Assembly (NCBI GenBank): GCA_037447605.1
Contig: CM074816.1
Location: forward strand, 1 to 64,000
Direction: 5' to 3'
Source of the DNA: Zygnema circumcarinatum SAG 698-1b
Lineage: Eukaryota > Plantae > Zygnematophyceae
DNA length: 64,000 bases
Shown here: positions 1 through 64,000 of the stretch, one piece after another
How the letters are laid out: every line of letters starts with the position of its first letter
How positions within the stretch are numbered: position 1 is the stretch's first letter
Made by a program: the position numbers and the translations under genes
Notes under the pieces: model-generated
Seen by the model: the letters and a program-made list of their open reading frames with translations, nothing else
What the model was told of the DNA's origin: nothing
Database searches by the model: none

Positions 1-62
1 TCTATCTCTCTCTCTCCCCCCCTCCCTCTCTCCCCCCTCCCTCTCTCCCTCCCTCTCTCCCC

Positions 63-95
<33 letters not shown>
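1..95. repeat. CT-rich microsatellite ending at an assembly gap
   Basis: (CT)n/(CCCTCT)n run directly visible, followed by N x10 at 96-105. Confidence 0.95.
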
Positions 96-244
96 NNNNN
101 NNNNNACTCAAGGGTTTTCACGAGCAGCGTTCAAGCTCCTTCAACACATGCGCCACGACGGTCTCAGCCCCTCAGGCCACTGAGCAACCCGTACCATGCT
201 CAGAGATCACGGTGTTTTTAGGGTGGATTACAAATACCGGGCAC

Positions 245-261
245 TGGCTCTGATACCAATG
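245..261 (-). mobile_element. LTR-retrotransposon primer-binding site (tRNA-iMet) next to an LTR end
   Basis: Minus strand reads ...GTTACA-T-TGGTATCAGAGCCA: an LTR-type CA end followed by the canonical plant iMet PBS TGGTATCAGAGC. The partner LTR was not located. Confidence 0.7.
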
Positions 262-399
262 TAACAAACCTGCCAACTGCAATGTTTGAACACAAGACCT
301 CCCGGTACCCACACCAGTGCTTTACCATTAAAAGGCAACCGCGGATGTAAGTACTAGGCCATACAACACATGTATAGCGTTTCGCTACATCCTCCGAGT

Positions 400-683
400 C
401 CAGCTCTCGGTGCGCCGACGGAAGAACTGTTGCCGCTAGTGATACCTGCACCCAGCTTTCCCCCACATGAGACCATCGGTGATGAGGAGTGGTTGGAAAT
501 AGAGGGGCAGATGCGATTAGGGCCTGCAGTCCTCTCAAACCCGATCAAGCATTCTCAACTACGCCAAGTGCTGCGCCGAAATCACCTAGTTTTCGCACGA
601 CATTCACTCGACATCGGCAAGACTCACTTGATTGAGCACCACATCGATATGGGGGATGCGCCTCCCGTGATGACCCTGACTCC
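400..683 (+). mobile_element. Ty3/Gypsy pol fragment (segment just upstream of RT), truncated by gap
   Basis: ORF 370..852 contains LVFARHSLDIGKTHLIEHHIDMGDAPPV, matching the Gypsy pre-RT pattern VFA...DLG.T..IEH.IDTGDA.PV. The gap starts at 684. Confidence 0.65.
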
Positions 684-3011
684 NNNNNNNNNNCGTACTA
701 GCCGTACGAGCTGTAGTAGCCGTTACGGGCTCGAAGCTTTTTGGTTTGCTGCCTCAGTAAACGCTAAGGCGTGCTTCATGTACTGTATGCGGCAAGCCAC
801 GATACGATACGGTACGATGCGATGCGATATGACCGAAAATGATACGATATAATGCGATACGATACGTACGGACATACATGAACTCTAACATAATTCCGCT
901 CGCCTATTGGTAACACGGACCTTATATTTGCCAAATACAATATTTTCGCCCGATTTTTGCCAAATGTAGGTGGAAAATATGACGGGGTCCTACTGTACTG
1001 TACAGTATATGAGCTGTACTAGTTTACCGTACAGTACTTTACCGTACGATCTTGGTCCACGACCTGCCCTGGGATGACAAAAATGCGACATTTCAATATT
1101 TTGGTAGTTGTCGCATTTGTGGATTTGTTGGGCCCAAGAGCAAACTTGCGCTCATGAGTTATAGCCATAATCATAGTCGTAGTCGTCACAGTCTTAGTCA
1201 AATTCCTAGTCAGCCTAGCATAAGTCGACAAAACACGACAAACCAACACGACCGACGGCGTCGGCGACGTCTACGCGCGGGTCTGTGCAAACCGTTGCAG
1301 GATGGGGTCGTAGCAGAGCACTGTGACCGTACGTCACCGTGTTGCTAGAGTTGAGTAGAACTGCGTCACATGGAACTGCACATAAACAGTTCCCAGGTCC
1401 GTAAGGTGTCGTCGGCGAACCCCTCGGCCGTACGGCCAGGAGGCAAAACGACACGTGTCGAGAGCCCAGTGGCAGTACTGTGGACAACTGTCGCCACTTG
1501 CGACAAAGTCTCTCCAGGCTGTGGATACGTCTCGTTTGTCGTTTTACTAGATGCCGAGCCTAGGTTTGTGCAGGAGATAATGACGAGCATCTATTGATTG
1601 CGGCCGTGTACCAAGCAGGATGCTACCGACAAAATAACCGACCAAGACCGATCGCTAAATTTGGCGCTTTGTGCCAAGTGGCCAACAGGCCATTTGGCCG
1701 GAAGGGATCTGTGATTCTCTAAATGTACGAATTGACAAAGTTACGGACACGACCGTACGCCTTCGTTTTTTGTCGCTTTGTTGGAGTACGCGTAGTCAAC
1801 CTTTGATATCTTCCATATCTCGTCTGCCGAAGGACCAGTCAACGCATTTCAAACATCAAAAAATTCTTCCAAAGTTTTTTTTCATCTGCCCGGTCCCCAA
1901 GCTAAAACTCCCACACCGTAAAACCGAACAGATTGAGAAAATGAGGAACGAGTTTAATCAATTTCTCAATGTTATTGAATAGGATTGAACTTTGAACACT
2001 CGAGGTCGAAACTTTTTCAATTTAAGAAAGCGAAAGTTTTAAAGAAAAAGTTCACAGACTCAACATGTTCGGTCGCACTTGTGGATTCCAATTTTTGTCA
2101 CGTTGGTCCTTTGCAATTTGAGGGATCCGGTTAACCCGGAACCCATTGTTTTCCGTACGACTCTCCCCGCGAGCCGATCAACAATTTCTGTACGAACAAG
2201 CGGGTCCACGCGCTTTGCGATCCGCTGAAATCTCATTGTTGATCGGTGGACCCAAGGAAAACTCAAATTGAACACGAACGATAATTAATTGTTCCATGCT
2301 CAATTGGTTCTCCATAAAAAATGTATTGAGAAAAAAAATTAGGAATTCATTTCTCATTTCTCAAAATGAATCGTGTTCACAAATATAGGGTTTTGTTTCA
2401 GAAACTGGCCAGAAGCTTTAATTTCTTTTTTTCTCAACCTGTTCGGTTTCACGGTACGGCCATATGCCCTTCAATAGACACGTGGCAGTCCCACGAAAAT
2501 TCCTCCATGCTGCCCAAAAAAGGTTCCACGAAATTCAACCCTAGATTCCCTCGACCCGATTCTGCCCGCCCGAAATTCCGGATCCTCCATGCGCCCCGCC
2601 GTTGAATTTCCACGACTGTCGCGTAGCGAGACATATCCCCGCCCCCTTCCCGTCAGCATCCGGAGATCCCGCCCCACGATAAGCGAATCTTGTCCCATGC
2701 ACGATCCTCCCGCCCGCGCCCCCCAACCGCCATAACCGCCGGCAGTTAACCCGCTCGCCCCCGCCCCCACACCCGTGTGTCGGCGCTGAGGAATTCCCGG
2801 ACGCGGCGCAATCATGGTCCCCCCCCGCAACCGACAACTTTTCCGACGGTCATGCGCCGGCCGGCGGGCCCCACCGTTCCCCTGCCGGCGACCTGCTGGC
2901 CGGCGCGCCGCCGCTATTTGAACGTTCTCTCAGGAGACATTTTAGCGCAGCCGCCGCCTTCCCTCCCTCCCCCTTCCCTTCCCTTCACTTCCTTTAGCCG
3001 CCGCCGCCGCC

Positions 3012-4283
3012 ATGGCGACCGGCGTCCTCCCTGGGGGGATGTGGGAGAGTCTCTTGGCCGCGCGAATGGCCACGTGTCAGCAGCAGCAGCAGCAGGCATC
3101 CATGGCGGAGGCCGTGGAGGGCTCGGCGCCGGAGGGGAGCGGGGAGGGGGACTTGTGGAGTCTCCTTTGCCGGAAGTTTCCCGGAAAGGTGAAGAAGGAT
3201 GCAGAGGGAGGTTCTGTGAAGAATCGGACGAGGGATCTCAGCTTCCTGGAAAACTCAGAGGATGAGAATTCGGGAGGGTTCAGGGAAGGGAGGGGTCTAA
3301 GCGGCTATAGCTCCTGTCAGACTGATGTCTCGCGGGACTTTGCGCACAGCTCTCCTGAAGCGAGCCACAACTCTGACGGCTCGACTGGCGGGAATCGGAG
3401 GGGGGTCAAGAGGGTACACGACGAATTGTTTGAATCTGAAACTCTCACAACGAGTAAAGTGAAGCCCCTCTCTAATGCCGAGCTCATGGCCACGTGTCTC
3501 GCTCTCATCCATCCATACAGAAAAATGCCATGGAATGGAATGGCGGCAAAGGGGAAACCAAATGCTTGGAGCGACGCATTGCGCTATGGGAAGGCTTCGG
3601 AAAGTGCCCCTGGAGGATCAGGAGGAGTACCTCACTCTAAGGATGGCAGGGCCTGCTGTGTCTTCATGTGTACTCATTTCGGTCTGCAGTGCAGCCAGAA
3701 TCAGTCCTCGGGCGCCGCTTTTCCGTCTCCTGATCCAATCTCCTTCGGACCCTTCCCGAGCTCGTGCCCGCCAAAGAGCAAAGAGTTTCTCTCCGCCGCT
3801 GATATGTTCTTCTTAACTATGGCCCGAGGGAACCGATCTTCCCCTTTGTTCCCTTCCATGGACTGGAACTCTCCCGATGAATTCTTCAATTCAGCACCTC
3901 ACTTTGCCGCGCAGTCCGCCCGGTCTAAGAAGGGAGCCTGCACCAATGCTTCGAGTGGAAAAGCTGATTTTCTTAATTCAACACATAGAAATGCGGTTCC
4001 AACGAGCCCCGGAAGTCTGTTCTCCATGTTGCCAGCGCAGAGATCCTCGGCTCAAGTGCTTCCGCCATTGAAGCTCCGAAAGAGAGAAGCCAACCCTAAT
4101 TTTTCGTCGCAGAGGAAGATTTCCATTGCTCGAGGCATGAAGAGAAACGCCAACGCTAAAACTTTTGCAGAGAAAGAGGCGCCGTTCTGGACACCGTGCG
4201 CTCTGACGGAACGGAGCCGCATGGATAAGCAGGCAGGTGGAGGGGGCTCGGCCGCTTACCTGGACTTAGAGCTGAAGCTTTGA
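3012..4283 (+). CDS. Intronless uncharacterised protein (423 aa) with C-terminal EAR motif; family member 1
   Basis: Long ORF. Shares GDLWSLLCRKFP, RGVKR, CCVFMCTHFGLQC and terminal YLDLELKL-stop with two paralogs at 13.3 and 18.1 kb. Confidence 0.8.
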   Translation: MATGVLPGGMWESLLAARMATCQQQQQQASMAEAVEGSAPEGSGEGDLWSLLCRKFPGKVKKDAEGGSVKNRTRDLSFLENSEDENSGGFREGRGLSGYSSCQTDVSRDFAHSSPEASHNSDGSTGGNRRGVKRVHDELFESETLTTSKVKPLSNAELMATCLALIHPYRKMPWNGMAAKGKPNAWSDALRYGKASESAPGGSGGVPHSKDGRACCVFMCTHFGLQCSQNQSSGAAFPSPDPISFGPFPSSCPPKSKEFLSAADMFFLTMARGNRSSPLFPSMDWNSPDEFFNSAPHFAAQSARSKKGACTNASSGKADFLNSTHRNAVPTSPGSLFSMLPAQRSSAQVLPPLKLRKREANPNFSSQRKISIARGMKRNANAKTFAEKEAPFWTPCALTERSRMDKQAGGGGSAAYLDLELKL

Positions 4284-5375
4284 ATAGGAACTGGTGGGAT
4301 TAATTGGCCGCGAAGAAACTTTCACGAGAATTTTGATACGCATTTTTTTATTCTATTAGTTCGTAATTCGTTTTGGGGTGGCTCTGGGGTCGCCGTCGAC
4401 ATCATCAACATCGTCATTCTCGATATTGACCGACATGGGGCGTAAAACAGGGTTGAGGTTTTGCAGGGGGTGTAAAGCACAAATTCTTTCAAAATTTCAT
4501 TCAATCTTCTGTAGGGAGTCACAGTGGCACCTTGAAAGGGTTCAGAGTCAAGAAACTTGTTGTAGAGTAGAAAAAAATCTGTGCTGTATAGCGAAGACAT
4601 GGTGGGGATTTTATCGGGGCAAGTAGAAACAGAGAACATAAGAATATCTACGACGTGAGAACAGAGGCAGATTGGATTCAGATTGTTTCATTTTTTTTTT
4701 TTTTTTTATAGCTGTAGAGTGTGCCGATGAAGACCAAGTGTGTGAGGCCATCATATTTGTTGATTACATTCAATTTTATTTAAAAAAAAAAAAAAATGGG
4801 ACCTAACTGAGTCATCTTGATTGTATATATGCGATTGAAACCAACGATCAGCACGAAGCACAACTAGACAACTTCCATCCATCATCATGTCAGGAAAAAA
4901 CGGAACATTTCCATTCACTTTTTTCACTGCGCATTTCTTAAGGTACAATACACTTTACATGCGGAACAAGTGTAAAGATCATCCCTTTCCACTCTTCCGG
5001 TTCACAAATTCTCCTGCACAGGTTCATACTGCTACAACTACAACTACTCCTTCTCCGAGTAGCATTCTCCATTCCATCTCCGATCTGTACGAAAGCAACA
5101 AAGAAACGAAAAGGGGGTGAGAATTAAGACGCAGACTAAGGTGTAAGACAAGCAAGCAACATCCTGAGCAACAAAAATTCACTTCATAAATGAAAGGAAT
5201 CTTGAAGCATCACCCCCTCAACACCCATTCATCCCTATCCTCGTACGCATCATCCCCTTAACAAGCATCTCGCCCGTTTCACCTCTCGAATGCCAAAGCC
5301 CTCCCTGAGAACTCCCCCCCCCCCACACCCCCAACGTGACGTGACGGGCGCGCGTACCAACCATTGGCGGTCCCC

Positions 5376-6327
5376 TCAGTTGGCCCCCGCGTGGTTCTTG
5401 GCCTCCTGCGCGGTGTGGTGCGCGGCGTCCTGAGTCCGTCCCGTCACGTCACGCGCTGCGTCCTGAGTCCGCCCCGTCGCGTCACGCGCTGCGTCCTGCG
5501 TCTGCCCCGTCATGTCGCGCGCCTTGTCGCCGGCCTGCCCCGCAGCGCCCATCACGTTGTCCTTCGCTGCACGGACAGACAGCCGCCATGAGGGGGGAGG
5601 CTGTCAGGAAAGATCGGGGAGTGGGAGAGGGAGTGGGGGATGTAGCAGGAGCGGGGAGGGAGGGGGCTTGTCTGACGAGGGCGGGAGGAGGGAGGGAAAA
5701 AGGGGGGGGGGGTGTTCAGATTAAAAGTGGAGAAGAGATGGGAAAGAGAGGCCTGAACGCACTAGAGGGCCAATTAAACGAGTCGTTTTCTAGAAGGAGA
5801 CTGAAATCTGCAATCGACACAGCGAGCGGCGGAGGGCAGCCCAAACTGGATGACGCTAGCATGACTCCATGGAACAGGTCTCGATTATGTGACGCTCACC
5901 TCCCTGGGCCATGCCCTTGACCTTGTCAGCCATCGACTGCACCCACAACCCGAAGCCCCACCATGTCCTCTCAAATACCCTCCATTCACATCATGACAGG
6001 TGGCAAGTGGAAGAGCCAACGACACCTCCAAATATCAACCCAAATCACCGAGAGTAGAAATGCCAGCGCATACGACAAACCACCTTGCAACCTCTTTTTC
6101 CCTCACAATCCCAAGGCCTTAAAAATCTCCCCTTTAAAAAAAGCAAGTACAAAAAGAAAACCCACGACCGAAATCAAACGCCCAACAGACCAACTGTTAA
6201 AGATAAAACGATAAAACCTATCTCACTCTAAATCTCGCAGTAGAAAGCCCTTTGTAACAACCGCCATAGCGATAGCCATTTGTGACCATATCAGGCATGC
6301 ATGGGTACATACCTCTTGTCCAGACAT
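5376..6327 (-). CDS. Group-3 LEA-like protein, copy A (80 aa, 3 exons)
   Basis: Exons 6327-6313 (MSGQE), 5936-5900 (SMADKVKGMAQG), 5566-5376, all GT-AG with consistent phases (243 nt). Three 11-aa repeats of the type xTGRTQDAARD; hydrophilic, Ala/Thr/Gln/Asp-rich. Confidence 0.85.
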
Positions 6328-7066
6328 GCTTGCTTTTGAGAGGGGAAGGTTCGCTCCGGACAGAAGGTGTGCGTTGTTGAGTGTTTGCGACTGAACAGAA
6401 AATTTCGCCCTTCAAACAACGCGCGCGGGCCTCCATTTTATAGGCGAAGGCGGCGCTAGAGGCGGGCGGGGGTTGGCCACGTGGCAAGTGCTCATTAGGC
6501 CGGTTCGGCCATGCCGGAATCCCGTGGCCGGCCATCCGATGCGGCCAATCAGAGGGCGCCAGGTACGGAGAAAGTTTTTCTTCGGGCAGGAACGTGACGT
6601 TCGCTGTTACGTTCTTCGAATGTCATCCCGAATTCTGCGTCGTGATTCGTCAAACGTTCTTTTTTTCCCTGCCCGAGTTTTGTGGAAACTGCCAGCTTAG
6701 CAGTTTCGCAGGATTACGTGTCGCCAAGTTTGAAGCCGAAGGTCTACAGCCAATAGCTTACCGCCACGTGAAGAATGTTTGTTTCACCTGGACCAATGGA
6801 ACGTCTCCATGTCAGCATATGTTTGGGCGCCATGTCATTCGCGCATGCGGATAGGTCAGGGGCTCTCAGGGCGCGACACGCGTTCTTGGACCTAGACAGC
6901 CAGTGCAGTCCTGCCACGTGTCCTGATTTTCACAGCGCGTCGGTGGCTCTGCGAGTGATAAAAGGGCCACTCCGCAGCACCAAACATCGACCATCTTCAG
7001 TGACTTGAAATTTACTCCTGTTCGTATTCTCTGCAACCTCCCGAGCTTTCTTCTTTCTTCGCGACG
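6328..7066. promoter_or_regulatory. Bidirectional promoter between divergent LEA genes, G-box/ABRE-rich
   Basis: CACGTG at 6478, 6765, 6915. ACGTGTC ABRE at ~6716 and 6916. CCAAT ~6545. TATAAAA on the minus strand ~6436-6442 and GATAAAAG ~6958 on the plus strand. Confidence 0.7.
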
Positions 7067-7873
7067 ATGTCGGGCCAGGAGGTAAAGGGAGCCGCTTTTC
7101 TGTCTAATGTATGCAAGTTTTTTGGGGTCTATGGCTGCAATGAGAGGGAAAGAAAAGATGGTGATTAGAGTTTAAGGCCTTGGGATATCTGAGGGAAAAA
7201 GTGGAGGTTGAAAGGTGGTTTGTCGTATGCGCTGGCATTTCTATGCTCGGTGATTTGGGTCGACATTTGGAGGTGTCGTTGGCTCGTCCTTTTGCCACGT
7301 GTCAAGATGTAAATGGAGGGTATTTGAGAGGACATGGTGGGGCTTCGGGTTGTGGGTGCAGTCGATGGCTGACAAGGTCAAGGGCATGGCCCAGGGAGGT
7401 GAGCGTCACATAATCAAGACCTGTCCCATGGAATCATGCTAGCGTCATCCAGTTTAAGCTGCTCTCCGCCGCTCGCTGTGTCGATTGCAGATTTCAGTCT
7501 CCTTCTAGAAAACGACTCGTTTCACTGGCCCTCTAGTTCGTCCAGACCTCTCTTTCCCATCTCTTCTCCACTTTTAATGCGCCCCCCCCCCAACCCCCCA
7601 CCTTTTCCCTCTTCCCGCCCTCGTCAGACAAGCCCCCTCCCTCCCCGCTCCTGCTACATCCCCCACTCCCTCTCCCACTCCCCGATCTTTCCTGACAGCC
7701 TCCCCCCTCATGGCGGCTGTCTGTCCGTGCAGCGAAGGACAACGTGATGGGCGCTGCGGGGCAGGCCGGCGACAAGGCGCGCGACATGACGGGGCAGACG
7801 CAGGACGCAGCGCGTGACGCGACGGGGCGGACTCAGGACGCGGCGCGTGACGCGACGGGGCGAACTCAGGACG
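7067..7873 (+). CDS. Group-3 LEA-like protein, copy B (truncated by assembly gap; probably the same locus as copy C)
   Basis: Exons 7067-7081, 7362-7398, 7733-gap. Identical to copy C at offset 1563. Confidence 0.6.
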
Positions 7874-7883
7874 NNNNNNNNNN

Positions 7884-9436
7884 CAGACATGCTTGCTTTT
7901 GAGAGGGGAAGGTTCGCTCCGGACAGAAGGTGTGCGTTGTTGAGTGTTTGCGACTGAACAGAAAATTTCGCCCTTCAAACAACGCGCGCGGGCCTCCATT
8001 TTATAGGCGAAGGCGGCGCTAGAGGCGGGCGGGGGTTGGCCACGTGGCAAGTGCTCATTAGGCCGGTTCGGCCATGCCGGAATCCCGTGGCCGGCCATCC
8101 GATGCGGCCAATCAGAGGGCGCCAGGTACGGAGAAAGTTTTTCTTCGGGCAGGAACGTGACGTTCGCTGTTACGTTCTTCGAATGTCATCCCGAATTCTG
8201 CGTCGTGATTCGTCAAACGTTCTTTTTTTCCCTGCCCGAGTTTTGTGGAAACTGCCAGCTTAGCAGTTTCGCAGGATTACGTGTCGCCAAGTTTGAAGCC
8301 GAAGGTCTACAGCCAATAGCTTACCGCCACGTGAAGAATGTTTGTTTCACCTGGACCAATGGAACGTCTCCATGTCAGCATATGTTTGGGCGCCATGTCA
8401 TTCGCGCATGCGGATAGGTCAGGGGCTCTCAGGGCGCGACACGCGTTCTTGGACCTAGACAGCCAGTGCAGTCCTGCCACGTGTCCTGATTTTCACAGCG
8501 CGTCGGTGGCTCTGCGAGTGATAAAAGGGCCACTCCGCAGCACCAAACATCGACCATCTTCAGTGACTTGAAATTTACTCCTGTTCGTATTCTCTGCAAC
8601 CTCCCGAGCTTTCTTCTTTCTTCGCGACGATGTCGGGCCAGGAGGTAAAGGGAGCCGCTTTTCTGTCTAATGTATGCAAGTTTTTTGGGGTCTATGGCTG
8701 CAATGAGAGGGAAAGAAAAGATGGTGATTAGAGTTTAAGGCCTTGGGATATCTGAGGGAAAAAGTGGAGGTTGAAAGGTGGTTTGTCGTATGCGCTGGCA
8801 TTTCTATGCTCGGTGATTTGGGTCGACATTTGGAGGTGTCGTTGGCTCGTCCTTTTGCCACGTGTCAAGATGTAAATGGAGGGTATTTGAGAGGACATGG
8901 TGGGGCTTCGGGTTGTGGGTGCAGTCGATGGCTGACAAGGTCAAGGGCATGGCCCAGGGAGGTGAGCGTCACATAATCAAGACCTGTCCCATGGAATCAT
9001 GCTAGCGTCATCCAGTTTAAGCTGCTCTCCGCCGCTCGCTGTGTCGATTGCAGATTTCAGTCTCCTTCTAGAAAACGACTCGTTTCACTGGCCCTCTAGT
9101 TCGTCCAGACCTCTCTTTCCCATCTCTTCTCCACTTTTAATGCGCCCCCCCCCCAACCCCCCACCTTTTCCCTCTTCCCGCCCTCGTCAGACAAGCCCCC
9201 TCCCTCCCCGCTCCTGCTACATCCCCCACTCCCTCTCCCACTCCCCGATCTTTCCTGACAGCCTCCCCCCTCATGGCGGCTGTCTGTCCGTGCAGCGAAG
9301 GACAACGTGATGGGCGCTGCGGGGCAGGCCGGCGACAAGGCGCGCGACATGACGGGGCAGACGCAGGACGCAGCGCGTGACGCGACGGGGCGGACTCAGG
9401 ACGCGGCGCGTGACGCGACGGGGCGAACTCAGGACG
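7884..9436 (+). other. Apparently identical direct duplicate of 6321-7873 across a 10-N gap (likely contig-overlap artefact)
   Basis: ORFs repeat identically at offset 1563 (e.g. 6473..6700 and 8036..8263). The duplicate starts exactly at the gap edge, in the middle of copy A exon 1 (CAGACAT). Confidence 0.8.
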
Positions 9437-9519
9437 CAGCGCGTGACGTGACGGGACGGACGCAGGACGCGGCGCACCACACCGCGCAGGAGGCCAAGAA
9501 CCACGCGGGGGCCAACTGA
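8630..9519 (+). CDS. Group-3 LEA-like protein, copy C (91 aa, 3 exons)
   Basis: Exons 8630-8644, 8925-8961, 9296-9519. MSGQESMADKVKGMAQGAKDNVMGAAGQAGDKARD followed by four 11-aa repeats, ending AKNHAGAN-stop. Confidence 0.85.
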
Positions 9520-12295
9520 GGGGGCCGCCAATGGTTGGTACGCGCGCCCGTCACGTCGCGTGGGGGGGGCGGGGGGGGGAAGGGGGGGCATATGTGGGGC
9601 TTGAACGTGGGGCGATGGTTCTCAGGGAGGGCTTTGGCTTTCGAGAGGTGAAACGGGCGAGATGCTTGTTAGGGGGGTGATGGGTACGAGGGTAGGGATG
9701 AATGGATGTTGCAGTACAGGCTGGTAAGGGCGAAAGTTAACGGGGAAGCAGCGATGGTTTGTGGGGGTAGGAAGAGATGGAGATATGGCGAGGGGGGAGA
9801 GGATGATATGGGTGTGGTGGGGTGAAGTGGAGAGTGGAAGGAGGGAGAGAAAGGGACGCGGGAGAGGGGGAGAGTGCAGAGGGAGAGGAAAGAGGCGAGT
9901 GTGGTATCGCAGACGGAAAAGGAAGGGAAGAGAAGGAGGGCGCATAGAAAGAGTTTGAGGGAGGATGGAACTGAGGGAAGGTAGAATCATGAAGAGTTGA
10001 ACTCAAAAGTAACTTCGTACTGTGTGTTCTGACGAGTTTCTGGTTTTCCATATACTGCAGGTCTGTTAGTCCATCTTGGAGCAGGCCGTGTACAGTCAAG
10101 AGAAACTTCAAAAGGAATTTCGCTGTTGGGGGTTGAGCAGAATTTTGTACATGGCAGATTGTGTAAAGTGTGTGGTATATTTCAGAAGTGACTCAAATGA
10201 AGCAAAAATGTTGTGTTCGAGACCATGTTGTGGAAAAAGATGACTTCCTACTTTTGTCACAAATGGCCAGTCACTTTCGTATTGTCGTCAATGGAAGCCA
10301 ATATGCTGATTGAATGGTTCGGTGCACTTCATTTAAACTTAAAAAATATATTTGGAACACTGAAAGGGTGAAAACCACTTAAAAGTCAGACATTTCGACT
10401 TAAACATCATTTTTATGCTGTTACAGCACATGTGAAATTTCTTACTGTCCATCACCTTATGCTTGCATTCAAACTTCTATTGGATTTCATCGCTAGTACA
10501 GGTCAACTTGTTGACATGCATTTTTTCACAGCTTCAAATATTTCAAACAGCCAGAAAAACTCGTTCACTTCTCTACCACTCAACATGTTTCTCCCTTCTC
10601 GTTCCCTCCACCCTCTTGCTCTCTCTCGCACTCACTACCTTTGATCTCTTTCTGAAAATCTCTCACCTTCTCTCTCTCCTAAATTTCCTGCTCCTTTTGC
10701 CACCCTAATCATAATTCTTCTTTGTTCTAATCTTTCCCGTCTCCTTTTCACCAATTCATCTTCCCTTCTTCCTTTCCAATCTTTCCATCCTTCCTCTCCA
10801 CTTCGCTCTCTCCATTCCATCTTCGTTTCACTCCACCCCACCCATGCTTCTCCTTCCACACCCCTATGCCTCCCTCTGCCACTTCCCTTCCTCCACCTCG
10901 TACTCGTCCTTACTCTCCTCCGCCTTTCCCATATGTTATCATCAATCCTTGTCTAACTGCACCCTCCCTCCCTCCCTCTTCCTCTTTATCTCCCTCTAAA
11001 GCCTGCCGCTTCTCTCTCTCTTCTCTCCCCTCCTTCCATCGCAGTCCCTCCACACTTCCACCCCTCCCCACTTCCTCTCCCTGCCCCTGCGTGTAAAAAA
11101 CCCTAAACTTCTATACACGTGAACGATACGATATAGTTGGCGATATTAATCGAGATAATATCGTCTATAACAACATATGAACGGAACGGAACGGGATGGG
11201 TCGACCTTTTACGGAGCGTTGGCCATATAGCGTGAAATTTATTTTTTTGTCTCCGTGAAACACAGTTCTGCTTGACAAACACGCCGTTCTTTGTTGACCT
11301 TCCAATGGCAGAAAGGTACAACGCTCAACAAGCATAGAGCAGATAGTAAATTCGCGGAAAGCTCCCTCGTTACGAGCAAGCGATGTGCGTTTGTCGTTTA
11401 GGGCGAGACCGCGAGAGACTCGGCTCTCCATGATGACGTCAGCGGACCATCGCAGTGACCGAAACGCCAAAGAAAAGTTTGCGTTAAAGCAGCCAAAATA
11501 ATTGGCATGGTAACGGCCAACGGTCGTACGAAAAACCGCCACAAGGAAACGATAAAACCCGTGATCGCATGCCCTTTCAAAACGACAAACTCCCTAACGA
11601 CCCGCAGAGACTCGCAAGGCTTTCTGCTGCAGTGCCGCCGATCGTTCTGCCGCCCAGCGGGGACACAATCGTACGAACGGGCCACTGGCGCGAAATTTTC
11701 CGGCGCCACAATTTGTCGTAAGTCAACGCCTTCAAATCAGCTGCGGTGTGGACGGAGTGCATGGAAAGGAGCTGTTCCGTCGAATGGAACAGCTTCCATG
11801 TATTTTTGACACGTGGTGGACTCCAAGTTCCACGTTGCGCGGCGGAAGCACGAAAAGTTGCGCTCGGGATCAACGCAGATCCGTGGGGGGTGGACTCGAT
11901 GAAATTTCGGAGTCCACGCTTGTGTCACGTCACGGACGACCGAGGCCCCGATTGGAATAAGTTTTATGGATTTTTCAATTTTCTGGAAATTCAAAGATGT
12001 GCAGAGAATCCGACGATTGCCGTAACGTCGAATTGCGATAAAAGTTTTTCGGGCAGGAAATTGTCCGCCGATTGTCGGGCCGTCGCGGTCTTTGTCGTGG
12101 ACGAAAAGTTTCGAAAGGGTCTACCCGAACGGGCAGATTTCTCAAGTTGTGGCACAAAACGACAGAGCAGTACGACAACATGTTGGTGGTATTGTATGGA
12201 CAATGTGTGCGAACGAACTTGGGATTTGCTAGCGCCCAAAGACGGGCGCCGTGGGTGGAAAAGTGGGGGGGGGGGGGGGGGGGGGNNNNNNNNNN

Positions 12296-12331
<36 letters not shown>

Positions 12332-13305
12332 CAAAAAAAGTGTGAAGGCGACCAATCGCTGGGCCGAGCAAGGCCTGTGATTTAGAACGGCGCAAGCTCC
12401 CACCACTACGCGGCCGCCACGTGGCATCTGAACGGCAGGGCTTCCGGCTGAGATTGCAACGCATGTAGCGCGTCGGATTTTTTTGAATTTTGAGGTTCCG
12501 TTCAACGGGACTGCGGGACGGCGGATGTGGCGCTGCCTGACATTGGCGTATCGCGCGTATCGTACGTATCGTGTATCGTGCATATCGTGAATTGACATGG
12601 AATCGTGATCTCGATCAGCTTGACTTGAACATGGCCTTCGTGCTTTTTCCAAAGCACACAAAATGTTGGAAGTTTTTAACCATTTGAAAGACCATGTGGA
12701 GTGTCATTTTTTAAAGTACTTGAACGACAACAGTGCCAGCATTCAGATGTGTTGTGAAAAGCAATGATAAGTTTTCCGGTCACGTCCATCCAAATGTCAT
12801 TTTCTGAAATAGAAGTGCTCATACAAAGGAGATAAAAAAAAATATAACTAAATAAACCCACCATGAACACTCGAGAGAATAACTGTTACTGAACAGATTG
12901 ACACATGGAACATGGACCTATGTGGCACTGGACATACTACGTTCTGTGTATTGTACAAGTTGAAGACATAAAATTAAACAAAATCAACTAATAAAACAAT
13001 AAACAATAATTAATCATTCCTGTCATACCCTATCCGAAGCTCGCGTACAATATGTAAGCAAGCTGCCTCCCTCTACCAAACTGCAAGAGATCAACAAGCT
13101 CCGTCCCTTCAACCTTACATCGGCCTATAGCAACTATCATATGCGGGCCAGTGCTGCTATTATTACACACTCACCGTGCTCCCTTGTTCGAAGCCATGGC
13201 GGAAAAAGAAAAAAGAAATAAAAAATCAACATAACGAGGCGCGTGATACAGTACAGGATGCGTCGATAGATGCTCACACTCCATACAGTTTATGAGCCCA
13301 AATCT

Positions 13306-14436
13306 TCAAAGCTTGAGGTCCAAGTCAAGGCGTGCAGAGCGGCTCTCCTCAGCCTTCATCGGAGTCCTTGACTTCATCATTTGCTGCAGTCCGGCACTCT
13401 GCTCTGCAACAGCAGCAGCAGATGGGGAATCACAAGGAGCCATGCGATAGCCAATTAACGATGTATTCCCTTCCATTGCAGACTCAACGAACTTCGCCGC
13501 CTTCACTCTCGGCGATCTGAAGCCATGGCTGCTCGGAGAGACCATGGCGGCGGCTTGCGCATCGCTGACGTGGGCAAGGAGGGGAGTCTCCGGGCTCGTC
13601 AAGCTCGAGGACGTGCTCCGAAGAATGCGAGGAGCGACGGGAATACGAAGCTTCTGAGAGTCTTCCGACGGCGTCTGCCATGCTTTGGAGGCGGATGGAG
13701 TGTCCCCATAGACACACGTGCGGCTAAACTGGGAGCACATGTATGGGCAGCAGGAGTCTCTCGCCGCGTCCTGCTTCCCTCGCAGCTGCTTCTCCTCTAC
13801 CCCGCCATGGCCGGAGAGCCTGCACTCGCTGGTTATGTCGCTGCGGCTGCTTAATGCCGAAAGCTCTGAGGCGATGCTTGCCGGGGGAGATGAAGTGGTG
13901 TTCCAACTGCAGTCGGCTATGGCTTCCGCTCCTCCCCCTCCTCCTCCACCTCGCCTACTCCGCCATGGCTTCCTCTCTGGGGGCGAAGAATGGTGCCGCT
14001 TTGGAGCGTGCCGGGGCTCCACAGAATACGTTGCAGACTCATACGGACGCTTCAGGCCCCGTCCAAGAAGGAGCTCTAAGTAGCTGTCAAGACGCCGACG
14101 AGTAAGAGGAGAGGCGCATCCCGCCATGGCCGAGTCCAAGGGGTGGCTGGCCCTGCGGCAGAAGGAGACACGTGGCAGGCCCTCGGCATTGTCCTCCTTC
14201 CTGGAATGGACCCAGCTGTTCGCATTTCCGTTCTCTCCAACGGAGGGCGGAGAAGTTGCCGCCATTGCAGGGAACTGGCGGCGGAGGAGACTCCAGAGGT
14301 CGCCTTCGGCAGAGAGGTCCTCGGGACTGCTGCTGCAGGCCATGGCCGCCCCCTCCTGCAGTGCCGCTTTCCTCGCGGCGAGGTGGGCTCTAAGGAAGAT
14401 GTCGCTTAACTGAGAGTGGGTGTGCGGGGACGTCAT
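13306..14436 (-). CDS. Intronless uncharacterised EAR-motif protein (376 aa); family member 2
   Basis: GDLWSLLRRQFP, RGLKR, CCPYMCSQFSRTC, terminal RLDLDLKL-stop. Confidence 0.8.
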   Translation of the reverse strand: MTSPHTHSQLSDIFLRAHLAARKAALQEGAAMACSSSPEDLSAEGDLWSLLRRQFPAMAATSPPSVGENGNANSWVHSRKEDNAEGLPRVSFCRRASHPLDSAMAGCASPLTRRRLDSYLELLLGRGLKRPYESATYSVEPRHAPKRHHSSPPERKPWRSRRGGGGGGGAEAIADCSWNTTSSPPASIASELSALSSRSDITSECRLSGHGGVEEKQLRGKQDAARDSCCPYMCSQFSRTCVYGDTPSASKAWQTPSEDSQKLRIPVAPRILRSTSSSLTSPETPLLAHVSDAQAAAMVSPSSHGFRSPRVKAAKFVESAMEGNTSLIGYRMAPCDSPSAAAVAEQSAGLQQMMKSRTPMKAEESRSARLDLDLKL

Positions 14437-14940
14437 TATTTCTCCTCCCTCTCCCTCCTTTCCTCCTTCCCTCTCCCTCTCCCTCTCCCTCTCCTCTCCT
14501 CTCCCTCTCCCTCTCCTCTCCCTCTCCTCTCCCTCTCCCTCCCTCTCCCTCTCCCTCTCCCTCTCCCTCTCCCTCTCCCTCTCCCTCTCCCTCTCCCTCT
14601 CCTCTCCCTCTCCTCCTCTCCCTCTCCCTCTCCTCCCTCTCCTCTCCCTCTCTCCCTCTTTCCTTCCCTCTCTCCTCTTTCCTTCCCTCTCCCTCTCTCC
14701 TTCCCTCTCTCCCTCTCCTCTCCTCTCTCCTCTCCCTCTCTCCCTCTCCTCCCTCTCCTCCCTCTCTCCCTCTCTCCTCTCTCCTCTCTCTCCCTCTCCC
14801 TCTCCCTCTCTCTCCCTCTCCCTCTCCTCTCTCCCTCTCTCCTCTCTCCCTCTCCTCTCCTCTCTCCTCTCTCCTCTCTCCTCTCCCTCTCCCTCTCCCT
14901 CTCCCTCTCCCTCTCTCCCTCTCTCCCTCTCCCTCTCCCC
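14437..14940. repeat. (CTCTCC/CT)n polypyrimidine tract immediately upstream of EAR gene 2
   Basis: About 500 bp almost purely C/T on the plus strand. Confidence 0.95.
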
Positions 14941-16176
14941 CGCGGTATATCAGTCCGCTTCAAGTGGCCCCACCCCGCCGGCGGCCGCCGACCGGCGCTG
15001 CGCCAAAAGGGCGCGTCAGGTTCGCCCCCTTTCGCCCGCCCGCCCGCCGCTTGGCCGGCCCCGCAAAGCCGCCGCGCGCCGCTCATCGGCTGCCGCCGCG
15101 TGACGCCTCGGGTCGGCGCGTCGCATAGCGCCGCGTGGCACCCCCAAATTTCCGCGCCATCTCTGCGCTCCGCCGGCGCTACGTGGCGCGATGGGAGCGG
15201 CCGGCGGCAGATCAGGCGCTGTAATAAGACGCACGTGGTGCGCTGGGCGGTCAAATGTGTCGTTTTCGGAAATCCCGGCTGGCATTATTGCGGGACCCAC
15301 TTGGCGGGGACATCAATGATAGCCGGCGTGACGATGCCGCAAAAGAGACAAAAAATGACGTAATTGGAGAGCAAGTTTGACGTCGTATATTGACAGGTTT
15401 GTCGTTACTCTCCTTGTAAGGACGAGACCACCGCGGGAAAATGAAGAATTTTGTACATTACCGTACAATAACGTACGGACAAGTTCAAGATCTGACAAAA
15501 GGTCCCTTTCGTACGGAGAGAAGTTTGTTGGATGGTGTACAAAAAGCTACAAGACATATTTTGTCGTTTAATGAGAAGGTCGTTGCGTGAAAGGCGGGGA
15601 ATGTACGGACCCAATCAGAAATTTGTCGGCAACCAATCAGCGAGCCCGGGCGGCATGACGTGCCAGCTGGCGGCCAAGCGTTCGAAGCGCCTTGCGCCGG
15701 AGCGATCGTAACAACCAATTGCGGCCTCGGCGGAGGAAACTGCCAAGGGCGGTTCCGTGTGGGAAAAAAGCGTTTCTCCACCGTTTTGTTCCAGTTTTAT
15801 TTGACGGAGCTAGAAGCATATATCAAGTCAGGTCTGCGTTTCCATGTCGTAGTTGCTGTGCCAGTTTTTTTGAAATTTGCTAAACCAGCCCGGTTTAGGT
15901 TTTCGCGCGGATAGCGGTGGGGAGGGAAGAAATGTTGGCCAATGAGAGCATGCCACGTCATAGAGAAGTGACAACTTGTGGCCACGTGGCAGAAGGTCGC
16001 ACCGCTTGCACCAGTGCTCGCCACGTGGAAGCACTCCTCTTCGTACGTTTTGTTTCGTTTCCAAGTGATATAGTTTTACCCCATTTTCGGGTGCGAACAG
16101 GGCCTAGAGCACATTTGAGTTCATTGGGACTTAAATAAGGTAGAAAATTGTGCGTAGTTCAACCTTAACTACAGTA

Positions 16177-16673
16177 CAGTCTACTCACGTTATAGTGACT
16201 GTGTCGTCCCCACATGTTTGTGTCACTATATACGTAATGACCCGTTTGTCATTTTACATTTATAGTGATAATGTTATTACAGATGTTTTTGCGGTATATC
16301 CGTACACCTTTGATCCCGTAAATTGTACTTTTTGGGCAGTCGTCTCGTGGGTAGGTGTCTAGTGTCTACGAACCCTAGTGAGCATGTGTACGGTCAAGTT
16401 GATGTGTACGGTCAAGTCGATATCTGACGGTATTTGTCGATAATGTGTACGACCGTAATATATTTCTAACGTATATTCCGATGCGTGGGTGGATAATATC
16501 GACATTTTGAATATATATAGTAACAATTAATTAGGGCTTTTCAAACGTCGTTATATCCGTAATGGCGTCACTATTGGCGCAGGATCAGCAGTGGTGCAAT
16601 TCCGTTCCCGGAAAAAACGTCAGTATATCCATGCTGTTATTATAAACAGTGTCACTATAACGTGAGTAGACTG
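16177..16673. mobile_element. Tc1/mariner(pogo)-type MITE, 497 bp
   Basis: Perfect 23-bp TIR CAGTCTACTCACGTTATAGTGAC at both ends, flanked by TA on each side (16175-76 and 16674-75). No coding capacity. Confidence 0.9.
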
Positions 16674-18066
16674 TACCCTGCTCGATATTGGGTATCCCCA
16701 ATACAGAGCGACGGATCAGTCAACGGCAGTCACGCGACGTCGCTCACGCAATGCGACGCACGCCATTGGCTGAGCTTCACTGTGCGACGTCGCATGTCGC
16801 ACTATGGGACGAGTAGGGGAGGCTTCCCTTTTGAAAGAAGGGAAGTGCGAGCAGAGGTGGGTTTTGTCTTTTTTAAATGGGTTTTGGGTCACTTTTTGCA
16901 TCTTTAAAATAGAATTTTCTGGGTCTCTAGTCTTTTCTTAATCTTGTTTTCTACTTTTACTTAGTTTTAAGAAAACTTCTTCACACTGTGTTTAGTGTTC
17001 AGCGTTAGACGAAACACGATCAAACTCGTCCACATTTTGAGAGGAGACTTGCGTGATGTGCGTATACTACGCCACTGTTGACTCGTTAAACTGAACGCAC
17101 GGAAAGCATAGTTCCTTAGGTATGTAACTTTTCACATCCTGTTGCAATCTTATAATATGAGCTGTGAGCAGTTTTGTTTTTGGGGGTGCTGCCAGGCAGG
17201 CAAGCTGACCATTTCAGCCCAACAGTAGGGAAGTGGTGGAAATTGAAAGTATGCTGCTGCATGAGGCTCACTTTGCTGGCAATAACAAACAGGTCTATTG
17301 CTGCTGCATCTCTCTGTTGAGAAACCCTGCAAGAGAGAAGATTGGTTTAGCTCCTCTCCCTCCCGGCGCCTAGAAACCTATCGTTCAGAACACGAATTAT
17401 TTTTGAAATAAAGAGAGGCTATAATTTACCCACGTTTGCAAAGAGTTAAGAGAGCATGCAGCAACTGTACCTAAGCTAAGCCGTATCTCTTCTCGAAAAG
17501 GGGCCAAAATTCTCTCAATATCCGAAACGGTGTCTTGGAATTCTCTTAAAGAAAACAGTAGCATGGAAAAAACCTCCGTTTTATGAGGGAGGTAGGTCAC
17601 CCAAGTGCGGATAAGGCAGGAAAAAGCAACGTTCTGAGTAACAGCCACAATTTAGATTCTTGACCTGTCAGGCTTGCATGAAGCACAAAAGGGCTCCAAA
17701 AACTCCTTTCATCGTACAGACCAGCATTTTCCTTCCAGCGACTGCTGAACTGCCGATTTAAATTTGTTACACATAAAAGAACAAAAATGAAAAAGGAAAG
17801 CAAAGGCACTTGTCGTGCAGTCTCTAAGCAGACACCAGCCATATCCACCCGACAATGTCAAAGACTTGAAAACGCCTTACGGACGAAAACGCGACTAAAA
17901 TTTACAAGGATTGAAGCAATGATCTATCGAGGCGTCCCGTGACTTACATTTACAAGCTTTCCCCAGCCCTCCTAATTCCCCGTTTTCGCTACAGAGGGAA
18001 GTCCTACAAGCTTCAATTCAGTTTCAAAAATGCGAAGCTCTTGACATTCACATAACTGCCGAGACC

Positions 18067-19194
18067 TCATAGCCGCAATTCAAGATCGAGACGACCTGAC
18101 GATCTCGATATCCTTCCGGCGTAGGGCTTCGGAGACTTCCTACTTTCACCGTGCTTGTCCTCCTTCAAAGCCACATCTTTGAAATCCTTCCTCTTCACTC
18201 GAATCCTTCCAACGTCTATGGATAGATGTTCCCGGCTACGGAGAGACCCAAATTTGGACATGTCTTTGTCGCTATGTCTCGATGAACGGCTGCCTGACCT
18301 CCCCGGAGGCATGGAAGAAGGTGATTCTGGGTAGGGCATGAGTAACATGGGGAGAGGAGTGTTTTGGGGGAACTTCATGGAGGGAATGTTGGAGCATCGC
18401 CGACCGAAGTGTTCGCACATGAGCATGCAACACGCGGTAACATTGTTCTCACTCAAGGTGCGGGTGGAGCTCCCTTCTTCGTTTCCAAGGCTCCTTGGGC
18501 GGGCGAGGCGGCTCGAGTCTCCTGCGTGGGGGGGTGACATTTTGGAGGACGTGGGACTTAGGTCGGGGAAATCCAACGTCGCTTGGAGGGGAGTGGAAGG
18601 AGAGGTTCCTCTCATGGCGTCCATTTCGGCGAGCAGCTTCCTTTCGTTGTAGAACGAAGATCGCCGCTTCATCGTGGGACTGAACTGAGCCGTCACATGG
18701 TCGTCGCTTACAGACCGTTTAACTCCCCGACATGGAGGCGGGGCCATGAGCTTCTTGCTCGTGTGGTTCGTTGACGGCGAGCTGGGCAGAGTTCCACGAG
18801 AGGATGGCGAAAAGGGGGCCGAGCCGAAGCCCTCCTTGGAACGCCACTCCTCCGCCATGGCCCTTCCGGCGTCCATGGCTTCGCTCCAGCCGCTAAAGTA
18901 TGGAAGAGTTCCATGCTGCTCCCACGGCCTCTCCGATGTGCTTGCAGCAGCTGCGGCCTCAGCCGCCTTGGCAGCCGCAATACGAATCTCAGCTAGGACG
19001 CCATCTCCCCTCTGCGAAGCGCTGACGGCGCCTGTGGAGCTTGAAGGAAACTGCCGACAAAGAATGCTCCAAAGATCGCCACGCGGCGCCACCTGCCGCA
19101 ACCCCATCTGCTCCTCCAGCGCCTGCTTCTGTACGGTCACCTGCGCCGCCAAAAGCGCGTCGCAGACAGCGAGATTAAGCGTGGGCGCCGCCAT
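18067..19194 (-). CDS. Intronless uncharacterised EAR-motif protein (375 aa from ATG 19194); family member 3
   Basis: GDLWSILCRQFP, RGVKR, CCMLMCEHFGRRC, terminal RLDLELRL-stop. The ORF track start at 19338 is a non-ATG codon; the first ATG is GCCATGG at 19194. Confidence 0.8.
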   Translation of the reverse strand: MAAPTLNLAVCDALLAAQVTVQKQALEEQMGLRQVAPRGDLWSILCRQFPSSSTGAVSASQRGDGVLAEIRIAAAKAAEAAAAASTSERPWEQHGTLPYFSGWSEAMDAGRAMAEEWRSKEGFGSAPFSPSSRGTLPSSPSTNHTSKKLMAPPPCRGVKRSVSDDHVTAQFSPTMKRRSSFYNERKLLAEMDAMRGTSPSTPLQATLDFPDLSPTSSKMSPPHAGDSSRLARPRSLGNEEGSSTRTLSENNVTACCMLMCEHFGRRCSNIPSMKFPQNTPLPMLLMPYPESPSSMPPGRSGSRSSRHSDKDMSKFGSLRSREHLSIDVGRIRVKRKDFKDVALKEDKHGESRKSPKPYAGRISRSSGRLDLELRL

Positions 19195-21004
19195 GGCTGC
19201 CGCCCTGTCCCTCCCTCCCTTCCTCTCCCCGCGCCTCCCCCTCCGGAGATCCCGTGAAAGCGAGAGGTTGCTGTGCCGCCGGCAGCGGGCTGCGCCCAAA
19301 TAAGGCGCCCGCCCGCCCAGCCCCTCACTAGACGACAATGCGCCGTACGGTCAGCGCGGCCCGCAGCTGGCAAGGCGGGTTGTTCGGCAGAAAAATCTTC
19401 CGAGCGGTTGACCCGGGCGGCCGGGAATTGAATCGGCCGGCTGGCAGGGCTCGCATGTGGATCTAGGATCAAGAATCGAGTCCAAATTTAGTGGATCTGA
19501 AGGGGTTAACATGGTGGATCTCGACTGTAGATCTGCACGTGTCCAGGGCCGCGGGCGGCGCGGAAATCTGGGGTCGTCCGTACGGAAGCAGAAGGGATGT
19601 CGCTTTGGGGAAGGTTCAGCGGACTTTGGCAGCGGCTAACGGCGTACGGATCACGACAGATGACGACAGGGAGGCGAACGCCTGATGTCGCTGGCAGATC
19701 GGACGGACGAGAGACGCCAGACTGGAAGCCAGCCTGGGGATGGCGTCGGCGCTGGATAGCGCTTAATTGGACTAGCTGAAAACGACAAAGTCTCTGGACC
19801 TCGGCAGCTGCAAAAAACCGACAGTACTCGCGATGCCACTTACAGCGGGCGGACGAGGATTTGGATTTACGAATGTATAGGTCGGTGCAAGTACAGACGA
19901 AGGTCGGTGCAGACAGACTCTGGCTGTACAGCCGACGCGTGGCGAGGATTTCTGGTAGTTGGCGAAAGGCCGAACCAAAATCTGCCACGTGGAGCAGCTC
20001 ACAGCCGCCAATCGTACGGAAGCGGCGCGCTGCGATTGGCTGCGACGGCGGGCGTTACGTGACAGCTGCGCGAGCGCGAGAATTCACGAGCGGGCGTTAC
20101 TTGAGGCAAGTGCGAGGCCCGTGATATCCGCGCGCCGCGTGCCGGGAGTGGGTGGAGCTCTATGTCCATGTGGGGCCAGTTGGACAGTTAAGAACGGGCA
20201 CCGCGACCAGGATGCGTATGACGCTGCTTAGCACAAACGTGTCAATATTTTTTGCGTGGTCATTGCAAGGAGTGCAAGGTCTGCATGGAAGGACTAATTG
20301 CTGGCTCTAGATGGGGGAGGAACTGAAGACAACTGAAAAACCTGTTTCGCAACCGCGTAGGCTGCGAATGGGGAGGCACCCGATTGGTGCCACTTTGAAA
20401 ATTATCCATTCTCGATACTATTAGCCAACCCTCTTAGTTGCTTTGCTCAACCAAACCTAAAGGATTCAAGATCGCCTTTCTCAAGCGTAACTTGCATTTT
20501 CTAACGGCATGTTTTCGTGAGTTTCTGCATCGCCCTCTCGGCATAGTTTATTTCCATTGTATCGGACGGTATCTCGATACGCATTGCATGTATCGAGGTA
20601 TCGACGTCCGCCAGTTCGCGACTCGCTGACCGTGACGGCTGTCACACTGCGCGACGGACCTCCGCCGACGTGGAACCACCGCCAATCGCGTGCCGCCACC
20701 GACACGGGCCGCGCTCACGTGGCAGCGCACGCCTGCGCCCTGCCGTCCGGCGGTCGCGGGGCGCCGACCGACCGACTGACCGACGGAGGTCCGCGCGGGC
20801 CGCAGCGAGCAAGTACAAGAGGCAGCGGGCGGCGGCGGAGAAGGGCAGGGAGGCGGAGAGGCGGAGAGGAGCCGGAGAGGAGGCGGAGAGGAGGCGGAGA
20901 GGAGGCGGAGAGGAGGTGGAGAGGAGGCGAAGAGGAAGTGGAGAGGAGGCGAAGAGGAGGCGGGAGGAGGCGACGAGGAGGCGGGAGGAGGCGGAGAGGA
21001 GGCG

Positions 21005-21580
21005 ATGGCGGCAATGGCAAAGATGGCAACGGCAATGGTGATGGCGATTCTGGCTTTGGGCCTTGCCATGGCCCCGCGTGGCGATGCGGGAATGGCTCCT
21101 CCCCGTAGATCTTCATCACCTTCGCCTTGCGAACGCATCTGTCCCTCAAACCCGCAAGAGTTTTGCGATTTTTTCTTCGCCGGCCATGAGAAGGAGGTCC
21201 CCACATTTCATTTGGCTGATAGTGTAAGTAGTGACGAGTCGAAGCCTCTCAGTCCCGGCCTCCGTACAAAGAAAGTCGGTGGAGAGGTCACGGTGAAGGT
21301 GGAAGTCGATGAGTCTGGGAAAGGCGAGTTCAAGGGTTGCCGTTATACCGATGAATCTCCAGAAAATCAGTTTTATCTCAACGGGGAGGATGCCACTCTG
21401 AGGGCTCGCACTTATCAAAATGACCGCGGTTTCGATTTCTTCATCAATCGTTGCATTGTTCTCCCTGTCAAGGCGTTCTCCGTAGTCTACAACGGAAATG
21501 GGCCGTACAATGTGCCTCCCGACACAGACGGCATGTTTCCATCATCACGCCGCTGTGTTGTCTTCAAAACTGAGTACTAG
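21005..21580 (+). CDS. Secreted Cys-rich single-domain protein (191 aa), short form, left
   Basis: Hydrophobic signal peptide ending AMAPRGDA, then an approx. 150-aa domain CPSNPQEFC...RCIVLP...RRCVVFKTEY. Present in four copies in the window. Confidence 0.8.
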   Translation: MAAMAKMATAMVMAILALGLAMAPRGDAGMAPPRRSSSPSPCERICPSNPQEFCDFFFAGHEKEVPTFHLADSVSSDESKPLSPGLRTKKVGGEVTVKVEVDESGKGEFKGCRYTDESPENQFYLNGEDATLRARTYQNDRGFDFFINRCIVLPVKAFSVVYNGNGPYNVPPDTDGMFPSSRRCVVFKTEY

Positions 21581-21935
21581 AGTTGGCGGGGAACCATGTG
21601 TGGGCTGTGTGAGAGTCGACAGTTTAGCTGGAAGGAATTAGCTGAAGGAATTTGACAATTTCTCTTTGTTTGAGAGTTTTGGACTTTTGGGGGTTTCGTA
21701 AAATTGGAAAAGAATGAGCTTATATTCCGAGATAGCAATGCTTCCCACAAAGAGGCTCGTGTTATGTATTATACGACAATTGTAAAGTTGTTTAATTGCT
21801 TTCCTATTCCACAAACGAGTTATTGTCAATTGATGACGTTGCATTGACCATCATTTCTAGATGTGTGTGCTTGCCGTATAGTCTCGAGTCGGGAGTTTGG
21901 CAGACGACTATCAGCCCCGATTTGCTGCCGCTTTT

Positions 21936-22072
21936 AAAAACCTAAACAACATTAAAACCTACATTCTAAAACCCTACACCCTAAAAACTTAATCCCTAAA
22001 CCCTAGCCTTACGCGAAAAAACCCTAGAATTGAAACCCTACACCCTAAGTCCCTTAACCGTAACCCCGAACC
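21936..22072. repeat. Degenerate interstitial telomere-like (CCCTAAA) tract
   Basis: AAACCCTA/ACCCTAAA variants, mirrored as TTTAGGG-like at ~36030-36170. Confidence 0.7.
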
Positions 22073-23136
22073 CCGTGCATCTCCCGCTTACCAGGAAATG
22101 GGCACTCGGGTTTCTTGGTTTGACAAGCTCCCAATTTGGCGTTATAGAGCTTTGGGGGAAAAGTCGAAATGAAAAGCCTCCTCCCTCCGAGCCAACATTT
22201 CCGCCTCACCTCCTCGCGTGACGTCACGCTGCCATCACGCAGCGGTTATATCGCCGCGGTCCATGCTTGGTTGCGATAGAATGCATGGAGCGACAAACTC
22301 CAAAACCACTCGCAATCGAGTACGACCCTCGCCTGCATCACTCCGAGAGGCCAAGCCGCCGCACCGACTGTGTGGGAATTGGTCTTTGTTCTTTGGTTGT
22401 CGTGGCAACTACGAATGTTTGGGGAATCTGCCCTCGAAGTGCATGCAGATACTTGTAACGGGAAACTGTCAACTCATTTTATTTGCAAGGCATCAATTGA
22501 TTCCTACAACCAGCAGTCCTCAAACGGTGCCCGCAAGTTTCGCAGCCGCTTGGACTTGCGGAACGGGCCGCCTCCTTCAGCACACGCGCTGCCATCATTT
22601 GCATTCTCGATTTTCCTTTCGGCCAAACCTGGCAGCCGTCCCCCGCCCCCACATGGAACCGCAGTTTGGCGCCGCCCCGCCCTCGCGAGTATCGGCATAT
22701 CGGAAAGCCTCTCGCGGGCACCCGATGCAGCCACCGCGTATCGAAACGCCGATACGCTACTGTCCGAACGATATCCCGATATTATGGGCGACCGTCCCTG
22801 TGACGGCTGTCACGCCACTCGCCAGAAATAGGCATGGATATTGTATTAGCATTCCAATCAATCAGCACTCCCGTTTTCCAGGAAGCTTCGGCGGGTCCAA
22901 CACGCGCACGAAACATGGAGTCCCATGGTTGAGCATGCGCATGCACGTTGGTGGCGATGTCCACGTACGCGTGGGCCATGCCATTATCCTTCATAATGTG
23001 AATTAACAGCGTTCGTATTCATGCACAACAACAACATGCCCACTAACGACATGGTTATAGCAATGTTGGCATGGTTCGCAGAGGCGGATCAAGAGTTTTC
23101 GCTGTGGAGACTATGCCCTCCCTCAATATAAGAAAC

Positions 23137-24605
23137 GGAGAACTATATACCGCCCCCCTTTTTTGGTTATCCCGCCACTGTTTTTTTGAAATCCTACCCT
23201 CGCATTTCGGCTATTCTGCCCCCCTCCCCCATTTTGGATATTTCGGGAGGAGATCGCCCCCCTGTTTTGAATATTTCTTTCCCGCCCCTCCCGTCCTCTA
23301 CCCTCCCCTCCTCTGCCCTCCCCCTCCTCTCCCCCTCCCCTCTCGTCCNNNNNNNNNNCCTTCTTCCTCTCGGTTTGCAATCTCCACACAAATGACTGAG
23401 TATAAGACTCGCGATGAGCTTGTACAAGTCTTGACGAAGCATTACAAGCAGGAAGGATTTCACATCAAGATTGGCAAGCATAGCGATAGCCGCCGACTCT
23501 ACATGCAATGCTTTAGCGGGGGGACCTACGAGGACAGAGGTCTGGAAGAGAGTAGTAAGAAGAGGAATACTTCCAGCCGCTTGAAAAATTGCCCTTTCGA
23601 GATCAGGGCGACGTTTTCCGAGAATAAGGACATGTGGGCTGTAAAATCTGTCGTTGAAGAGCACAACCACGTCATTTCCACTGGGTATGCTGAGAAAAGG
23701 CGCTTAGACATTCACGAGAAGGAATGTGTTCGGGAGATGGCACAAAAAAATTTATTCTCTTTTTATCCCTTTTTCTTTTGGTGGGTGTGAAGCTCTGTCA
23801 TGATGTAATGGTTGGCTTGCTTGCTCGCTCTCTCTTCTCTCTCTCTCTTTCTCTCTCTCTCTCTCCTCTGCTCTCTCTCCTCTAGTCTTTCTCTCCTCTA
23901 CTCTCTCTCCTCTGCTCATTCTCTCTCTCTCCTTTGCTCTCTCCTGTGCTCTCTCCTCTAGTCTCTCTCTCCTTTGCTCTCACTCCTCTACTCACTCTCT
24001 CTCTCTCCTTTGCTTTCTCCTCTGCTCATTCTCTCTCTCCTTTGCTCTCTCCTCTAGTCTCTCTCTCCTCTACTCTCACTCCTTTGCTCTTTCTCTCTCC
24101 TCTATACTCTCTCTCCTCGGCTCTCGCTCCTTTGCTCTCTCTCTCTCTCTCTCTCTCCTCTGCTCTCTCTCTCCTCTAGTCTCTCTCCTCTGCTCTCTCT
24201 CCTCTAGTCTTTCTCTCCTCTACTCTCTCTCCTCTGCTCATTATCTCTCTCTCCTTTGCTCTCTCCTCTAGTTTCTCTCCCCTTTGCTCTCTCTACTCTA
24301 GTCTTTCTCTCCTCTACTCTCTCTCCTCTGCTCATTATCTCTCTCTCCTTTGCTCTCTCTTGTGCTCTCTACTCTAGTCTCTCTCTCCTTTGCTCTCACT
24401 CCTCTGCTCACTCTCTTTCTCCGTTGCTCTCTCTCTCGAACGTTGCGCTGATGTGTGAAAGGAGAAAACGGGGGGGGGGGGAATATCCAAAATGGGGGGG
24501 GCCGGATATTTCAAAACAGGGGGCAGAATAGCCGAAATGGGAGGGTCGGATTTCAAAAAAACAGTGGCGGGATAACCAAAAAGGGGGGGCGGTATATAGT
24601 TCTCC
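23137..24605 (+). mobile_element. Non-autonomous Mutator-like element (MULE) with FAR1-type transposase fragment
   Basis: TIRs of about 100 bp or more starting GGAGAACTATATACCGCCCCCC. 9-bp TSD ATAAGAAAC at 23128-36 and 24606-14. The paralogous arm has the empty site once (34972-80, reverse strand). Confidence 0.92.
23392..23790 (+). pseudogene. FAR1 DNA-binding-domain-like N-terminal fragment of a MULE transposase
   Basis: EGFHIKIGKHSD...RNTSSRLKNCPFEIRATF...WAVKSVVEEHNH matches the FAR1/MULE C-P-F...W...HNH pattern. No DDE domain follows; CT repeats follow instead. Confidence 0.75.
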
Positions 24606-25100
24606 ATAAGAAACATACAAAAAATAAAATAAAAGTTAATTTGACAAGCCTACCCCGCCCCCCTCGACCATGCGGATGTCGATCCGCCTCCGCCCCATGC
24701 CATGGCTCGCACCGCGCCGTGCTGCACGCGAAGAAGAACTATACGGATGGCATCGGACGGACGTCGACCGCCGGCTGCCCCGGTTGGAGTTCGCAAGTGT
24801 GTCGAGCGGCGTCAAATCTGACCGCCGATCGCCAGCGCGCACACCTTGCGGAGTGCGCCGACATTCACCACGTGGCGCTTCGCGATTCGTTCACGTCCTC
24901 CAGCTCCACGACAACGCCCGCCAGGCGTGTCATTGCGCTTCTCGACAAAACAGCCACGCGCGGCGGCGGTGACGTGGAGCGGCCGACCACTGGCGTGCCG
25001 CCGCCGACATCGGCCGCGAGTACAAGAAGCGGCGGAGCGGAGCGGAGAGGAGAGGAGAGGAGAGGAGAGGAGAGGAGAGGGGACGATCGGCGAGGAGGCG

Positions 25101-27515
25101 ATGGCGGCAGCAATGGCTATGGCGATGGCGCTTCTGGCTCTGGTCCTGGCCATGGCCCCGCGCGGCGATGCGATTGAAACGGCGGTCTCTGAGGGCATCT
25201 GTGGCATGGCCGCTTTTCAGCGCTGCGACTTCCGCCTCGTCAGCGAGGCCAGGTCAGGGCCCGCCTCAGCCGCCGCGCCACTCAGAACCCGCCACGTGGC
25301 AGCGGCAACGTACTGCTTGATTCTCAAGGCTTCTGCTTTGATATTGGAAAGTGAAATAGAGTAAGAAATTAAAATTGGCAATGCTTTAAATCATGTGACG
25401 GAGTTCTGTGCAGCTCGGGGGGAGCCTCTGACTCGGCGTCGGAATGGAGCATGGAGGACGCCGTGAGCGGCGGCAAAGCCTTTGTCGACGAGGACGCCAT
25501 CACTGCATTGCTCTGCAAGAAAGCGGCGCTCTCTGACTTTTTCGAAGAGGTAAGGACATGTTTCGAGCTGTGAACCCCACCGACGGAACATGCGATTGCA
25601 GCGTTCGGAAGGGGGGAGCTCAAGCGGTCCCTACACTCCATCGAAAAGGAGCCGAACGATTTGGATAGGCAAAATTTTAAGCATTAATGGTAGCGACCAG
25701 GAATACGAAGAAATTTCCAGCCTAATTCGTAGGTTAAAGTGCGAGGCACTGTGCCCAACTGAATGCGCAAAAATGGGCTTTTTTTTGTTTCTCTTTTTCT
25801 ATTGTCGTTGGAACAGTTTTTAACAGAATGGCTTTCCGACAGCTGCCTGCTCGTCCCCCTTTCATCGGTCCAAGTTGCAACATCCGAATGGACGAACAGT
25901 CTTCTCTGGGGCGACTCCAATCAGGAGATGTATCCAGACGACCGTCGATGCTTTGTTTTCGACAAGAACACCTTTATTGAAGAAGAATTTTGCAATGGTC
26001 AGTCACCACCTCTGCCAATCCGTGAATCCCCACCTCCTCCTCCTCGTCAATCCTCACCTCCTCCTCACCGTGAATCGCCATCTCCTCCTCCCCGTCGGTC
26101 CCCACCCCCTGCTCCCCGTAGATCCCCACCTCCTCCTCACCGTGAATCTCCGTCTCCTCCTCCCCGTGAATCCCCAACTCCTCCTCCCCGTAGATCCCCA
26201 CCTCCTCCTCACCGTGAATCGCCATCTCCTCCTCCCCGTCAATCCCCATCTCCTCCTCACCGTGAGTCACCATCTCCACCTCCTCGTGAATACCCATCTC
26301 CTCCTCCCCGTAGATCCTCACCTCCTCCTCATCGTGAATCCCCATCTCCTCCTCCCCGTGAATCCCCATCTCCCCCTCCCCGTAGATCCCCGCCTCCTCA
26401 CCGTGAATCACCATCTCCACCTCCCCGTGAATCGCCATTTCCACCTCCCCGTGAATCCCCCTCTCCTCCTCATCGTGAATCTCAATCTCCTCCTCCCCGT
26501 GCATCCCCCTCTCCTCCTCCCCGTGAATCCCCATCTCCTCCTCCCCGTGAATCCCGACCTCCTCCACACCGCGAATCGCCATCTCCTCCTCCCCGTGAAT
26601 ACCCCTCNNNNNNNNNNATCTCCTCCTCCCCGTGCATCCCCCTCTCCTCCTCCCCGTGAATCCCCCTCTCCGCCTCCCCGTGAATCCCCCTCTCCTCCTC
26701 CCCGTGAATTCCCCTCTCCTCCTCCTCGTGAATCCCCCTCTCCTCCTCCCCATGAATCCCCATCTCCTTCGCCCCGTGAATTTCCATCTCCTCCTCCCCG
26801 TGCATCCCCCTCTCCTCCTCCCCGTGCATCCCCCTCTCCTCCTCCCCGTGAATCCCGCTCTCCTCCTCCTCGTCAATCCCCCTCTCCTCCTCCCCATGAA
26901 TCCCAATCTCCTCCTCCTCGTGCATCCCCGTCTCCTCCTCCCCGTGAATCCCCTTCTCCTCCTCCCCGTCAATCCCCCTCTCCTCCTCCGCGTGAATCCC
27001 CCTCTCCTCCGCTCCGTGAATCCCCCTCTCCTCCGCCCCGTAGGTCCCCATCACCTTCGCCATGCCAAATCGCCTGTCCCTCAAACCCACAAGAGTTTTG
27101 CGATCTTTTCTTCGCCGGCCATGAGAAGGACGTCCCCACATTTCATTTGGTCTACAATGTGAGCAGTGACGAGTCGAAGCCTCTCAGTCCCGGCCTCCGT
27201 ACATCGAAAATCGGTGGAGAGGTCACGGTGAAGGTGGAAGTCGATGAGTCCGGGAAAGGTGTGTTCATGGGCTGCCCTTATACCGACGAGTCTCCAGGAA
27301 ATCAGTTTTACCTCAACGGGGTGGACGCCACTCTGAGGGCTCGCACTTATCAGAACGACCGCGGCGTCGATTTCTTCATCAATCGTTGCATTGTTCTCCC
27401 TGTCGAGGCGTTCTCCGTAGTCTACAACGGAAATGGGCCGTACAATGTGCCCCCCGACACAGACGGCATGTTTCCATCGTCACGCCGCTGCGTTGTCTTC
27501 AAAACTGAGTACTAG
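25101..27515 (+). CDS. Secreted two-domain extensin-like HRGP, long form, left (interrupted by gap at 26608-26617)
   Basis: Exons 25101-25252, 25414-25549, 25817-27515 (GT-AG, in phase up to the gap). Signal peptide, Cys domain, long (E/R/A)SPSPPPR rod, then the same C-terminal domain as the short form. Confidence 0.8.
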
Positions 27516-28766
27516 AGTTGGCGGGGAACCGTGTGTGGACTGTCACGAGAGTTTTGGAAGTGCCGGGATTGGCAAAACCTTTTTGTTTGTTTGTTTTTGG
27601 AATTTGGAGGGGCTTGGGCGGTGTCGTTAAATTTGTTTGAGAGTGCTGTATCAAGGGTGGCCTTAGATTGCATTCTGAGTTAGCAGCGTTTGCCGCATGG
27701 AAGTTCGCGATATGTACTTTTATGATTATTGCAAAGACCTTTGATTTTTTTCCTATTCAACAAAATAGTCGTATGAGTAATTTTCAGTTGATGACGTGGC
27801 ATCGATCATCAGATTATGTGCTGATATTGGCGGATGTTAATCAGCCCCAATTTGAGATCCTTCTTGTGTGCAAATTCCGCTTACCATGAAAATGGTCTCC
27901 CGGGTTATTCGTTCGATGTGTACCCAATAGACAAGCATATGGTTATGGGTGGCAACCAAAACAAAAACATTTTACCTCGGGGCCAATACTGCCACTTCAG
28001 CCCCTCAAATTAGATTTCACCATTGCGAATGGTCTTTAGATGTGTACTTTCCACTCCTCTTGACATGACATGTCTTTGCATTGACATGATTTGTCGATGC
28101 GGCATCTGAACAACATCTGACATGTACTTGCATCATTGGAAACTACTTGCTAATGAGAATGAAAATCTACACATCGTTTTAACATGAATCGAAACAGGGT
28201 AGGGAAGGGCAGGTTTGGGAGACTGAGAGGTTGATTGTGGGCGTGGTGGTAGAGGGGGAGGGGGATGGGGAGGGGGAGCGGGAGATGTAACCAAACACAT
28301 TCGTGTTGTTTTACAAAAACTGCAAGTCTTTGGTTTGTTTGTCCATCCTCATGATGGGAAAGCGTTCCATTCTGTTTTCCCCTTCGTGTGAATGTTGTGC
28401 TTGGCTTGCTGATTTCTTCAATTGAAAATTAAAATTGATATATAAGCATTTTTTCTTTGAAGTATCTATTTATCTCGGCATACTTTTTGGCCTTTCATGT
28501 TATGCTTATGAAGACTGGGAGAAGGCCTTGCGGTTTTGTTGGTGTGTCCTAGCGATTTTCGAAGTCTGGACATCAGAGACACCAGCCGTTGGATCGGCGC
28601 CTGCGTAATTCTTGGAAATCGGACCGTTGGATATGTTATGCGTAGACGTAACGGATGCTGACTGTTATATGGTCGCCCGCAACTCTATGTAGTAGCGTTT
28701 CTAACATCGACTGTAACTGTAACCATAGAACGCGGCCTCACCACCTTCCTCTGCCCTCGAGCCCTA

Positions 28767-29618
28767 ATGGCTGCGGTCTCCGCCTGCTGCAGCTGGAGCA
28801 TGGCGGCGCCACGTGGCATCCTCTCATACTCTCTCCTCCGCGGCCTCTCATCCCTGTATTCAGCCCTTCCAAGGGCGCCCCTGTGTGCCACGTGGCGCAG
28901 GTCCCTGGCTGGGGGAGCCTCGCGGGCGGAGCAGCAAGTGCCTGCAAAAGGTGAGACTCGTTCTTGTCGAGGCCGCTGCTTCCTCCCGCATTGTTCGTGG
29001 TTTCTGCGGGAAATAACGCCGAGAATGTCAAGGTTTTGAAGCCGACGTGGTGTGGTGTCAGTAGACGGCTTGAGTTTTTAGGGTTGTTGGCTGCTCTCGT
29101 TAACTTGTGCAGATTTTTCCCCATGTTTTTGGCAGATGAGAGCGTGGAAATCAGTGTGAAGGATTTTCTGAAGAGCATTGGGCGGCCGGAAGCGGTGAGC
29201 AGCTCCGACAAAATCAGCAGCGCCGTTCCTGAGGTCGCTCAGCTGCTGCAGACGCGGTCGCGGGGCTTCAAGAAGCTCGGAGTTCCATGCAAGCAGGTCG
29301 AATCTGGAATATCCTTCATCCCCGGAACCTGGCTAACCTTTGGTCATATCGTTTGTTTCTTCAGTATGTGAAAGTAATCATTCTCCCGCTTGGTTTGCTG
29401 CTGAGTCTGATGCATATAGGCTTCCAGTGGCGTCTATGATTCCTGCTTTTTTTCTTCCTTTGTCGTAGGATTCATAATGTCAGGAGAAATTAGTTGTCTA
29501 CTTTTTTTTCCATTGCGCTTATCTTGACTGTGTGGCATTTTCCGTGCAGAGGAAACTGATTCTAAGATATCTGGAGCATCACCGTCAGGGTCGTTGGAGT
29601 CCAAGCCTGAAAAGCTAG
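28767..29618 (+). CDS. IGR-motif protein (mitoribosomal mS41/Fyv4-like), 137 aa
   Basis: Exons 28767-28950, 29136-29296, 29550-29618 in phase. N-terminal Arg/Ser/Ala transit-like peptide, then DFLKSIGRPE...DKI...LLQTRSRGFKKLGVPCKQRKLILRYLEHHRQG, the IGR-domain pattern. Confidence 0.8.
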
Positions 29619-29778
29619 CGTTTCTCGGTCCGTCAACCCAAAGTCAGATTTGAATCAGAATCAAAACTGTGTACAATGAAGTGTTAAGAATTGATTTGGT
29701 GAACCACTAACTTTTGCACTATACGTTTTCAAAAATCTTCTCGGCTGTCTCCTTTTTTCACAACTGATCGTTTTATCA

Positions 29779-30792
29779 ATGGCTAGAAAGCGCCATGGCC
29801 CCTCTCTGCCAAATTCTGTTCGCCCTTCTCAAAAGGCGCGAATGGAGTTTTTTGGAAGCTTCGTTGGAGGAGCAGCATTAAGAGATATTCCTCCAACTGA
29901 ACAATTATTTCCGCACAAACGTCATCAAGAACAGTACCGATCTGCAAGGATCCTGAAAGGAACTCGCTTACTGCAGCTCCTGGATCGGCTCAAGTTATTG
30001 ATTCAAAATTCTGCAGAAAAAGACAGAGAAGGACCTCCCATTTTGAGCGAATGCAAAGGAAAAGCAGACAGGAAGATCAGAGCATGCAAAGAGCGGCTCT
30101 GGGTCGGCCTTAACGAAGTGAGCAAGTCTTTGGAACGGATGAATGTGGACACGCGTCACGTTTGCACGTCAGTGAAGCAAGCGGAACTTGTCAAAGTTGA
30201 CGCTGAAATTAGTGAAGTAGAGAAACCAGAAGTACATGTCGATGGGATGAAGATGAAGGTGGAGCCTCCACCTGGCACGGCTTTCGCTGAGCTTGTCCTA
30301 TTAGAGCAGGTTACAATGGAAACCCCGTCGGAGGGTGAACTGTTAGCAGAAGTCACTGGCGGAGCTGAACGAAACCACGGAACTGAAGCATGCGTTTCAG
30401 AGTCGACAATAAAGCCTGATGATGATGTTATGGGGAAGCAGCCGCTGAGCTCGTCAATTACGCAGGAAGCGGTGGGAGAGATGGGGGCTGTGGGAGGGGC
30501 TGCAATGGAGGATGAGAAATGTAAAAAATTGGGAGAAAAAGTGCTGCTTGTTATCCATGCCATGGATGTGCACCCGCGTCTGCTCATCTCTCATTTGATG
30601 GGACTCGCCGCCTTAAGAAACGTGCCTGTTATTGCTGTATCCGGGGAAGATGGCAGCGGTTCTGTCAAATTGGGAGCTGCTTTGGGTTTACGCACAGCCA
30701 CAGCGGTCGGTTTCAAGGAGGGCGGGAGAGAGTGGGACAGCGCTGTTCAGTCTCTGCTGTCTTTCATTGAGGGAGGTGACCCCAAGCTTTAG
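29779..30792 (+). CDS. L7Ae/L30e/Gadd45-fold protein (possibly RNase P/MRP Pop3/Rpp38-like), 337 aa
   Basis: C-terminal VLLVIHAMDVHPRLLISHLMGLAALRNVPVIAV...SVKLGAALGLRTATAVGF matches the L7Ae fold signature. Acidic insertion in the middle. Subfamily uncertain. Confidence 0.6.
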   Translation: MARKRHGPSLPNSVRPSQKARMEFFGSFVGGAALRDIPPTEQLFPHKRHQEQYRSARILKGTRLLQLLDRLKLLIQNSAEKDREGPPILSECKGKADRKIRACKERLWVGLNEVSKSLERMNVDTRHVCTSVKQAELVKVDAEISEVEKPEVHVDGMKMKVEPPPGTAFAELVLLEQVTMETPSEGELLAEVTGGAERNHGTEACVSESTIKPDDDVMGKQPLSSSITQEAVGEMGAVGGAAMEDEKCKKLGEKVLLVIHAMDVHPRLLISHLMGLAALRNVPVIAVSGEDGSGSVKLGAALGLRTATAVGFKEGGREWDSAVQSLLSFIEGGDPKL

Positions 30793-31852
30793 GGAGCAAC
30801 CCACTTCCTGTAGTTCTTGGAGTTGCTGAAAATCAGTAGTAGTTCGTTGAAATGCTGCATACAATTGGAAGGAACGAGCATTTTAGCGATTGTGGAATTC
30901 GATTACCACGCGTAGGCATAGGCAGATATATCTGTGAATCTACTTTCAGGGATTTCTTTCATTGTCAACCTACATGAGGAACATTTGGTGCAGGAGTCTC
31001 TTTAGTCCTAATACTTTATCTGCCACCTGGCGGTTGTTATGGAGCAACAGTTCCTACTGTGGTCACATTCTTGTGGCCATTTGTGCGAGATTGCTCACTT
31101 GAGCAATACACGGGATACCAATCCCAACAGATCACAAAATAGAACACTCGTCGTTTGCAAGCATCATATTTTACCACACAGAGTGGAAAGATAGAGAAAG
31201 GAGGATGGAAGACAGCGCCGAGAGGAGTATGAGGCGAGAAGCTCGGTCACGTTGTACGGTCGGAATCACTGCTGCCGAGATGTTATGACGGGGTGGCGGT
31301 GTGGGTGGGAGGTCGCAACTTTGCCATTTGTCAATTTGGACTCTGTTGTTGCTGAAGAGGCCGCATTGGCCCGAACTGAAAAGGTTTTTTTTTAATTTTA
31401 GTTTTTCCCCATAGCCATATCCTTGTCTATTGGACGCACATCCAACAAAATAAACCGGGTGCCCATTTCTATGGTAAGCGGAAAATGCACAAAAGAGGAC
31501 CTCAAATTGGGGCTTATCATTATCCGCCGATATCAGCACACACATCCAGGAATCTGATGATCAATGCCACATCATCAACTGAAAGTCACTCGTAACGAAC
31601 ATTTTGTGGAATAGGGAAAGAATCAAGTGTCTTTGCAATGATCATAAAGTACATATCGCGAGCTTCCATGCGGCAAAAGCTGCTATCTCATAATGCAATC
31701 TGTGGCCACTCTTGATACAGCGCTCTCAAAAAAATTTACTGACCCCGCCCCCGGACCCCCAAATTCTAAAAACAGACAAACAAACAAAATTTCACCAATT
31801 CCGTCACTTCCAAAACATCGTAACACTGCCCACACATGGTTCCCGGCCAACG

Positions 31853-34494
31853 CTAGTACTCAGTTTTGAAGACAACACAGCGGCGTGACGATGGAAACAT
31901 GCCGTCTGTGTCGGGAGGCACATTGTATTGCCCATTCCCGTTGTAGACTACGGAGAACGCCTCAACAGGGAGAACAATGCAACGATTGATGAAGAAATCG
32001 ACGCCGCGGTCGTCCTGATAAGTGCGAGCCCTCAGAGTAGCGTCCTCCCCGTTGAGATAAAACTGATTTCCTGGAGACTCGTCAGTATAAGGGCAGCCCA
32101 TGAACACACCTTTCCCGGACTCATCGACTTCCACTTTCACTGTGACCTCTCCACCCACTTTCGATGTACGGAGGCCGGGACTGAGAGGCTTCGACTCGTC
32201 ACTGCTCACATTGTGGACCAAATGAAATGTGGGGATCTCTTTCTCATGGCCGGCGAAGAAAAGATCGCAAAACTCTTGTGGGTTTGAGGGACAGACAATT
32301 TGGCATGGCGAAGGTGATGGGGATCTACGGGGCGGAGGAGAGGGGGATTCACGGAGTGGAGGAGAGGGGGATGCACGGGGAGGAGGAGATGGGGATTCAC
32401 GAGGAGGAGAAGAGGGGGATGCACGGGGAGGAGGAGAGGGGGATTCACGAGGAGGAGATGGGGATTCACGGGGAGGAGGAGAGGGGGATTCACGGGGAGG
32501 AGGAGATGGGGATTCACGGGGAGGAGGAGAGGGGGATTCACGGGGAGGAGGAGAGGGGGATGCACGGGGAGGAGGAGAGGGGGATGCACGGGGAGGAGGA
32601 GATGGGGATGCACGGGGAGGAGGAGAGGGGGATTCACGAGGAGGCGGAGAGGGGGATGCACGGGGAGGCGGAGCGGGGGATTCACGGGGAGGAGGAGATG
32701 GCGATTCACGGGGAGGAGGAGAGGGGGATTCACGGGGGGGAAGAGATGGAGATTCACGGGGAGGAGGAGATGGCGATTCACGGTGTGGAGGAGGTCGGGA
32801 TTCACGGGGAGGAGGAGATGGAGATTCACGATGAGGAGGAGAGGGGGATTCACTGGGAGGAGGAGATGGTGATTCACGCTGAGGGGGAGGCGGGGATCTA
32901 CGGGGAGGAGGAGATGGAGATTCACGATGAGGAGGAGATGGGGATTCACGGGGAGGAGGATACGGCGATTCCCGGGGAGGAGGAGATGGCGATTCACTGT
33001 GAGGAGGAGGTGGGGATCTACGGGGAGGAGGAGACGGGGATTCACGATGAGGAGGAGAGGGGGATTCACGGGGAGGAGGAGATGGGGATTCACGGGGAGG
33101 AGGAGACGGCGATTCACGGGGAGGAGGAGATGGCGATTCACGGTGAGGAGGAGATGGGGATTCACGGGGAGGAGGAGACGGAGATTCACGGTGAGGAGGA
33201 GTTGGGGACCTACGGGGAGGAGGAGATGGGGATTCACGGGGAGGAGGAGAGGGGGATTCACGGGGAGGAGGAGATGGCGATTCACCGTGAGGAGGAGGTG
33301 GGGATCTACGGGGAGGAGGAGACGGGGATTCACGGGGAGGAGGATATGGGGATCTACGGGGAGGTGGGGGTGGGGACCGACGGGGAGGAGGAGAGGGTGA
33401 TTCACGAGGAGGAGGAGATGGAGATTCACGGTGAGGAGGTGGTGGGGATCTACGGGGAGGAGGATACGGGGATTCACGGGGAGGAGGAGATGGCGATTCA
33501 CGGTGAGGAGGAGATGGGGATTTACGGGGAGGAGGGGGTGGGGATTGACGGGGAGGAGGAGGTGGGGATTCACGGATTGGCGGAGGTGGTGACTGACCCT
33601 TGCAAAATTCTTCTTCAATAAAGGTGTTCTTGTCGAAAACAAAGCATCGACGGTCGTCTGGATACATCTCCTGATTGGAGTCACCCCAGAGAAGACTGTT
33701 CGTCCATTCGGATGTTTCAACTTGGATCGATGAAAGGGGGACGAGCAGGCAGCTGTCGGAAAGCCATTCTGTTAAAAACTGTTGCAATGAAAATAGGAAA
33801 AAGAGGAACAAAAAAAAACCCATTTAGGCGCATTTAATTGGGCACAGTGCCTCGCACTTTACCTGCCAATTAGGCTGGAAATTTCTTCGTTTTCCTGGTC
33901 GCTACCATTAATGCTTTAAATTTTGCCTATCCAAATCATTCGGCTCCTTTTTGATGGAGTGTAGGGACCGCTTGAGCTCCCCCCTTCCGAACGCTGCAAT
34001 CGCATGTTCCGTCGGTGGGGTTCACAGCTCGAAACATGTCCTTACCTCTTCGAAAAAGTCAGAGAGCGCCGCTTTCTTGCAGAGCAATGCAGTGATGGCG
34101 TCCTTGTCGACAAAGGCTTTGCCGCCGCTCACAGCGTCCTCCATGCTCCATTCCGACGCCGAGTCAGAGGCTCCCCCCGAGCTGCACAGAACTCCGTCAC
34201 ATGATAGAAAGCATTGCCAATTTTAATTTATTACTTTATTTCAATGTCAAATATCAAATCAGAATCCTTGAGAATCAAGCAGTACGTTGCCGCTGCTACG
34301 TGGCGGGCTCTGAGTGGCGCGGCGGCTGAGGCGGGCGCTGACCTGGCCTCGCTGACGAGGCGGAAGTCGCAGCGCTGCAAAGCGGCCATGCCACAGCCAC
34401 CCTCAGAGACCGCCGTGCCCATCGCATCACCGCGCGGGGCCATGGCCAGGCCCAGAGCCAGAACTGCCATTGCCATAGCCATCGCTGCCGCCAT
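31853..34494 (-). CDS. Secreted two-domain extensin-like HRGP, long form, right (737 aa)
   Basis: Exons 34494-34343, 34181-34046, 33778-31853 (2214 nt), same splice sites as the left copy. Pro-rich rod of more than 400 aa. Confidence 0.85.
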
Positions 34495-36029
34495 TGCCTC
34501 CTCGCAGCTCGTCCCCTCTCCTCTCCTCTCCGCTCCGCCGCCTCTTGTACTCGCGGCCGATGTCGGCGGCGGCACGCCATTGGTCGGCCGCTCCACGTCA
34601 CCGCCGTCGCGCGTGGCTGTTTTGTCGCGAAGCGAGCTGACGCGCCTTGCGGGCGTTGTCGTGTTGCTGGTGGACGCGAACGAATCGCGAACCGCCTAGT
34701 GGCGGATGTCGTCGCACTCTGTCCGGCCTGCGCGCTGGCGATATGCGGTCAGATTTAACGCCGCCCGACACACTTGCGAACTCCAACCGGGGCAACCGGC
34801 GGTCGACGTCCGTCCGATGCCGTCCGTACAGTTCTACTCCGCGTGCAGCACGGCGCGCTGCGATCCATCACATGGGGCGGGGGCGGATGCACATCCGCAT
34901 GGTCGAGGGGGGCGGGGTAGGCCCCTTGCAAATGTTGAAATTTGAAATTCACCTTTTTTTTTTTTTGGTATGTTTCTTATGCTGAGGTAGCGCATAGCCT
35001 CCACAGCGAAAACTCTTGATCCGCCACTGCGAACCTTGCCAACATTGCTATAACCATGTCGCTAGTGGGCATGTTGTTGTTCTGCATGAATACGAACACT
35101 GTTAATTCGGATTATGAAGGACGATGGCATTGCCCACGCATACGCGGACATCGAACACCAACGTGCATGCGCATGCTCAACCATGCGACAACATGTTTCG
35201 TGCGCGAGTTGGACCCGCCGTAGCTTCCTGGTAAACGGGGGTGCTGATTGATAGGAATGCTAATACAATGTCCATGCCTATTTTTGGCGAGTGACGCGAC
35301 AGCCGTCACAGGGACGGTCGGCCAGAATATCGAATATCGTTGGGACAGTATTGTATTGGAATGTCGATACGTGGTCGCCGCATCGGGTGCCCGCGAGAGG
35401 CTTCCCGATATGCAGATACTCGCGAGGGCGGGGCGGCGCCAACTTGCGGTTCCATGTGGGGGCGGGGGACGGATGCCAGGTTTGGCCAAAAGGAAAATCG
35501 CGAACACGAAGGATGGCAGCGCGTGTGCTGAAGGAGGCGGCCCGTTCCGCAGACCAAGCGGCTGCGAAACTTGCGGGCACCGTTTGAGGACGGCTGGTTG
35601 TTGGAACCGAGTGATGCTTTGCAAATGAAATGAGGTCACAGTTTCTCGTAGCAAATATCTGAATACACTTTGAGGGCAGATTTCCCAAACATTTGTAATT
35701 GCCACGACAGCCAAAGAACAACGACCGATTCCCCCACAGTCGGTGCGGCGGCTTGGCCTCTCGGAGTGATGCACGCGAGGGTCGTACTCGATTGCGAGTG
35801 GTTTTGGAGTTTGTCGCTCCATGCATTTTATCGCAACCAATCATGGACCGCGGCAATGTAACCGCTGCGTGAAGGAAGTGTGACATCACGCGAGGAGTAG
35901 AGGCGGAAATGTTGGCTCAGAGGCAGGACGTTTTTCATTTCGACTTTTCCCGCAAAGCTCTATAACGCCAAATCGGGTACTCGTCAAACCAAAAAACCCG
36001 ACGGCCCGTTTTCTGTTAATCGGGAAATG

Positions 36030-36170
36030 CACGGGCTTAGGGGTTACGGTTTAGGGATTTAGGGTGTAGGGTTTTAGATTTAGGATTTTTGCGTGTAGGG
36101 TTAGTGTGTAGGGATTAAGGTTCTAGGGTGTAGGGTTTAAGGTTTTCGGGTTATAGGTTTAGGGTTTTAA
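36030..36170. repeat. Degenerate TTTAGGG-like tract (mirror of 21936-22072)
   Basis: TTAGGG/TTTAGGG/GTAGGG variants. Confidence 0.7.
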
Positions 36171-36522
36171 AATACGCCTCAAGTTGGGGTTGATTGTCAT
36201 CTGCCAAACTCCCGACTCAAGACTGTAAGGCAAGCACACACATCTAGAAATGATGGTCAATGCCACGTCATCAACTGACAGTAGCTCGTCTGTGGAATAC
36301 GAAAGTCATCAAAAGTCTTTGCAATTATCATATAATACATAACAGCCTCTTTGTGGAAGCATTGCTATCTTAGAATCGAAGCTCACTCTTTTCCAATTTT
36401 ACGAAACCCCCAAAAGTCCAAAACTCTCAAACAAAGAGAAATCGGCAAAGTCCTTCAGCCAATTCCTTCCAGTAAAACTTTAGACTCTCATCACACAGCC
36501 CACACACGGTTCCCCGCCAACT

Positions 36523-37095
36523 CTAGTACTCAGTTTTGAAGACAACACAGCGGCGTGATGATGGAAACATGCCGTCTGTGTCGGGAGGCACATTGTACGG
36601 CCCATTTCCGTTGTAAACTACGGAGAACGCCTCAACAGGGAGAACAATGCAACGATTGATGAAGAAATCGACGCCGCGGTCGTTCTGATAAGTGCGAGCC
36701 CTTAGAGTGGCGTCCTTCCCGTTGAGATAAAACTGATTTCCTGGAGACTCGTCAGTATACGGGCAGCCCATGAACAAGCCTTTCCCAGACTCATCGACTT
36801 CCACCTTCACCGTGTCCTCTCCACCGAATTTCGATGTACGGAGGCCGGGACTGAGAGGCTTTGACTCGTCACTGCTCGCACTGTCAGCCAAATGAAATGT
36901 GGGGACCTCTTTCTCATGGCCGGCGAAGAAAAAATCGCAGAATTCTTGTGGGTTTGAGGAACAGACGCTTTCACAAGGCGAAGGTGATGATAATCGACGG
37001 GGTGGAGCCATTCCCGCATCGCCCCGCGGGGCCGTGGCTAGTCCCAGAGCCAGAACCGCCATTGCCATTGCCGTTGCCATCGTTGCCATCGCCAC
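36523..37095 (-). CDS. Secreted Cys-rich single-domain protein (190 aa), short form, right
   Basis: Paralog of 21005-21580: signal peptide plus the same domain ending RRCVVFKTEY. Confidence 0.8.
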   Translation of the reverse strand: MAMATMATAMAMAVLALGLATAPRGDAGMAPPRRLSSPSPCESVCSSNPQEFCDFFFAGHEKEVPTFHLADSASSDESKPLSPGLRTSKFGGEDTVKVEVDESGKGLFMGCPYTDESPGNQFYLNGKDATLRARTYQNDRGVDFFINRCIVLPVEAFSVVYNGNGPYNVPPDTDGMFPSSRRCVVFKTEY

Positions 37096-38604
37096 TCTTC
37101 CGCCTCCTCTCCACCTCCTCTCCGCCTCCTTTCCGCCTCCTCTCTGCTTCCTCTCCGCCTACTTTCCGCCTCCTCTCCTCCTCCTCTCCGCCGCCTGCTC
37201 TCTGCCTCCGCTTCGCCTCCTCTCCGCCTCCTCTCCTCCTCCTCTCCGCCTGCTCTCCGCCTGCTCTCCGCCTCCTCTTTGCCTCCTCTCCGCCTCCTCT
37301 CCGCCTCCTCTCCGCCTGCTCTCCGCCTCCTCTTCGCCTCCTCTCCGCCTCCTCTCCGCCTCTCCCCCTCCCTGCCCTTCTCCGCCGCCGCCCGCCGCCT
37401 CTTGTACTTGCTCGCTGCGGCCCGCGCGGACCTCCGTCGGTCGGTCGGTCGGTCGGCGCCCCGCGACCGCCGGACGGACGGGCGCTGGCGCGCGCTGCCA
37501 CGTGGGCGCGGCCCGTGTCGGCGGCGGCGCGCGATCGGTTGGCCGTTCCACGTCGGCGCAGGTCTGTCGCGCAGTGTGACAGCCATCACGGCCAGCGAGT
37601 CGCGCGGACTGGAGGATGTCGATACCTCGATACGCGCACTTCGTATCGAGGTATTTTCCGATACGATGAAAATTTCTATGCCGAGAGGGCGATGCTGGTA
37701 ATTGTATCTCCTGCAAGGAGCCACCAATAGCGTGCAGCACGGCGCGGACCATGGGGCCAAGCATACATACATGCATGCATGCATGGTTACATGTATGCTT
37801 GCATGCAATGTTTAAGAAAAACTCGCATGACGCAGTACCATGGCATCGTCCACGCATTCGCGGATGTTCCCACCAACATGAATGCGCAAAGACACCGATG
37901 TGACTCCTTGTTTTGTGCGCGTGTCAGACCCTCTGAAGCTTCCTAGAAACCCGGAGTTGGTCGCGGCAGTCGCGACAAATTTTCCCGCCCGGCACAATAT
38001 CGGGCATATTCCGGTAGCAGCTGATACTGGCGCCCGTATTTTCCCGGTTTGAACCTGGCCGGCTGCATTACACGTGGCGACGGGTTATTGGTTCACTTGT
38101 GCAGATTTTTTGTCCGTACAGCGTGCGTCGGTCAGGTTACCGTGGCCCCTTTCTGGCGAACGGCGTGACAGCCGTCACTGGCAGCCCCCCCTCCCTCCCT
38201 CTCTCCCTGTGAAGCAGAGCATGCTGACGGAGACACGGAATTGAACGCCAAGACACGTTCTTAATACTCATAAAATAAATCAATGAAATGAAGGAAATAT
38301 CCAACGATTCCCTATCATATTACGACATACCGTCCTCTTGACCAGAAAAGAAAAAAATATGGACACTATGCACGCTGTCCATTACTAAAAAAAAATTCCC
38401 TTTCAGCCTCATTAGGACTCTATATCACCAAGTTCCAACCCTTATCACAAATATTTCAATGAATGGTCGACCTTCCTAGCAATACATAAGGCTTGAAAAA
38501 CAAAAGGGACCTTCAGCAGTACTCTTGCAGGTCCACACACAGAGTTGAATCACAATAAAGAATCACACAAATGCCCAGCTATCATGGCAATAGTCCGAAC
38601 ACTT

Positions 38605-40910
38605 CTAAAACAACCGCTTCCTCCAAGCGCGGGTATTGGCGGCCGCTTGATCGTCGCTCCCCACAACATATAATGTAGTTATCTCGATGGCTTGCGCAGT
38701 TTCGGAATCGTGAGCGGTGGCACGACTGAATCGACTGAATCGGGAGTCTGCGCGGAGCAGTCCCGAAGTGCGATAGTCCGCAATGGTCCCGTCAAGGAAG
38801 CCCTCCGCATTCTCCCCCGGGACAACCTCCACTCGAAGGAGTTCACTGTATTTCAAAGGTTGGCCGTTCCTGCAAAACTCAACCGGAAGCTCCAATTGAT
38901 TTTTTTTTATATTGCTTCACAATCAAACATGTGCAATCCAACGTAGAACACCGCCTTGCAATTTCTCAATTCTGAGCCATAAGCCCCCAAGCACGAACGC
39001 AGAGCTAGTGCTCAACTTGAGGCAGAGGCAGAGCACTTACAGTCGTTCCTTGTGGTCGTTCCTGAAGGTCTGTCCCAAAATGCCGTGAACATTCTCCGAC
39101 ACATCCGCGGCGACCACCTCGAAGTCAAAGTGTACTACGCCGTCCGATTCCGTGCGCAGCATCGCGATCTCCGGTCGGAGGGTCAGCCGCATTTTCAGGA
39201 CGTTCCCAACGGTCAGTTCGTACACGTCGACCAAATCGTCGGCACTCGGCTGCTTCGCGGCAACCCAACGCAGTTCTATGTTGCCCCCACCGCGTCGTAC
39301 GGAGTCACCGGCCTGCGCCAGGCGCACCTCCTCACCGTCGATTTCCATGCGAGCCATGTAGCCACTATCGTACTGCCACCTGGCACCCTCGCGGGCCTCC
39401 AGCGCGATGGTGTGGTGTCCCCAGAGGATGCCCATTTTGCGGATCCATGTGAGCGCCTTGTGGGGGTCGTTGCCCCACTGCCCGTAACGGCCGCCATAGA
39501 ACACGTTCACGTGGAGGTGCGAGTCGCTGATGAGACTGAAGGTCGTGTTGGGCTCACCTGTCAACGTGCAATAGGGACTGTACGCGTGAGGTACTGGGCG
39601 TTGTTTTTGCATGCAAGCAAAGGAGGGAAGGCTCAATTTGTCAAAACTGCAAATGTTCAATATTTTTTGCCATGGACATTGTAATGCTGACTGGAGGGCC
39701 TACCGGAGAAGTCGAAGTGAGAGCCGTCTGCCCCCGTGTAGTGCGGGTCCCCTGTGCCCCCCGGAGTGGTGGGACACGTGGACCTCTTTGTGCTCGGCGA
39801 GTAGCACACGCCGCTCGTGATCTGCAGGTCGGCCCCTGCGCTCGTTATCTGCGTAAACTGAGTGTTGCCGCCTCCGATGAACCCGTTCGTCTGCAAAAAC
39901 CGAACAATGGAAGGAATGTTCAGCTTGTTGTTCGTAATATGAGAAGAGTCACAGCAGGCAAGTGAAAAGTTTTAGATATAAATTTTTCCGGGAAAGACGG
40001 ACCGGGGAAGCGCCGATGGCACATGCATTGCCGGCTGTCCGAATGGGACACGTGGCGTTCTTGATCTCGACGTAGCAGCCCGCCACGTATGCAGTAGGGC
40101 GTACGCCTTTTGTCGGATTCCCGCTGACAAATAACCAGTCAAGAAAGTTCGTATTGACATTCCCAGATGCTGACGAACCGGTAAGCGAGAGCTGCAGACA
40201 CGCGTCATTCAGTTTTTCAGTCAAAGAATGAAAAACCCAACTTCGGACAACATTTGGTGAATATTTTCCGGGAAGAAAAAATGTTTGTACTGTGTTTTCA
40301 AGTACAGGATAATGGTGGGGGGAAAGGCGGGAAATCAACCTTGAAAGTTCCGTCTTTGGCGGTCGTCCCAGTGGCCCACACGAAAAGTGGGTTCGGCACT
40401 TTTGTGGTCGAAATTATGGTGCAGTTGACAGTGATCTGATATGCGCATGTGATATGGAACATCAGTTCTCAAAAAAATAGACTAATGAATCTCTGGCATC
40501 CAATTGCATCCCCATCCCGCCCCTTGCTTTTTATCCCTCCCCCTCCCTCTGGAACTGGCCTTCCTGCCGGCCATCCCCTCTCCTTGCCCTCTTCTCTCTC
40601 TCAAACGCTGACAACCATCCTAACGATAATTCAGAAGCAGTACCGCAGAGTTGGCAAGACGCTCGTCCTTGGAGTCGGCGCCGTCCCAGCAGCCGTCACA
40701 GACCGCGGTGCCCATAAAGGCGCACGCTCTCTGCATGGAAACGCCCAATTCCGTCAGCTCCGGGCACATCGGTACTTGCTAACACTATGCAGCGGCAGGA
40801 ACCTATTTTTGCGAAACTTAGCTTCATGCTGACCAACTCACCGCAGCGGGAACGAGGGCGAGCATGAGGAGGGCGAAAAGGGCCAAGTGGCGATGCCCGT
40901 CAGCTGCCAT
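38605..40910 (-). CDS. Secreted protein with N-terminal Ole e 1-like domain and C-terminal root-cap/LEA-related domain, multi-exon
   Basis: Exon 1 MAADGHRHLALFALLMLALVPAA (40910-40842). Then FMGTAVCDGC..LANSA..ITVNC..GTTAKDGTFK..CYVEI..C. Then GDPHYTGADGSHFDFSG, FSLISDSHLHVN, TWIRKMGILWG, VHGILGQTFR, GFLDGTIADYRTSGL..SRF. Internal exon limits approximate. Confidence 0.8.
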
Positions 40911-43108
40911 GACTGCTCTCTTCCTCGTTCTTGCTCTCTCTTGCTCTCACTCTCTCCCACTCACTCTCTCCCTCTCACTCCCTCTCACTCTCTCCCTCTC
41001 ACCCTCTCGCTCTGTCCCTCTCTCTCCCTCAGTGTTATGCTCTCGCTCTCGCTGCTCCACTCTCTCGCCTGCAGTGATCTACAGTACTGCCGCCGTCAGT
41101 CCAATTATAAAGGCGGCGGCCGCACACTTGTGTCAAATTCTAACCGCCGCCGGCACGTTTTTGCAACAGGCCGTAAGGACCGTACAATGCGAAAAAAAAG
41201 GGTCAACGGCTGCCCACTTTTCTCCGGAAAACGCCAAATGTTGGTTACAATTTGGTTGGAAATTGACACGCGACTTATTTTTGTCAACTCTCTTTTGGAG
41301 TTTTTTCTACCGAACTGCCGCTCTTTTTGTCGTATGTGGATCACCATCACCGACCTGCGGGCCCGGTGGGGGTGCTTTGTGTCCGTACAGATTCCGAACG
41401 GATACGACAGAGACCTGACCGTACGGAGTCTCTTCCATGTGTACTTTCAAATCTTGTCGTACAGTAGTGGAGTCGCATTGTCCGTATCTAAAACAAACCA
41501 AAAACGACAAACCTTAAATTGGTTTTTTCCGGCCTTTGCGCCACGAAAACCAGTCCCCGAATTCGGGTTTGTCACCGGCCAACGAATTCCGTGTCGCCAC
41601 GTGGACGGAGGTCGGCCGGCGGAGGACCGGCAGGGGTCGAAACCGGTAGAGCCTGTACACAGCCAGCCACAGTCCGGTTATGTACTTTGTCGTTTCCGAT
41701 GGGGACAGCCGGCCAATTTCCGGACGGAGCGGCGGACGGCGAGTGCAATAACCGGCCGGCGACGGCAGTTGACGGTTGGACCTCGACACGGTTCGCCGAA
41801 CATGGGATTCACAAATATGGTATTCGCTCGGCTCGTAAGTTCTACTATACATGATACAGTGCGACGCATTTCCCATAGTGCGACTTGCATGCGACATTTG
41901 TGTCGCACTGTGGGGACGAAATTGGGGCGCCAAAAGAGCCACATGCCTCGCATGGCATGCGTGGTGTTATTTGGGCATGTCAGACTTAACAAAATCGTGC
42001 GAAAAGTAAAGTTAGTGCTGTACTCCTATGCAAGTGTATTGCGATGTCACTGGAGTACTCGTATTGGTGTCAAACTTACAAACAACTCCCCTATGAGTTT
42101 AACATGCCTTACTGATGTTGATTGCACGTCGCAATAGGGGGGTTCGGACTTAGCGCGGAGCGTACGAAATTCTCGAATTCAGTACTGTATACGAAAAGTC
42201 ATTTTTTTCGTGTACGAATTTCGGCCCGGGATCCGCGGCTCTGTTGGACCCAGCCGTACCGAAATGCGTACCTAACCATGCGAAGGATGCCCGGCATGCG
42301 TACGAAATTGAATTGGTCGTGATTTAAATCTGACACCCCTTTTTAAGGTTCGAATAGAGCAGTGACAAACTCTATATGCACCAGATACTTCTTCATATTC
42401 TTCTCAGAAACGAATGTCAAAATCACTCAGATTACACGATTGAATCTTATTTTTTGTTGACAATTTATGCGAACCATCCATTATTAGAGATCCATCCATT
42501 AATCCATCCATCCATTTTTTTAGTTTAAAGGTAGGGGCCGCGCAAGCGCAGGCCCCCGCTGACACAAATTATGGCGTACATCACCGGGAGTTCCGGCGTG
42601 TTAGGGATCGGGCCCGCCGTAGTGCAATGGCGCGCCCTACCCTAGGCCATCGGCCTTCCTGATCACCGATTGACCCCGCCCAGGTAAGTATGACCTTATG
42701 TTAGCCGCGGCAGAGTAAGTAGCGCCTGCGCAAGGTGGCGCAGCAATCGTTGTGGGAGAATTCAAGATCAGTTTCGACGCGGGCGCGGCCGTGCGGGCGC
42801 AGACTCGTTGGACGGCTTCAAGGGCTCGCCGAGGATGGAAGTCAAGGCCCTACGGACGGACGGACGGACGGTACGAAGGTTTGGACCCTGCCGGTATTGG
42901 CCAACTTTCAACCGCGTTTGGTTTTCTGCTACCCCTTAGCCTCTCAAGGAGACACTGAACGCTCATTTTTGCAAGCGGGCAGCACGAAAGCAATCGCGAA
43001 AGCGAGTAGTTTCCATGGTTTAGGCAAGACCAGCTCCTGCACGAGCACCAGTCTGACCCTGCTCTGCCTGAGAGTGCCTCTCTTAGCACCTCTCCTAGAA
43101 TCAGTGCA

Positions 43109-43205
43109 GGAGTGGGAGTGGGAGTGGGAGTGGGAGTGGGAGTGGGAGTGGGAGTGGGAGTGGGAGTGGGAGTGGGAGTGGGAGTGGGAGTGGGAGTGGG
43201 AGTGG
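43109..43205. repeat. (GGAGTG)16 hexamer microsatellite
   Basis: Perfect tandem array. Confidence 0.95.
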
Positions 43206-44435
43206 AGGGGAAGGGTCCAATGCTCAAGCAGGATACACTTCTCTCCCTCGTTCCAGATCAGTACAAGTACATGAACAGTGGGGGGCCATCTCTCTCCTTT
43301 TGAAAGGGAAGCAATAGGCGTAGGAGGGGAAACTTCTGGCCCTACAGGAGTGATATCTCACAGCTTGAGTATGCCAAAATTGCAGCAAACATATTTTCAT
43401 GGTTAGTGCAGCCATCTCATACATCTTCAGGATCAGTTTTCGGTGAAGGCCTAAAGAAGCCTCTTATACTGATATGAAAAAGGGTATGGCAGCACACCAG
43501 GCAGCTTAAGAGCCAACGATTAAACAAGAGCAGAAGAAAGTAGAAGTCGAGCTCGGAGTAGGAATGCAAATCCCACTGCACAAAGGCGAGCTTTTACGTA
43601 GTATTGTACCGATTTAATTTGTTCTTCTGACTTGCTTCGTAGTCCACAGAAGGGGTTGGATACGAAGTGCGAAGGGGCTGAATGTGAAAAATGTATATGA
43701 CAAAATGTCATCCAAATCTCCAGCAATTGTAGACGCCTCACATTCAACGGTCTGGATGCCCCAAAACGCGCACGCGGCTTTTAACACAGTCAGAATCACG
43801 AGGGCCTGTGTGGGCAATTGGGCATATCCAAAGGTCAAGGATCGCGAAATCGGGCACATGGCATATCCAACAAACACTAGCTCAAAGAATGCGCGCAGTG
43901 CAGTGATTGAACATGGTACTAGCAGCTCGACTGTTGTTGTTCATGGGAAGTATCAAGTAAGGCACCATGGCCCATCTGCGCTGTCATGCAATTCTTGTGC
44001 TCTTGGTTGAAGTGCTTGGAGTTTGGAAAATGCTTCAGTGGTTTTTACAAATGCAAGGTCTGAAGGGCGCAATAGGAAGCATAGTTTTGACGCATTTGCA
44101 CCCCCCACGGCATGAAAGGAGTTTCCTTGCCATTATCGAACCGTCGTTGCATGGAGAGGACAACGACGCACACAGTTATCTTGAGCCGTTCTGTGCTGCA
44201 GGTTTACCCCGCTTTCATTTGCTCCATGGATGAACCCATCAGCAGTGAATGCATGTTGGCCATGGCCCACGGACCATGGGAATGGCTCCCTCCCATGACA
44301 TCCACATGAGCTTCGCTATTAAATTACACCCAAAGCTACCAGTAAATCCTAGAATGCTCGAAAGCAAACTACCCTTTCCAACCGTCCCAGAACCACCCGA
44401 AAATTTATGTACGACCGTTCTGTCTTAGCGTTCCG

Positions 44436-47400
44436 TCAAACTGCTTCACATGTAACCAACACGGACGGCCGATTCACGACCGGTTGATCTGAAAGGAAGT
44501 CGTTCTCCATGTGCTGTCCGTTATGGCTAGAATTCCGTTCAACTGCTGCAGCTACCGCCGGCTTTTCCAGAGGTTCTTTCGTCCATTTGAAGCCTTGACC
44601 GACTCTTTTAAAGAGGAGCCCGCATCCCTTTACCGGACCCAAAACAAACCCTGAAAATCCCCTACATATTCCCCAAAAAAGTCCTTTAATTCCGTCGCGG
44701 CTATATGCTCCGTAGGGTTCCGTTACGAGGCCACTGCATGCCGATCCTGCAATTCAGAAATTTGAAAACAAGACCAATTAAATAGAATCCAGTTTCTTTT
44801 TAGGTCCTTCCAAAATGGATTGGCTTTAAAATGCGAGAAATATGAAGATATAAACGATGGATAGGAGAAAGCTTATTACCTATTTCAGAGAAGAATTCAC
44901 GGATACCGAGACAGATGCTATGCCACGGTTGTCGATAAATTTCCGCAGACCAATCGACGGGTTTGTATGTGACCCGTTGGTGAAATGCCGTATCTGAATT
45001 TGTGGGTGCATGGAGAAACTGGAACAAGGAGTCGCAGTTCAACGCAATCAGTTAACCCATAAAAATATTGAAGCCGGTGCAGGTTCATTCCCTCCATGAT
45101 TCAACAAAGAATATTTGTTTCTTTATAAAGCTGATCCATTATGAACACAGCTTAAATCTGTTCAACAGCAGCCTGTGTTCAACCCGCTGAACAGAACTAC
45201 TTCCCGCGGAGAAGTTTCGCAGAAAGAGGGCGCACCTGGTCTGCGCTTTCCGAGAGCTTCATTTTGCAGTCGAGGCAGAAGGAGTGCGCCGTTCTGGAGA
45301 TGTGCAACCCTCCTGCTACTCAGCGGAGGGAGAGAGGAGGAGAGAGAGTGGAGGAAAGAGGAAGAGAGCGGCTGCGCGCGTGCGAGAGAGAGAGAGAGAG
45401 AGATGTGGCAGGGGAGGGGGAGGGGAGAGAGAGATAGAGAGAGAAGTGGCAAGGGAAGGGGAGGGGGGAGAGGGAGAGAAGGGGGAGGGAGAGGAGGAAA
45501 GAGCGAGAGGGGAAAGGGAGAGGAGTGAGAGTGTGTGAGGGACGGAGAGAGAGAGAGAGAGAGAGAGAGCGCTTGCTTACTTGTGAGGATACATGTCACA
45601 CGTGATGCTTTGGACCGGCAAGTGGCGATAGAAGGCTTCAACGGCTCTCTCCACCCCATCCTCTCTGCACAATCACACGTGCGGGGCCGTACTTAGGAAT
45701 CAAGCTTAACCTAAGATTTTCCATTCTCCTCACCAATCGCCACACATAAACCGGGAGCAGACAAACCCGGCTCATGAAACTCTGCCACGCAACTTAAGGC
45801 TGAAATTTGGGATTTGGGAATGTAATAAACGTAGATTTTCCTCAATGCTGGATTCAATTTCAATTTAAACCGGTCGAAGGAAACGGGAAAAAAAAGCAAT
45901 AAGAAAATGAAAAAAAACATAACCTGGTACACACACCGATTAAGTGCATCGCTAAGTTCTTTCACCCGGGTCTGTACTTCGGGCAGCCGCAAAAATTTGA
46001 CTCCATGCAGGAAATTGGTCTCATTTAGTTCTGCGAGCGGGATTGGCGGGGGACCCACCCCCTTCGCTTGCACGAGCCCCCCCCTGTTCCATGTGCATGG
46101 TTTCAGTTCACTTTGAGAAATCCCAAAGTTACTTACTTACTTACTTTTTTTGTTTTCTTTGCTTCTTTTCTTTTGTCCCTTTTCTCAAAACGATCAGTCA
46201 CTGAAACAGATCAGCCCCCCCCCCCNNNNNNNNNNCCTTTTTTTTTTTTTTTTTTCTTCGATTTTTGAAGGACAGGATGTAAGAAACTGACCAGAAAAAT
46301 TGATCCCCGAAAAAAGGGACTACCATTGTAGGGAGGGCAGCCTTCAGTCCGGCAGCCACTGTTCCGGCCCCTCCGTGGTGCACCTACCCCCAAAGATCCG
46401 TAAACCGTTCAACGGAGAACGGAACTATGGAAAAGATCGCATGTAACAGTTGCTAAAATAAGGGTCATTTTAACTGAATTTCATATTCCACATTTCATAT
46501 TTAGTATACAAATTACATATTCTATGTTCTTAGTTCTTAGTTCATATGCTTACTGCGGCGCAACATTTGGGAAATAGCCACGTGTGCGGAACGTTATCGA
46601 TAAAGAGAATTGTGGATGGAGTTGCCATTCCCTGCAAAGCTCCGAGCTTGCCCCATCCTCTCGATATTACCCCCCTCAGACCTGCCTGCAAAAAAGGACA
46701 CAATTTTAAGCATAAACTGAAATTCTAAGTTTAAGAGAAGCTGAAACTTGTATGGTGAAAAGTTTGTGTTTGAATGGCTAATCGAAGAGTTTCTTTTGTT
46801 GGGGTCCAAAAGGATGTTTTGCAGTTCAAATTGGCCATGTTTGTTGAATTTGACTTTGACTTTGACTTCTTCTTAGGGAGAGATTTTGATGGGGGTGAGG
46901 TTTAGAAAGCACCTTTTTCAGGACAGAGAAAATTATTTCGGTAAGTTTTTGGGGATTTTTTATCGCCATGCTTCCGAAGCCGATGTAAATTGGCGGATCT
47001 CCGGATGCTAAAAAATCAGAAATTTCGGCAGGAGGGGTATATGTGGAATTAGATTGAAGATCCATGAAGCCAACCACGTCGATAAGATCGGCCCAATCCC
47101 TAAATCGGAAGAAAAAAAAAAAAAAAACCCTCAACATATGAGAAAGGTAAAACGGGGGAAAAGGCATATATCATTGAATGTTGCGTCGTTTGAGCCCAAG
47201 ATCCTTTTTAATTTCTAAGAAAAAAGCTAAATCTGCTGAATTTTTGAAACCAGAGTCTACGAGTTTTTAATTATTGTCTTTAGATTATTAAGTTTTTTAA
47301 TCGAATTGATACCGTGGCTTCGGCGCCAGCAACGGACTCCATGCGAAGGAAAACGGAACTGAGAGGCGATGCAGAATTGTTGCAGACCCGTCCGGCCATA

Positions 47401-50107
47401 GGAGAGGGCTGAGCTCCAAAGCGCTTGTACGGAACTGGAGAGGAAGGGAGAGGAGGCATGTGTGTGTGTGTGAGAGAGAGAGAGAGGAAAAGGGACAGAG
47501 GTAGAGAGAAGAAGGGAGAGAGCGAGAGGTTGAGAAAGAGGATCGAGAAAGGGAAAGGGACAGAGGTAGAGAGGAGAAGGGAGAGAACGAGAGGGTGAGA
47601 GAGAGGATCGAGAGAGGGAAAGGGACAGAGGTAGAGAGAAGAAGGGAGAGAGCGAGAGGGTGAGAGAGAGGATCGAGAGAGGGAAAGGAACAGAGGTAGA
47701 GAGGAGTGAAAGAGACAGAGCAAAGGAGGGAAAAAAAGTGGGAGGAGGGAGGGAGGGAGGGAGGCAGGGGAGGAAGGGAAGCGGGGCTTACATCATTAAT
47801 AATATCCATAACACCACTGTTCATAAAAAATTCGACACCGTAATAAGATAGCCAATTAGAAATAGATCTCCTCCCGGGCGTGTAGGGAAGTCGAGAAAAT
47901 GGATGCGGATATTCCTTTGTTGGGCTGCAATAGTGCTAATTTCAAATAAGTGCGATCGGAAACTGTTAACTTAAATCGAGTAAAATTAATTGCATTATTG
48001 AATCCCTCTCTTTTTTAGTCCAAATTTCCTAATGTTGCAACAAGCGAAATGTGATCAAGCGAGTCAAACACAAAAAATAAAGGAAATGTGGCTCAGGAAA
48101 CTTATTTTTTCTTTATTATTGAAAGAAATTAAAATTAATTATTTCTCAACGGCTAGGATTTGCCGCACCTCCAGGGCATTGTGAACACAATATGAAGAGG
48201 TACGCCAAGTTTTTGAGCACAATGCAGATGGCCTGTTCAGAGAAATGAGTATCCAGCAATCGCTCAAAATGGATACTTTAGTTATATGGGAAAGGAAAGA
48301 CACTCGCTTCTCCATTCTTGATGAACATGCATTCCTATTGATAATGAGTTGAGACCAACGACAAAGAAAATTCAACTCAGTGGCTGTCGAGGCTTACTAA
48401 AGTCAACATAGAACTTAATTGTAGCAACACATTTTCTTAGTTAACTCGTTAATTGAGAGGCTAAATCTGTAAAAAGGATCCGAGTTTGAATGTGTATGTG
48501 TATGCACGTGTGCATTTTTTTGTGAGAGAGTGAGAGAGAAAGAAAGAAGGAAGGGAGAAAGTGAGAGAGGGAAAGAGAGCGACAGGGTGAGAGCGCGGGA
48601 GGGAGAGGGAGAGAGAAGGAGAGAGAGAGAAGCCCACCAGATGCTGGCGGATTGGCGATGATTGCGTCTGCACGGAAAGGGGCACACGTGTCGAGCGAGG
48701 GTTGGACGCAGGCAGGCCACGTGGAGAAGATAATCTTGCGATATTCGCTGCGCTGATGGTGCAGTTCCGACAGTCGCGACGGAAAAATGCCGCAGTTTTC
48801 AACCATGGCTGAGCCACCACCAGATTTTACAAGTATTGCAGAGATGAATGGAGAGGAGAAATCATCGACAAGTGTTTGTAGGATATTAAGCACTTCAGAT
48901 TCGGTTCATCGGCTAAATTGAAGGCGAAGTTTGAGTTCACATTTAAGTTTAGATTGAGCTTCAGATTTGAGTTTCTTCTGCATTTACCTGCACTCAAGTA
49001 TTCGGGATCGCCTCCAAGGGGAAAGAATTCGAGACCGTGGCTCTTCACAAAGTCGGAATACATGTCATTTGTTGCTAACCTACACTCAAAAGATTTCGCA
49101 GTTAAAGTGCAGTTAGTTAAGTGAGGTTCAAAGCATTTGGAGTCAGTGTAAGTTCAATGTAAGGTTCGATAGAGGTGAGGGACGAATCAGTAATGGATCC
49201 ATGTGAGGGTCTGTGATGATTGCGATTTGAACAGCGTGAGCTAAAATTGAAGAGGTAGTTTTTTTTTTATGAACACAGAATTTTAAGCAGCTTTTAAAAG
49301 GTATTATATGGATGGGAAAAATCACCTCACATGATGACCGTGAACTTCAGAAAGTCGCAACCCCAAAGCGACGAATGGTTGGATATCGCCCCGGGTTCCG
49401 ACCACCTGCCCTTTGAAGGTAGACTGTGATGATTGTAACGAGGGAAGCGGGGAGAGGAAGGGGCGCAGAGAGAGAGAGAGGGAGACCTTCTGAACGGCTG
49501 CCGTTCCTTTGGAAGCAATCAACAATGTAGGCAGACAGGAGAGAGGGAGAGGGGAATGGTGGATAAAATAGAGGGAGGAGGGATTACAGGGAGATTCTGT
49601 TTGAGGATCATTGTGAGGGAGGGAGGGAGGGAGGGAGAATGTGACTAGGAGATGAGAGGGAGTGGAAGGGGGGGGGGGAAGAGGGGGTGCGGGCAGCGGG
49701 GGAGGAGAGCGAGAAAGAATGGGGGAGAAAGAGATTGCCACATTTCACATTTTCTACCAGTCAAAATCCCCTGGACAGTCAGTCAATTTGAATAAAAAAC
49801 ATTCTTAGAAAAAGCCACCAAGACAAACCGGATCATTCTTTCCGAAATTCTACAGGTGAAATATAAACAACATAGCAGTTAAAATCTCACCACAAAAGAG
49901 TGGCATTCTCACCATGATCACAATCTGCATCCGTGGAACTCCTCTCGCCTGCTCTGCATTGAAACCATCCTCCAAGTCTGGGAGTTCTGAAACCTCAACT
50001 CCTTTTCCATCAGAAAATGTTCCATACCGCATACCTCCACCTTTGCAAACATTTCTATGTGCGTGACTATGGCCTGCAGTTTCGCATGTGTTTTCTTCCA
50101 CCTTCAT
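44436..50107 (-). CDS. Sterol 3-beta-glucosyltransferase-like (GT1, UGT80 family), many exons
   Basis: Exonic motifs in order: [128 protein letters not shown]. Start codon and distal 3' exons are less certain. Confidence 0.88.
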
Positions 50108-51387
50108 GGCCTCCCCCTCCCTTTCTCTTCCCTTCTCGCCCTCTCCCTCTCCCTCTCCCTCGCCCTCCCCCTNNNNNNNNNNCTCTCCCTCTCCCTCTCC
50201 CCTCTCCTTCTCAACCTCTTCTCACCGTTCCTTTCTTCAAACCCTACCAACTAAACTGACAACAAATCTTGTCTCTCCCTCCTTACCAATCCCTCCAAGC
50301 CTCACTGCAACCCCTCCATCCTCTCACCCTTCCTTCCAGCCCGCCCGCCCACAGGCCCACAGCAGCCCGGCCCTCCTCCAGGTGCCGGCCCCTCCCCCCT
50401 GCAAACCCTAAAACTGAACGACGGCCATAACTGCGACATGGAACAACCCTGCATGCCTCCCTTCTTGACACGACCTGGGCTGTCTTGTCACGCCACGTAA
50501 TCGATGGTTCGGAAGTGTCAACTGCCACGTGTCGCGTAGTCCTGGACCGGCTACACAAATTGCATGACACGTGGCAGCACCACAGGCGGCATGCTGCCAC
50601 GTTTCGGGAGACTAGTGGCTGACTGGGAGCATCAAAATTTCGAGGATGCTTCTGAAAGCGTACGGAGCTTTTCCTTTTCTTTTCTTGTTTCAAGTCTGTC
50701 GATCATCTGTGACTGGCTCACCTTGGTCCTACATTTCGTCTTTGTCCATGTGCACTTGATGGACTGCCAGTATGAGGCCAATGCCAATTCATCATTCATT
50801 CAGTTCTAATGGAGACTCGTCCAAATGCGATTCGAATACTACTCGAGTTGCCATTGGAAGCTGAAAGACTATAGTCCGCAATGGGGAAAGGCTCCCAGAG
50901 GCTGTGAGCCTTCCATCAACAACATGAACATCACAAAGGCATCCCTCATTCAGCAAACTTGGAATATTTTCATAACCGAAGAAGAGTTGTTCCACAACGT
51001 CTATAGCTGCTTCTGAGCTATAGACAACCTAGCCTTTAGGGTTGTCAGTTTGCGGTTTCGTGTCTGTAGGGAAGCCCGGTAACTATCCAGACTAATTCTT
51101 GTGGGAAGGGAATTCGTTTCATGTTGGAGGACTTCTGTCAACGCTAACGCAGCCTCCTGCTCGCCTTTTTTCTTATTGAACTTATTGGGTTGCCACATTC
51201 CAGCCTCCATTCTAACTATATACACTGCTCTACGATAAGTTAAGCGGAACTGCATCATGCAACCGCCAGCAGCATGCTTCGATCCTCAGCTCCGACCAAA
51301 AGGGTACACCCTTCCCCTTACCTCCAACCCAAAGGCTACCTAACCCTAACCCTAATCGTAAGCCTAACCGTTAATTGAACCTTAACC

Positions 51388-54300
51388 CTAAAACGAAGCA
51401 AGAATCTCCGGATCCCTTGTAGGGCTCGTGGTCTGGGAGACGCGACGCGAGTGGCGACGTGATGAGCCTTCTAAGATCATTTCAATGGTGCTTCCATCCG
51501 TGGAATTAGCTCCAGAAAGTGGGGGGAGGTAAGGCAGGAGCCCACCGTGCTTTGTGCCTATCAGCTGCACATCATCTCTCCCATTCACACTTTCCCCTAT
51601 CACGTCCTGCACTGACCGCCCTCCTTTCACAGAGCCTTCCTGTACACGGAAACCGTAACAAAGAAAAACACAGTCAGAGCTTGCGTATCCTGACATCCCA
51701 GGCCGTCTCAGTAACATTAACAAGACCAATTCTTGTATGAAGACCCAGTACACGTCTCTAGAGATGATTACATGCTAGTAATAATAATAATTATAATAAT
51801 AATAATAATAATAATAGTAATAGTAATAGTAGTAGTATTATATGTCTGCACGGCACATGCCATGATGCAACGTCTTACCGGGTCCCATGAATTGTTCCGA
51901 TTGGCTTTGAATCGTGCATCATGGTCGAAAAAGAAGACCACAACGGTCATGTCATCGTGGTAGGCTCGCCGTTGTCCTGAGCCCATCCGCAGCAAGTCCT
52001 GATAGTTCACCTCGTGAATCTGCGCTGCACGCTGAAGGGCAGCACGTACCAATTTTCGAGCCACGTCCTGAAAAGAAAAATGAGGAGAACAAAGGGGGGA
52101 GGGGAGATTAAAGGACATTCAGGGTTTCCTTGCCAAGTACACTGAGCAGAAGGGGGTTAGAAGGAGTGCTGTTCACAGGAAAACAAACGAAGGAAAGGAG
52201 AGAGGGGGAAGAGTGAAAGAGAGAGTGAGACCTTCTTTGGCGAAGAGGCCACAATATCGACAGCTTCCTGATTGCTGATCAGCTTAAAGAGGCCATCCGA
52301 AGCAACAATGAGAAACGCATCGTGAGGTGAAAGAAGGCGAACGGCGATGTTGGGCTCCGCAGTCAGAAGTGGAGGTTTGAACGGCTCCGAGACACGGAAC
52401 CGCGCAAATAACGGTTCTCTGTTAAACTCTTCGGCCTTCAGATAGCAGTCTCCAAATGATTTTGTGACCTGCAAACGTTGGAAACAACTTAGCTAGCTGT
52501 GTTGACTGAATTTGAACAAACTTGGAGGGATTCGTGATGGGTTTGAGAGGGTTTCTTTCAATAGGAGGAACACGCACCGGAACCTTCCCCTTCACCAAAA
52601 AGGTGCCATTCACTTCCACCACCGCATCTGCCATATCTGCATGCTCTGCTCGGAAAGCATCCCGAACTGCTGCAACCTGCAAGTCATGGTCCACTGACAG
52701 CTGCAGAGCTCTGCATTCTCTCCCACTCTCCGCTTTCCGAACCTGTTCAACCCATAACCATCCCCAGAACAGGTTCTTCAGCTTCTACAGACACTCCTAT
52801 TTCCTCTCTCTCTCTCTCTTTCTCACCCACCCTGTCCCTCGCCCTCCCCCGCTCTCTCACTCCTGTCTCTCTCTCCTGTTTCTTTTTTTTTTTTTGCTCG
52901 AGACTCACCTGCCCAAGAACGGCTCTGCAGTTCCCAACGTTGGCAACCCAAATTGCATTGGCGGTGATAATGCAGGTGGCTGAGCATGCCCCAACTGTGG
53001 CCAGCTGAGGGGCAGCGGGAAAGGCCTGCCGTACGGAGTGCATATATGAGGTTTCGGTTTTGGAAAAAGCGGCTCGAATAGAGTCTGCGGAGATGCTGCC
53101 GCCCTGCTGCACGAATTGCTCTGCAGATTATGAAGGATGGGGTTGGCTCAGAACAGGCTCAGAAGGTGAGCTGTGGTAAGAACTGCACAACCTCTGAAAA
53201 GCTTTTTTTAGCCTCTAAGCTTGACTTTTAGGGAACGAAGAAAACTGACCCATAAGAACCCAAAACTGCGTTAAGATTCACATGCTCCCCGGGCACATAT
53301 TTCTGCTCTGTTTTTTCTTGTAGTGCTACGTTCTGGTTATGGTCTTGTACGCCTAAAGTCCAAACAGCTAAACTAAGGACACGTGAAGTGGAGATTTCAA
53401 TTTCCTAAAACTCCTTAACATGGGGTCCACTTAGGCGAGGCATTTTCCCGTTCCTGTGTCAAACTATACGATGATTCTTTGTGAACATATCACGACTTCC
53501 ACATATGCTTACACCTTCATCCCATGTTTCCGGTTTTTTCATTGAAGGGAGTGTTCCATGTGAGATGGAAGAGGAGCAGCCTATGAAGAAAGCGTGAGCA
53601 GAGGAGTAGAAGGAAAGAGAGAGGAGAAGAGAATAATAAGAATGCTCCTTAATGAAAGAAAGATTGAGCTTTGAGTGAAGTGTTGAATCCTTTGCTTGTG
53701 CATTCATCGTGAAAGGATCCGAAGGGACTGAGGGGTGAGTTCATCAAGTCTTTGCTGGGAGTGTAAAGAGTGGCAATTCCATCTCACCTTGTCATTCCGT
53801 TTGCTCACACATCATTGCATGGCATCATTCACTTTCCCTCTGTGCAGAAATTGGGGGCGGAGCCCTCTCAGGATTTGAGAGAAGAAAGAAAGGGAAAGCT
53901 TGGAAAGTGCTGGGGGTGCAATTCTCACCCTTCAGGTTTTCGTAAAGATGTTCTTTGAGGAATTCCGCCGTATCCGTTCCGCCATGGCCGTCATGCACTC
54001 CGATGTAGACTCCGCTAGAAGACGACAAAACCTGCAATTCAAACAGACAGTGCGACAAGTAAAAATTGACATTCTCCACAGGATTCAAACGGCTTAGAAC
54101 TATTCGAGTGGCTTCTTTAGCTCAATCAACACATACCTATCATACAAATATCTAACATATCATAATATCTGTAATCTAAGCATGTAAACAATCGCCAAAA
54201 AGGGGAACTGGGAATGGGATGCCTCACCTCCCCGGTATCTTCCATCACATAGTTCGCCTCATACATCGCCAATGAGAAAAACCCGAAGGGAGTTGACTCT

Positions 54301-57300
54301 AACGCTTTGTACCATACATCTCGCCGATGGTAAGCTCCCCTTGTGTACATGTCAGGCCTCCCTGCTCCCTCCCTCTTCCTAAGTCCGTACGCCTTCAAAA
54401 ACCCTAAAATTCCCGTTCTCCTCCGAGCAAACCTCTCTGTGATCTTCCTGTTAGCAAATCGCTGTTCAAAGGCATCTCCGATATCTTCTTCTCCACCATG
54501 GAAAGCAACGTCAAGCCCCACCTGCATTTCCAGGTTTTAAGAGAAAAGCTGACGATTAGGTGGATTTTGGAGTGGAAACTCGGGCATGCCTTTTTCGGAA
54601 AGGAGACTATAAATGAAAGGTAATTGGATATTCATAACAGTTTGAGCTGAAACAATGAGGTCAAGGTAGTGCAACCCACCTCTTCCTCCTGACGCTTCAC
54701 ACGCAAGAGACCGAAGTAGTTGAGGAAGAAAAAGAGAATGAACGTAGTTATGCCAACCCAAAAGTATACCACAAGCAGCCCAATGATCTGCACACCCGCA
54801 CCACAGTACTGGTGATTTTTCAAATGACTCCAATTTGGAACACAACCATCTATATGTTCATAATGGTACACAAAGCGACTTTGTATTGCACTCCGATTTG
54901 TGCATCTTCATATAACATTTCTATCCACATAGAACATCTCTTTTCCTTTCATCTTCACTGTTGCAACCGAATAGATTTGCATCCCACCTGAATGCCCAGC
55001 TGATGGAAACCTCCTCCGTAGAACAGTCCGTATCCTGCCGGTTGATCTATGCTGTATGTGTTCCGAATTCCACGTTTGGTAGCAAAAAAACCAACAGAGA
55101 GGCCCCCCCACGTTCCACAGAAGAGGTGGGTGGGGGCTGCTTGGACCACATCGTCAATCTTCAGCTTCTTCATGCACCACACACCAGCCAAATACCACAA
55201 ACCTGCCCCCACGCCTGCAAGAAACGAAGATGCTTTCCTTGTGTAAGATTCTTCCTCCGTAAACCCCATTCTGCATTTGCCCGGCCAAGATCCGCCTCCC
55301 TCCCTCTCCCACTCCCTCTCCCTCTCCCTCTCGCTCTCCCTCGCCTCTTCCCGTTTGCAGCGTCAAGAAAGTCCAAACTAAAGAGTAGAATCAAAGCGTG
55401 GGAGGATCGAGGGAGGAGAAGGGAAGGACAACAGTGGAGTGACGGCGAAGCATGAGTGCAGGAGGGCAGAAACAGGGAAAATTTGAGGAAAGGAAAGGGA
55501 GAAAGAGAAAGAAAAAGGAACGAAAAAGAGAAGGACGGGAGAGGAGAAAGAAAGGCGGATAATGGTGAGAAGTAGGCCTGAGGGAGGAGCATACCGACAA
55601 TGGCTGCTGCGTAGGGCTGCACAAGGCTGCTTGAAGCGCATGCAGCTACAAGCCCCCCTATAACTGCATTGAAGGTGTCTTCGGGAGTGGGCTCCCCTTG
55701 GCGGTGGGTGAGCACAAAAACAGTGAGACCTGAGAATGCTGCTGATAGGGTAGTGTTCATACACACACGTGCCACCTCGTAGGCCCACACATCAAACTCC
55801 TGATTCAACAGATTCACAGAGCCACCATTGAAGCCGAAGAATCCCACCCACAGGATGATGGTGCCTGCGGCAATGTAGACCTGCAAAGAGGAATGGGCCA
55901 CACTATGGAGGTCAGGTGAGAAGGTCGCTCTTGAATGTGGGTAATGGAATACGAGGCAAGCTGCAGAGGAGAAACCTTGCTTTAGGTAAGGTTTAGATAC
56001 GTGCGACAAACCATAGAGAAATGAGGAAGGTCACACTGTACGGGTCAGAGTGAATGTGAGTTCAGCAACAGGTCAGTCCAGCACATGAGGAGTGACAAAA
56101 ATCACGTTATGTTGTGGAGAGTTTCTAAGGTGTGATAGTTGGAATGTGGCCCATCAACATGAGACGAGAGAGCGAGGGATATAGTGAGAGGGGGAGAAGG
56201 GAGAGATAGAGTGAGAGCGAGAGATACCATGGAGTGGCCCTTCAAAGGCACTGGATTCCCCTCGATGTCGTATCGGCCAATCCGTGGGCCGACCATCCAT
56301 GCCCCGACCAACGAGGTGACGCCACCTGTCACGTGCACTACCATGGAGCCTGCGTTGTCCAGCACTCCATTTGTGTGCAGAATGATGACGTTGCGTGTAG
56401 GGCTAAAGAGGCCGAAGTCCGACCATAGGAGATGGGCAATCACGGGATAAATCAAGGAGCTCAGAAAGAAGCTGAAAAATGCCCCAATCCCACCAAGTTA
56501 CTTAAATTCCTGCACAACTAGAGACTTCATGGAAGTGGCATAAATGCCGTGGATAATGGACAACATCATTTGACAAGTGCAAACAATTGAATGGGAGGAA
56601 AAGAAATCATATTCTGTGGAAGGGTTCAAGGAGCCTCCTTGCATTTTTTTAATAGAAAGAGTAGGCATAAAAAAACCTCAAAAGTGTTATGTGAAGAACT
56701 AGCATCTGGAGAAATCAGCATAGGCCTGTATGCAGCTGGAAAAAGTGCACATTACTTGTAGAAGAGGTAGGCCCATAGGTGAGTCCTCTCAGCCACCGCT
56801 CCCGCGATGATGGTAGTGGACGTTGCTGCGAATGTGAACTGAAAGAACCACTGCACACCGTTCCCTCCGCTTGCGTTGCCAAAGAAGGCGTTCTGGACAC
56901 AAAGGCATCGAGGGGATGAGAGGGGGGAGAGAGGAGGGACAGCATGGGAGAGAAAGGGGGGGGAGTAGAAAGCGTAGGGACGAGAAGAGGACATGACAGA
57001 GACGGGGAGAGACGAGAGGAAAAGAGAGAAAAAGAGGAAAGAGAGAAAGAGAGGACGGAAAGGTAGGAAGTGGCCAAGAGGAAAAAGGGAGGGGAAAAAG
57101 GAGAGGATGAAAACAAGTCTGGAGGATGAGCAAGAAAAGCATCTGATTATGAGAGTTTCGAGAACCGAAGGCTTGGGACTGTTGCCCTTCACATGAGAAG
57201 TCGTGTACAGGAAAGCAGCCGTAGCCACCTCAAAAATAGCCAAAATTAACTTCTGGTAAGGAAAATCGTCCTCTGTACCTTATGATCGTCCTCGTATTTC

Positions 57301-58246
57301 CACCCAAAATACTCGTTCCCGTGCCCAAACCCGATTGCATAGCCAAACATCCAAAAAGCAATAGCACACACGCACGTGTCGAGTACATTCTTGATCATTA
57401 TGTTGCGCGTATTTTTGTAGCGCACAGTCCCTGCTTCGAGAAGAGAAAACCCGAGCTGCATTACACAGAAATCAAATCAAATCAATCAATAAAAGTAAAG
57501 CATTGGAGAAGAATTGCGGAGTCACACCGATGGGAGGATTCAAAGTCACCTCTAGGGACTACGCATACTTTCATGCTAAAACAGGCAGGGTTTGATGAAT
57601 ATTGACTGAAGCACGCAAGTTGTCCTCAAGTTAAACTTGCGAACGGCTGCAGTCAAATGCCTTGGGGAGGGAAATGAGGGCAAAGTTGCAAAACAAGGAT
57701 TAGAGACAGAAAGCGAGAGACAGAGAAGAGTAGGAGAAGAAAGAAGAAGAAAGCATATGTTCCGTACTCTGATCTGAGCGCCTGCAGTCTGATTTAGGGT
57801 AATTGTATAAGAAAAGACGGTCATGGAGAGAGGCCAAGGGGAGACGGGGAAGATAAGGAGAGGATGGAGCATAGAGAAACTGCGACGGTGAGGGAGAAAC
57901 AGACAAGGAGAGGGAGAGGGAGAAGGACAGGGAGTGAGAGCAAGCAGGAGGGATAAAGTGGCAGACAATAGGGAGGGACGGGAATAGGACAGAGAGAGCG
58001 GGAAGGGGGGGGGGGTGAGGGGACAGAGAGAGAAAGTGTAGGAGGGTGATGAAATACCTGCATCAGGAAGACAAATATAGAGGAAGTCAACCTCCATAAG
58101 TGCGCAGAAACCACATTAGACATGTCCAGTTTTTTTTGAAGCTCCTCAGCTTTGATAGTCAGAACGCTCAACGCACTCAGAGTCTCATTCAAAAGCGTCG
58201 AATTCTGCAATAATGTCAAATTCATCGCAGTGTCCGGGAAAGCCAT
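51388..58246 (-). CDS. AMT1-type ammonium transporter fused in frame to a clade-D-like PP2C phosphatase (14 exons, approx. 939 aa)
   Basis: Exons 58246-58058, 57455-57279, 56892-56756, 56471-56228, 55880-55595, 55214-54988, 54787-54680, 54521-54228, 54031-53929, 53120-52909, 52742-52578, 52468-52232, 52067-51879, 51639-51388; all GT-AG, phases consistent, 2820 nt. AMT motifs: [69 protein letters not shown]2C motifs: [30 protein letters not shown]. Confidence 0.88.
51778..51840. repeat. (ATA/GTA)n microsatellite in the last intron of the AMT-PP2C gene
   Basis: Direct reading. Confidence 0.9.
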
Positions 58247-61011
58247 GGCGGAAATTTTCTCCTTCCCTGCGGTGATCTGAAAGCGCTGATACCCTACAAA
58301 CACTCCCTCTTCTTCCTTTTCCAGACGGCTTCTGCACTTAAACGTTGGTTTCCAGAAACGTCTGATTCGCAGCTTGCTTGCCTTTGACAGAATGCGGTGA
58401 TTTACTGAAGCAAGTTTTACGCATGATAACCCTAAAGTCGCAAACAGATGCGACAAGAGCAGGAAATGCGGGAACTCCTCGATCGCATGGGTTGCAGTTT
58501 CGCCGGCTGGCAACTGATAACGTAACAAGCGCCAGCCATGGATCTTCCAAATTCTTTCTTTTGCAGACCTCTACTTCCGTCCCTCCCAAAATTTCCACCA
58601 TGGCTACGCCAATCCCATTTGCTCCTCCAATTTGAAAGCTCCTCCACTCCTTCCCCTTTCAAAGAGCCTCCCTGCTGCCCTCTCCACCCACACTCTCGTC
58701 AGCCGAGGGAAGTCTACAGTCTCTTAAACCCTCACAAGCCCTAAAAACGGCCCAAAGCAAACCCTAAGATTCTTGGAAGCCGTCAAAGTCCTTCAAATTT
58801 TCACCAATCCTGCAACAATTACATTCAGTGTGAAGCCCGCAGGAAGGCGGATCTCACAGAAAGCCTTAAAGACAGGGTTTGGCGCCGCTTCCTGTAGCCA
58901 TGGCGGAGCAATGGGAGTCGTTCCAGCAGGCGCCTTTTTGTCCAAGGCCAACGGCTGAAAGTCCAGAGTCCAGCGCGGGCCTGGAAGCGCCACGTGGCCG
59001 GGAGCCCCTGGGGGGGCGGACGGCGGCCTGTCGCGGCGGCGCCCTTGGAGGACCGTGACGGGCGTCACGTCTATGTGACGTGACGTGACGTGACGCTATG
59101 TTGAGTCTGTGCGCAGTCAGTCGGGTAGTTTTTCAAAAAAAACAAAAATTATGTGTATTGTTGTTTGGAAAAAGCGGGAAGGAAAAATGTTTTGGGCTGC
59201 CCAAGAGTGTTTATAATCACAATAGTAGGCGCTAGTTACCGTTGCGTGGATGGAAACTGGAGGGGCAGGTGATTAGATTTATTTTCCGGGAGAGGAAATT
59301 TTATCGACCGGAATGGAAACTTTACGTGGAATCTGGAAATAGAATTTTGAATTCTGGCGATATTTTGCAGGATTGAATTTTGGAATTGAGAATTTTTTTC
59401 AAACTTGAATCCTAGGAGACATGTCAGTCAGGATACGCCCTCCCTCAGATCCGCTCTGCCCTGGCACCGTCCTATACGAGTTCCACAAAAGTCGGTCATT
59501 ATGATCCACCGACACTCAATGTGTACGGCATAAACAGATAATGCCAAAACTTTTCTGTCTCAATGTCACCTCCGTACATACAACATGTTTGTCTTCTTTA
59601 CAAAATCCAAAGACTATTGATGGTTTCTTGTTGGACGGTCCAGATCTGGAGCCCGAGATTGTCGGCCGAGCGTATTTGGCGCAAGATTCCCGAAGCTTTC
59701 CCGGCCTGCCATTGGCCGGGAGGCGGCATGTGGGTCAGGTGGACAGGATTTTCATCCAATAAGAAGCCGCGGAAAAGGAAGGATTTGGGGGTGAAAATCC
59801 CCAAAAAATCGTACGGTAAAATCATTACCGTACATGCCGCGATTTTGTTCGGATTTATTGCTGCAGCAGTATCGTACGGTACTTTGCGTCAGCATTAGCG
59901 AAGTGACTTCTCCACAACTGCCTTCCAGGCGCAGGGTCGGAGGAGCCCACGCTTGCATGTTCCTAGGAGATTGGTCTCATTGTTCCTAGGTCTCATGGTG
60001 CAAGTATGCACGTTGTGGTCAGTTAGGTTTTGCAACATTGGTATCTTTGGCCTTCATCGATGTCAACGCTTTGAACACGTCTGTTGCCTTTAATTTTAAG
60101 TTCAGTATAAATTTTAATGTGCTGTAGGTTAAGTATACTATTTATAGTATTGCAGTCCTAGCACAAGCCCCCAATTAGTTAACTGTTCCCTTGGGCGTAT
60201 TTTTGTAGTTTCTATAAAAAGTGTGAACAACGAACACTTTGAGGAAACCAGTCGTACTGTGACCTCCCGAAATATATCCACGTTCCACAAATCGCGACAC
60301 AATCCTCAACAGCTGCAATACTCCCACGGTTGATAAAACACACTCATTAGAGCAACTAAGTTAAGACCCATGCTTGCACTGTTGTGATAGTTGAGCTGGT
60401 CATTGACGATAGTGTAATCCTATGACATGAAATGCATTGAAAAACGGTCCTATTTTGAACTCACGATGGCGAGGCCATCAAATGTACATGCATGCATGTG
60501 CATTGCTTCGCCCTAGAACAATTGTTGCCTCTGTGAAAGTTTGAAACCCATGTTTTGCCCTATGTTCGAGGACCCCCTCCTAGAGCACCCACCAATCCCT
60601 TTCACTCCCCAAGTTCACTTGCCGGTTCCTCTGGTCGGCATCCGCGTCCACGTGGCGCTGTGTTAGTGGCCTGCAGGGCACCCACCTTCCAATCCGGAGG
60701 CGACACGTGGCAACCGCCAAGCGGCTGCGCCAGAGTTGAAGTGGACCTTTTCAAATCGTCGTACATTTGAAAGCGGCTGGTCAAGATCGGTCGCGTATGG
60801 TCTAGGCGACGCGCAATGGTTCAGCGACACGTGTTGGTGACCGACAAACGCGAACGCTAGCATGGGGGCACCGACATCAACCGACAATTGGAACCGACAT
60901 CTGGCCGACATTTTTTGAAACTCCCTTGCAAGGGTTCAAATTTGGGAAGGCTGACGCCGCCTTCAGGAGGCAGGGGGGAGGGCCTGCAAGAGGGGAGCAA
61001 GCGGAGGAGCC

Positions 61012-64000
61012 ATGGCCAAGCAGGAGCGGGTAGTTAACACTGGCGCTGCGCTGCTGTTGATGATGCAAATCATGATAAACCACGGATTCCAAATCTCAGC
61101 AGCTGTCGGAATGGAGGTAACTGAGCATTCAGAGTCGCTTTTCTGGTGGTTTGACGTATTTTTTGTTTCTTAGAAACCGGGTGATAGCTTGAATTCATTT
61201 TGACATTCCTTCAGAGAAGTGTTTCACCTTTGAATGGCTGTGTATGAAAGTAGTTAAGCGATTTTTACATTGCTGTTTTTTGGACGGGGCTACAGGCGGA
61301 TCGTCACCCTCTGCCAGATGTGGTTCCTCATTGGGCAGTGCAAGAGTCCTTCGTTGGACAAGCGCCGCCTTCTCACCCTGTTCATATTGGAGTGTATCTT
61401 TCATGGCGGAACCAGACAGGGCTAGAGGAGTTTGCTCAGGCAGTTTCCAGTCCTGGGCATTCGCTCTTCGGAAAATATCTCACGCCAGAAGCGTTCCATG
61501 CTCAGTACTCTCCAATCATTCAAAGCGTCAATGGTGTTTCAGAATGGTTGCAACAGAATGGTTTCCGTGTGGTAATTGTAGCAGCGAGCCGCAAACAGAT
61601 CATAGCAGAAGGAACTGTTGAACAGGCCGAGGCTGCGTTCGGAGCTAAGCTCGGAATGTATGCGGTAAGTTTACACAAATGAGGAAATCCTGGCAACCAG
61701 GCTTGCTCATCCTTCAATTCATTTGCTGCAAGTGCTAGGAGTGACTCTTAGTACTTTCTCCGATGCTAACCTGTGCCATCAACGGCTTGTCTGAAGCATT
61801 TCAGGCACGTTAAGAGTGGCATAGTTTTCAGACTTTGTAATTAAAAAATCTTTCACGCGCATGCGTCGATCCTCTTGGGATAAACTGACGAAGTCCTGCA
61901 TAGCTATTTGCCTCAAAACAAGGTTAAGCTGCTTCCACAGGTACGGGGCCATACTCTGCGGGCGCCCTCAAGTGTTCCCTCGCTTCCTCTCTCATTGGTT
62001 GGTTTGGGCGTCGCTACGGTGACTGGATTGGATCAAGGGTCATATTTAAGAAAGCCATACATTACCAAGCGTTCTGGTTTTTCTGTCGAGGAAAAGGCTT
62101 TGGAAACACAACCGGACGCAACTGATACTCTTTGCTACTTTACTCTTGTTCCCGATGGTAATTCGACGGCTCCGAACTGTGGATACAGGGCAAGTCAGGT
62201 AATATCACCTTCGTCTACATAACCATTCTGATGCCTGGAGAGGTGAAATAAAAATCTCGGTCACGGAGGTAAGCATTGCTCGCCAATCGTCCTGGCTGCT
62301 ATGTGTGCACAACTGCATTGGAACACTCTGATGCCTTGTAAGAAGGCTTTGCGTCCTCCTGACACCCTAACCATTTGAAGACTTCATGAAACTCTGTAGC
62401 TCACACCACAAAGACGCTCCTTGGAAGTCAGATAACCCTGTTTGTTTGCAAATATTTATTCTCTATTTCCCTCCTTATAGCGTAACGAGCACGTCCTGCA
62501 TCGTTCAGCTGACCATGAAAGGCTCCTGATACAGTCTAGATGATGATCATCTAGAATGCTCAATAAACTGATTTACCGTCCTTATGGACCTTGATGGCTC
62601 TTCTTTGTTTTGCAATTGTCAAAGTCACAACTTAGCACAGAGCTTGTTATCGTATGATTCATCGTTTTCATAGGGGCGAGCTGCTTGATAAGCTTTGCAG
62701 GATAAAGCGATCATCGCGCTGCCACTTTATGTTTTGGCTGGAATAAAAAGGTGGTGTTATGCTCCTTTTTGCTGCTTGCAGATCCGCACAGCCTACGGAG
62801 TTCCATCATGGGCTCAAGGAGAGGGACAATCTGTTGCAATCATTGCTGGTTATGCCTCTCCATTTATACAAAATGATCTCAATACGTGGGCTCGCCAAAT
62901 AGGAGAAAACTCCACACAAATCACGAGCTTGTTTCCAGATTACACATACACCTATGAAGAAGCTCTTTTCAACCCAGCACCAGGGTACAACCCGGGTTGG
63001 CAAACTGAGGAGAACCTTGACATAGAGGTAAACAACCTACGCATGATGACTTCCTCCCTTTTGAGGCCTTATCTTTTTCTTTTCTCGAATTGATAAGTAA
63101 CTTCAGGTGAATGGATGAAGCGGTCCCATTTCCTTCAAACGAAAATTTTCGTTATGATGACAGACTGTCCATGGAATAGCTCCCAAGGCATCCATCTTCT
63201 ATATCGGTGCTGCAAGTACGGCCGATTCAGATCTCATTGCCGCCCTTGCTGCTGTTCTTGACTTCGGCCTTGCGACAATCGTAACGAACTCCTACGGGAG
63301 CCCTCTTCCTCCACCTGCTTTACAGGATCCAGCAACTACGATTCGCCAAAACCAGGTACCGGTTTGGCTATTATAAATCTTGCAAATATTCAAGGCAAGC
63401 AATGTTTAGGGACCTCGAGCAGCAGAGAATTGGCCCATGAAAATCGCAGGACATTGTATACAAAAAGGACTTCTCTATTCAGTGAAAACGTTCTTGAGAA
63501 TGTGCTTCATGGAACTCCTGCTTCCTCATTGAGAGAATAAATTCCCATTCATGACAACCACTAATTCGACTTAAGAGTTGAGTTGAGAAGTGATCTTTGC
63601 AACAGGTCTCCTTTCGCACCCAATTCCTTAAAGTTGCAAAACCTTGAAAACTCACTCGCTTTCATGTTGCAGCCATGGACAGATATCCTTATTCAAGCAG
63701 CTGCACAAGGTGTGGGTGTTTACTTTGCTTCTGGTGATTCTGGAGATGATTCCCCGATTTATGGCTATCTAGGATACCATGCGACGGATTACCCTGCCTC
63801 AGATCCATGGGCCATTGCTGTCGGAGGGACTTCGCTGGGAATTTCGGAGGATGGCGGAAGGGAATTTGAGGTGTACTGGGGCAGCCTCAGCCGTAATGCA
63901 ACTTCCCAGACATTTCTAGGTGGCGGTGGAGGTGGAATTTCTGTTTATGGAGTCCCATTTTACCAGGAGGGAAGCAGTGCTGTGACAACATTTCTTGATG
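61012..64000 (+). CDS. S53 sedolisin/kumamolisin-family serine-carboxyl protease, 3' end outside window
   Basis: Exons 61012-61116 (signal-like), 61296-61664 (pro-kumamolisin domain: GKYLTPEAFHAQYSP..VSEWLQQNGF), 61941-62198, 62782-63027 (EENLDIE: catalytic Glu/Asp), ~63164-63354 (VHGIAPKA..NSYG), ~63672-end (AAAQGVGVYFASGDSG, YPASDPWAIAVGGTSL, GGGGG). Confidence 0.88.

Follow-up and report, generated by a model that had tools for sequence, protein, structure and literature searches.

Three clustered genes in a streptophyte alga encode putative EAR-motif adaptors that may recruit TOPLESS

TOPLESS (TPL) and its EAR-binding groove are older than land plants. To our knowledge, adaptors that connect TOPLESS to transcription factors (Aux/IAA, NINJA, and SPEAR/TIE) have been described mostly or only from embryophytes. 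The land-plant SPL/NZZ (PMC4650584), TIE (PMC12349606), and SPEAR (PMC9880897) proteins have an N-terminal partner-binding part, a nuclear localization signal (NLS), and, at the C-terminus, an EAR motif, without a DNA-binding domain. Their N-terminal helical part binds TCPs, and the EAR at the very end recruits TPL/TPR (PMC4650584, PMC12349606, PMC9880897). The NOZZLE domain (Pfam PF08744/InterPro) was an inclusion criterion in one of these studies (PMC9880897). SPEAR/TIE proteins have been reported only from embryophytes, and a pre-embryophyte, algal origin was explicitly left open (PMC12349606). For the EAR motif itself, Ke et al. (2015; PMC4646777) tied a four-leucine pattern with Asp at +2 to binding by the TOPLESS domain, and DLELRL by itself is enough for repression (PMC4646777).

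We analyzed a 64,000-nucleotide stretch of DNA from Zygnema circumcarinatum (the window), in which an initial annotation had reported three intronless ORFs. All three are present: gene A (3012..4283, plus strand; 423 amino acids), gene B (13306..14436, minus strand; 376 amino acids), and gene C (18067..19194, minus strand; 375 amino acids). The ATG of gene A is in a GCCGCCATGG context and its stop is TGA. The first ATG of gene C is GCAGCCATGG, 5' of which the frame is open as far as a TTG at 19338. The ATG contexts of genes A and C are Kozak-like. In all three proteins, the N-terminal helix contains an aligned L-x-A that Met1 precedes by exactly 14 residues, and in all three ORFs a TGA directly follows LDL[ED]L[KR]L. 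Because start and stop are both in register with the motifs, we consider the three coding sequences to be complete and intronless. Two assembly gaps (7874-7883 and 12286-12295) are intergenic, at distances of over 3.5 kb to A and roughly 1 kb to B, and neither interrupts any ORF of the family.

As first described, the three proteins share four short blocks in the same order. Each ORF has one copy of each block, and a six-frame search found no further copies elsewhere in the window. The GDLWS[LI]LxRxFP block occupies residues 46-57 of A (GDLWSLLCRKFP; 3147..3182, plus strand), 45-56 of B (GDLWSLLRRQFP; 14269..14304, minus strand), and 39-50 of C (GDLWSILCRQFP; 19045..19080, minus strand). In A it is a predicted short helix that holds LxxLL and WxxL cores. 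The basic block is RGVKR at residues 130-134 of A (3399..3413, plus strand), RGLKR at 126-130 of B (14047..14061, minus strand), and RGVKR at 156-160 of C (18715..18729, minus strand). Next comes CCxxMCx[HQ]FxxxC, a Cys/Met block, at residues 215-227 of A (CCVFMCTHFGLQC; 3654..3692, plus strand), 229-241 of B (CCPYMCSQFSRTC; 13714..13752, minus strand), and 255-267 of C (CCMLMCEHFGRRC; 18394..18432, minus strand). The last block is the putative EAR motif, LDLELKL in A (4260..4280, plus strand), LDLDLKL in B (13309..13329, minus strand), and LDLELRL in C (18070..18090, minus strand). An N-terminal LLAA had also been listed; it is literal in A and C, but B has FLRAHLAA. Three-way 7-mer scores were 113, 101, and 84, whereas 20 shuffles reached no more than 68. 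The RGxKR score was 69 (null, 52 +/- 4), a value that 1 of 300 shuffles reached. The sharing of the four blocks by these predicted proteins exceeds chance.

Protein A has two more WxxL-like copies, GGMWESL (residues 8-14) and GSLFSML (residues 334-340). The conserved DLWSLL core also fits the LxxLL and WxxL Atg8-interacting motif classes.

Pairwise identity of the proteins is 26-30%. Their BLASTP matches to each other are collinear, with E values of 1e-7 to 6e-6 at the N-terminus and 1e-7 to 3e-3 at the Cys block. Judged from these alignments, A, B, and C are old paralogues in a tandem cluster. No DNA-level repeats connect the three loci, and a transposon or segmental-repeat origin was rejected for this reason. 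In the blocks (37 codons), the nucleotide identities at the three positions of a codon are 0.70-0.73 (first), 0.86-0.89 (second), and 0.27-0.41 (third), and at least two different codons are used at 22 of the 24 invariant block residues. Third positions are thus near saturation while second positions are 86-89% identical. Therefore, the block motifs are under protein-level purifying selection, as assessed among three paralogues of one genome. A codon-usage (RSCU) comparison used two neighboring coding stretches, a reference too small to inform.

AlphaFold models of A and C are mostly disordered (mean pLDDT of 44.4 and 46.8, respectively), with short helices at the N-terminus, at DLWSLLCR, and at the EAR. 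The sole confidently predicted element is an N-terminal helix (pLDDT 78-85), which agrees with the initial annotation. This amphipathic helix spans residues 8-35 of A (3033..3116, plus strand; pLDDT 82-85) and 8-29 of C (19108..19173, minus strand; pLDDT about 78). The proposed C-terminal EAR is textbook LxLxL with Asp at +2, and its fourth leucine is at +7; the last seven residues of each protein have Leu at +1, +3, +5, and +7, the sequence pattern given in PMC4646777. An NLS had been suggested as well, and RG[VL]KR is followed 14-15 residues on by a second basic cluster, K[RV][RHK] (KVK 14 residues downstream in A; KRH and KRR 15 residues downstream in B and C), so that the conserved pattern looks like a bipartite NLS. 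This pattern differs from the KRGK reported for TIE (PMC12349606). Pfam recognizes no DNA-binding domain in A, B, or C, again as first proposed. The LxLxL pattern is short and leucine-rich, and a TPL-binding role for it is read from sequence alone.

In the explanation that we favor, and to which as a whole we give about an even chance, A, B, and C are genuine coding genes and paralogues, members of a family that is restricted to one lineage and found here in a streptophyte alga. Their products would act in the nucleus as adaptor-like co-repressors that lack a DNA-binding domain and recruit TOPLESS by a C-terminal four-leucine EAR. Each protein would carry short linear motifs on a largely disordered chain of 375-423 amino acids, in the order N-terminal amphipathic helix, GDLWS[LI]LxRxFP mini-helix, bipartite-like NLS, Cys/Met-rich amphipathic segment, and EAR. 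The N-terminal helix and the DLWSLL motif, perhaps together with the Cys segment, would bind a partner, for which a DNA-bound transcription factor is the most plausible candidate. Docking of the C-terminal EAR in the TOPLESS-domain groove of the alga's TPL co-repressor would silence the partner's target genes.

A different role for real genes is unlikely, but it has some claim. The terminal LxLxL might not recruit TOPLESS at all, and the [WF]xxL/LxxLL core might be what acts, for example in an Atg8-binding (AIM/LIR-type) cargo adaptor or in a regulator of a nontranscriptional partner. Acidic residues precede the W-x-x-L core in GDLWS[LI]L, and the two extra copies of the pattern in protein A are consistent with this. 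Also, we infer from a seven-residue motif and the overall architecture that the proteins are nuclear, bind TPL, and repress, and what their partner is. However, conservation reaches past the WxxL core to LxRxFP, and the W is preceded by Leu, which is unusual for canonical LIRs (xLIR pattern). Furthermore, despite synonymous turnover, the last seven residues remain an EAR with four leucines and Asp at +2, and the conserved basic clusters suggest nuclear import.

The family was described as new in the initial annotation, and as far as our Pfam, word, profile, metagenome, and literature searches reach, A, B, and C have no relative. Pfam gave no accepted domain, either for the full-length proteins at E <= 1 or, at E <= 10, for these and their terminal parts. 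HEPN_SAV_6107 aligned to the N-terminal helix of B with E values of 0.03-0.11, at 13-15 bits against a 27-bit cut-off, and was taken as chance. Word-index searches returned no match for full-length C, and 26 candidates for residues 12-60 of B, none of them scoring. An HMM search was done with a three-sequence HMMER profile against 1.84 billion representatives, and there were no matches at E <= 1e-3, the self-hit included. None of A, B, and C is on record by exact-product look-up. The same was true of control ORFs from the same window: an HRGP-like ORF was not found by exact look-up, the only search made with it, and an ORF with an L7Ae domain was not found by exact look-up or word search. Because the controls were not found either, the missing self-hits say nothing about annotation or expression. 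It appears that the genome's own proteins are absent from those collections or that the control gene models are wrong. Since these proteins seem absent from the libraries searched, close algal kin may exist. When JGI metagenomes were scanned with the block patterns in back-translated form, 98 matches came up but none was confirmed, and a literature search for the block motif strings found nothing relevant. The ESM Atlas had no convincing neighbor, and its "recognition" values were low. The three best named clusters in its feature search were SPOROCYTELESS-like/NOZZLE (scores of 0.78-0.79), a weak lead.

These leads bear on whether A, B, and C are very divergent algal homologues of land-plant SPEAR/TIE/SPL-NZZ proteins, which we consider quite improbable. 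Such homology would account for the same overall architecture, including a DLELRL-type EAR at the extreme C-terminus, and for the finding that nine of the ten best family-bearing Atlas matches are SPOROCYTELESS-like/NOZZLE. It would also fit the algal origin left open in the TIE study (PMC12349606). However, Atlas scores of 0.78-0.79 are within a range often reached by shuffled proteins. The profile found no land-plant protein at E <= 1e-3 among the 1.84 billion representatives, and the motifs that the papers name for SPEAR/TIE do not include the GDLWSLL or CCxxMC block. Membership in SPEAR/NOZZLE was rejected with hmmscan: A, B, and C, whole or as terminal parts, do not match PF08744 even at E values up to 10.

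The Cys/Met block had been put forward as a possible small Zn-binding module, and this part of the initial annotation is not supported. Four Cys are invariant, as are the Met and the Phe, but B has Gln in place of the His of the other two proteins. Helical structure is predicted for the block with low confidence (pLDDT about 47-64); in C, it is inside a predicted helix at residues 245-263 (pLDDT about 63). If it is a helix, the conserved offsets 0, 1, 4, 5, 8, and 12 (C, C, M, C, F, and C) are within a 140-degree arc and so make up one face. Because the conserved residues are all on one helix face, a single-ion intramolecular site does not fit. With this geometry and a His that is not invariant, a Zn knuckle is unlikely. 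CC-type (class III, ROXY) glutaredoxins have a glutaredoxin fold with a CC[ML][CS] active site. This class was rejected, because there is no Pfam glutaredoxin match and the Cys block is in a predicted disordered/helical context.

The block could instead be a metal- or redox-sensing switch of the adaptor, using Cu(I), Zn, or a disulfide, possibly between two chains. We think this doubtful. It is not exclusive of the adaptor explanation but is a refinement of it. Four invariant Cys with Met, Phe, and a His in two of three proteins would suit such a switch, as would their position on a single face if the block is helical. In addition, the GTAC-core (SBP-box/CuRE-type) sequence CCGTACG is 8x over-represented in the window, with 16 of 25 copies upstream of A, B, and C, although the boundaries of these upstream regions were set post hoc and GTAC clusters are also intergenic elsewhere in the window (41-43 kb and 59 kb). 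Counting against a switch are the Gln of B, the low confidence of the block models, and the adjacent Cys-Cys with residues 12 apart on one helix, which leaves no classical single-ion site.

It is hardly credible that the ORFs are nonfunctional, either as frames that arose by chance in low-complexity, GC-rich DNA or as pseudogene copies in decay: GC-rich stretches of the window also yield long meaningless frames (e.g., 14416-15363 and 40887-42137), the exact look-ups gave no expression record, and the ESM recognition values are low, but three frames of 375-423 codons have stayed open over 1.1-1.3 kb despite near-saturated third positions in the blocks, where identity is so much higher at second positions, the four motifs keep their order and their register relative to the start and the stop, and the collinear BLASTP matches among the proteins are significant.

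If A, B, and C are adaptor-like co-repressors, then this family, known to date from a single genome, provides concrete candidates for TPL deployment before land plants, from an alga close to land plants. GDLWSLLxRxFP and the Cys/Met block are likewise new as conserved motifs, and both can be used to find partners directly. A more speculative idea, and one we would not expect to be correct, is that these proteins belong to a pre-land-plant stock of TOPLESS-recruiting adaptors without a DNA-binding domain, as algal kin or forerunners of SPEAR/TIE, with the Cys/Met segment perhaps supplying a switch that responds to metal or redox state.

Among known systems, SUPERMAN-type C2H2 repressors, the source of the SRDX DLELRL, have a C-terminal motif nearly identical to LDLELRL (PMC4646777). 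However, SUPERMAN binds DNA by its C2H2 zinc finger, whereas Pfam detects no zinc finger or other DNA-binding domain in A, B, or C. Membership in that family was rejected because zf-C2H2 and all other Pfam models were unmatched. As proposed here, A, B, and C would resemble NINJA/AFP and Aux/IAA in being EAR-bearing bridges between a transcription factor and TOPLESS. NINJA/AFP and Aux/IAA differ in having an N-terminal EAR and defined partner domains (the NINJA C domain and PB1); NINJA/AFP membership was rejected on the C-terminal EAR of A, B, and C and the lack of a Pfam match. A, B, and C have no detectable sequence similarity to SPEAR/TIE proteins, and their profile retrieves no land-plant protein. 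They have GDLWSLLxRxFP and CCxxMCxHFxxxC, whereas the known motifs that the papers name for SPEAR/TIE are an NLS, an SPL-motif or helical region, and an EAR. At about 190 amino acids, TIE1 is roughly half the length of the algal proteins. Even so, A, B, and C are like SPEAR/TIE/SPL-NZZ in being mostly disordered, in lacking a DNA-binding domain, and in having a predicted N-terminal helical part and an EAR at the very end of the protein, and their conserved basic clusters may be an NLS.

The initial annotation placed three intronless ORFs with four shared blocks in this window, and all three were found: A (3012-4283, plus strand, 423 aa), B (13306-14436, minus strand, 376 aa), and C (18067-19194, minus strand, 375 aa counted from the first ATG). 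Overall identity among their products is 26-30%, and a MAFFT alignment has 45 invariant columns, with a concentration in the four blocks. From the N to the C terminus, these are GDLWS[LI]LxRxFP, RG[VL]KR, CCxxMCx[HQ]FxxxC (the Cys/Met block), and LDL[ED]L[KR]L (the EAR motif). A six-frame regular-expression scan found each block once per ORF, in the constant order that had been described, and no further copy in the window. The "LLAA" wording used for the first block is literal in A and C but not in B. By BLASTP, collinear and significant pairwise matches join the three proteins over the N terminus, with E 1e-7 to 6e-6, and over the Cys/Met block, with E 1e-7 to 3e-3. Three-way ungapped 7-mer scores were 113 for GDLWSLL, 101 for ACCxxMC, and 84 for LDLELKL, against a highest score of 68 in 20 shuffles. 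For RG[VL]KR the score was 69 (null, 52 +/- 4); when the inter-block segments were shuffled 300 times, a single shuffle attained that score. In all three ORFs, an aligned L-x-A of the N-terminal helix lies 14 residues after the initiator Met, and TGA directly follows the EAR motif. Because Met and stop are in register with the motifs in each case, the coding sequences are complete and intronless.

Purifying selection on the shared blocks had been named as a check, and a codon-position contrast among the three paralogues revealed it. Across the 37 block codons, the fraction of nucleotides that two paralogues share is 0.70-0.73 in first, 0.86-0.89 in second, and 0.27-0.41 in third codon positions, and at least two different codons are used for 22 of the 24 invariant residues. 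Third positions in the blocks are near saturation, yet the encoded residues are kept. Therefore, the four blocks are under purifying selection at the protein level. The reading frames are open over 1.1-1.3 kb, the start context is GCC(G/A)CCATGG in A and C, and a TATTTG element lies approximately 100 nt upstream of each. No DNA-level repeats joining the three loci were found, which rules out recent copies or transposon parts. Exact-product look-ups of A, B, and C in public collections returned no match. Two control ORFs of the window were likewise unmatched, so this blank is uninformative, and the collections apparently lack the proteins of this genome.

The window is nuclear DNA of a eukaryote, with a full-length U1 spliceosomal snRNA gene (42531-42691, minus strand; Rfam RF00003, 129 bits) and genes of several exons, among them one for an ammonium transporter; no tRNAs were found in it. 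Two assembly gaps (7874-7883 and 12286-12295) are intergenic between A and B and touch no family ORF. The first falls precisely where the two copies of a perfect 1553-bp tandem duplication meet (6321-7873 = 7884-9436, 100% identity); the duplication is probably an assembly or scaffolding artefact. Long inverted repeats also frame this region (5219-9711); examples are 5420-5693 versus 9169-9442 (98%) and 5702-6094 versus 7204-7596 and 8767-9159 (93%). The second gap is inside a poly-G run of >50 bases (in the stretch 12250-12330) and is likely a homopolymer sequencing failure. An ORF with a FAR1/AFT-type DNA-binding domain (23071-23790, plus strand; Pfam E 4e-11), its frame broken by an assembly gap at 23349-23358, is a possible transposase-derived factor or Mutator-like element. 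An L7Ae/L30e-type domain (E 1e-5) is at the C terminus of a 337-aa ORF (29779-30792, plus strand), for which the word search gave no relatives and the exact-sequence look-up no record.

Two DNA motifs recur upstream of the three genes. The 10-mer CACGTGGCAG, an extended G-box, is found at -533, -1556, and -797 of A, B, and C, respectively (2479-2488, 15983-15992, and 19982-19991), and has 11 sites in the whole window versus 0.08 expected. ACGTGGC (G-box/ABRE-type) has 49 sites versus 5 expected, and the G-box-type element looks like a genome-wide promoter element. The peptide MATC occurs twice in protein A, both times encoded across the G-box-like GCCACGTG. CCGTACG (GTAC core, SBP-box/CuRE-like), often as the palindrome TCCGTACGGA, has 25 sites in the window versus 3 expected. 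Sixteen of these 25 are upstream of A, B, or C (700-2160, 15472-15516, and 19343-20019), in regions delimited after the data had been seen, and more clusters are at other intergenic spots (41-43 kb and 59 kb). For both of these reasons, shared regulation of the three genes is at most suggested. A purine microsatellite of the (GAGAGG)n type, approximately 510 bp long (14437-14950), adjoins the gene B ATG on the gene B sense strand and gives rise to long spurious ORFs on both strands (14416-15363 and 14436-15254). A shorter CT-rich tract is right before the gene A ATG.

Ser, Ala, Pro, Gly, and Arg are abundant in all three proteins. AlphaFold2, given the three-sequence alignment, returned mean pLDDT values of 46.8 (C) and 44.4 (A). 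Its confident prediction is a helix at the N terminus (residues 8-29 of C, pLDDT ~78; residues 8-35 of A, pLDDT 82-85), and short helices are predicted at DLWS(I/L)LCR and at the terminal EAR motif. These models predict intrinsically disordered proteins with short linear motifs. RG[VL]KR is followed 14-15 residues downstream by KVK, KRH, or KRR, and the pair resembles a long-linker bipartite NLS in its sequence. Protein A has two more degenerate G-x-[LM]-[WF]-x-x-L copies: GGMWESL at aa 8-14 (3033-3053, plus strand) and GSLFSML at aa 334-340 (4011-4031, plus strand).

The Cys/Met block had been proposed as a small Zn-binding module. AlphaFold2 made it a helix in C (245-263, pLDDT ~63) and, in A, a helix in part only. 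If it is a helix, its conserved C, C, M, C, F, and C (offsets 0, 1, 4, 5, 8, and 12) span a 140-degree arc, which places them on one face, and its His is replaced by Gln in B. Therefore, a classical intramolecular Zn knuckle is unlikely, and the proposed module is unsupported. The block may serve as an interface or, between chains, as a metal or redox site.

Pfam had no match to the whole proteins or their terminal parts, and word-index searches found no relative. A profile search of 1.84 billion representatives gave 0 hits at E <= 1e-3, a metagenome pattern scan gave no confirmed match, and the motif strings were not found in the searchable literature. The family is so far unrecorded, with one genome in hand. 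The initial annotation saw an undescribed family of repressors or adaptors; the blank Pfam, profile, metagenome, and literature searches agree with this, and EAR adaptors are plausible; the Zn module is not supported. The only pointer came from the ESM Atlas: among named clusters, its feature search ranked three SPOROCYTELESS-like/NOZZLE clusters as the top neighbours at 0.78-0.79, values that shuffled sequences often reach according to the tool. Therefore, these neighbours are a lead, not evidence.

The C termini conform to the LxLxL sequence definition of an EAR motif, as had been claimed: leucines occupy +1, +3, and +5, a fourth follows at +7, and +2 is Asp. The three leucines of an EAR motif enter a groove of the TOPLESS (TPL) co-repressor domain, the +2 residue and an optional fourth Leu raise affinity, and DLELRL by itself is enough for repression (Ke et al. 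2015, PMC4646777). Land plants have EAR adaptors without a DNA-binding domain, namely SPL/NZZ (PMC4650584), TIE (PMC12349606), and the SPEAR family (PMC9880897). Because of these EAR determinants and precedents, we favour adaptor-like co-repressors, at roughly even odds. The N-terminal helix and the DLWSLL motif, possibly helped by the Cys segment, would engage a partner, for which TCP and SBP factors are natural candidates, and the C terminus would recruit TPL. This putative function is read from one short motif; beyond a selected disordered protein with an EAR-type end, we infer the whole mechanism, both partner binding and TPL recruitment.

The SPEAR family is defined by an NLS, an SPL-motif, and an EAR motif at the C terminus (PMC9880897). 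Pfam found no NOZZLE domain, the criterion for SPEAR membership, in A, B, or C, whether scanned entire or as terminal parts, so we do not file them under SPEAR. The TIE study reports no algal TIE and leaves a pre-embryophyte origin open (PMC12349606). A distant relationship of A, B, and C to SPEAR/TIE is quite improbable. They may work like a SPEAR/TIE protein.

What the first reader, a model, noticed from the sequence alone, without database searches (positions are those of the whole stretch)
51388..58246. Ammonium transporter-PP2C.D phosphatase fusion: candidate eukaryotic ammonium transceptor
Seen: the 294-nt exon 54521-54228 encodes, without a stop, both the AMT1 C-terminal signature (..EEE|[10 protein letters not shown]) and PP2C motif 1 ([28 protein letters not shown]). 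There is no intergenic space, and any AMT transcript completing its HGG motif reads into the phosphatase. Upstream exons give a full AMT channel with the twin His, D160-, W148-, F215- and S219-equivalent residues retained; downstream exons give a full PP2C. Established: clade-D PP2Cs (N-terminal W..D/L..G.FS.A..QAN..LED pattern, C-terminal SVKGG) dephosphorylate plasma-membrane H+-ATPases and are inhibited by SAURs. Plant AMT1s are gated by C-terminal phosphorylation. Bacterial Amt-signalling fusions exist, e.g. the Kuenenia Amt5-histidine kinase. Inference: this is a membrane-anchored phosphatase whose activity could be coupled to NH4+ flux, linking nitrogen sensing to H+-ATPase/pH control or to dephosphorylation of neighbouring AMTs. 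I know of no described AMT-PP2C fusion in plants or algae, but could not search.
Basis: partly seen in the sequence, partly recalled or inferred. Interest (0 to 1): 0.95.

Follow-up and report, generated by a model that had tools for sequence, protein, structure and literature searches.

The report
Ammonium transporter fused to PP2C phosphatase
This is a real, intact gene joining an ammonium transporter to a protein phosphatase, but the fusion was already named AMPC in algae and bryophytes in 2024, and its function is still untested.

Summary
On the minus strand, 14 exons with GT-AG introns (58246-51388) give one open 939-aa frame. It encodes an AMT1-type ammonium transporter (PF00909 across exons 2-7) followed by a clade-D-like PP2C. 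Exon 8 (54521-54228) carries the transporter's C-terminal motif, a linker and the first phosphatase motif.

The model aligns end to end with AMT-PP2C proteins of Closterium, Mesotaenium, Marchantia, Chara and Klebsormidium. It also aligns with intron-free single ORFs on RNA-seq contigs of two related organisms.

The claim that the fusion is undescribed is wrong. PNAS 2024 (PMC11665922) named it AMPC and reported it in charophytes and bryophytes, without a functional test.

What this work adds:
- The Amt half scores best against the bacterial ammonium sensors Sd-Amt1 and Ks-Amt5, and keeps six of their seven sensing-site ligands.
- The C-terminal region is the most conserved segment (88%). The AMT1 phospho-switch Thr460 is Ala, which argues against simple self-dephosphorylation at that site.
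- This copy alone has Asn at the third-metal Asp (GDCR to GNCR), so its catalysis may be impaired.

Verdict: a new member of a known kind, of moderate interest.

The parts
51388..58246 (-). Whole AMPC gene: 14 coding exons, 13 GT-AG introns, 939 codons plus TAG
   Evidence: Hand-built model translated without internal stops. It aligns end to end with full-length AMT-PP2C proteins and is colinear with the cDNA-derived P0017 in tblastn.
58058..58246 (-). Exon 1: extracellular N-terminal tail with three N-x-S/T sequons (N9, N15, N20) and the start of TM1, ending at Q63
   Evidence: The tail is poorly conserved (14% identity).
54680..57455 (-). Exons 2-7: Amt transmembrane core (57455-57279, 56892-56756, 56471-56228, 55880-55595, 55214-54988, 54787-54680)
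   Evidence: Consecutive PF00909 matches covering profile positions 16-386 of 399. Twin His H214/H374, Phe gate F143/F266, W184, D206, S270 and N320 are present.
57375..57437 (-). Codons for sensing-site (N1/N2) ligand equivalents E70, N86, D89 and T90. Q63 lies at 58060-58058, T149 at 56814-56812 and A152 at 56805-56803.
   Evidence: Signature from PMC11152129, mapped through the Sd-Amt1 alignment and located. The last ligand (Ser107 of Sd-Amt1) is Ala here.
54228..54521 (-). Exon 8, the junction exon: end of the Amt C-terminal region ([10 protein letters not shown], with A462 at the Thr460-equivalent position), linker (467-519) and the PP2C.D N-terminal motif up to MEDTGEV (D551)
   Evidence: The C-terminal region 448-466 (54706-54680 plus 54521-54492) is 88% identical across AMPCs; the linker is 16% identical.
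51388..54031 (-). Exons 9-14: PP2C catalytic domain and C-terminal tail (54031-53929, 53120-52909, 52742-52578, 52468-52232, 52067-51879, 51639-51388), with SVKGG at residues 859-863
   Evidence: PF00481 matches on exons 10 and 12; alignment with AMPC and PP2C.D proteins.
52930..52932 (-). Codon AAC = Asn652, where every homologue has the third-metal Asp of the GD[SC]R motif
Evidence: All 13 family sequences that reach this position have D (the 3'-truncated P0003 included). 146 of 150 PP2C motif matches in hand have D, and E occurs only in two TAB1-like rows (one named TAB1, one unnamed).

Best explanation
The locus is one intact gene for an AMPC protein. It has an N-out, 11-helix AMT1-type ammonium transporter or receptor module. 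The cytosolic C-terminal region of that module runs, through a roughly 50-residue poorly conserved acidic-then-basic linker, into a clade-D-like PP2C phosphatase.

Shown:
- the single open reading frame;
- the domain identities;
- end-to-end orthology with AMT-PP2C proteins from Klebsormidium to Marchantia;
- single-ORF transcripts in two related organisms;
- retention of the pore and selectivity residues, and of six of the seven ligand positions of the bacterial ammonium-receptor N1/N2 site;
- very strong conservation of the C-terminal region.

Inferred, at roughly 35-40%: the Amt trimer works as the input module. Ammonium binding or passage moves the C-terminal region, the same element that gates AMT1 and that carries the transducer in the bacterial sensors Ks-Amt5 and Sd-Amt1. 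That movement would change the activity or reach of three membrane-tethered PP2C.D-type phosphatases toward nearby plasma-membrane phosphoproteins, with the H+-ATPase C-terminus as the prime candidate.

In this copy the third-metal Asp is Asn. The phosphatase may therefore be weakened, or may hold substrate rather than turn it over.
For: - Gene model and frame.
- Domains.
- Orthologues carrying both Pfam domains in Closterium, Mesotaenium, Marchantia, Chara and Klebsormidium. The window is 48-67% identical to the 12 complete orthologues over about 810-960 aligned positions.
- Uninterrupted 2736-nt ORFs, identical in four RNA-seq assemblies (L002-L005), and one in a fifth run from another organism (L006).
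- Indirect expression evidence here: run X1, labelled RNA by guess, holds 0.50 of the sampled words of 53900-54800. The expectation is 0.476 if only exons 7-9 are present (my calculation). X1 holds 0.00 of intron 9, where DNA runs hold 1.00.
- The Amt half scores best against Sd-Amt1 (2e-51) and Ks-Amt5 (1.5e-49), ahead of AmtB (2e-35) and Mep2 (about 1e-29).
- N1/N2 ligand equivalents present.
- C-terminal region 88% conserved against a TM core at 63%.
- PP2C.D affinity.
- Architecture published as AMPC.
Against: - No read or cDNA from this species was seen spanning 54680/54521 or 54228/54031. A PP2C-only isoform from M514, or an AMT-only isoform through intron-7 retention (stop after 15 codons), cannot be excluded.
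- The N1/N2-type residues are shared with ordinary AMT1 transporters. For AtAMT1;1 no ligand-dependent switching was seen (PMC13745463), so these residues do not show sensing.
- The linker is unconserved and was modelled at low confidence, which is a poor basis for rigid conformational coupling.
- Asn652 may mean this copy has little phosphatase activity.
- No experiment on any AMPC was found in the library searched.
Confidence: 0.8

Rival explanations
1. Two neighbouring genes are read as one. The AMT mRNA would end in or before exon 8, by polyadenylation or intron retention. The PP2C would be made only from its own start site and the ATG at 54350 (M514).
For: M514 lies 12 residues upstream of the PP2C.D N-terminal motif. 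Retaining intron 7 would give a stop after 15 codons.
Against: - There is no intergenic space, and exon 8 is in frame on both sides.
- The same junction sequence ([19 protein letters not shown], linker, W..FS.A.YEANY.MED) is kept in one ORF from Klebsormidium to Marchantia.
- Spliced single-ORF transcripts exist in relatives.
- M514 is not conserved.
- RNA run X1 holds about the exonic share of exons 7-9 and none of intron 9.
Confidence: 0.05
2. Self-regulation, the idea offered in PNAS 2024. The fused PP2C would dephosphorylate the inhibitory C-terminal phospho-site of its own or neighbouring Amt subunits, keeping the transporter switched on.
For: AMT1 transporters are shut by C-terminal phosphorylation at Thr460, and a PP2C (ABI1) activates AMT1s (PMC9516733; PMC13745463). 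The idea itself is stated. The phosphatase is tethered next to the C-terminal region.
Against: - The Thr460-equivalent residue is Ala462 here, and Ala or Val in all AMPCs aligned, so that site cannot be phosphorylated within the fusion.
- Three plain eukaryote-type AMT relatives in hand have Ser at that position; five other plain Amts have A, G, S or E.
- The mapping to AtAMT1;1 G456/T460 rests on my memory of that sequence.
- The linker has only 3 Ser/Thr residues and is 16% conserved.
- Action on separate, plain AMT1 proteins in mixed trimers remains possible.
Confidence: 0.2
3. Passive anchor. The Amt module would serve only to place a PP2C.D at the plasma membrane as a trimer, with no ammonium coupling. 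Alternatively the protein is simply a transporter with an unrelated enzymatic tail.
For: The linker is unconserved and modelled at low confidence. By my recollection, angiosperm PP2C.Ds reach the membrane by other means. AtAMT1;1 shows no ligand-driven switch.
Against: An anchor would not need its selectivity and pore residues, the N1/N2-type residues or the C-terminal region. All of these are invariant or nearly so across more than ten orthologues. The C-terminal region directly upstream of the phosphatase is the best-conserved segment of the whole protein.
Confidence: 0.15
4. This particular copy is a catalytically impaired, possibly substrate-holding, pseudophosphatase paralogue. Alternatively, Asn652 is a base-call error.
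For: - Asn replaces the third-metal Asp only in the window.
- Mutating this Asp in PPM1A (D146A/E), PPM1B (D151E) or PPM1H (D288A) abolishes activity but keeps substrate binding (PMC8567228; bioRxiv 10.64898/2026.04.23.720145).
- The only other non-Asp residue at this motif among the sequences in hand is Glu, in two TAB1-like rows, one of them named TAB1. TAB1 is, from my own knowledge, a pseudophosphatase.
Against: - Asn can still ligate a metal through its carbonyl oxygen.
- All other catalytic residues and the whole frame are intact.
- The window's PP2C branch is no longer than its sisters' (0.30 against 0.29 and 0.37), so there is no sign of relaxed constraint.
- A one-base G-to-A difference could not be checked against reads.
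- The equivalence to PPM1A D146 rests on the GDSR alignment to PDP1 and on my own knowledge.
Confidence: 0.3

Closest known systems
AMPC (AMT-PP2C) proteins of charophytes and bryophytes (PNAS 2024, PMC11665922). Examples: Marchantia polymorpha P0024, Chara braunii P0028, Klebsormidium nitens P0027 and P0029, Mesotaenium P0025, Closterium spp.
   Same: Same architecture, order and junction sequence, with end-to-end alignment at 48-65% identity. The PP2C half groups with clade D.
   Different: No protein from this species was found in the databases searched, so this is an unlisted member. It alone has Asn at the third-metal Asp. No AMPC has been tested functionally.
Bacterial ammonium receptors Ks-Amt5 (Amt-histidine kinase, PDB 6EU6) and Sd-Amt1 (Amt-HAMP-diguanylate cyclase, PDB 8QJ3/8QJ4)
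   Same: An Amt module with a cytoplasmic transducer fused to its C-terminus. These are the best solved-structure matches to the Amt half. Equivalents of Q22, F25, E29, N45, D48, the position-49 F/T, T104 and N269 are present.
   Different: The transducer is a PP2C rather than a kinase or cyclase. The link is a canonical AMT C-terminal region plus an unconserved linker, not a HAMP or helical connector. The Ser107 ligand is Ala in this clade. Whether AMPC transports, senses or does both is unknown.
Plant AMT1 transporters (AtAMT1;1)
   Same: AMT1-type sequence, with the same pore, the same N1/N2-type residues and a C-terminal E-rich GxDxxxHGG motif. The Atlas nearest clusters are eukaryotic, Streptophyta-rich AMTs. 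The loop residues said to dock the C-terminal region (the R and K in GTVRxKNT, and GPRIGR) are conserved, by inference.
   Different: Thr460 is Ala. The FAY tail after HGG is replaced by a linker and a phosphatase. The short N-terminal tail has no Cys, so the N-terminal disulfide described for AtAMT1;1 is unlikely.
Clade-D PP2Cs of land plants (Arabidopsis PP2C.D1-D9; proteins named PP2C 38/60/64/67)
   Same: 40-46% identity (measured for the orthologue P0017) over the catalytic domain, a shared N-terminal WYK..G.FS.A..xAN..xED motif and a shared C-terminal S-x-K/R-G-G.
   Different: Fused to a membrane protein. AMPC PP2C domains fall outside the strongly supported land-plant plain-D clade. 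The motif reads EAN rather than QAN. SAUR binding and H+-ATPase dephosphorylation are untested.
Bacterial AMT-SpoIIE fusions
   Same: An ammonium transporter joined to a PPM-fold phosphatase, mentioned in PMC11665922.
   Different: That paper reports them as phylogenetically separate in both domains, implying independent origin. I did not examine them.

Membership tests
AMPC (AMT-PP2C fusion) | PF00909 followed by PF00481 in one open reading frame | tested here: met
   The product is 939 aa with no internal stop.
AMPC (AMT-PP2C fusion) | Full-length colinear homology to named AMPC-type proteins of charophytes and bryophytes | tested here: met
   BLASTP covers about residues 13-890 against P0017, P0016, P0025, P0024, P0028, P0027 and P0029. 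The PP2C tree places the window in a 95%-supported AMPC clade.
AMPC (AMT-PP2C fusion) | Both halves on one mRNA in this organism | tested here: inconclusive
The feature is met in relatives.
Amt/Mep/Rh channel | Twin His, Phe gate, and the vestibule Trp, Ser and Asp | tested here: met
   H214/H374, F143/F266, W184, S270 and D206, mapped through the Sd-Amt1 alignment and paper.
Ammonium receptor class (AmR) of Pflueger et al. 2024 | N1/N2 signature Q-x6-E-x15-N-x2-D-[F/T]-x54-60-T-x2-[S/T] | tested here: inconclusive
   Q63, E70, N86, D89, T90 and T149 are present. The homologous last position is A152, not S or T. The regular expression matches only through the offset T146/T149. The signature is also carried by transporting AMT1s.
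Ammonium receptor class (AmR) of Pflueger et al. 2024 | Binds ammonium without net transport and switches a fused transducer | not testable with these tools
   Needs electrophysiology and enzyme assays.
Plant AMT1 with C-terminal phospho-switch | Phosphorylatable Thr/Ser at the AtAMT1;1 Thr460 position of the C-terminal region | tested here: not met
   A462 in [10 protein letters not shown], and Ala or Val in all AMPCs aligned. Three plain eukaryote-type AMTs in hand have Ser there; five other plain Amts have A, G, S or E. The Thr460 mapping rests on my own knowledge of the AtAMT1;1 sequence.
PPM/PP2C active phosphatase | M1/M2 metal ligands (Asp of the MED motif, Asp of the DGHGG motif, Asp of the SDG motif, Asp of the C-terminal DD/DN motif) | tested here: met
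   D551, D568 (followed by G569-H570), D772 and D831/D832.
PPM/PP2C active phosphatase | Third-metal Asp of the GDSR motif (PPM1A D146) | tested here: not met
   N652, with D in all 13 homologues that reach the position and in 146 of 150 motif matches.
PP2C clade D | Clade-specific N-terminal motif, C-terminal S-x-K/R-G-G, and nearest neighbours and tree position with PP2C.D | tested here: met
   Support for the joint AMPC plus PP2C.D group is only SH-aLRT 81, and outgroup sampling was thin.
PP2C clade D | Inhibition by SAUR proteins; dephosphorylation of the plasma-membrane H+-ATPase penultimate Thr | not testable with these tools
   These are biochemical properties. PMC11665922 tested only the single-domain Chara PP2C.D, not an AMPC.

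The most novel reading that the evidence does not exclude
AMPC is a true streptophyte ammonium transceptor. Occupancy of the AMT1-type pore or N1/N2 site would move the ultra-conserved C-terminal region and so gate three tethered PP2C.D phosphatases toward the plasma-membrane H+-ATPase. That would tie proton pumping to electrogenic NH4+ entry, and would make this the ancestral membrane wiring of PP2C.D before SAUR control evolved. In this copy, Asn652 would turn the enzyme into an ammonium-controlled substrate trap rather than a turnover phosphatase.
Probability: 0.2. Interest if true: 0.8.

Novelty: new member of a known kind. Interest (0 to 1): 0.35.

Why it matters
Whether plant AMT1-type proteins sense ammonium as well as carry it is an old open question. 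The 2026 AtAMT1;1 structure paper concludes that AMT1;1 keeps the bacterial sensor's recognition region but 'lacks the signaling module' (PMC13745463).

AMPC proteins are AMT1-type modules from the plant lineage that do carry a signalling enzyme, and Marchantia has one. They are therefore the natural system in which to test AMT1-type sensing and the origin of PP2C.D control of the proton pump.

That opportunity is already visible from the 2024 paper, so this locus adds only details:
- Thr460 is lost.
- The C-terminal region is the most constrained segment.
- The Amt half is closest to the solved sensor Amts.
- One natural Asp-to-Asn variant sits at the third-metal site.

Tried and rejected
No junction reads were obtained.
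2. I looked for proteins or fragments from this species in three word-index searches and one exhaustive representative search. None was found, so the look-up of encoding contigs could not give a cDNA from this species.
3. A solved-structure search with exon 10 alone returned only spurious designed repeat proteins.
4. AlphaFold2 of orthologue P0017 with a 14-row alignment gave a weak model (pLDDT 61, pTM 0.46). The linker region 439-546 was almost all under 50. I did not use it for fold searches or domain-packing claims.
5. Paper searches for the run accessions of the orthologous transcripts found nothing, and the PNAS supplements are not held. The source organisms of P0016 and P0017, and the species list for AMPC, remain unknown.
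6. I considered and rejected mis-assembly or a chimeric annotation, because the fusion is conserved across six or more genera and in RNA contigs.
7. I did not paste the spliced 939-aa protein into any tool, because it has no reference. Whole-protein searches used orthologue P0017 as a proxy, and exon-wise references were used for the window itself.
Full report
**Observation**

The region was read on the minus strand and assembled by hand into a 14-exon gene. Every intron begins GT and ends AG. The 2820-nt coding sequence translates to 939 residues with a single terminal stop at 51390-51388.

It opens with [10 protein letters not shown], continues through a 53-residue linker and ends with [32 protein letters not shown]. 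The mechanical ORF list shows the same uninterrupted stretch.

Scanned exon by exon, exons 2-7 hit consecutive segments of the ammonium transporter profile PF00909 (positions 16-386 of 399). Exons 10 and 12 hit PP2C PF00481.

A check that does not depend on my splice choices used P0017, an orthologue predicted from spliced RNA contigs. In tblastn it gives 13 colinear matches that fall on exons 1-13 and cover its residues 13-850 with no loss at the exon 7/8/9 junctions.

**Is the fusion real?**

An exhaustive HMMER search with exon 8 found proteins that contain the junction sequence inside much longer chains. A word-index search with one of them (P0003) listed proteins carrying both Pfam domains in the following:
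- seven or more Closterium strains
- Mesotaenium endlicherianum
- Marchantia polymorpha
- Chara braunii
- Klebsormidium nitens (two genes)
- two unnamed organisms known only from Logan assemblies

The window's model aligns end to end with the 12 complete orthologues at 48-67% identity, for example:

| Orthologue | Identity to the window |
|---|---|
| P0017 | 67% |
| P0016 | 65% |
| Mesotaenium | 58% |
| Marchantia | 56% |
| Chara | 49% |
| Klebsormidium | 48-49% |

P0017 is encoded by an uninterrupted 2736-nt ORF with UTRs. That ORF is identical in four separate sequencing-run assemblies. P0016 is encoded likewise in a fifth run. The genomic copy here has 13 introns, so those contigs are spliced mRNAs that run through the junction.

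For this species I could not lay reads. 

Indirect evidence remains. Run X1, labelled RNA by guess, holds 0.50 of the sampled words of 53900-54800. By my count 0.476 of the 31-mers there lie wholly within exons 7, 8 and 9. X1 holds 0.00 of intron 9, where six DNA runs hold 1.00. This fits spliced expression of all three exons. It does not prove that they sit on one molecule.

**Already described**

A full-text search found 'Origin and evolution of auxin-mediated acid growth' (PNAS 2024, PMC11665922). It states that many PP2C.Ds in charophytes and bryophytes carry an N-terminal AMT domain and names the construction AMPC (AMT-PP2C). It notes that vascular plants lack AMPC and points to independent bacterial AMT-SpoIIE fusions. 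It also suggests the phosphatase may autoregulate the transporter.

That paper tested only the single-domain Chara PP2C.D, not an AMPC. No other paper in the library mentions the fusion. The two papers on bacterial sensor Amts contain none of the words PP2C, eukaryot- or algae, and mention phosphatase only in a reference title.

**The Amt half**

The canonical residues are all present:
- vestibule Trp (W184), Ser (S270) and Asp (D206)
- Phe gate (F143, F266)
- twin His (H214, H374)

They were mapped through the HMMER alignment of P0017 to Sd-Amt1 and the residue list in that structure paper.

Among solved structures, the best matches are the two bacterial ammonium receptors. Sd-Amt1 scores 2e-51 and Ks-Amt5 1.5e-49, well ahead of AmtB (2e-35), Mep2 (about 1e-29) and Af-Amt1 (2e-28).

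Pflueger et al. define a sensing-site signature, Q-x6-E-x15-N-x2-D-[F/T]-x54-60-T-x2-[S/T]. The window has Q63, E70, N86, D89, T90 and T149 at the homologous positions. The last ligand is A152. It is Ser in Chara and in one Klebsormidium protein, and Ala in zygnematophytes and Marchantia. The Asn that narrows the exit in Sd-Amt1 is N320 here.

These features do not separate a sensor from a transporter. The same paper places the transporting plant AMT1s in the same cluster. The 2026 AtAMT1;1 structures show the region conserved but without ligand-driven switching. The protein Atlas puts the nearest clusters among eukaryotic AMTs, commonest in Streptophyta.

Three N-x-S/T sequons in the N-terminal tail fit an outside N-terminus and a cytosolic phosphatase.

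**The junction**

Identity of the window to ten full-length AMPCs, by segment:

| Segment (window residues) | Mean identity |
|---|---|
| Transmembrane core (46-447) | 63% |
| C-terminal region [19 protein letters not shown] (448-466) | 88% |
| Linker (467-519) | 16% |
| PP2C.D N-terminal motif (520-555) | 64% |
| PP2C core (556-845) | 59% |

The element that gates AMT1 in trans, and that carries the transducer in the bacterial sensors, is thus the most constrained part of the fusion.

The position equivalent to the AtAMT1;1 phospho-switch Thr460 is Ala462. My memory of that sequence is G456-M-D-M-T460, against G-L-D-V-A here. It is Ala or Val in every AMPC aligned. Three plain eukaryote-type AMTs in hand have Ser there; five other plain Amts have A, G, S or E. 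The fusion therefore cannot be regulated at that site, which weakens the simplest form of the autoregulation idea. Action on separate AMT1 proteins remains possible.

**The PP2C half**

- The nearest single-domain proteins to the orthologue P0017 (40-46% identity, E about 1e-70) carry the names PP2C 38, 60, 64 and 67. To my knowledge these are clade-D names.
- The clade-D pre-catalytic motif occurs in 103 of 116 of those hits and in the window.
- S[VIL][KR]GG occurs in 96 of 116 and in the window as SVKGG.
- In a quick maximum-likelihood tree the AMPC phosphatase domains and land-plant PP2C.Ds form one group (SH-aLRT 81).
- Within that group the land-plant single-domain proteins are a 100%-supported clade. 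The zygnematophyte plus Marchantia AMPCs form a 95%-supported clade that holds the window.
- Outgroup sampling was thin, so this agrees with, but does not independently establish, the published placement.

The M1/M2 ligands are intact (D551, D568, D772, D831). The Asp of the GD[SC]R motif is Asn652 (AAC at 52932-52930). This had been noted before on this window (s1-350995). All 13 family sequences that reach this position have Asp, as do 146 of 150 motif matches among the PP2Cs collected. The only real exception is Glu, in two TAB1-like rows, one of them named TAB1.

This Asp binds the third metal. Replacing it in PPM1A, PPM1B or PPM1H removes activity but keeps substrate binding. The window's branch in the PP2C tree is no longer than its sisters', so there is no sign of decay. 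I could not check the base against reads.

**Structure prediction and surroundings**

AlphaFold2 of P0017 with only 14 aligned sequences gave pLDDT 61. Both domains were moderately confident, and the linker region 439-546 was almost entirely below 50. I draw nothing from it beyond a probably flexible linker.

The neighbours are unrelated. A gene with a pro-kumamolisin activation domain lies on the plus strand near 61.3 kb, and a weak glycosyltransferase-28-like match lies on the minus strand at 49.3-49.7 kb.

**Interpretation and verdict**

The locus is an intact AMPC gene. My preferred mechanism, held at roughly 35-40%, is that ammonium binding or passage in the Amt trimer moves the conserved C-terminal region. 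That would control access or activity of three tethered clade-D-type phosphatases toward plasma-membrane phosphoproteins, with the H+-ATPase as the obvious candidate.

The rivals are self-dephosphorylation (weakened by Ala462), passive anchoring (weakened by the conservation pattern) and separate transcripts (unlikely). In this copy Asn652 may blunt catalysis.

Novelty is limited to a new member of a published kind, plus some added detail.

Noticed in passing
window 51339-51369: A short degenerate telomere-type array, (CCTAAC) x 5.2 on the plus strand, which reads TTAGGG-like on the gene strand. It lies about 20-50 nt past the stop codon, in what should be the 3' UTR.
   Followed up: partly
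window 51779-51837: A TAA/TAG trinucleotide microsatellite of about 17 copies inside intron 13. Several other introns (1, 2, 4, 5) are long CT-rich low-complexity tracts.
   Followed up: no
window about 50100-50200: ORF translations here contain runs of X, which indicates N bases (an assembly gap) about 1.2 kb downstream of the gene.
   Followed up: no
window 61320-61682 (+): An exon-sized ORF with a strong pro-kumamolisin activation-domain match (PF09286, 2e-26). It is probably a sedolisin-type peptidase gene upstream of the AMPC gene and divergent from it.
   Followed up: partly
window 46826-49741 (-): ORF fragments with motifs [27 protein letters not shown] and [10 protein letters not shown], plus a weak GT28 N-terminal match (E 0.0013). 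They look like a sterol or UDP-glycosyltransferase gene downstream on the same strand.
   Followed up: partly
P0001 and P0002 (Closterium sp. Yama58-4 and NIES-65 annotations): These predicted proteins repeat the junction segment [23 protein letters not shown] three times before the PP2C. P0002 begins with a long GVP(M/T)YIVT tandem repeat instead of an Amt domain. This could be tandem duplication of the junction exon or an annotation artefact.
   Followed up: no
P0025 (Mesotaenium) and P0014 (Closterium NIES-54) in the family alignment: Both annotations lack all or part of the last transmembrane helix and resume exactly at [10 protein letters not shown]. This suggests a missed exon 7 and a conserved intron position at EEE|VGLD.
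   Followed up: no
I worked beside it and sent none of its letters to any search tool afterwards.
   Followed up: no
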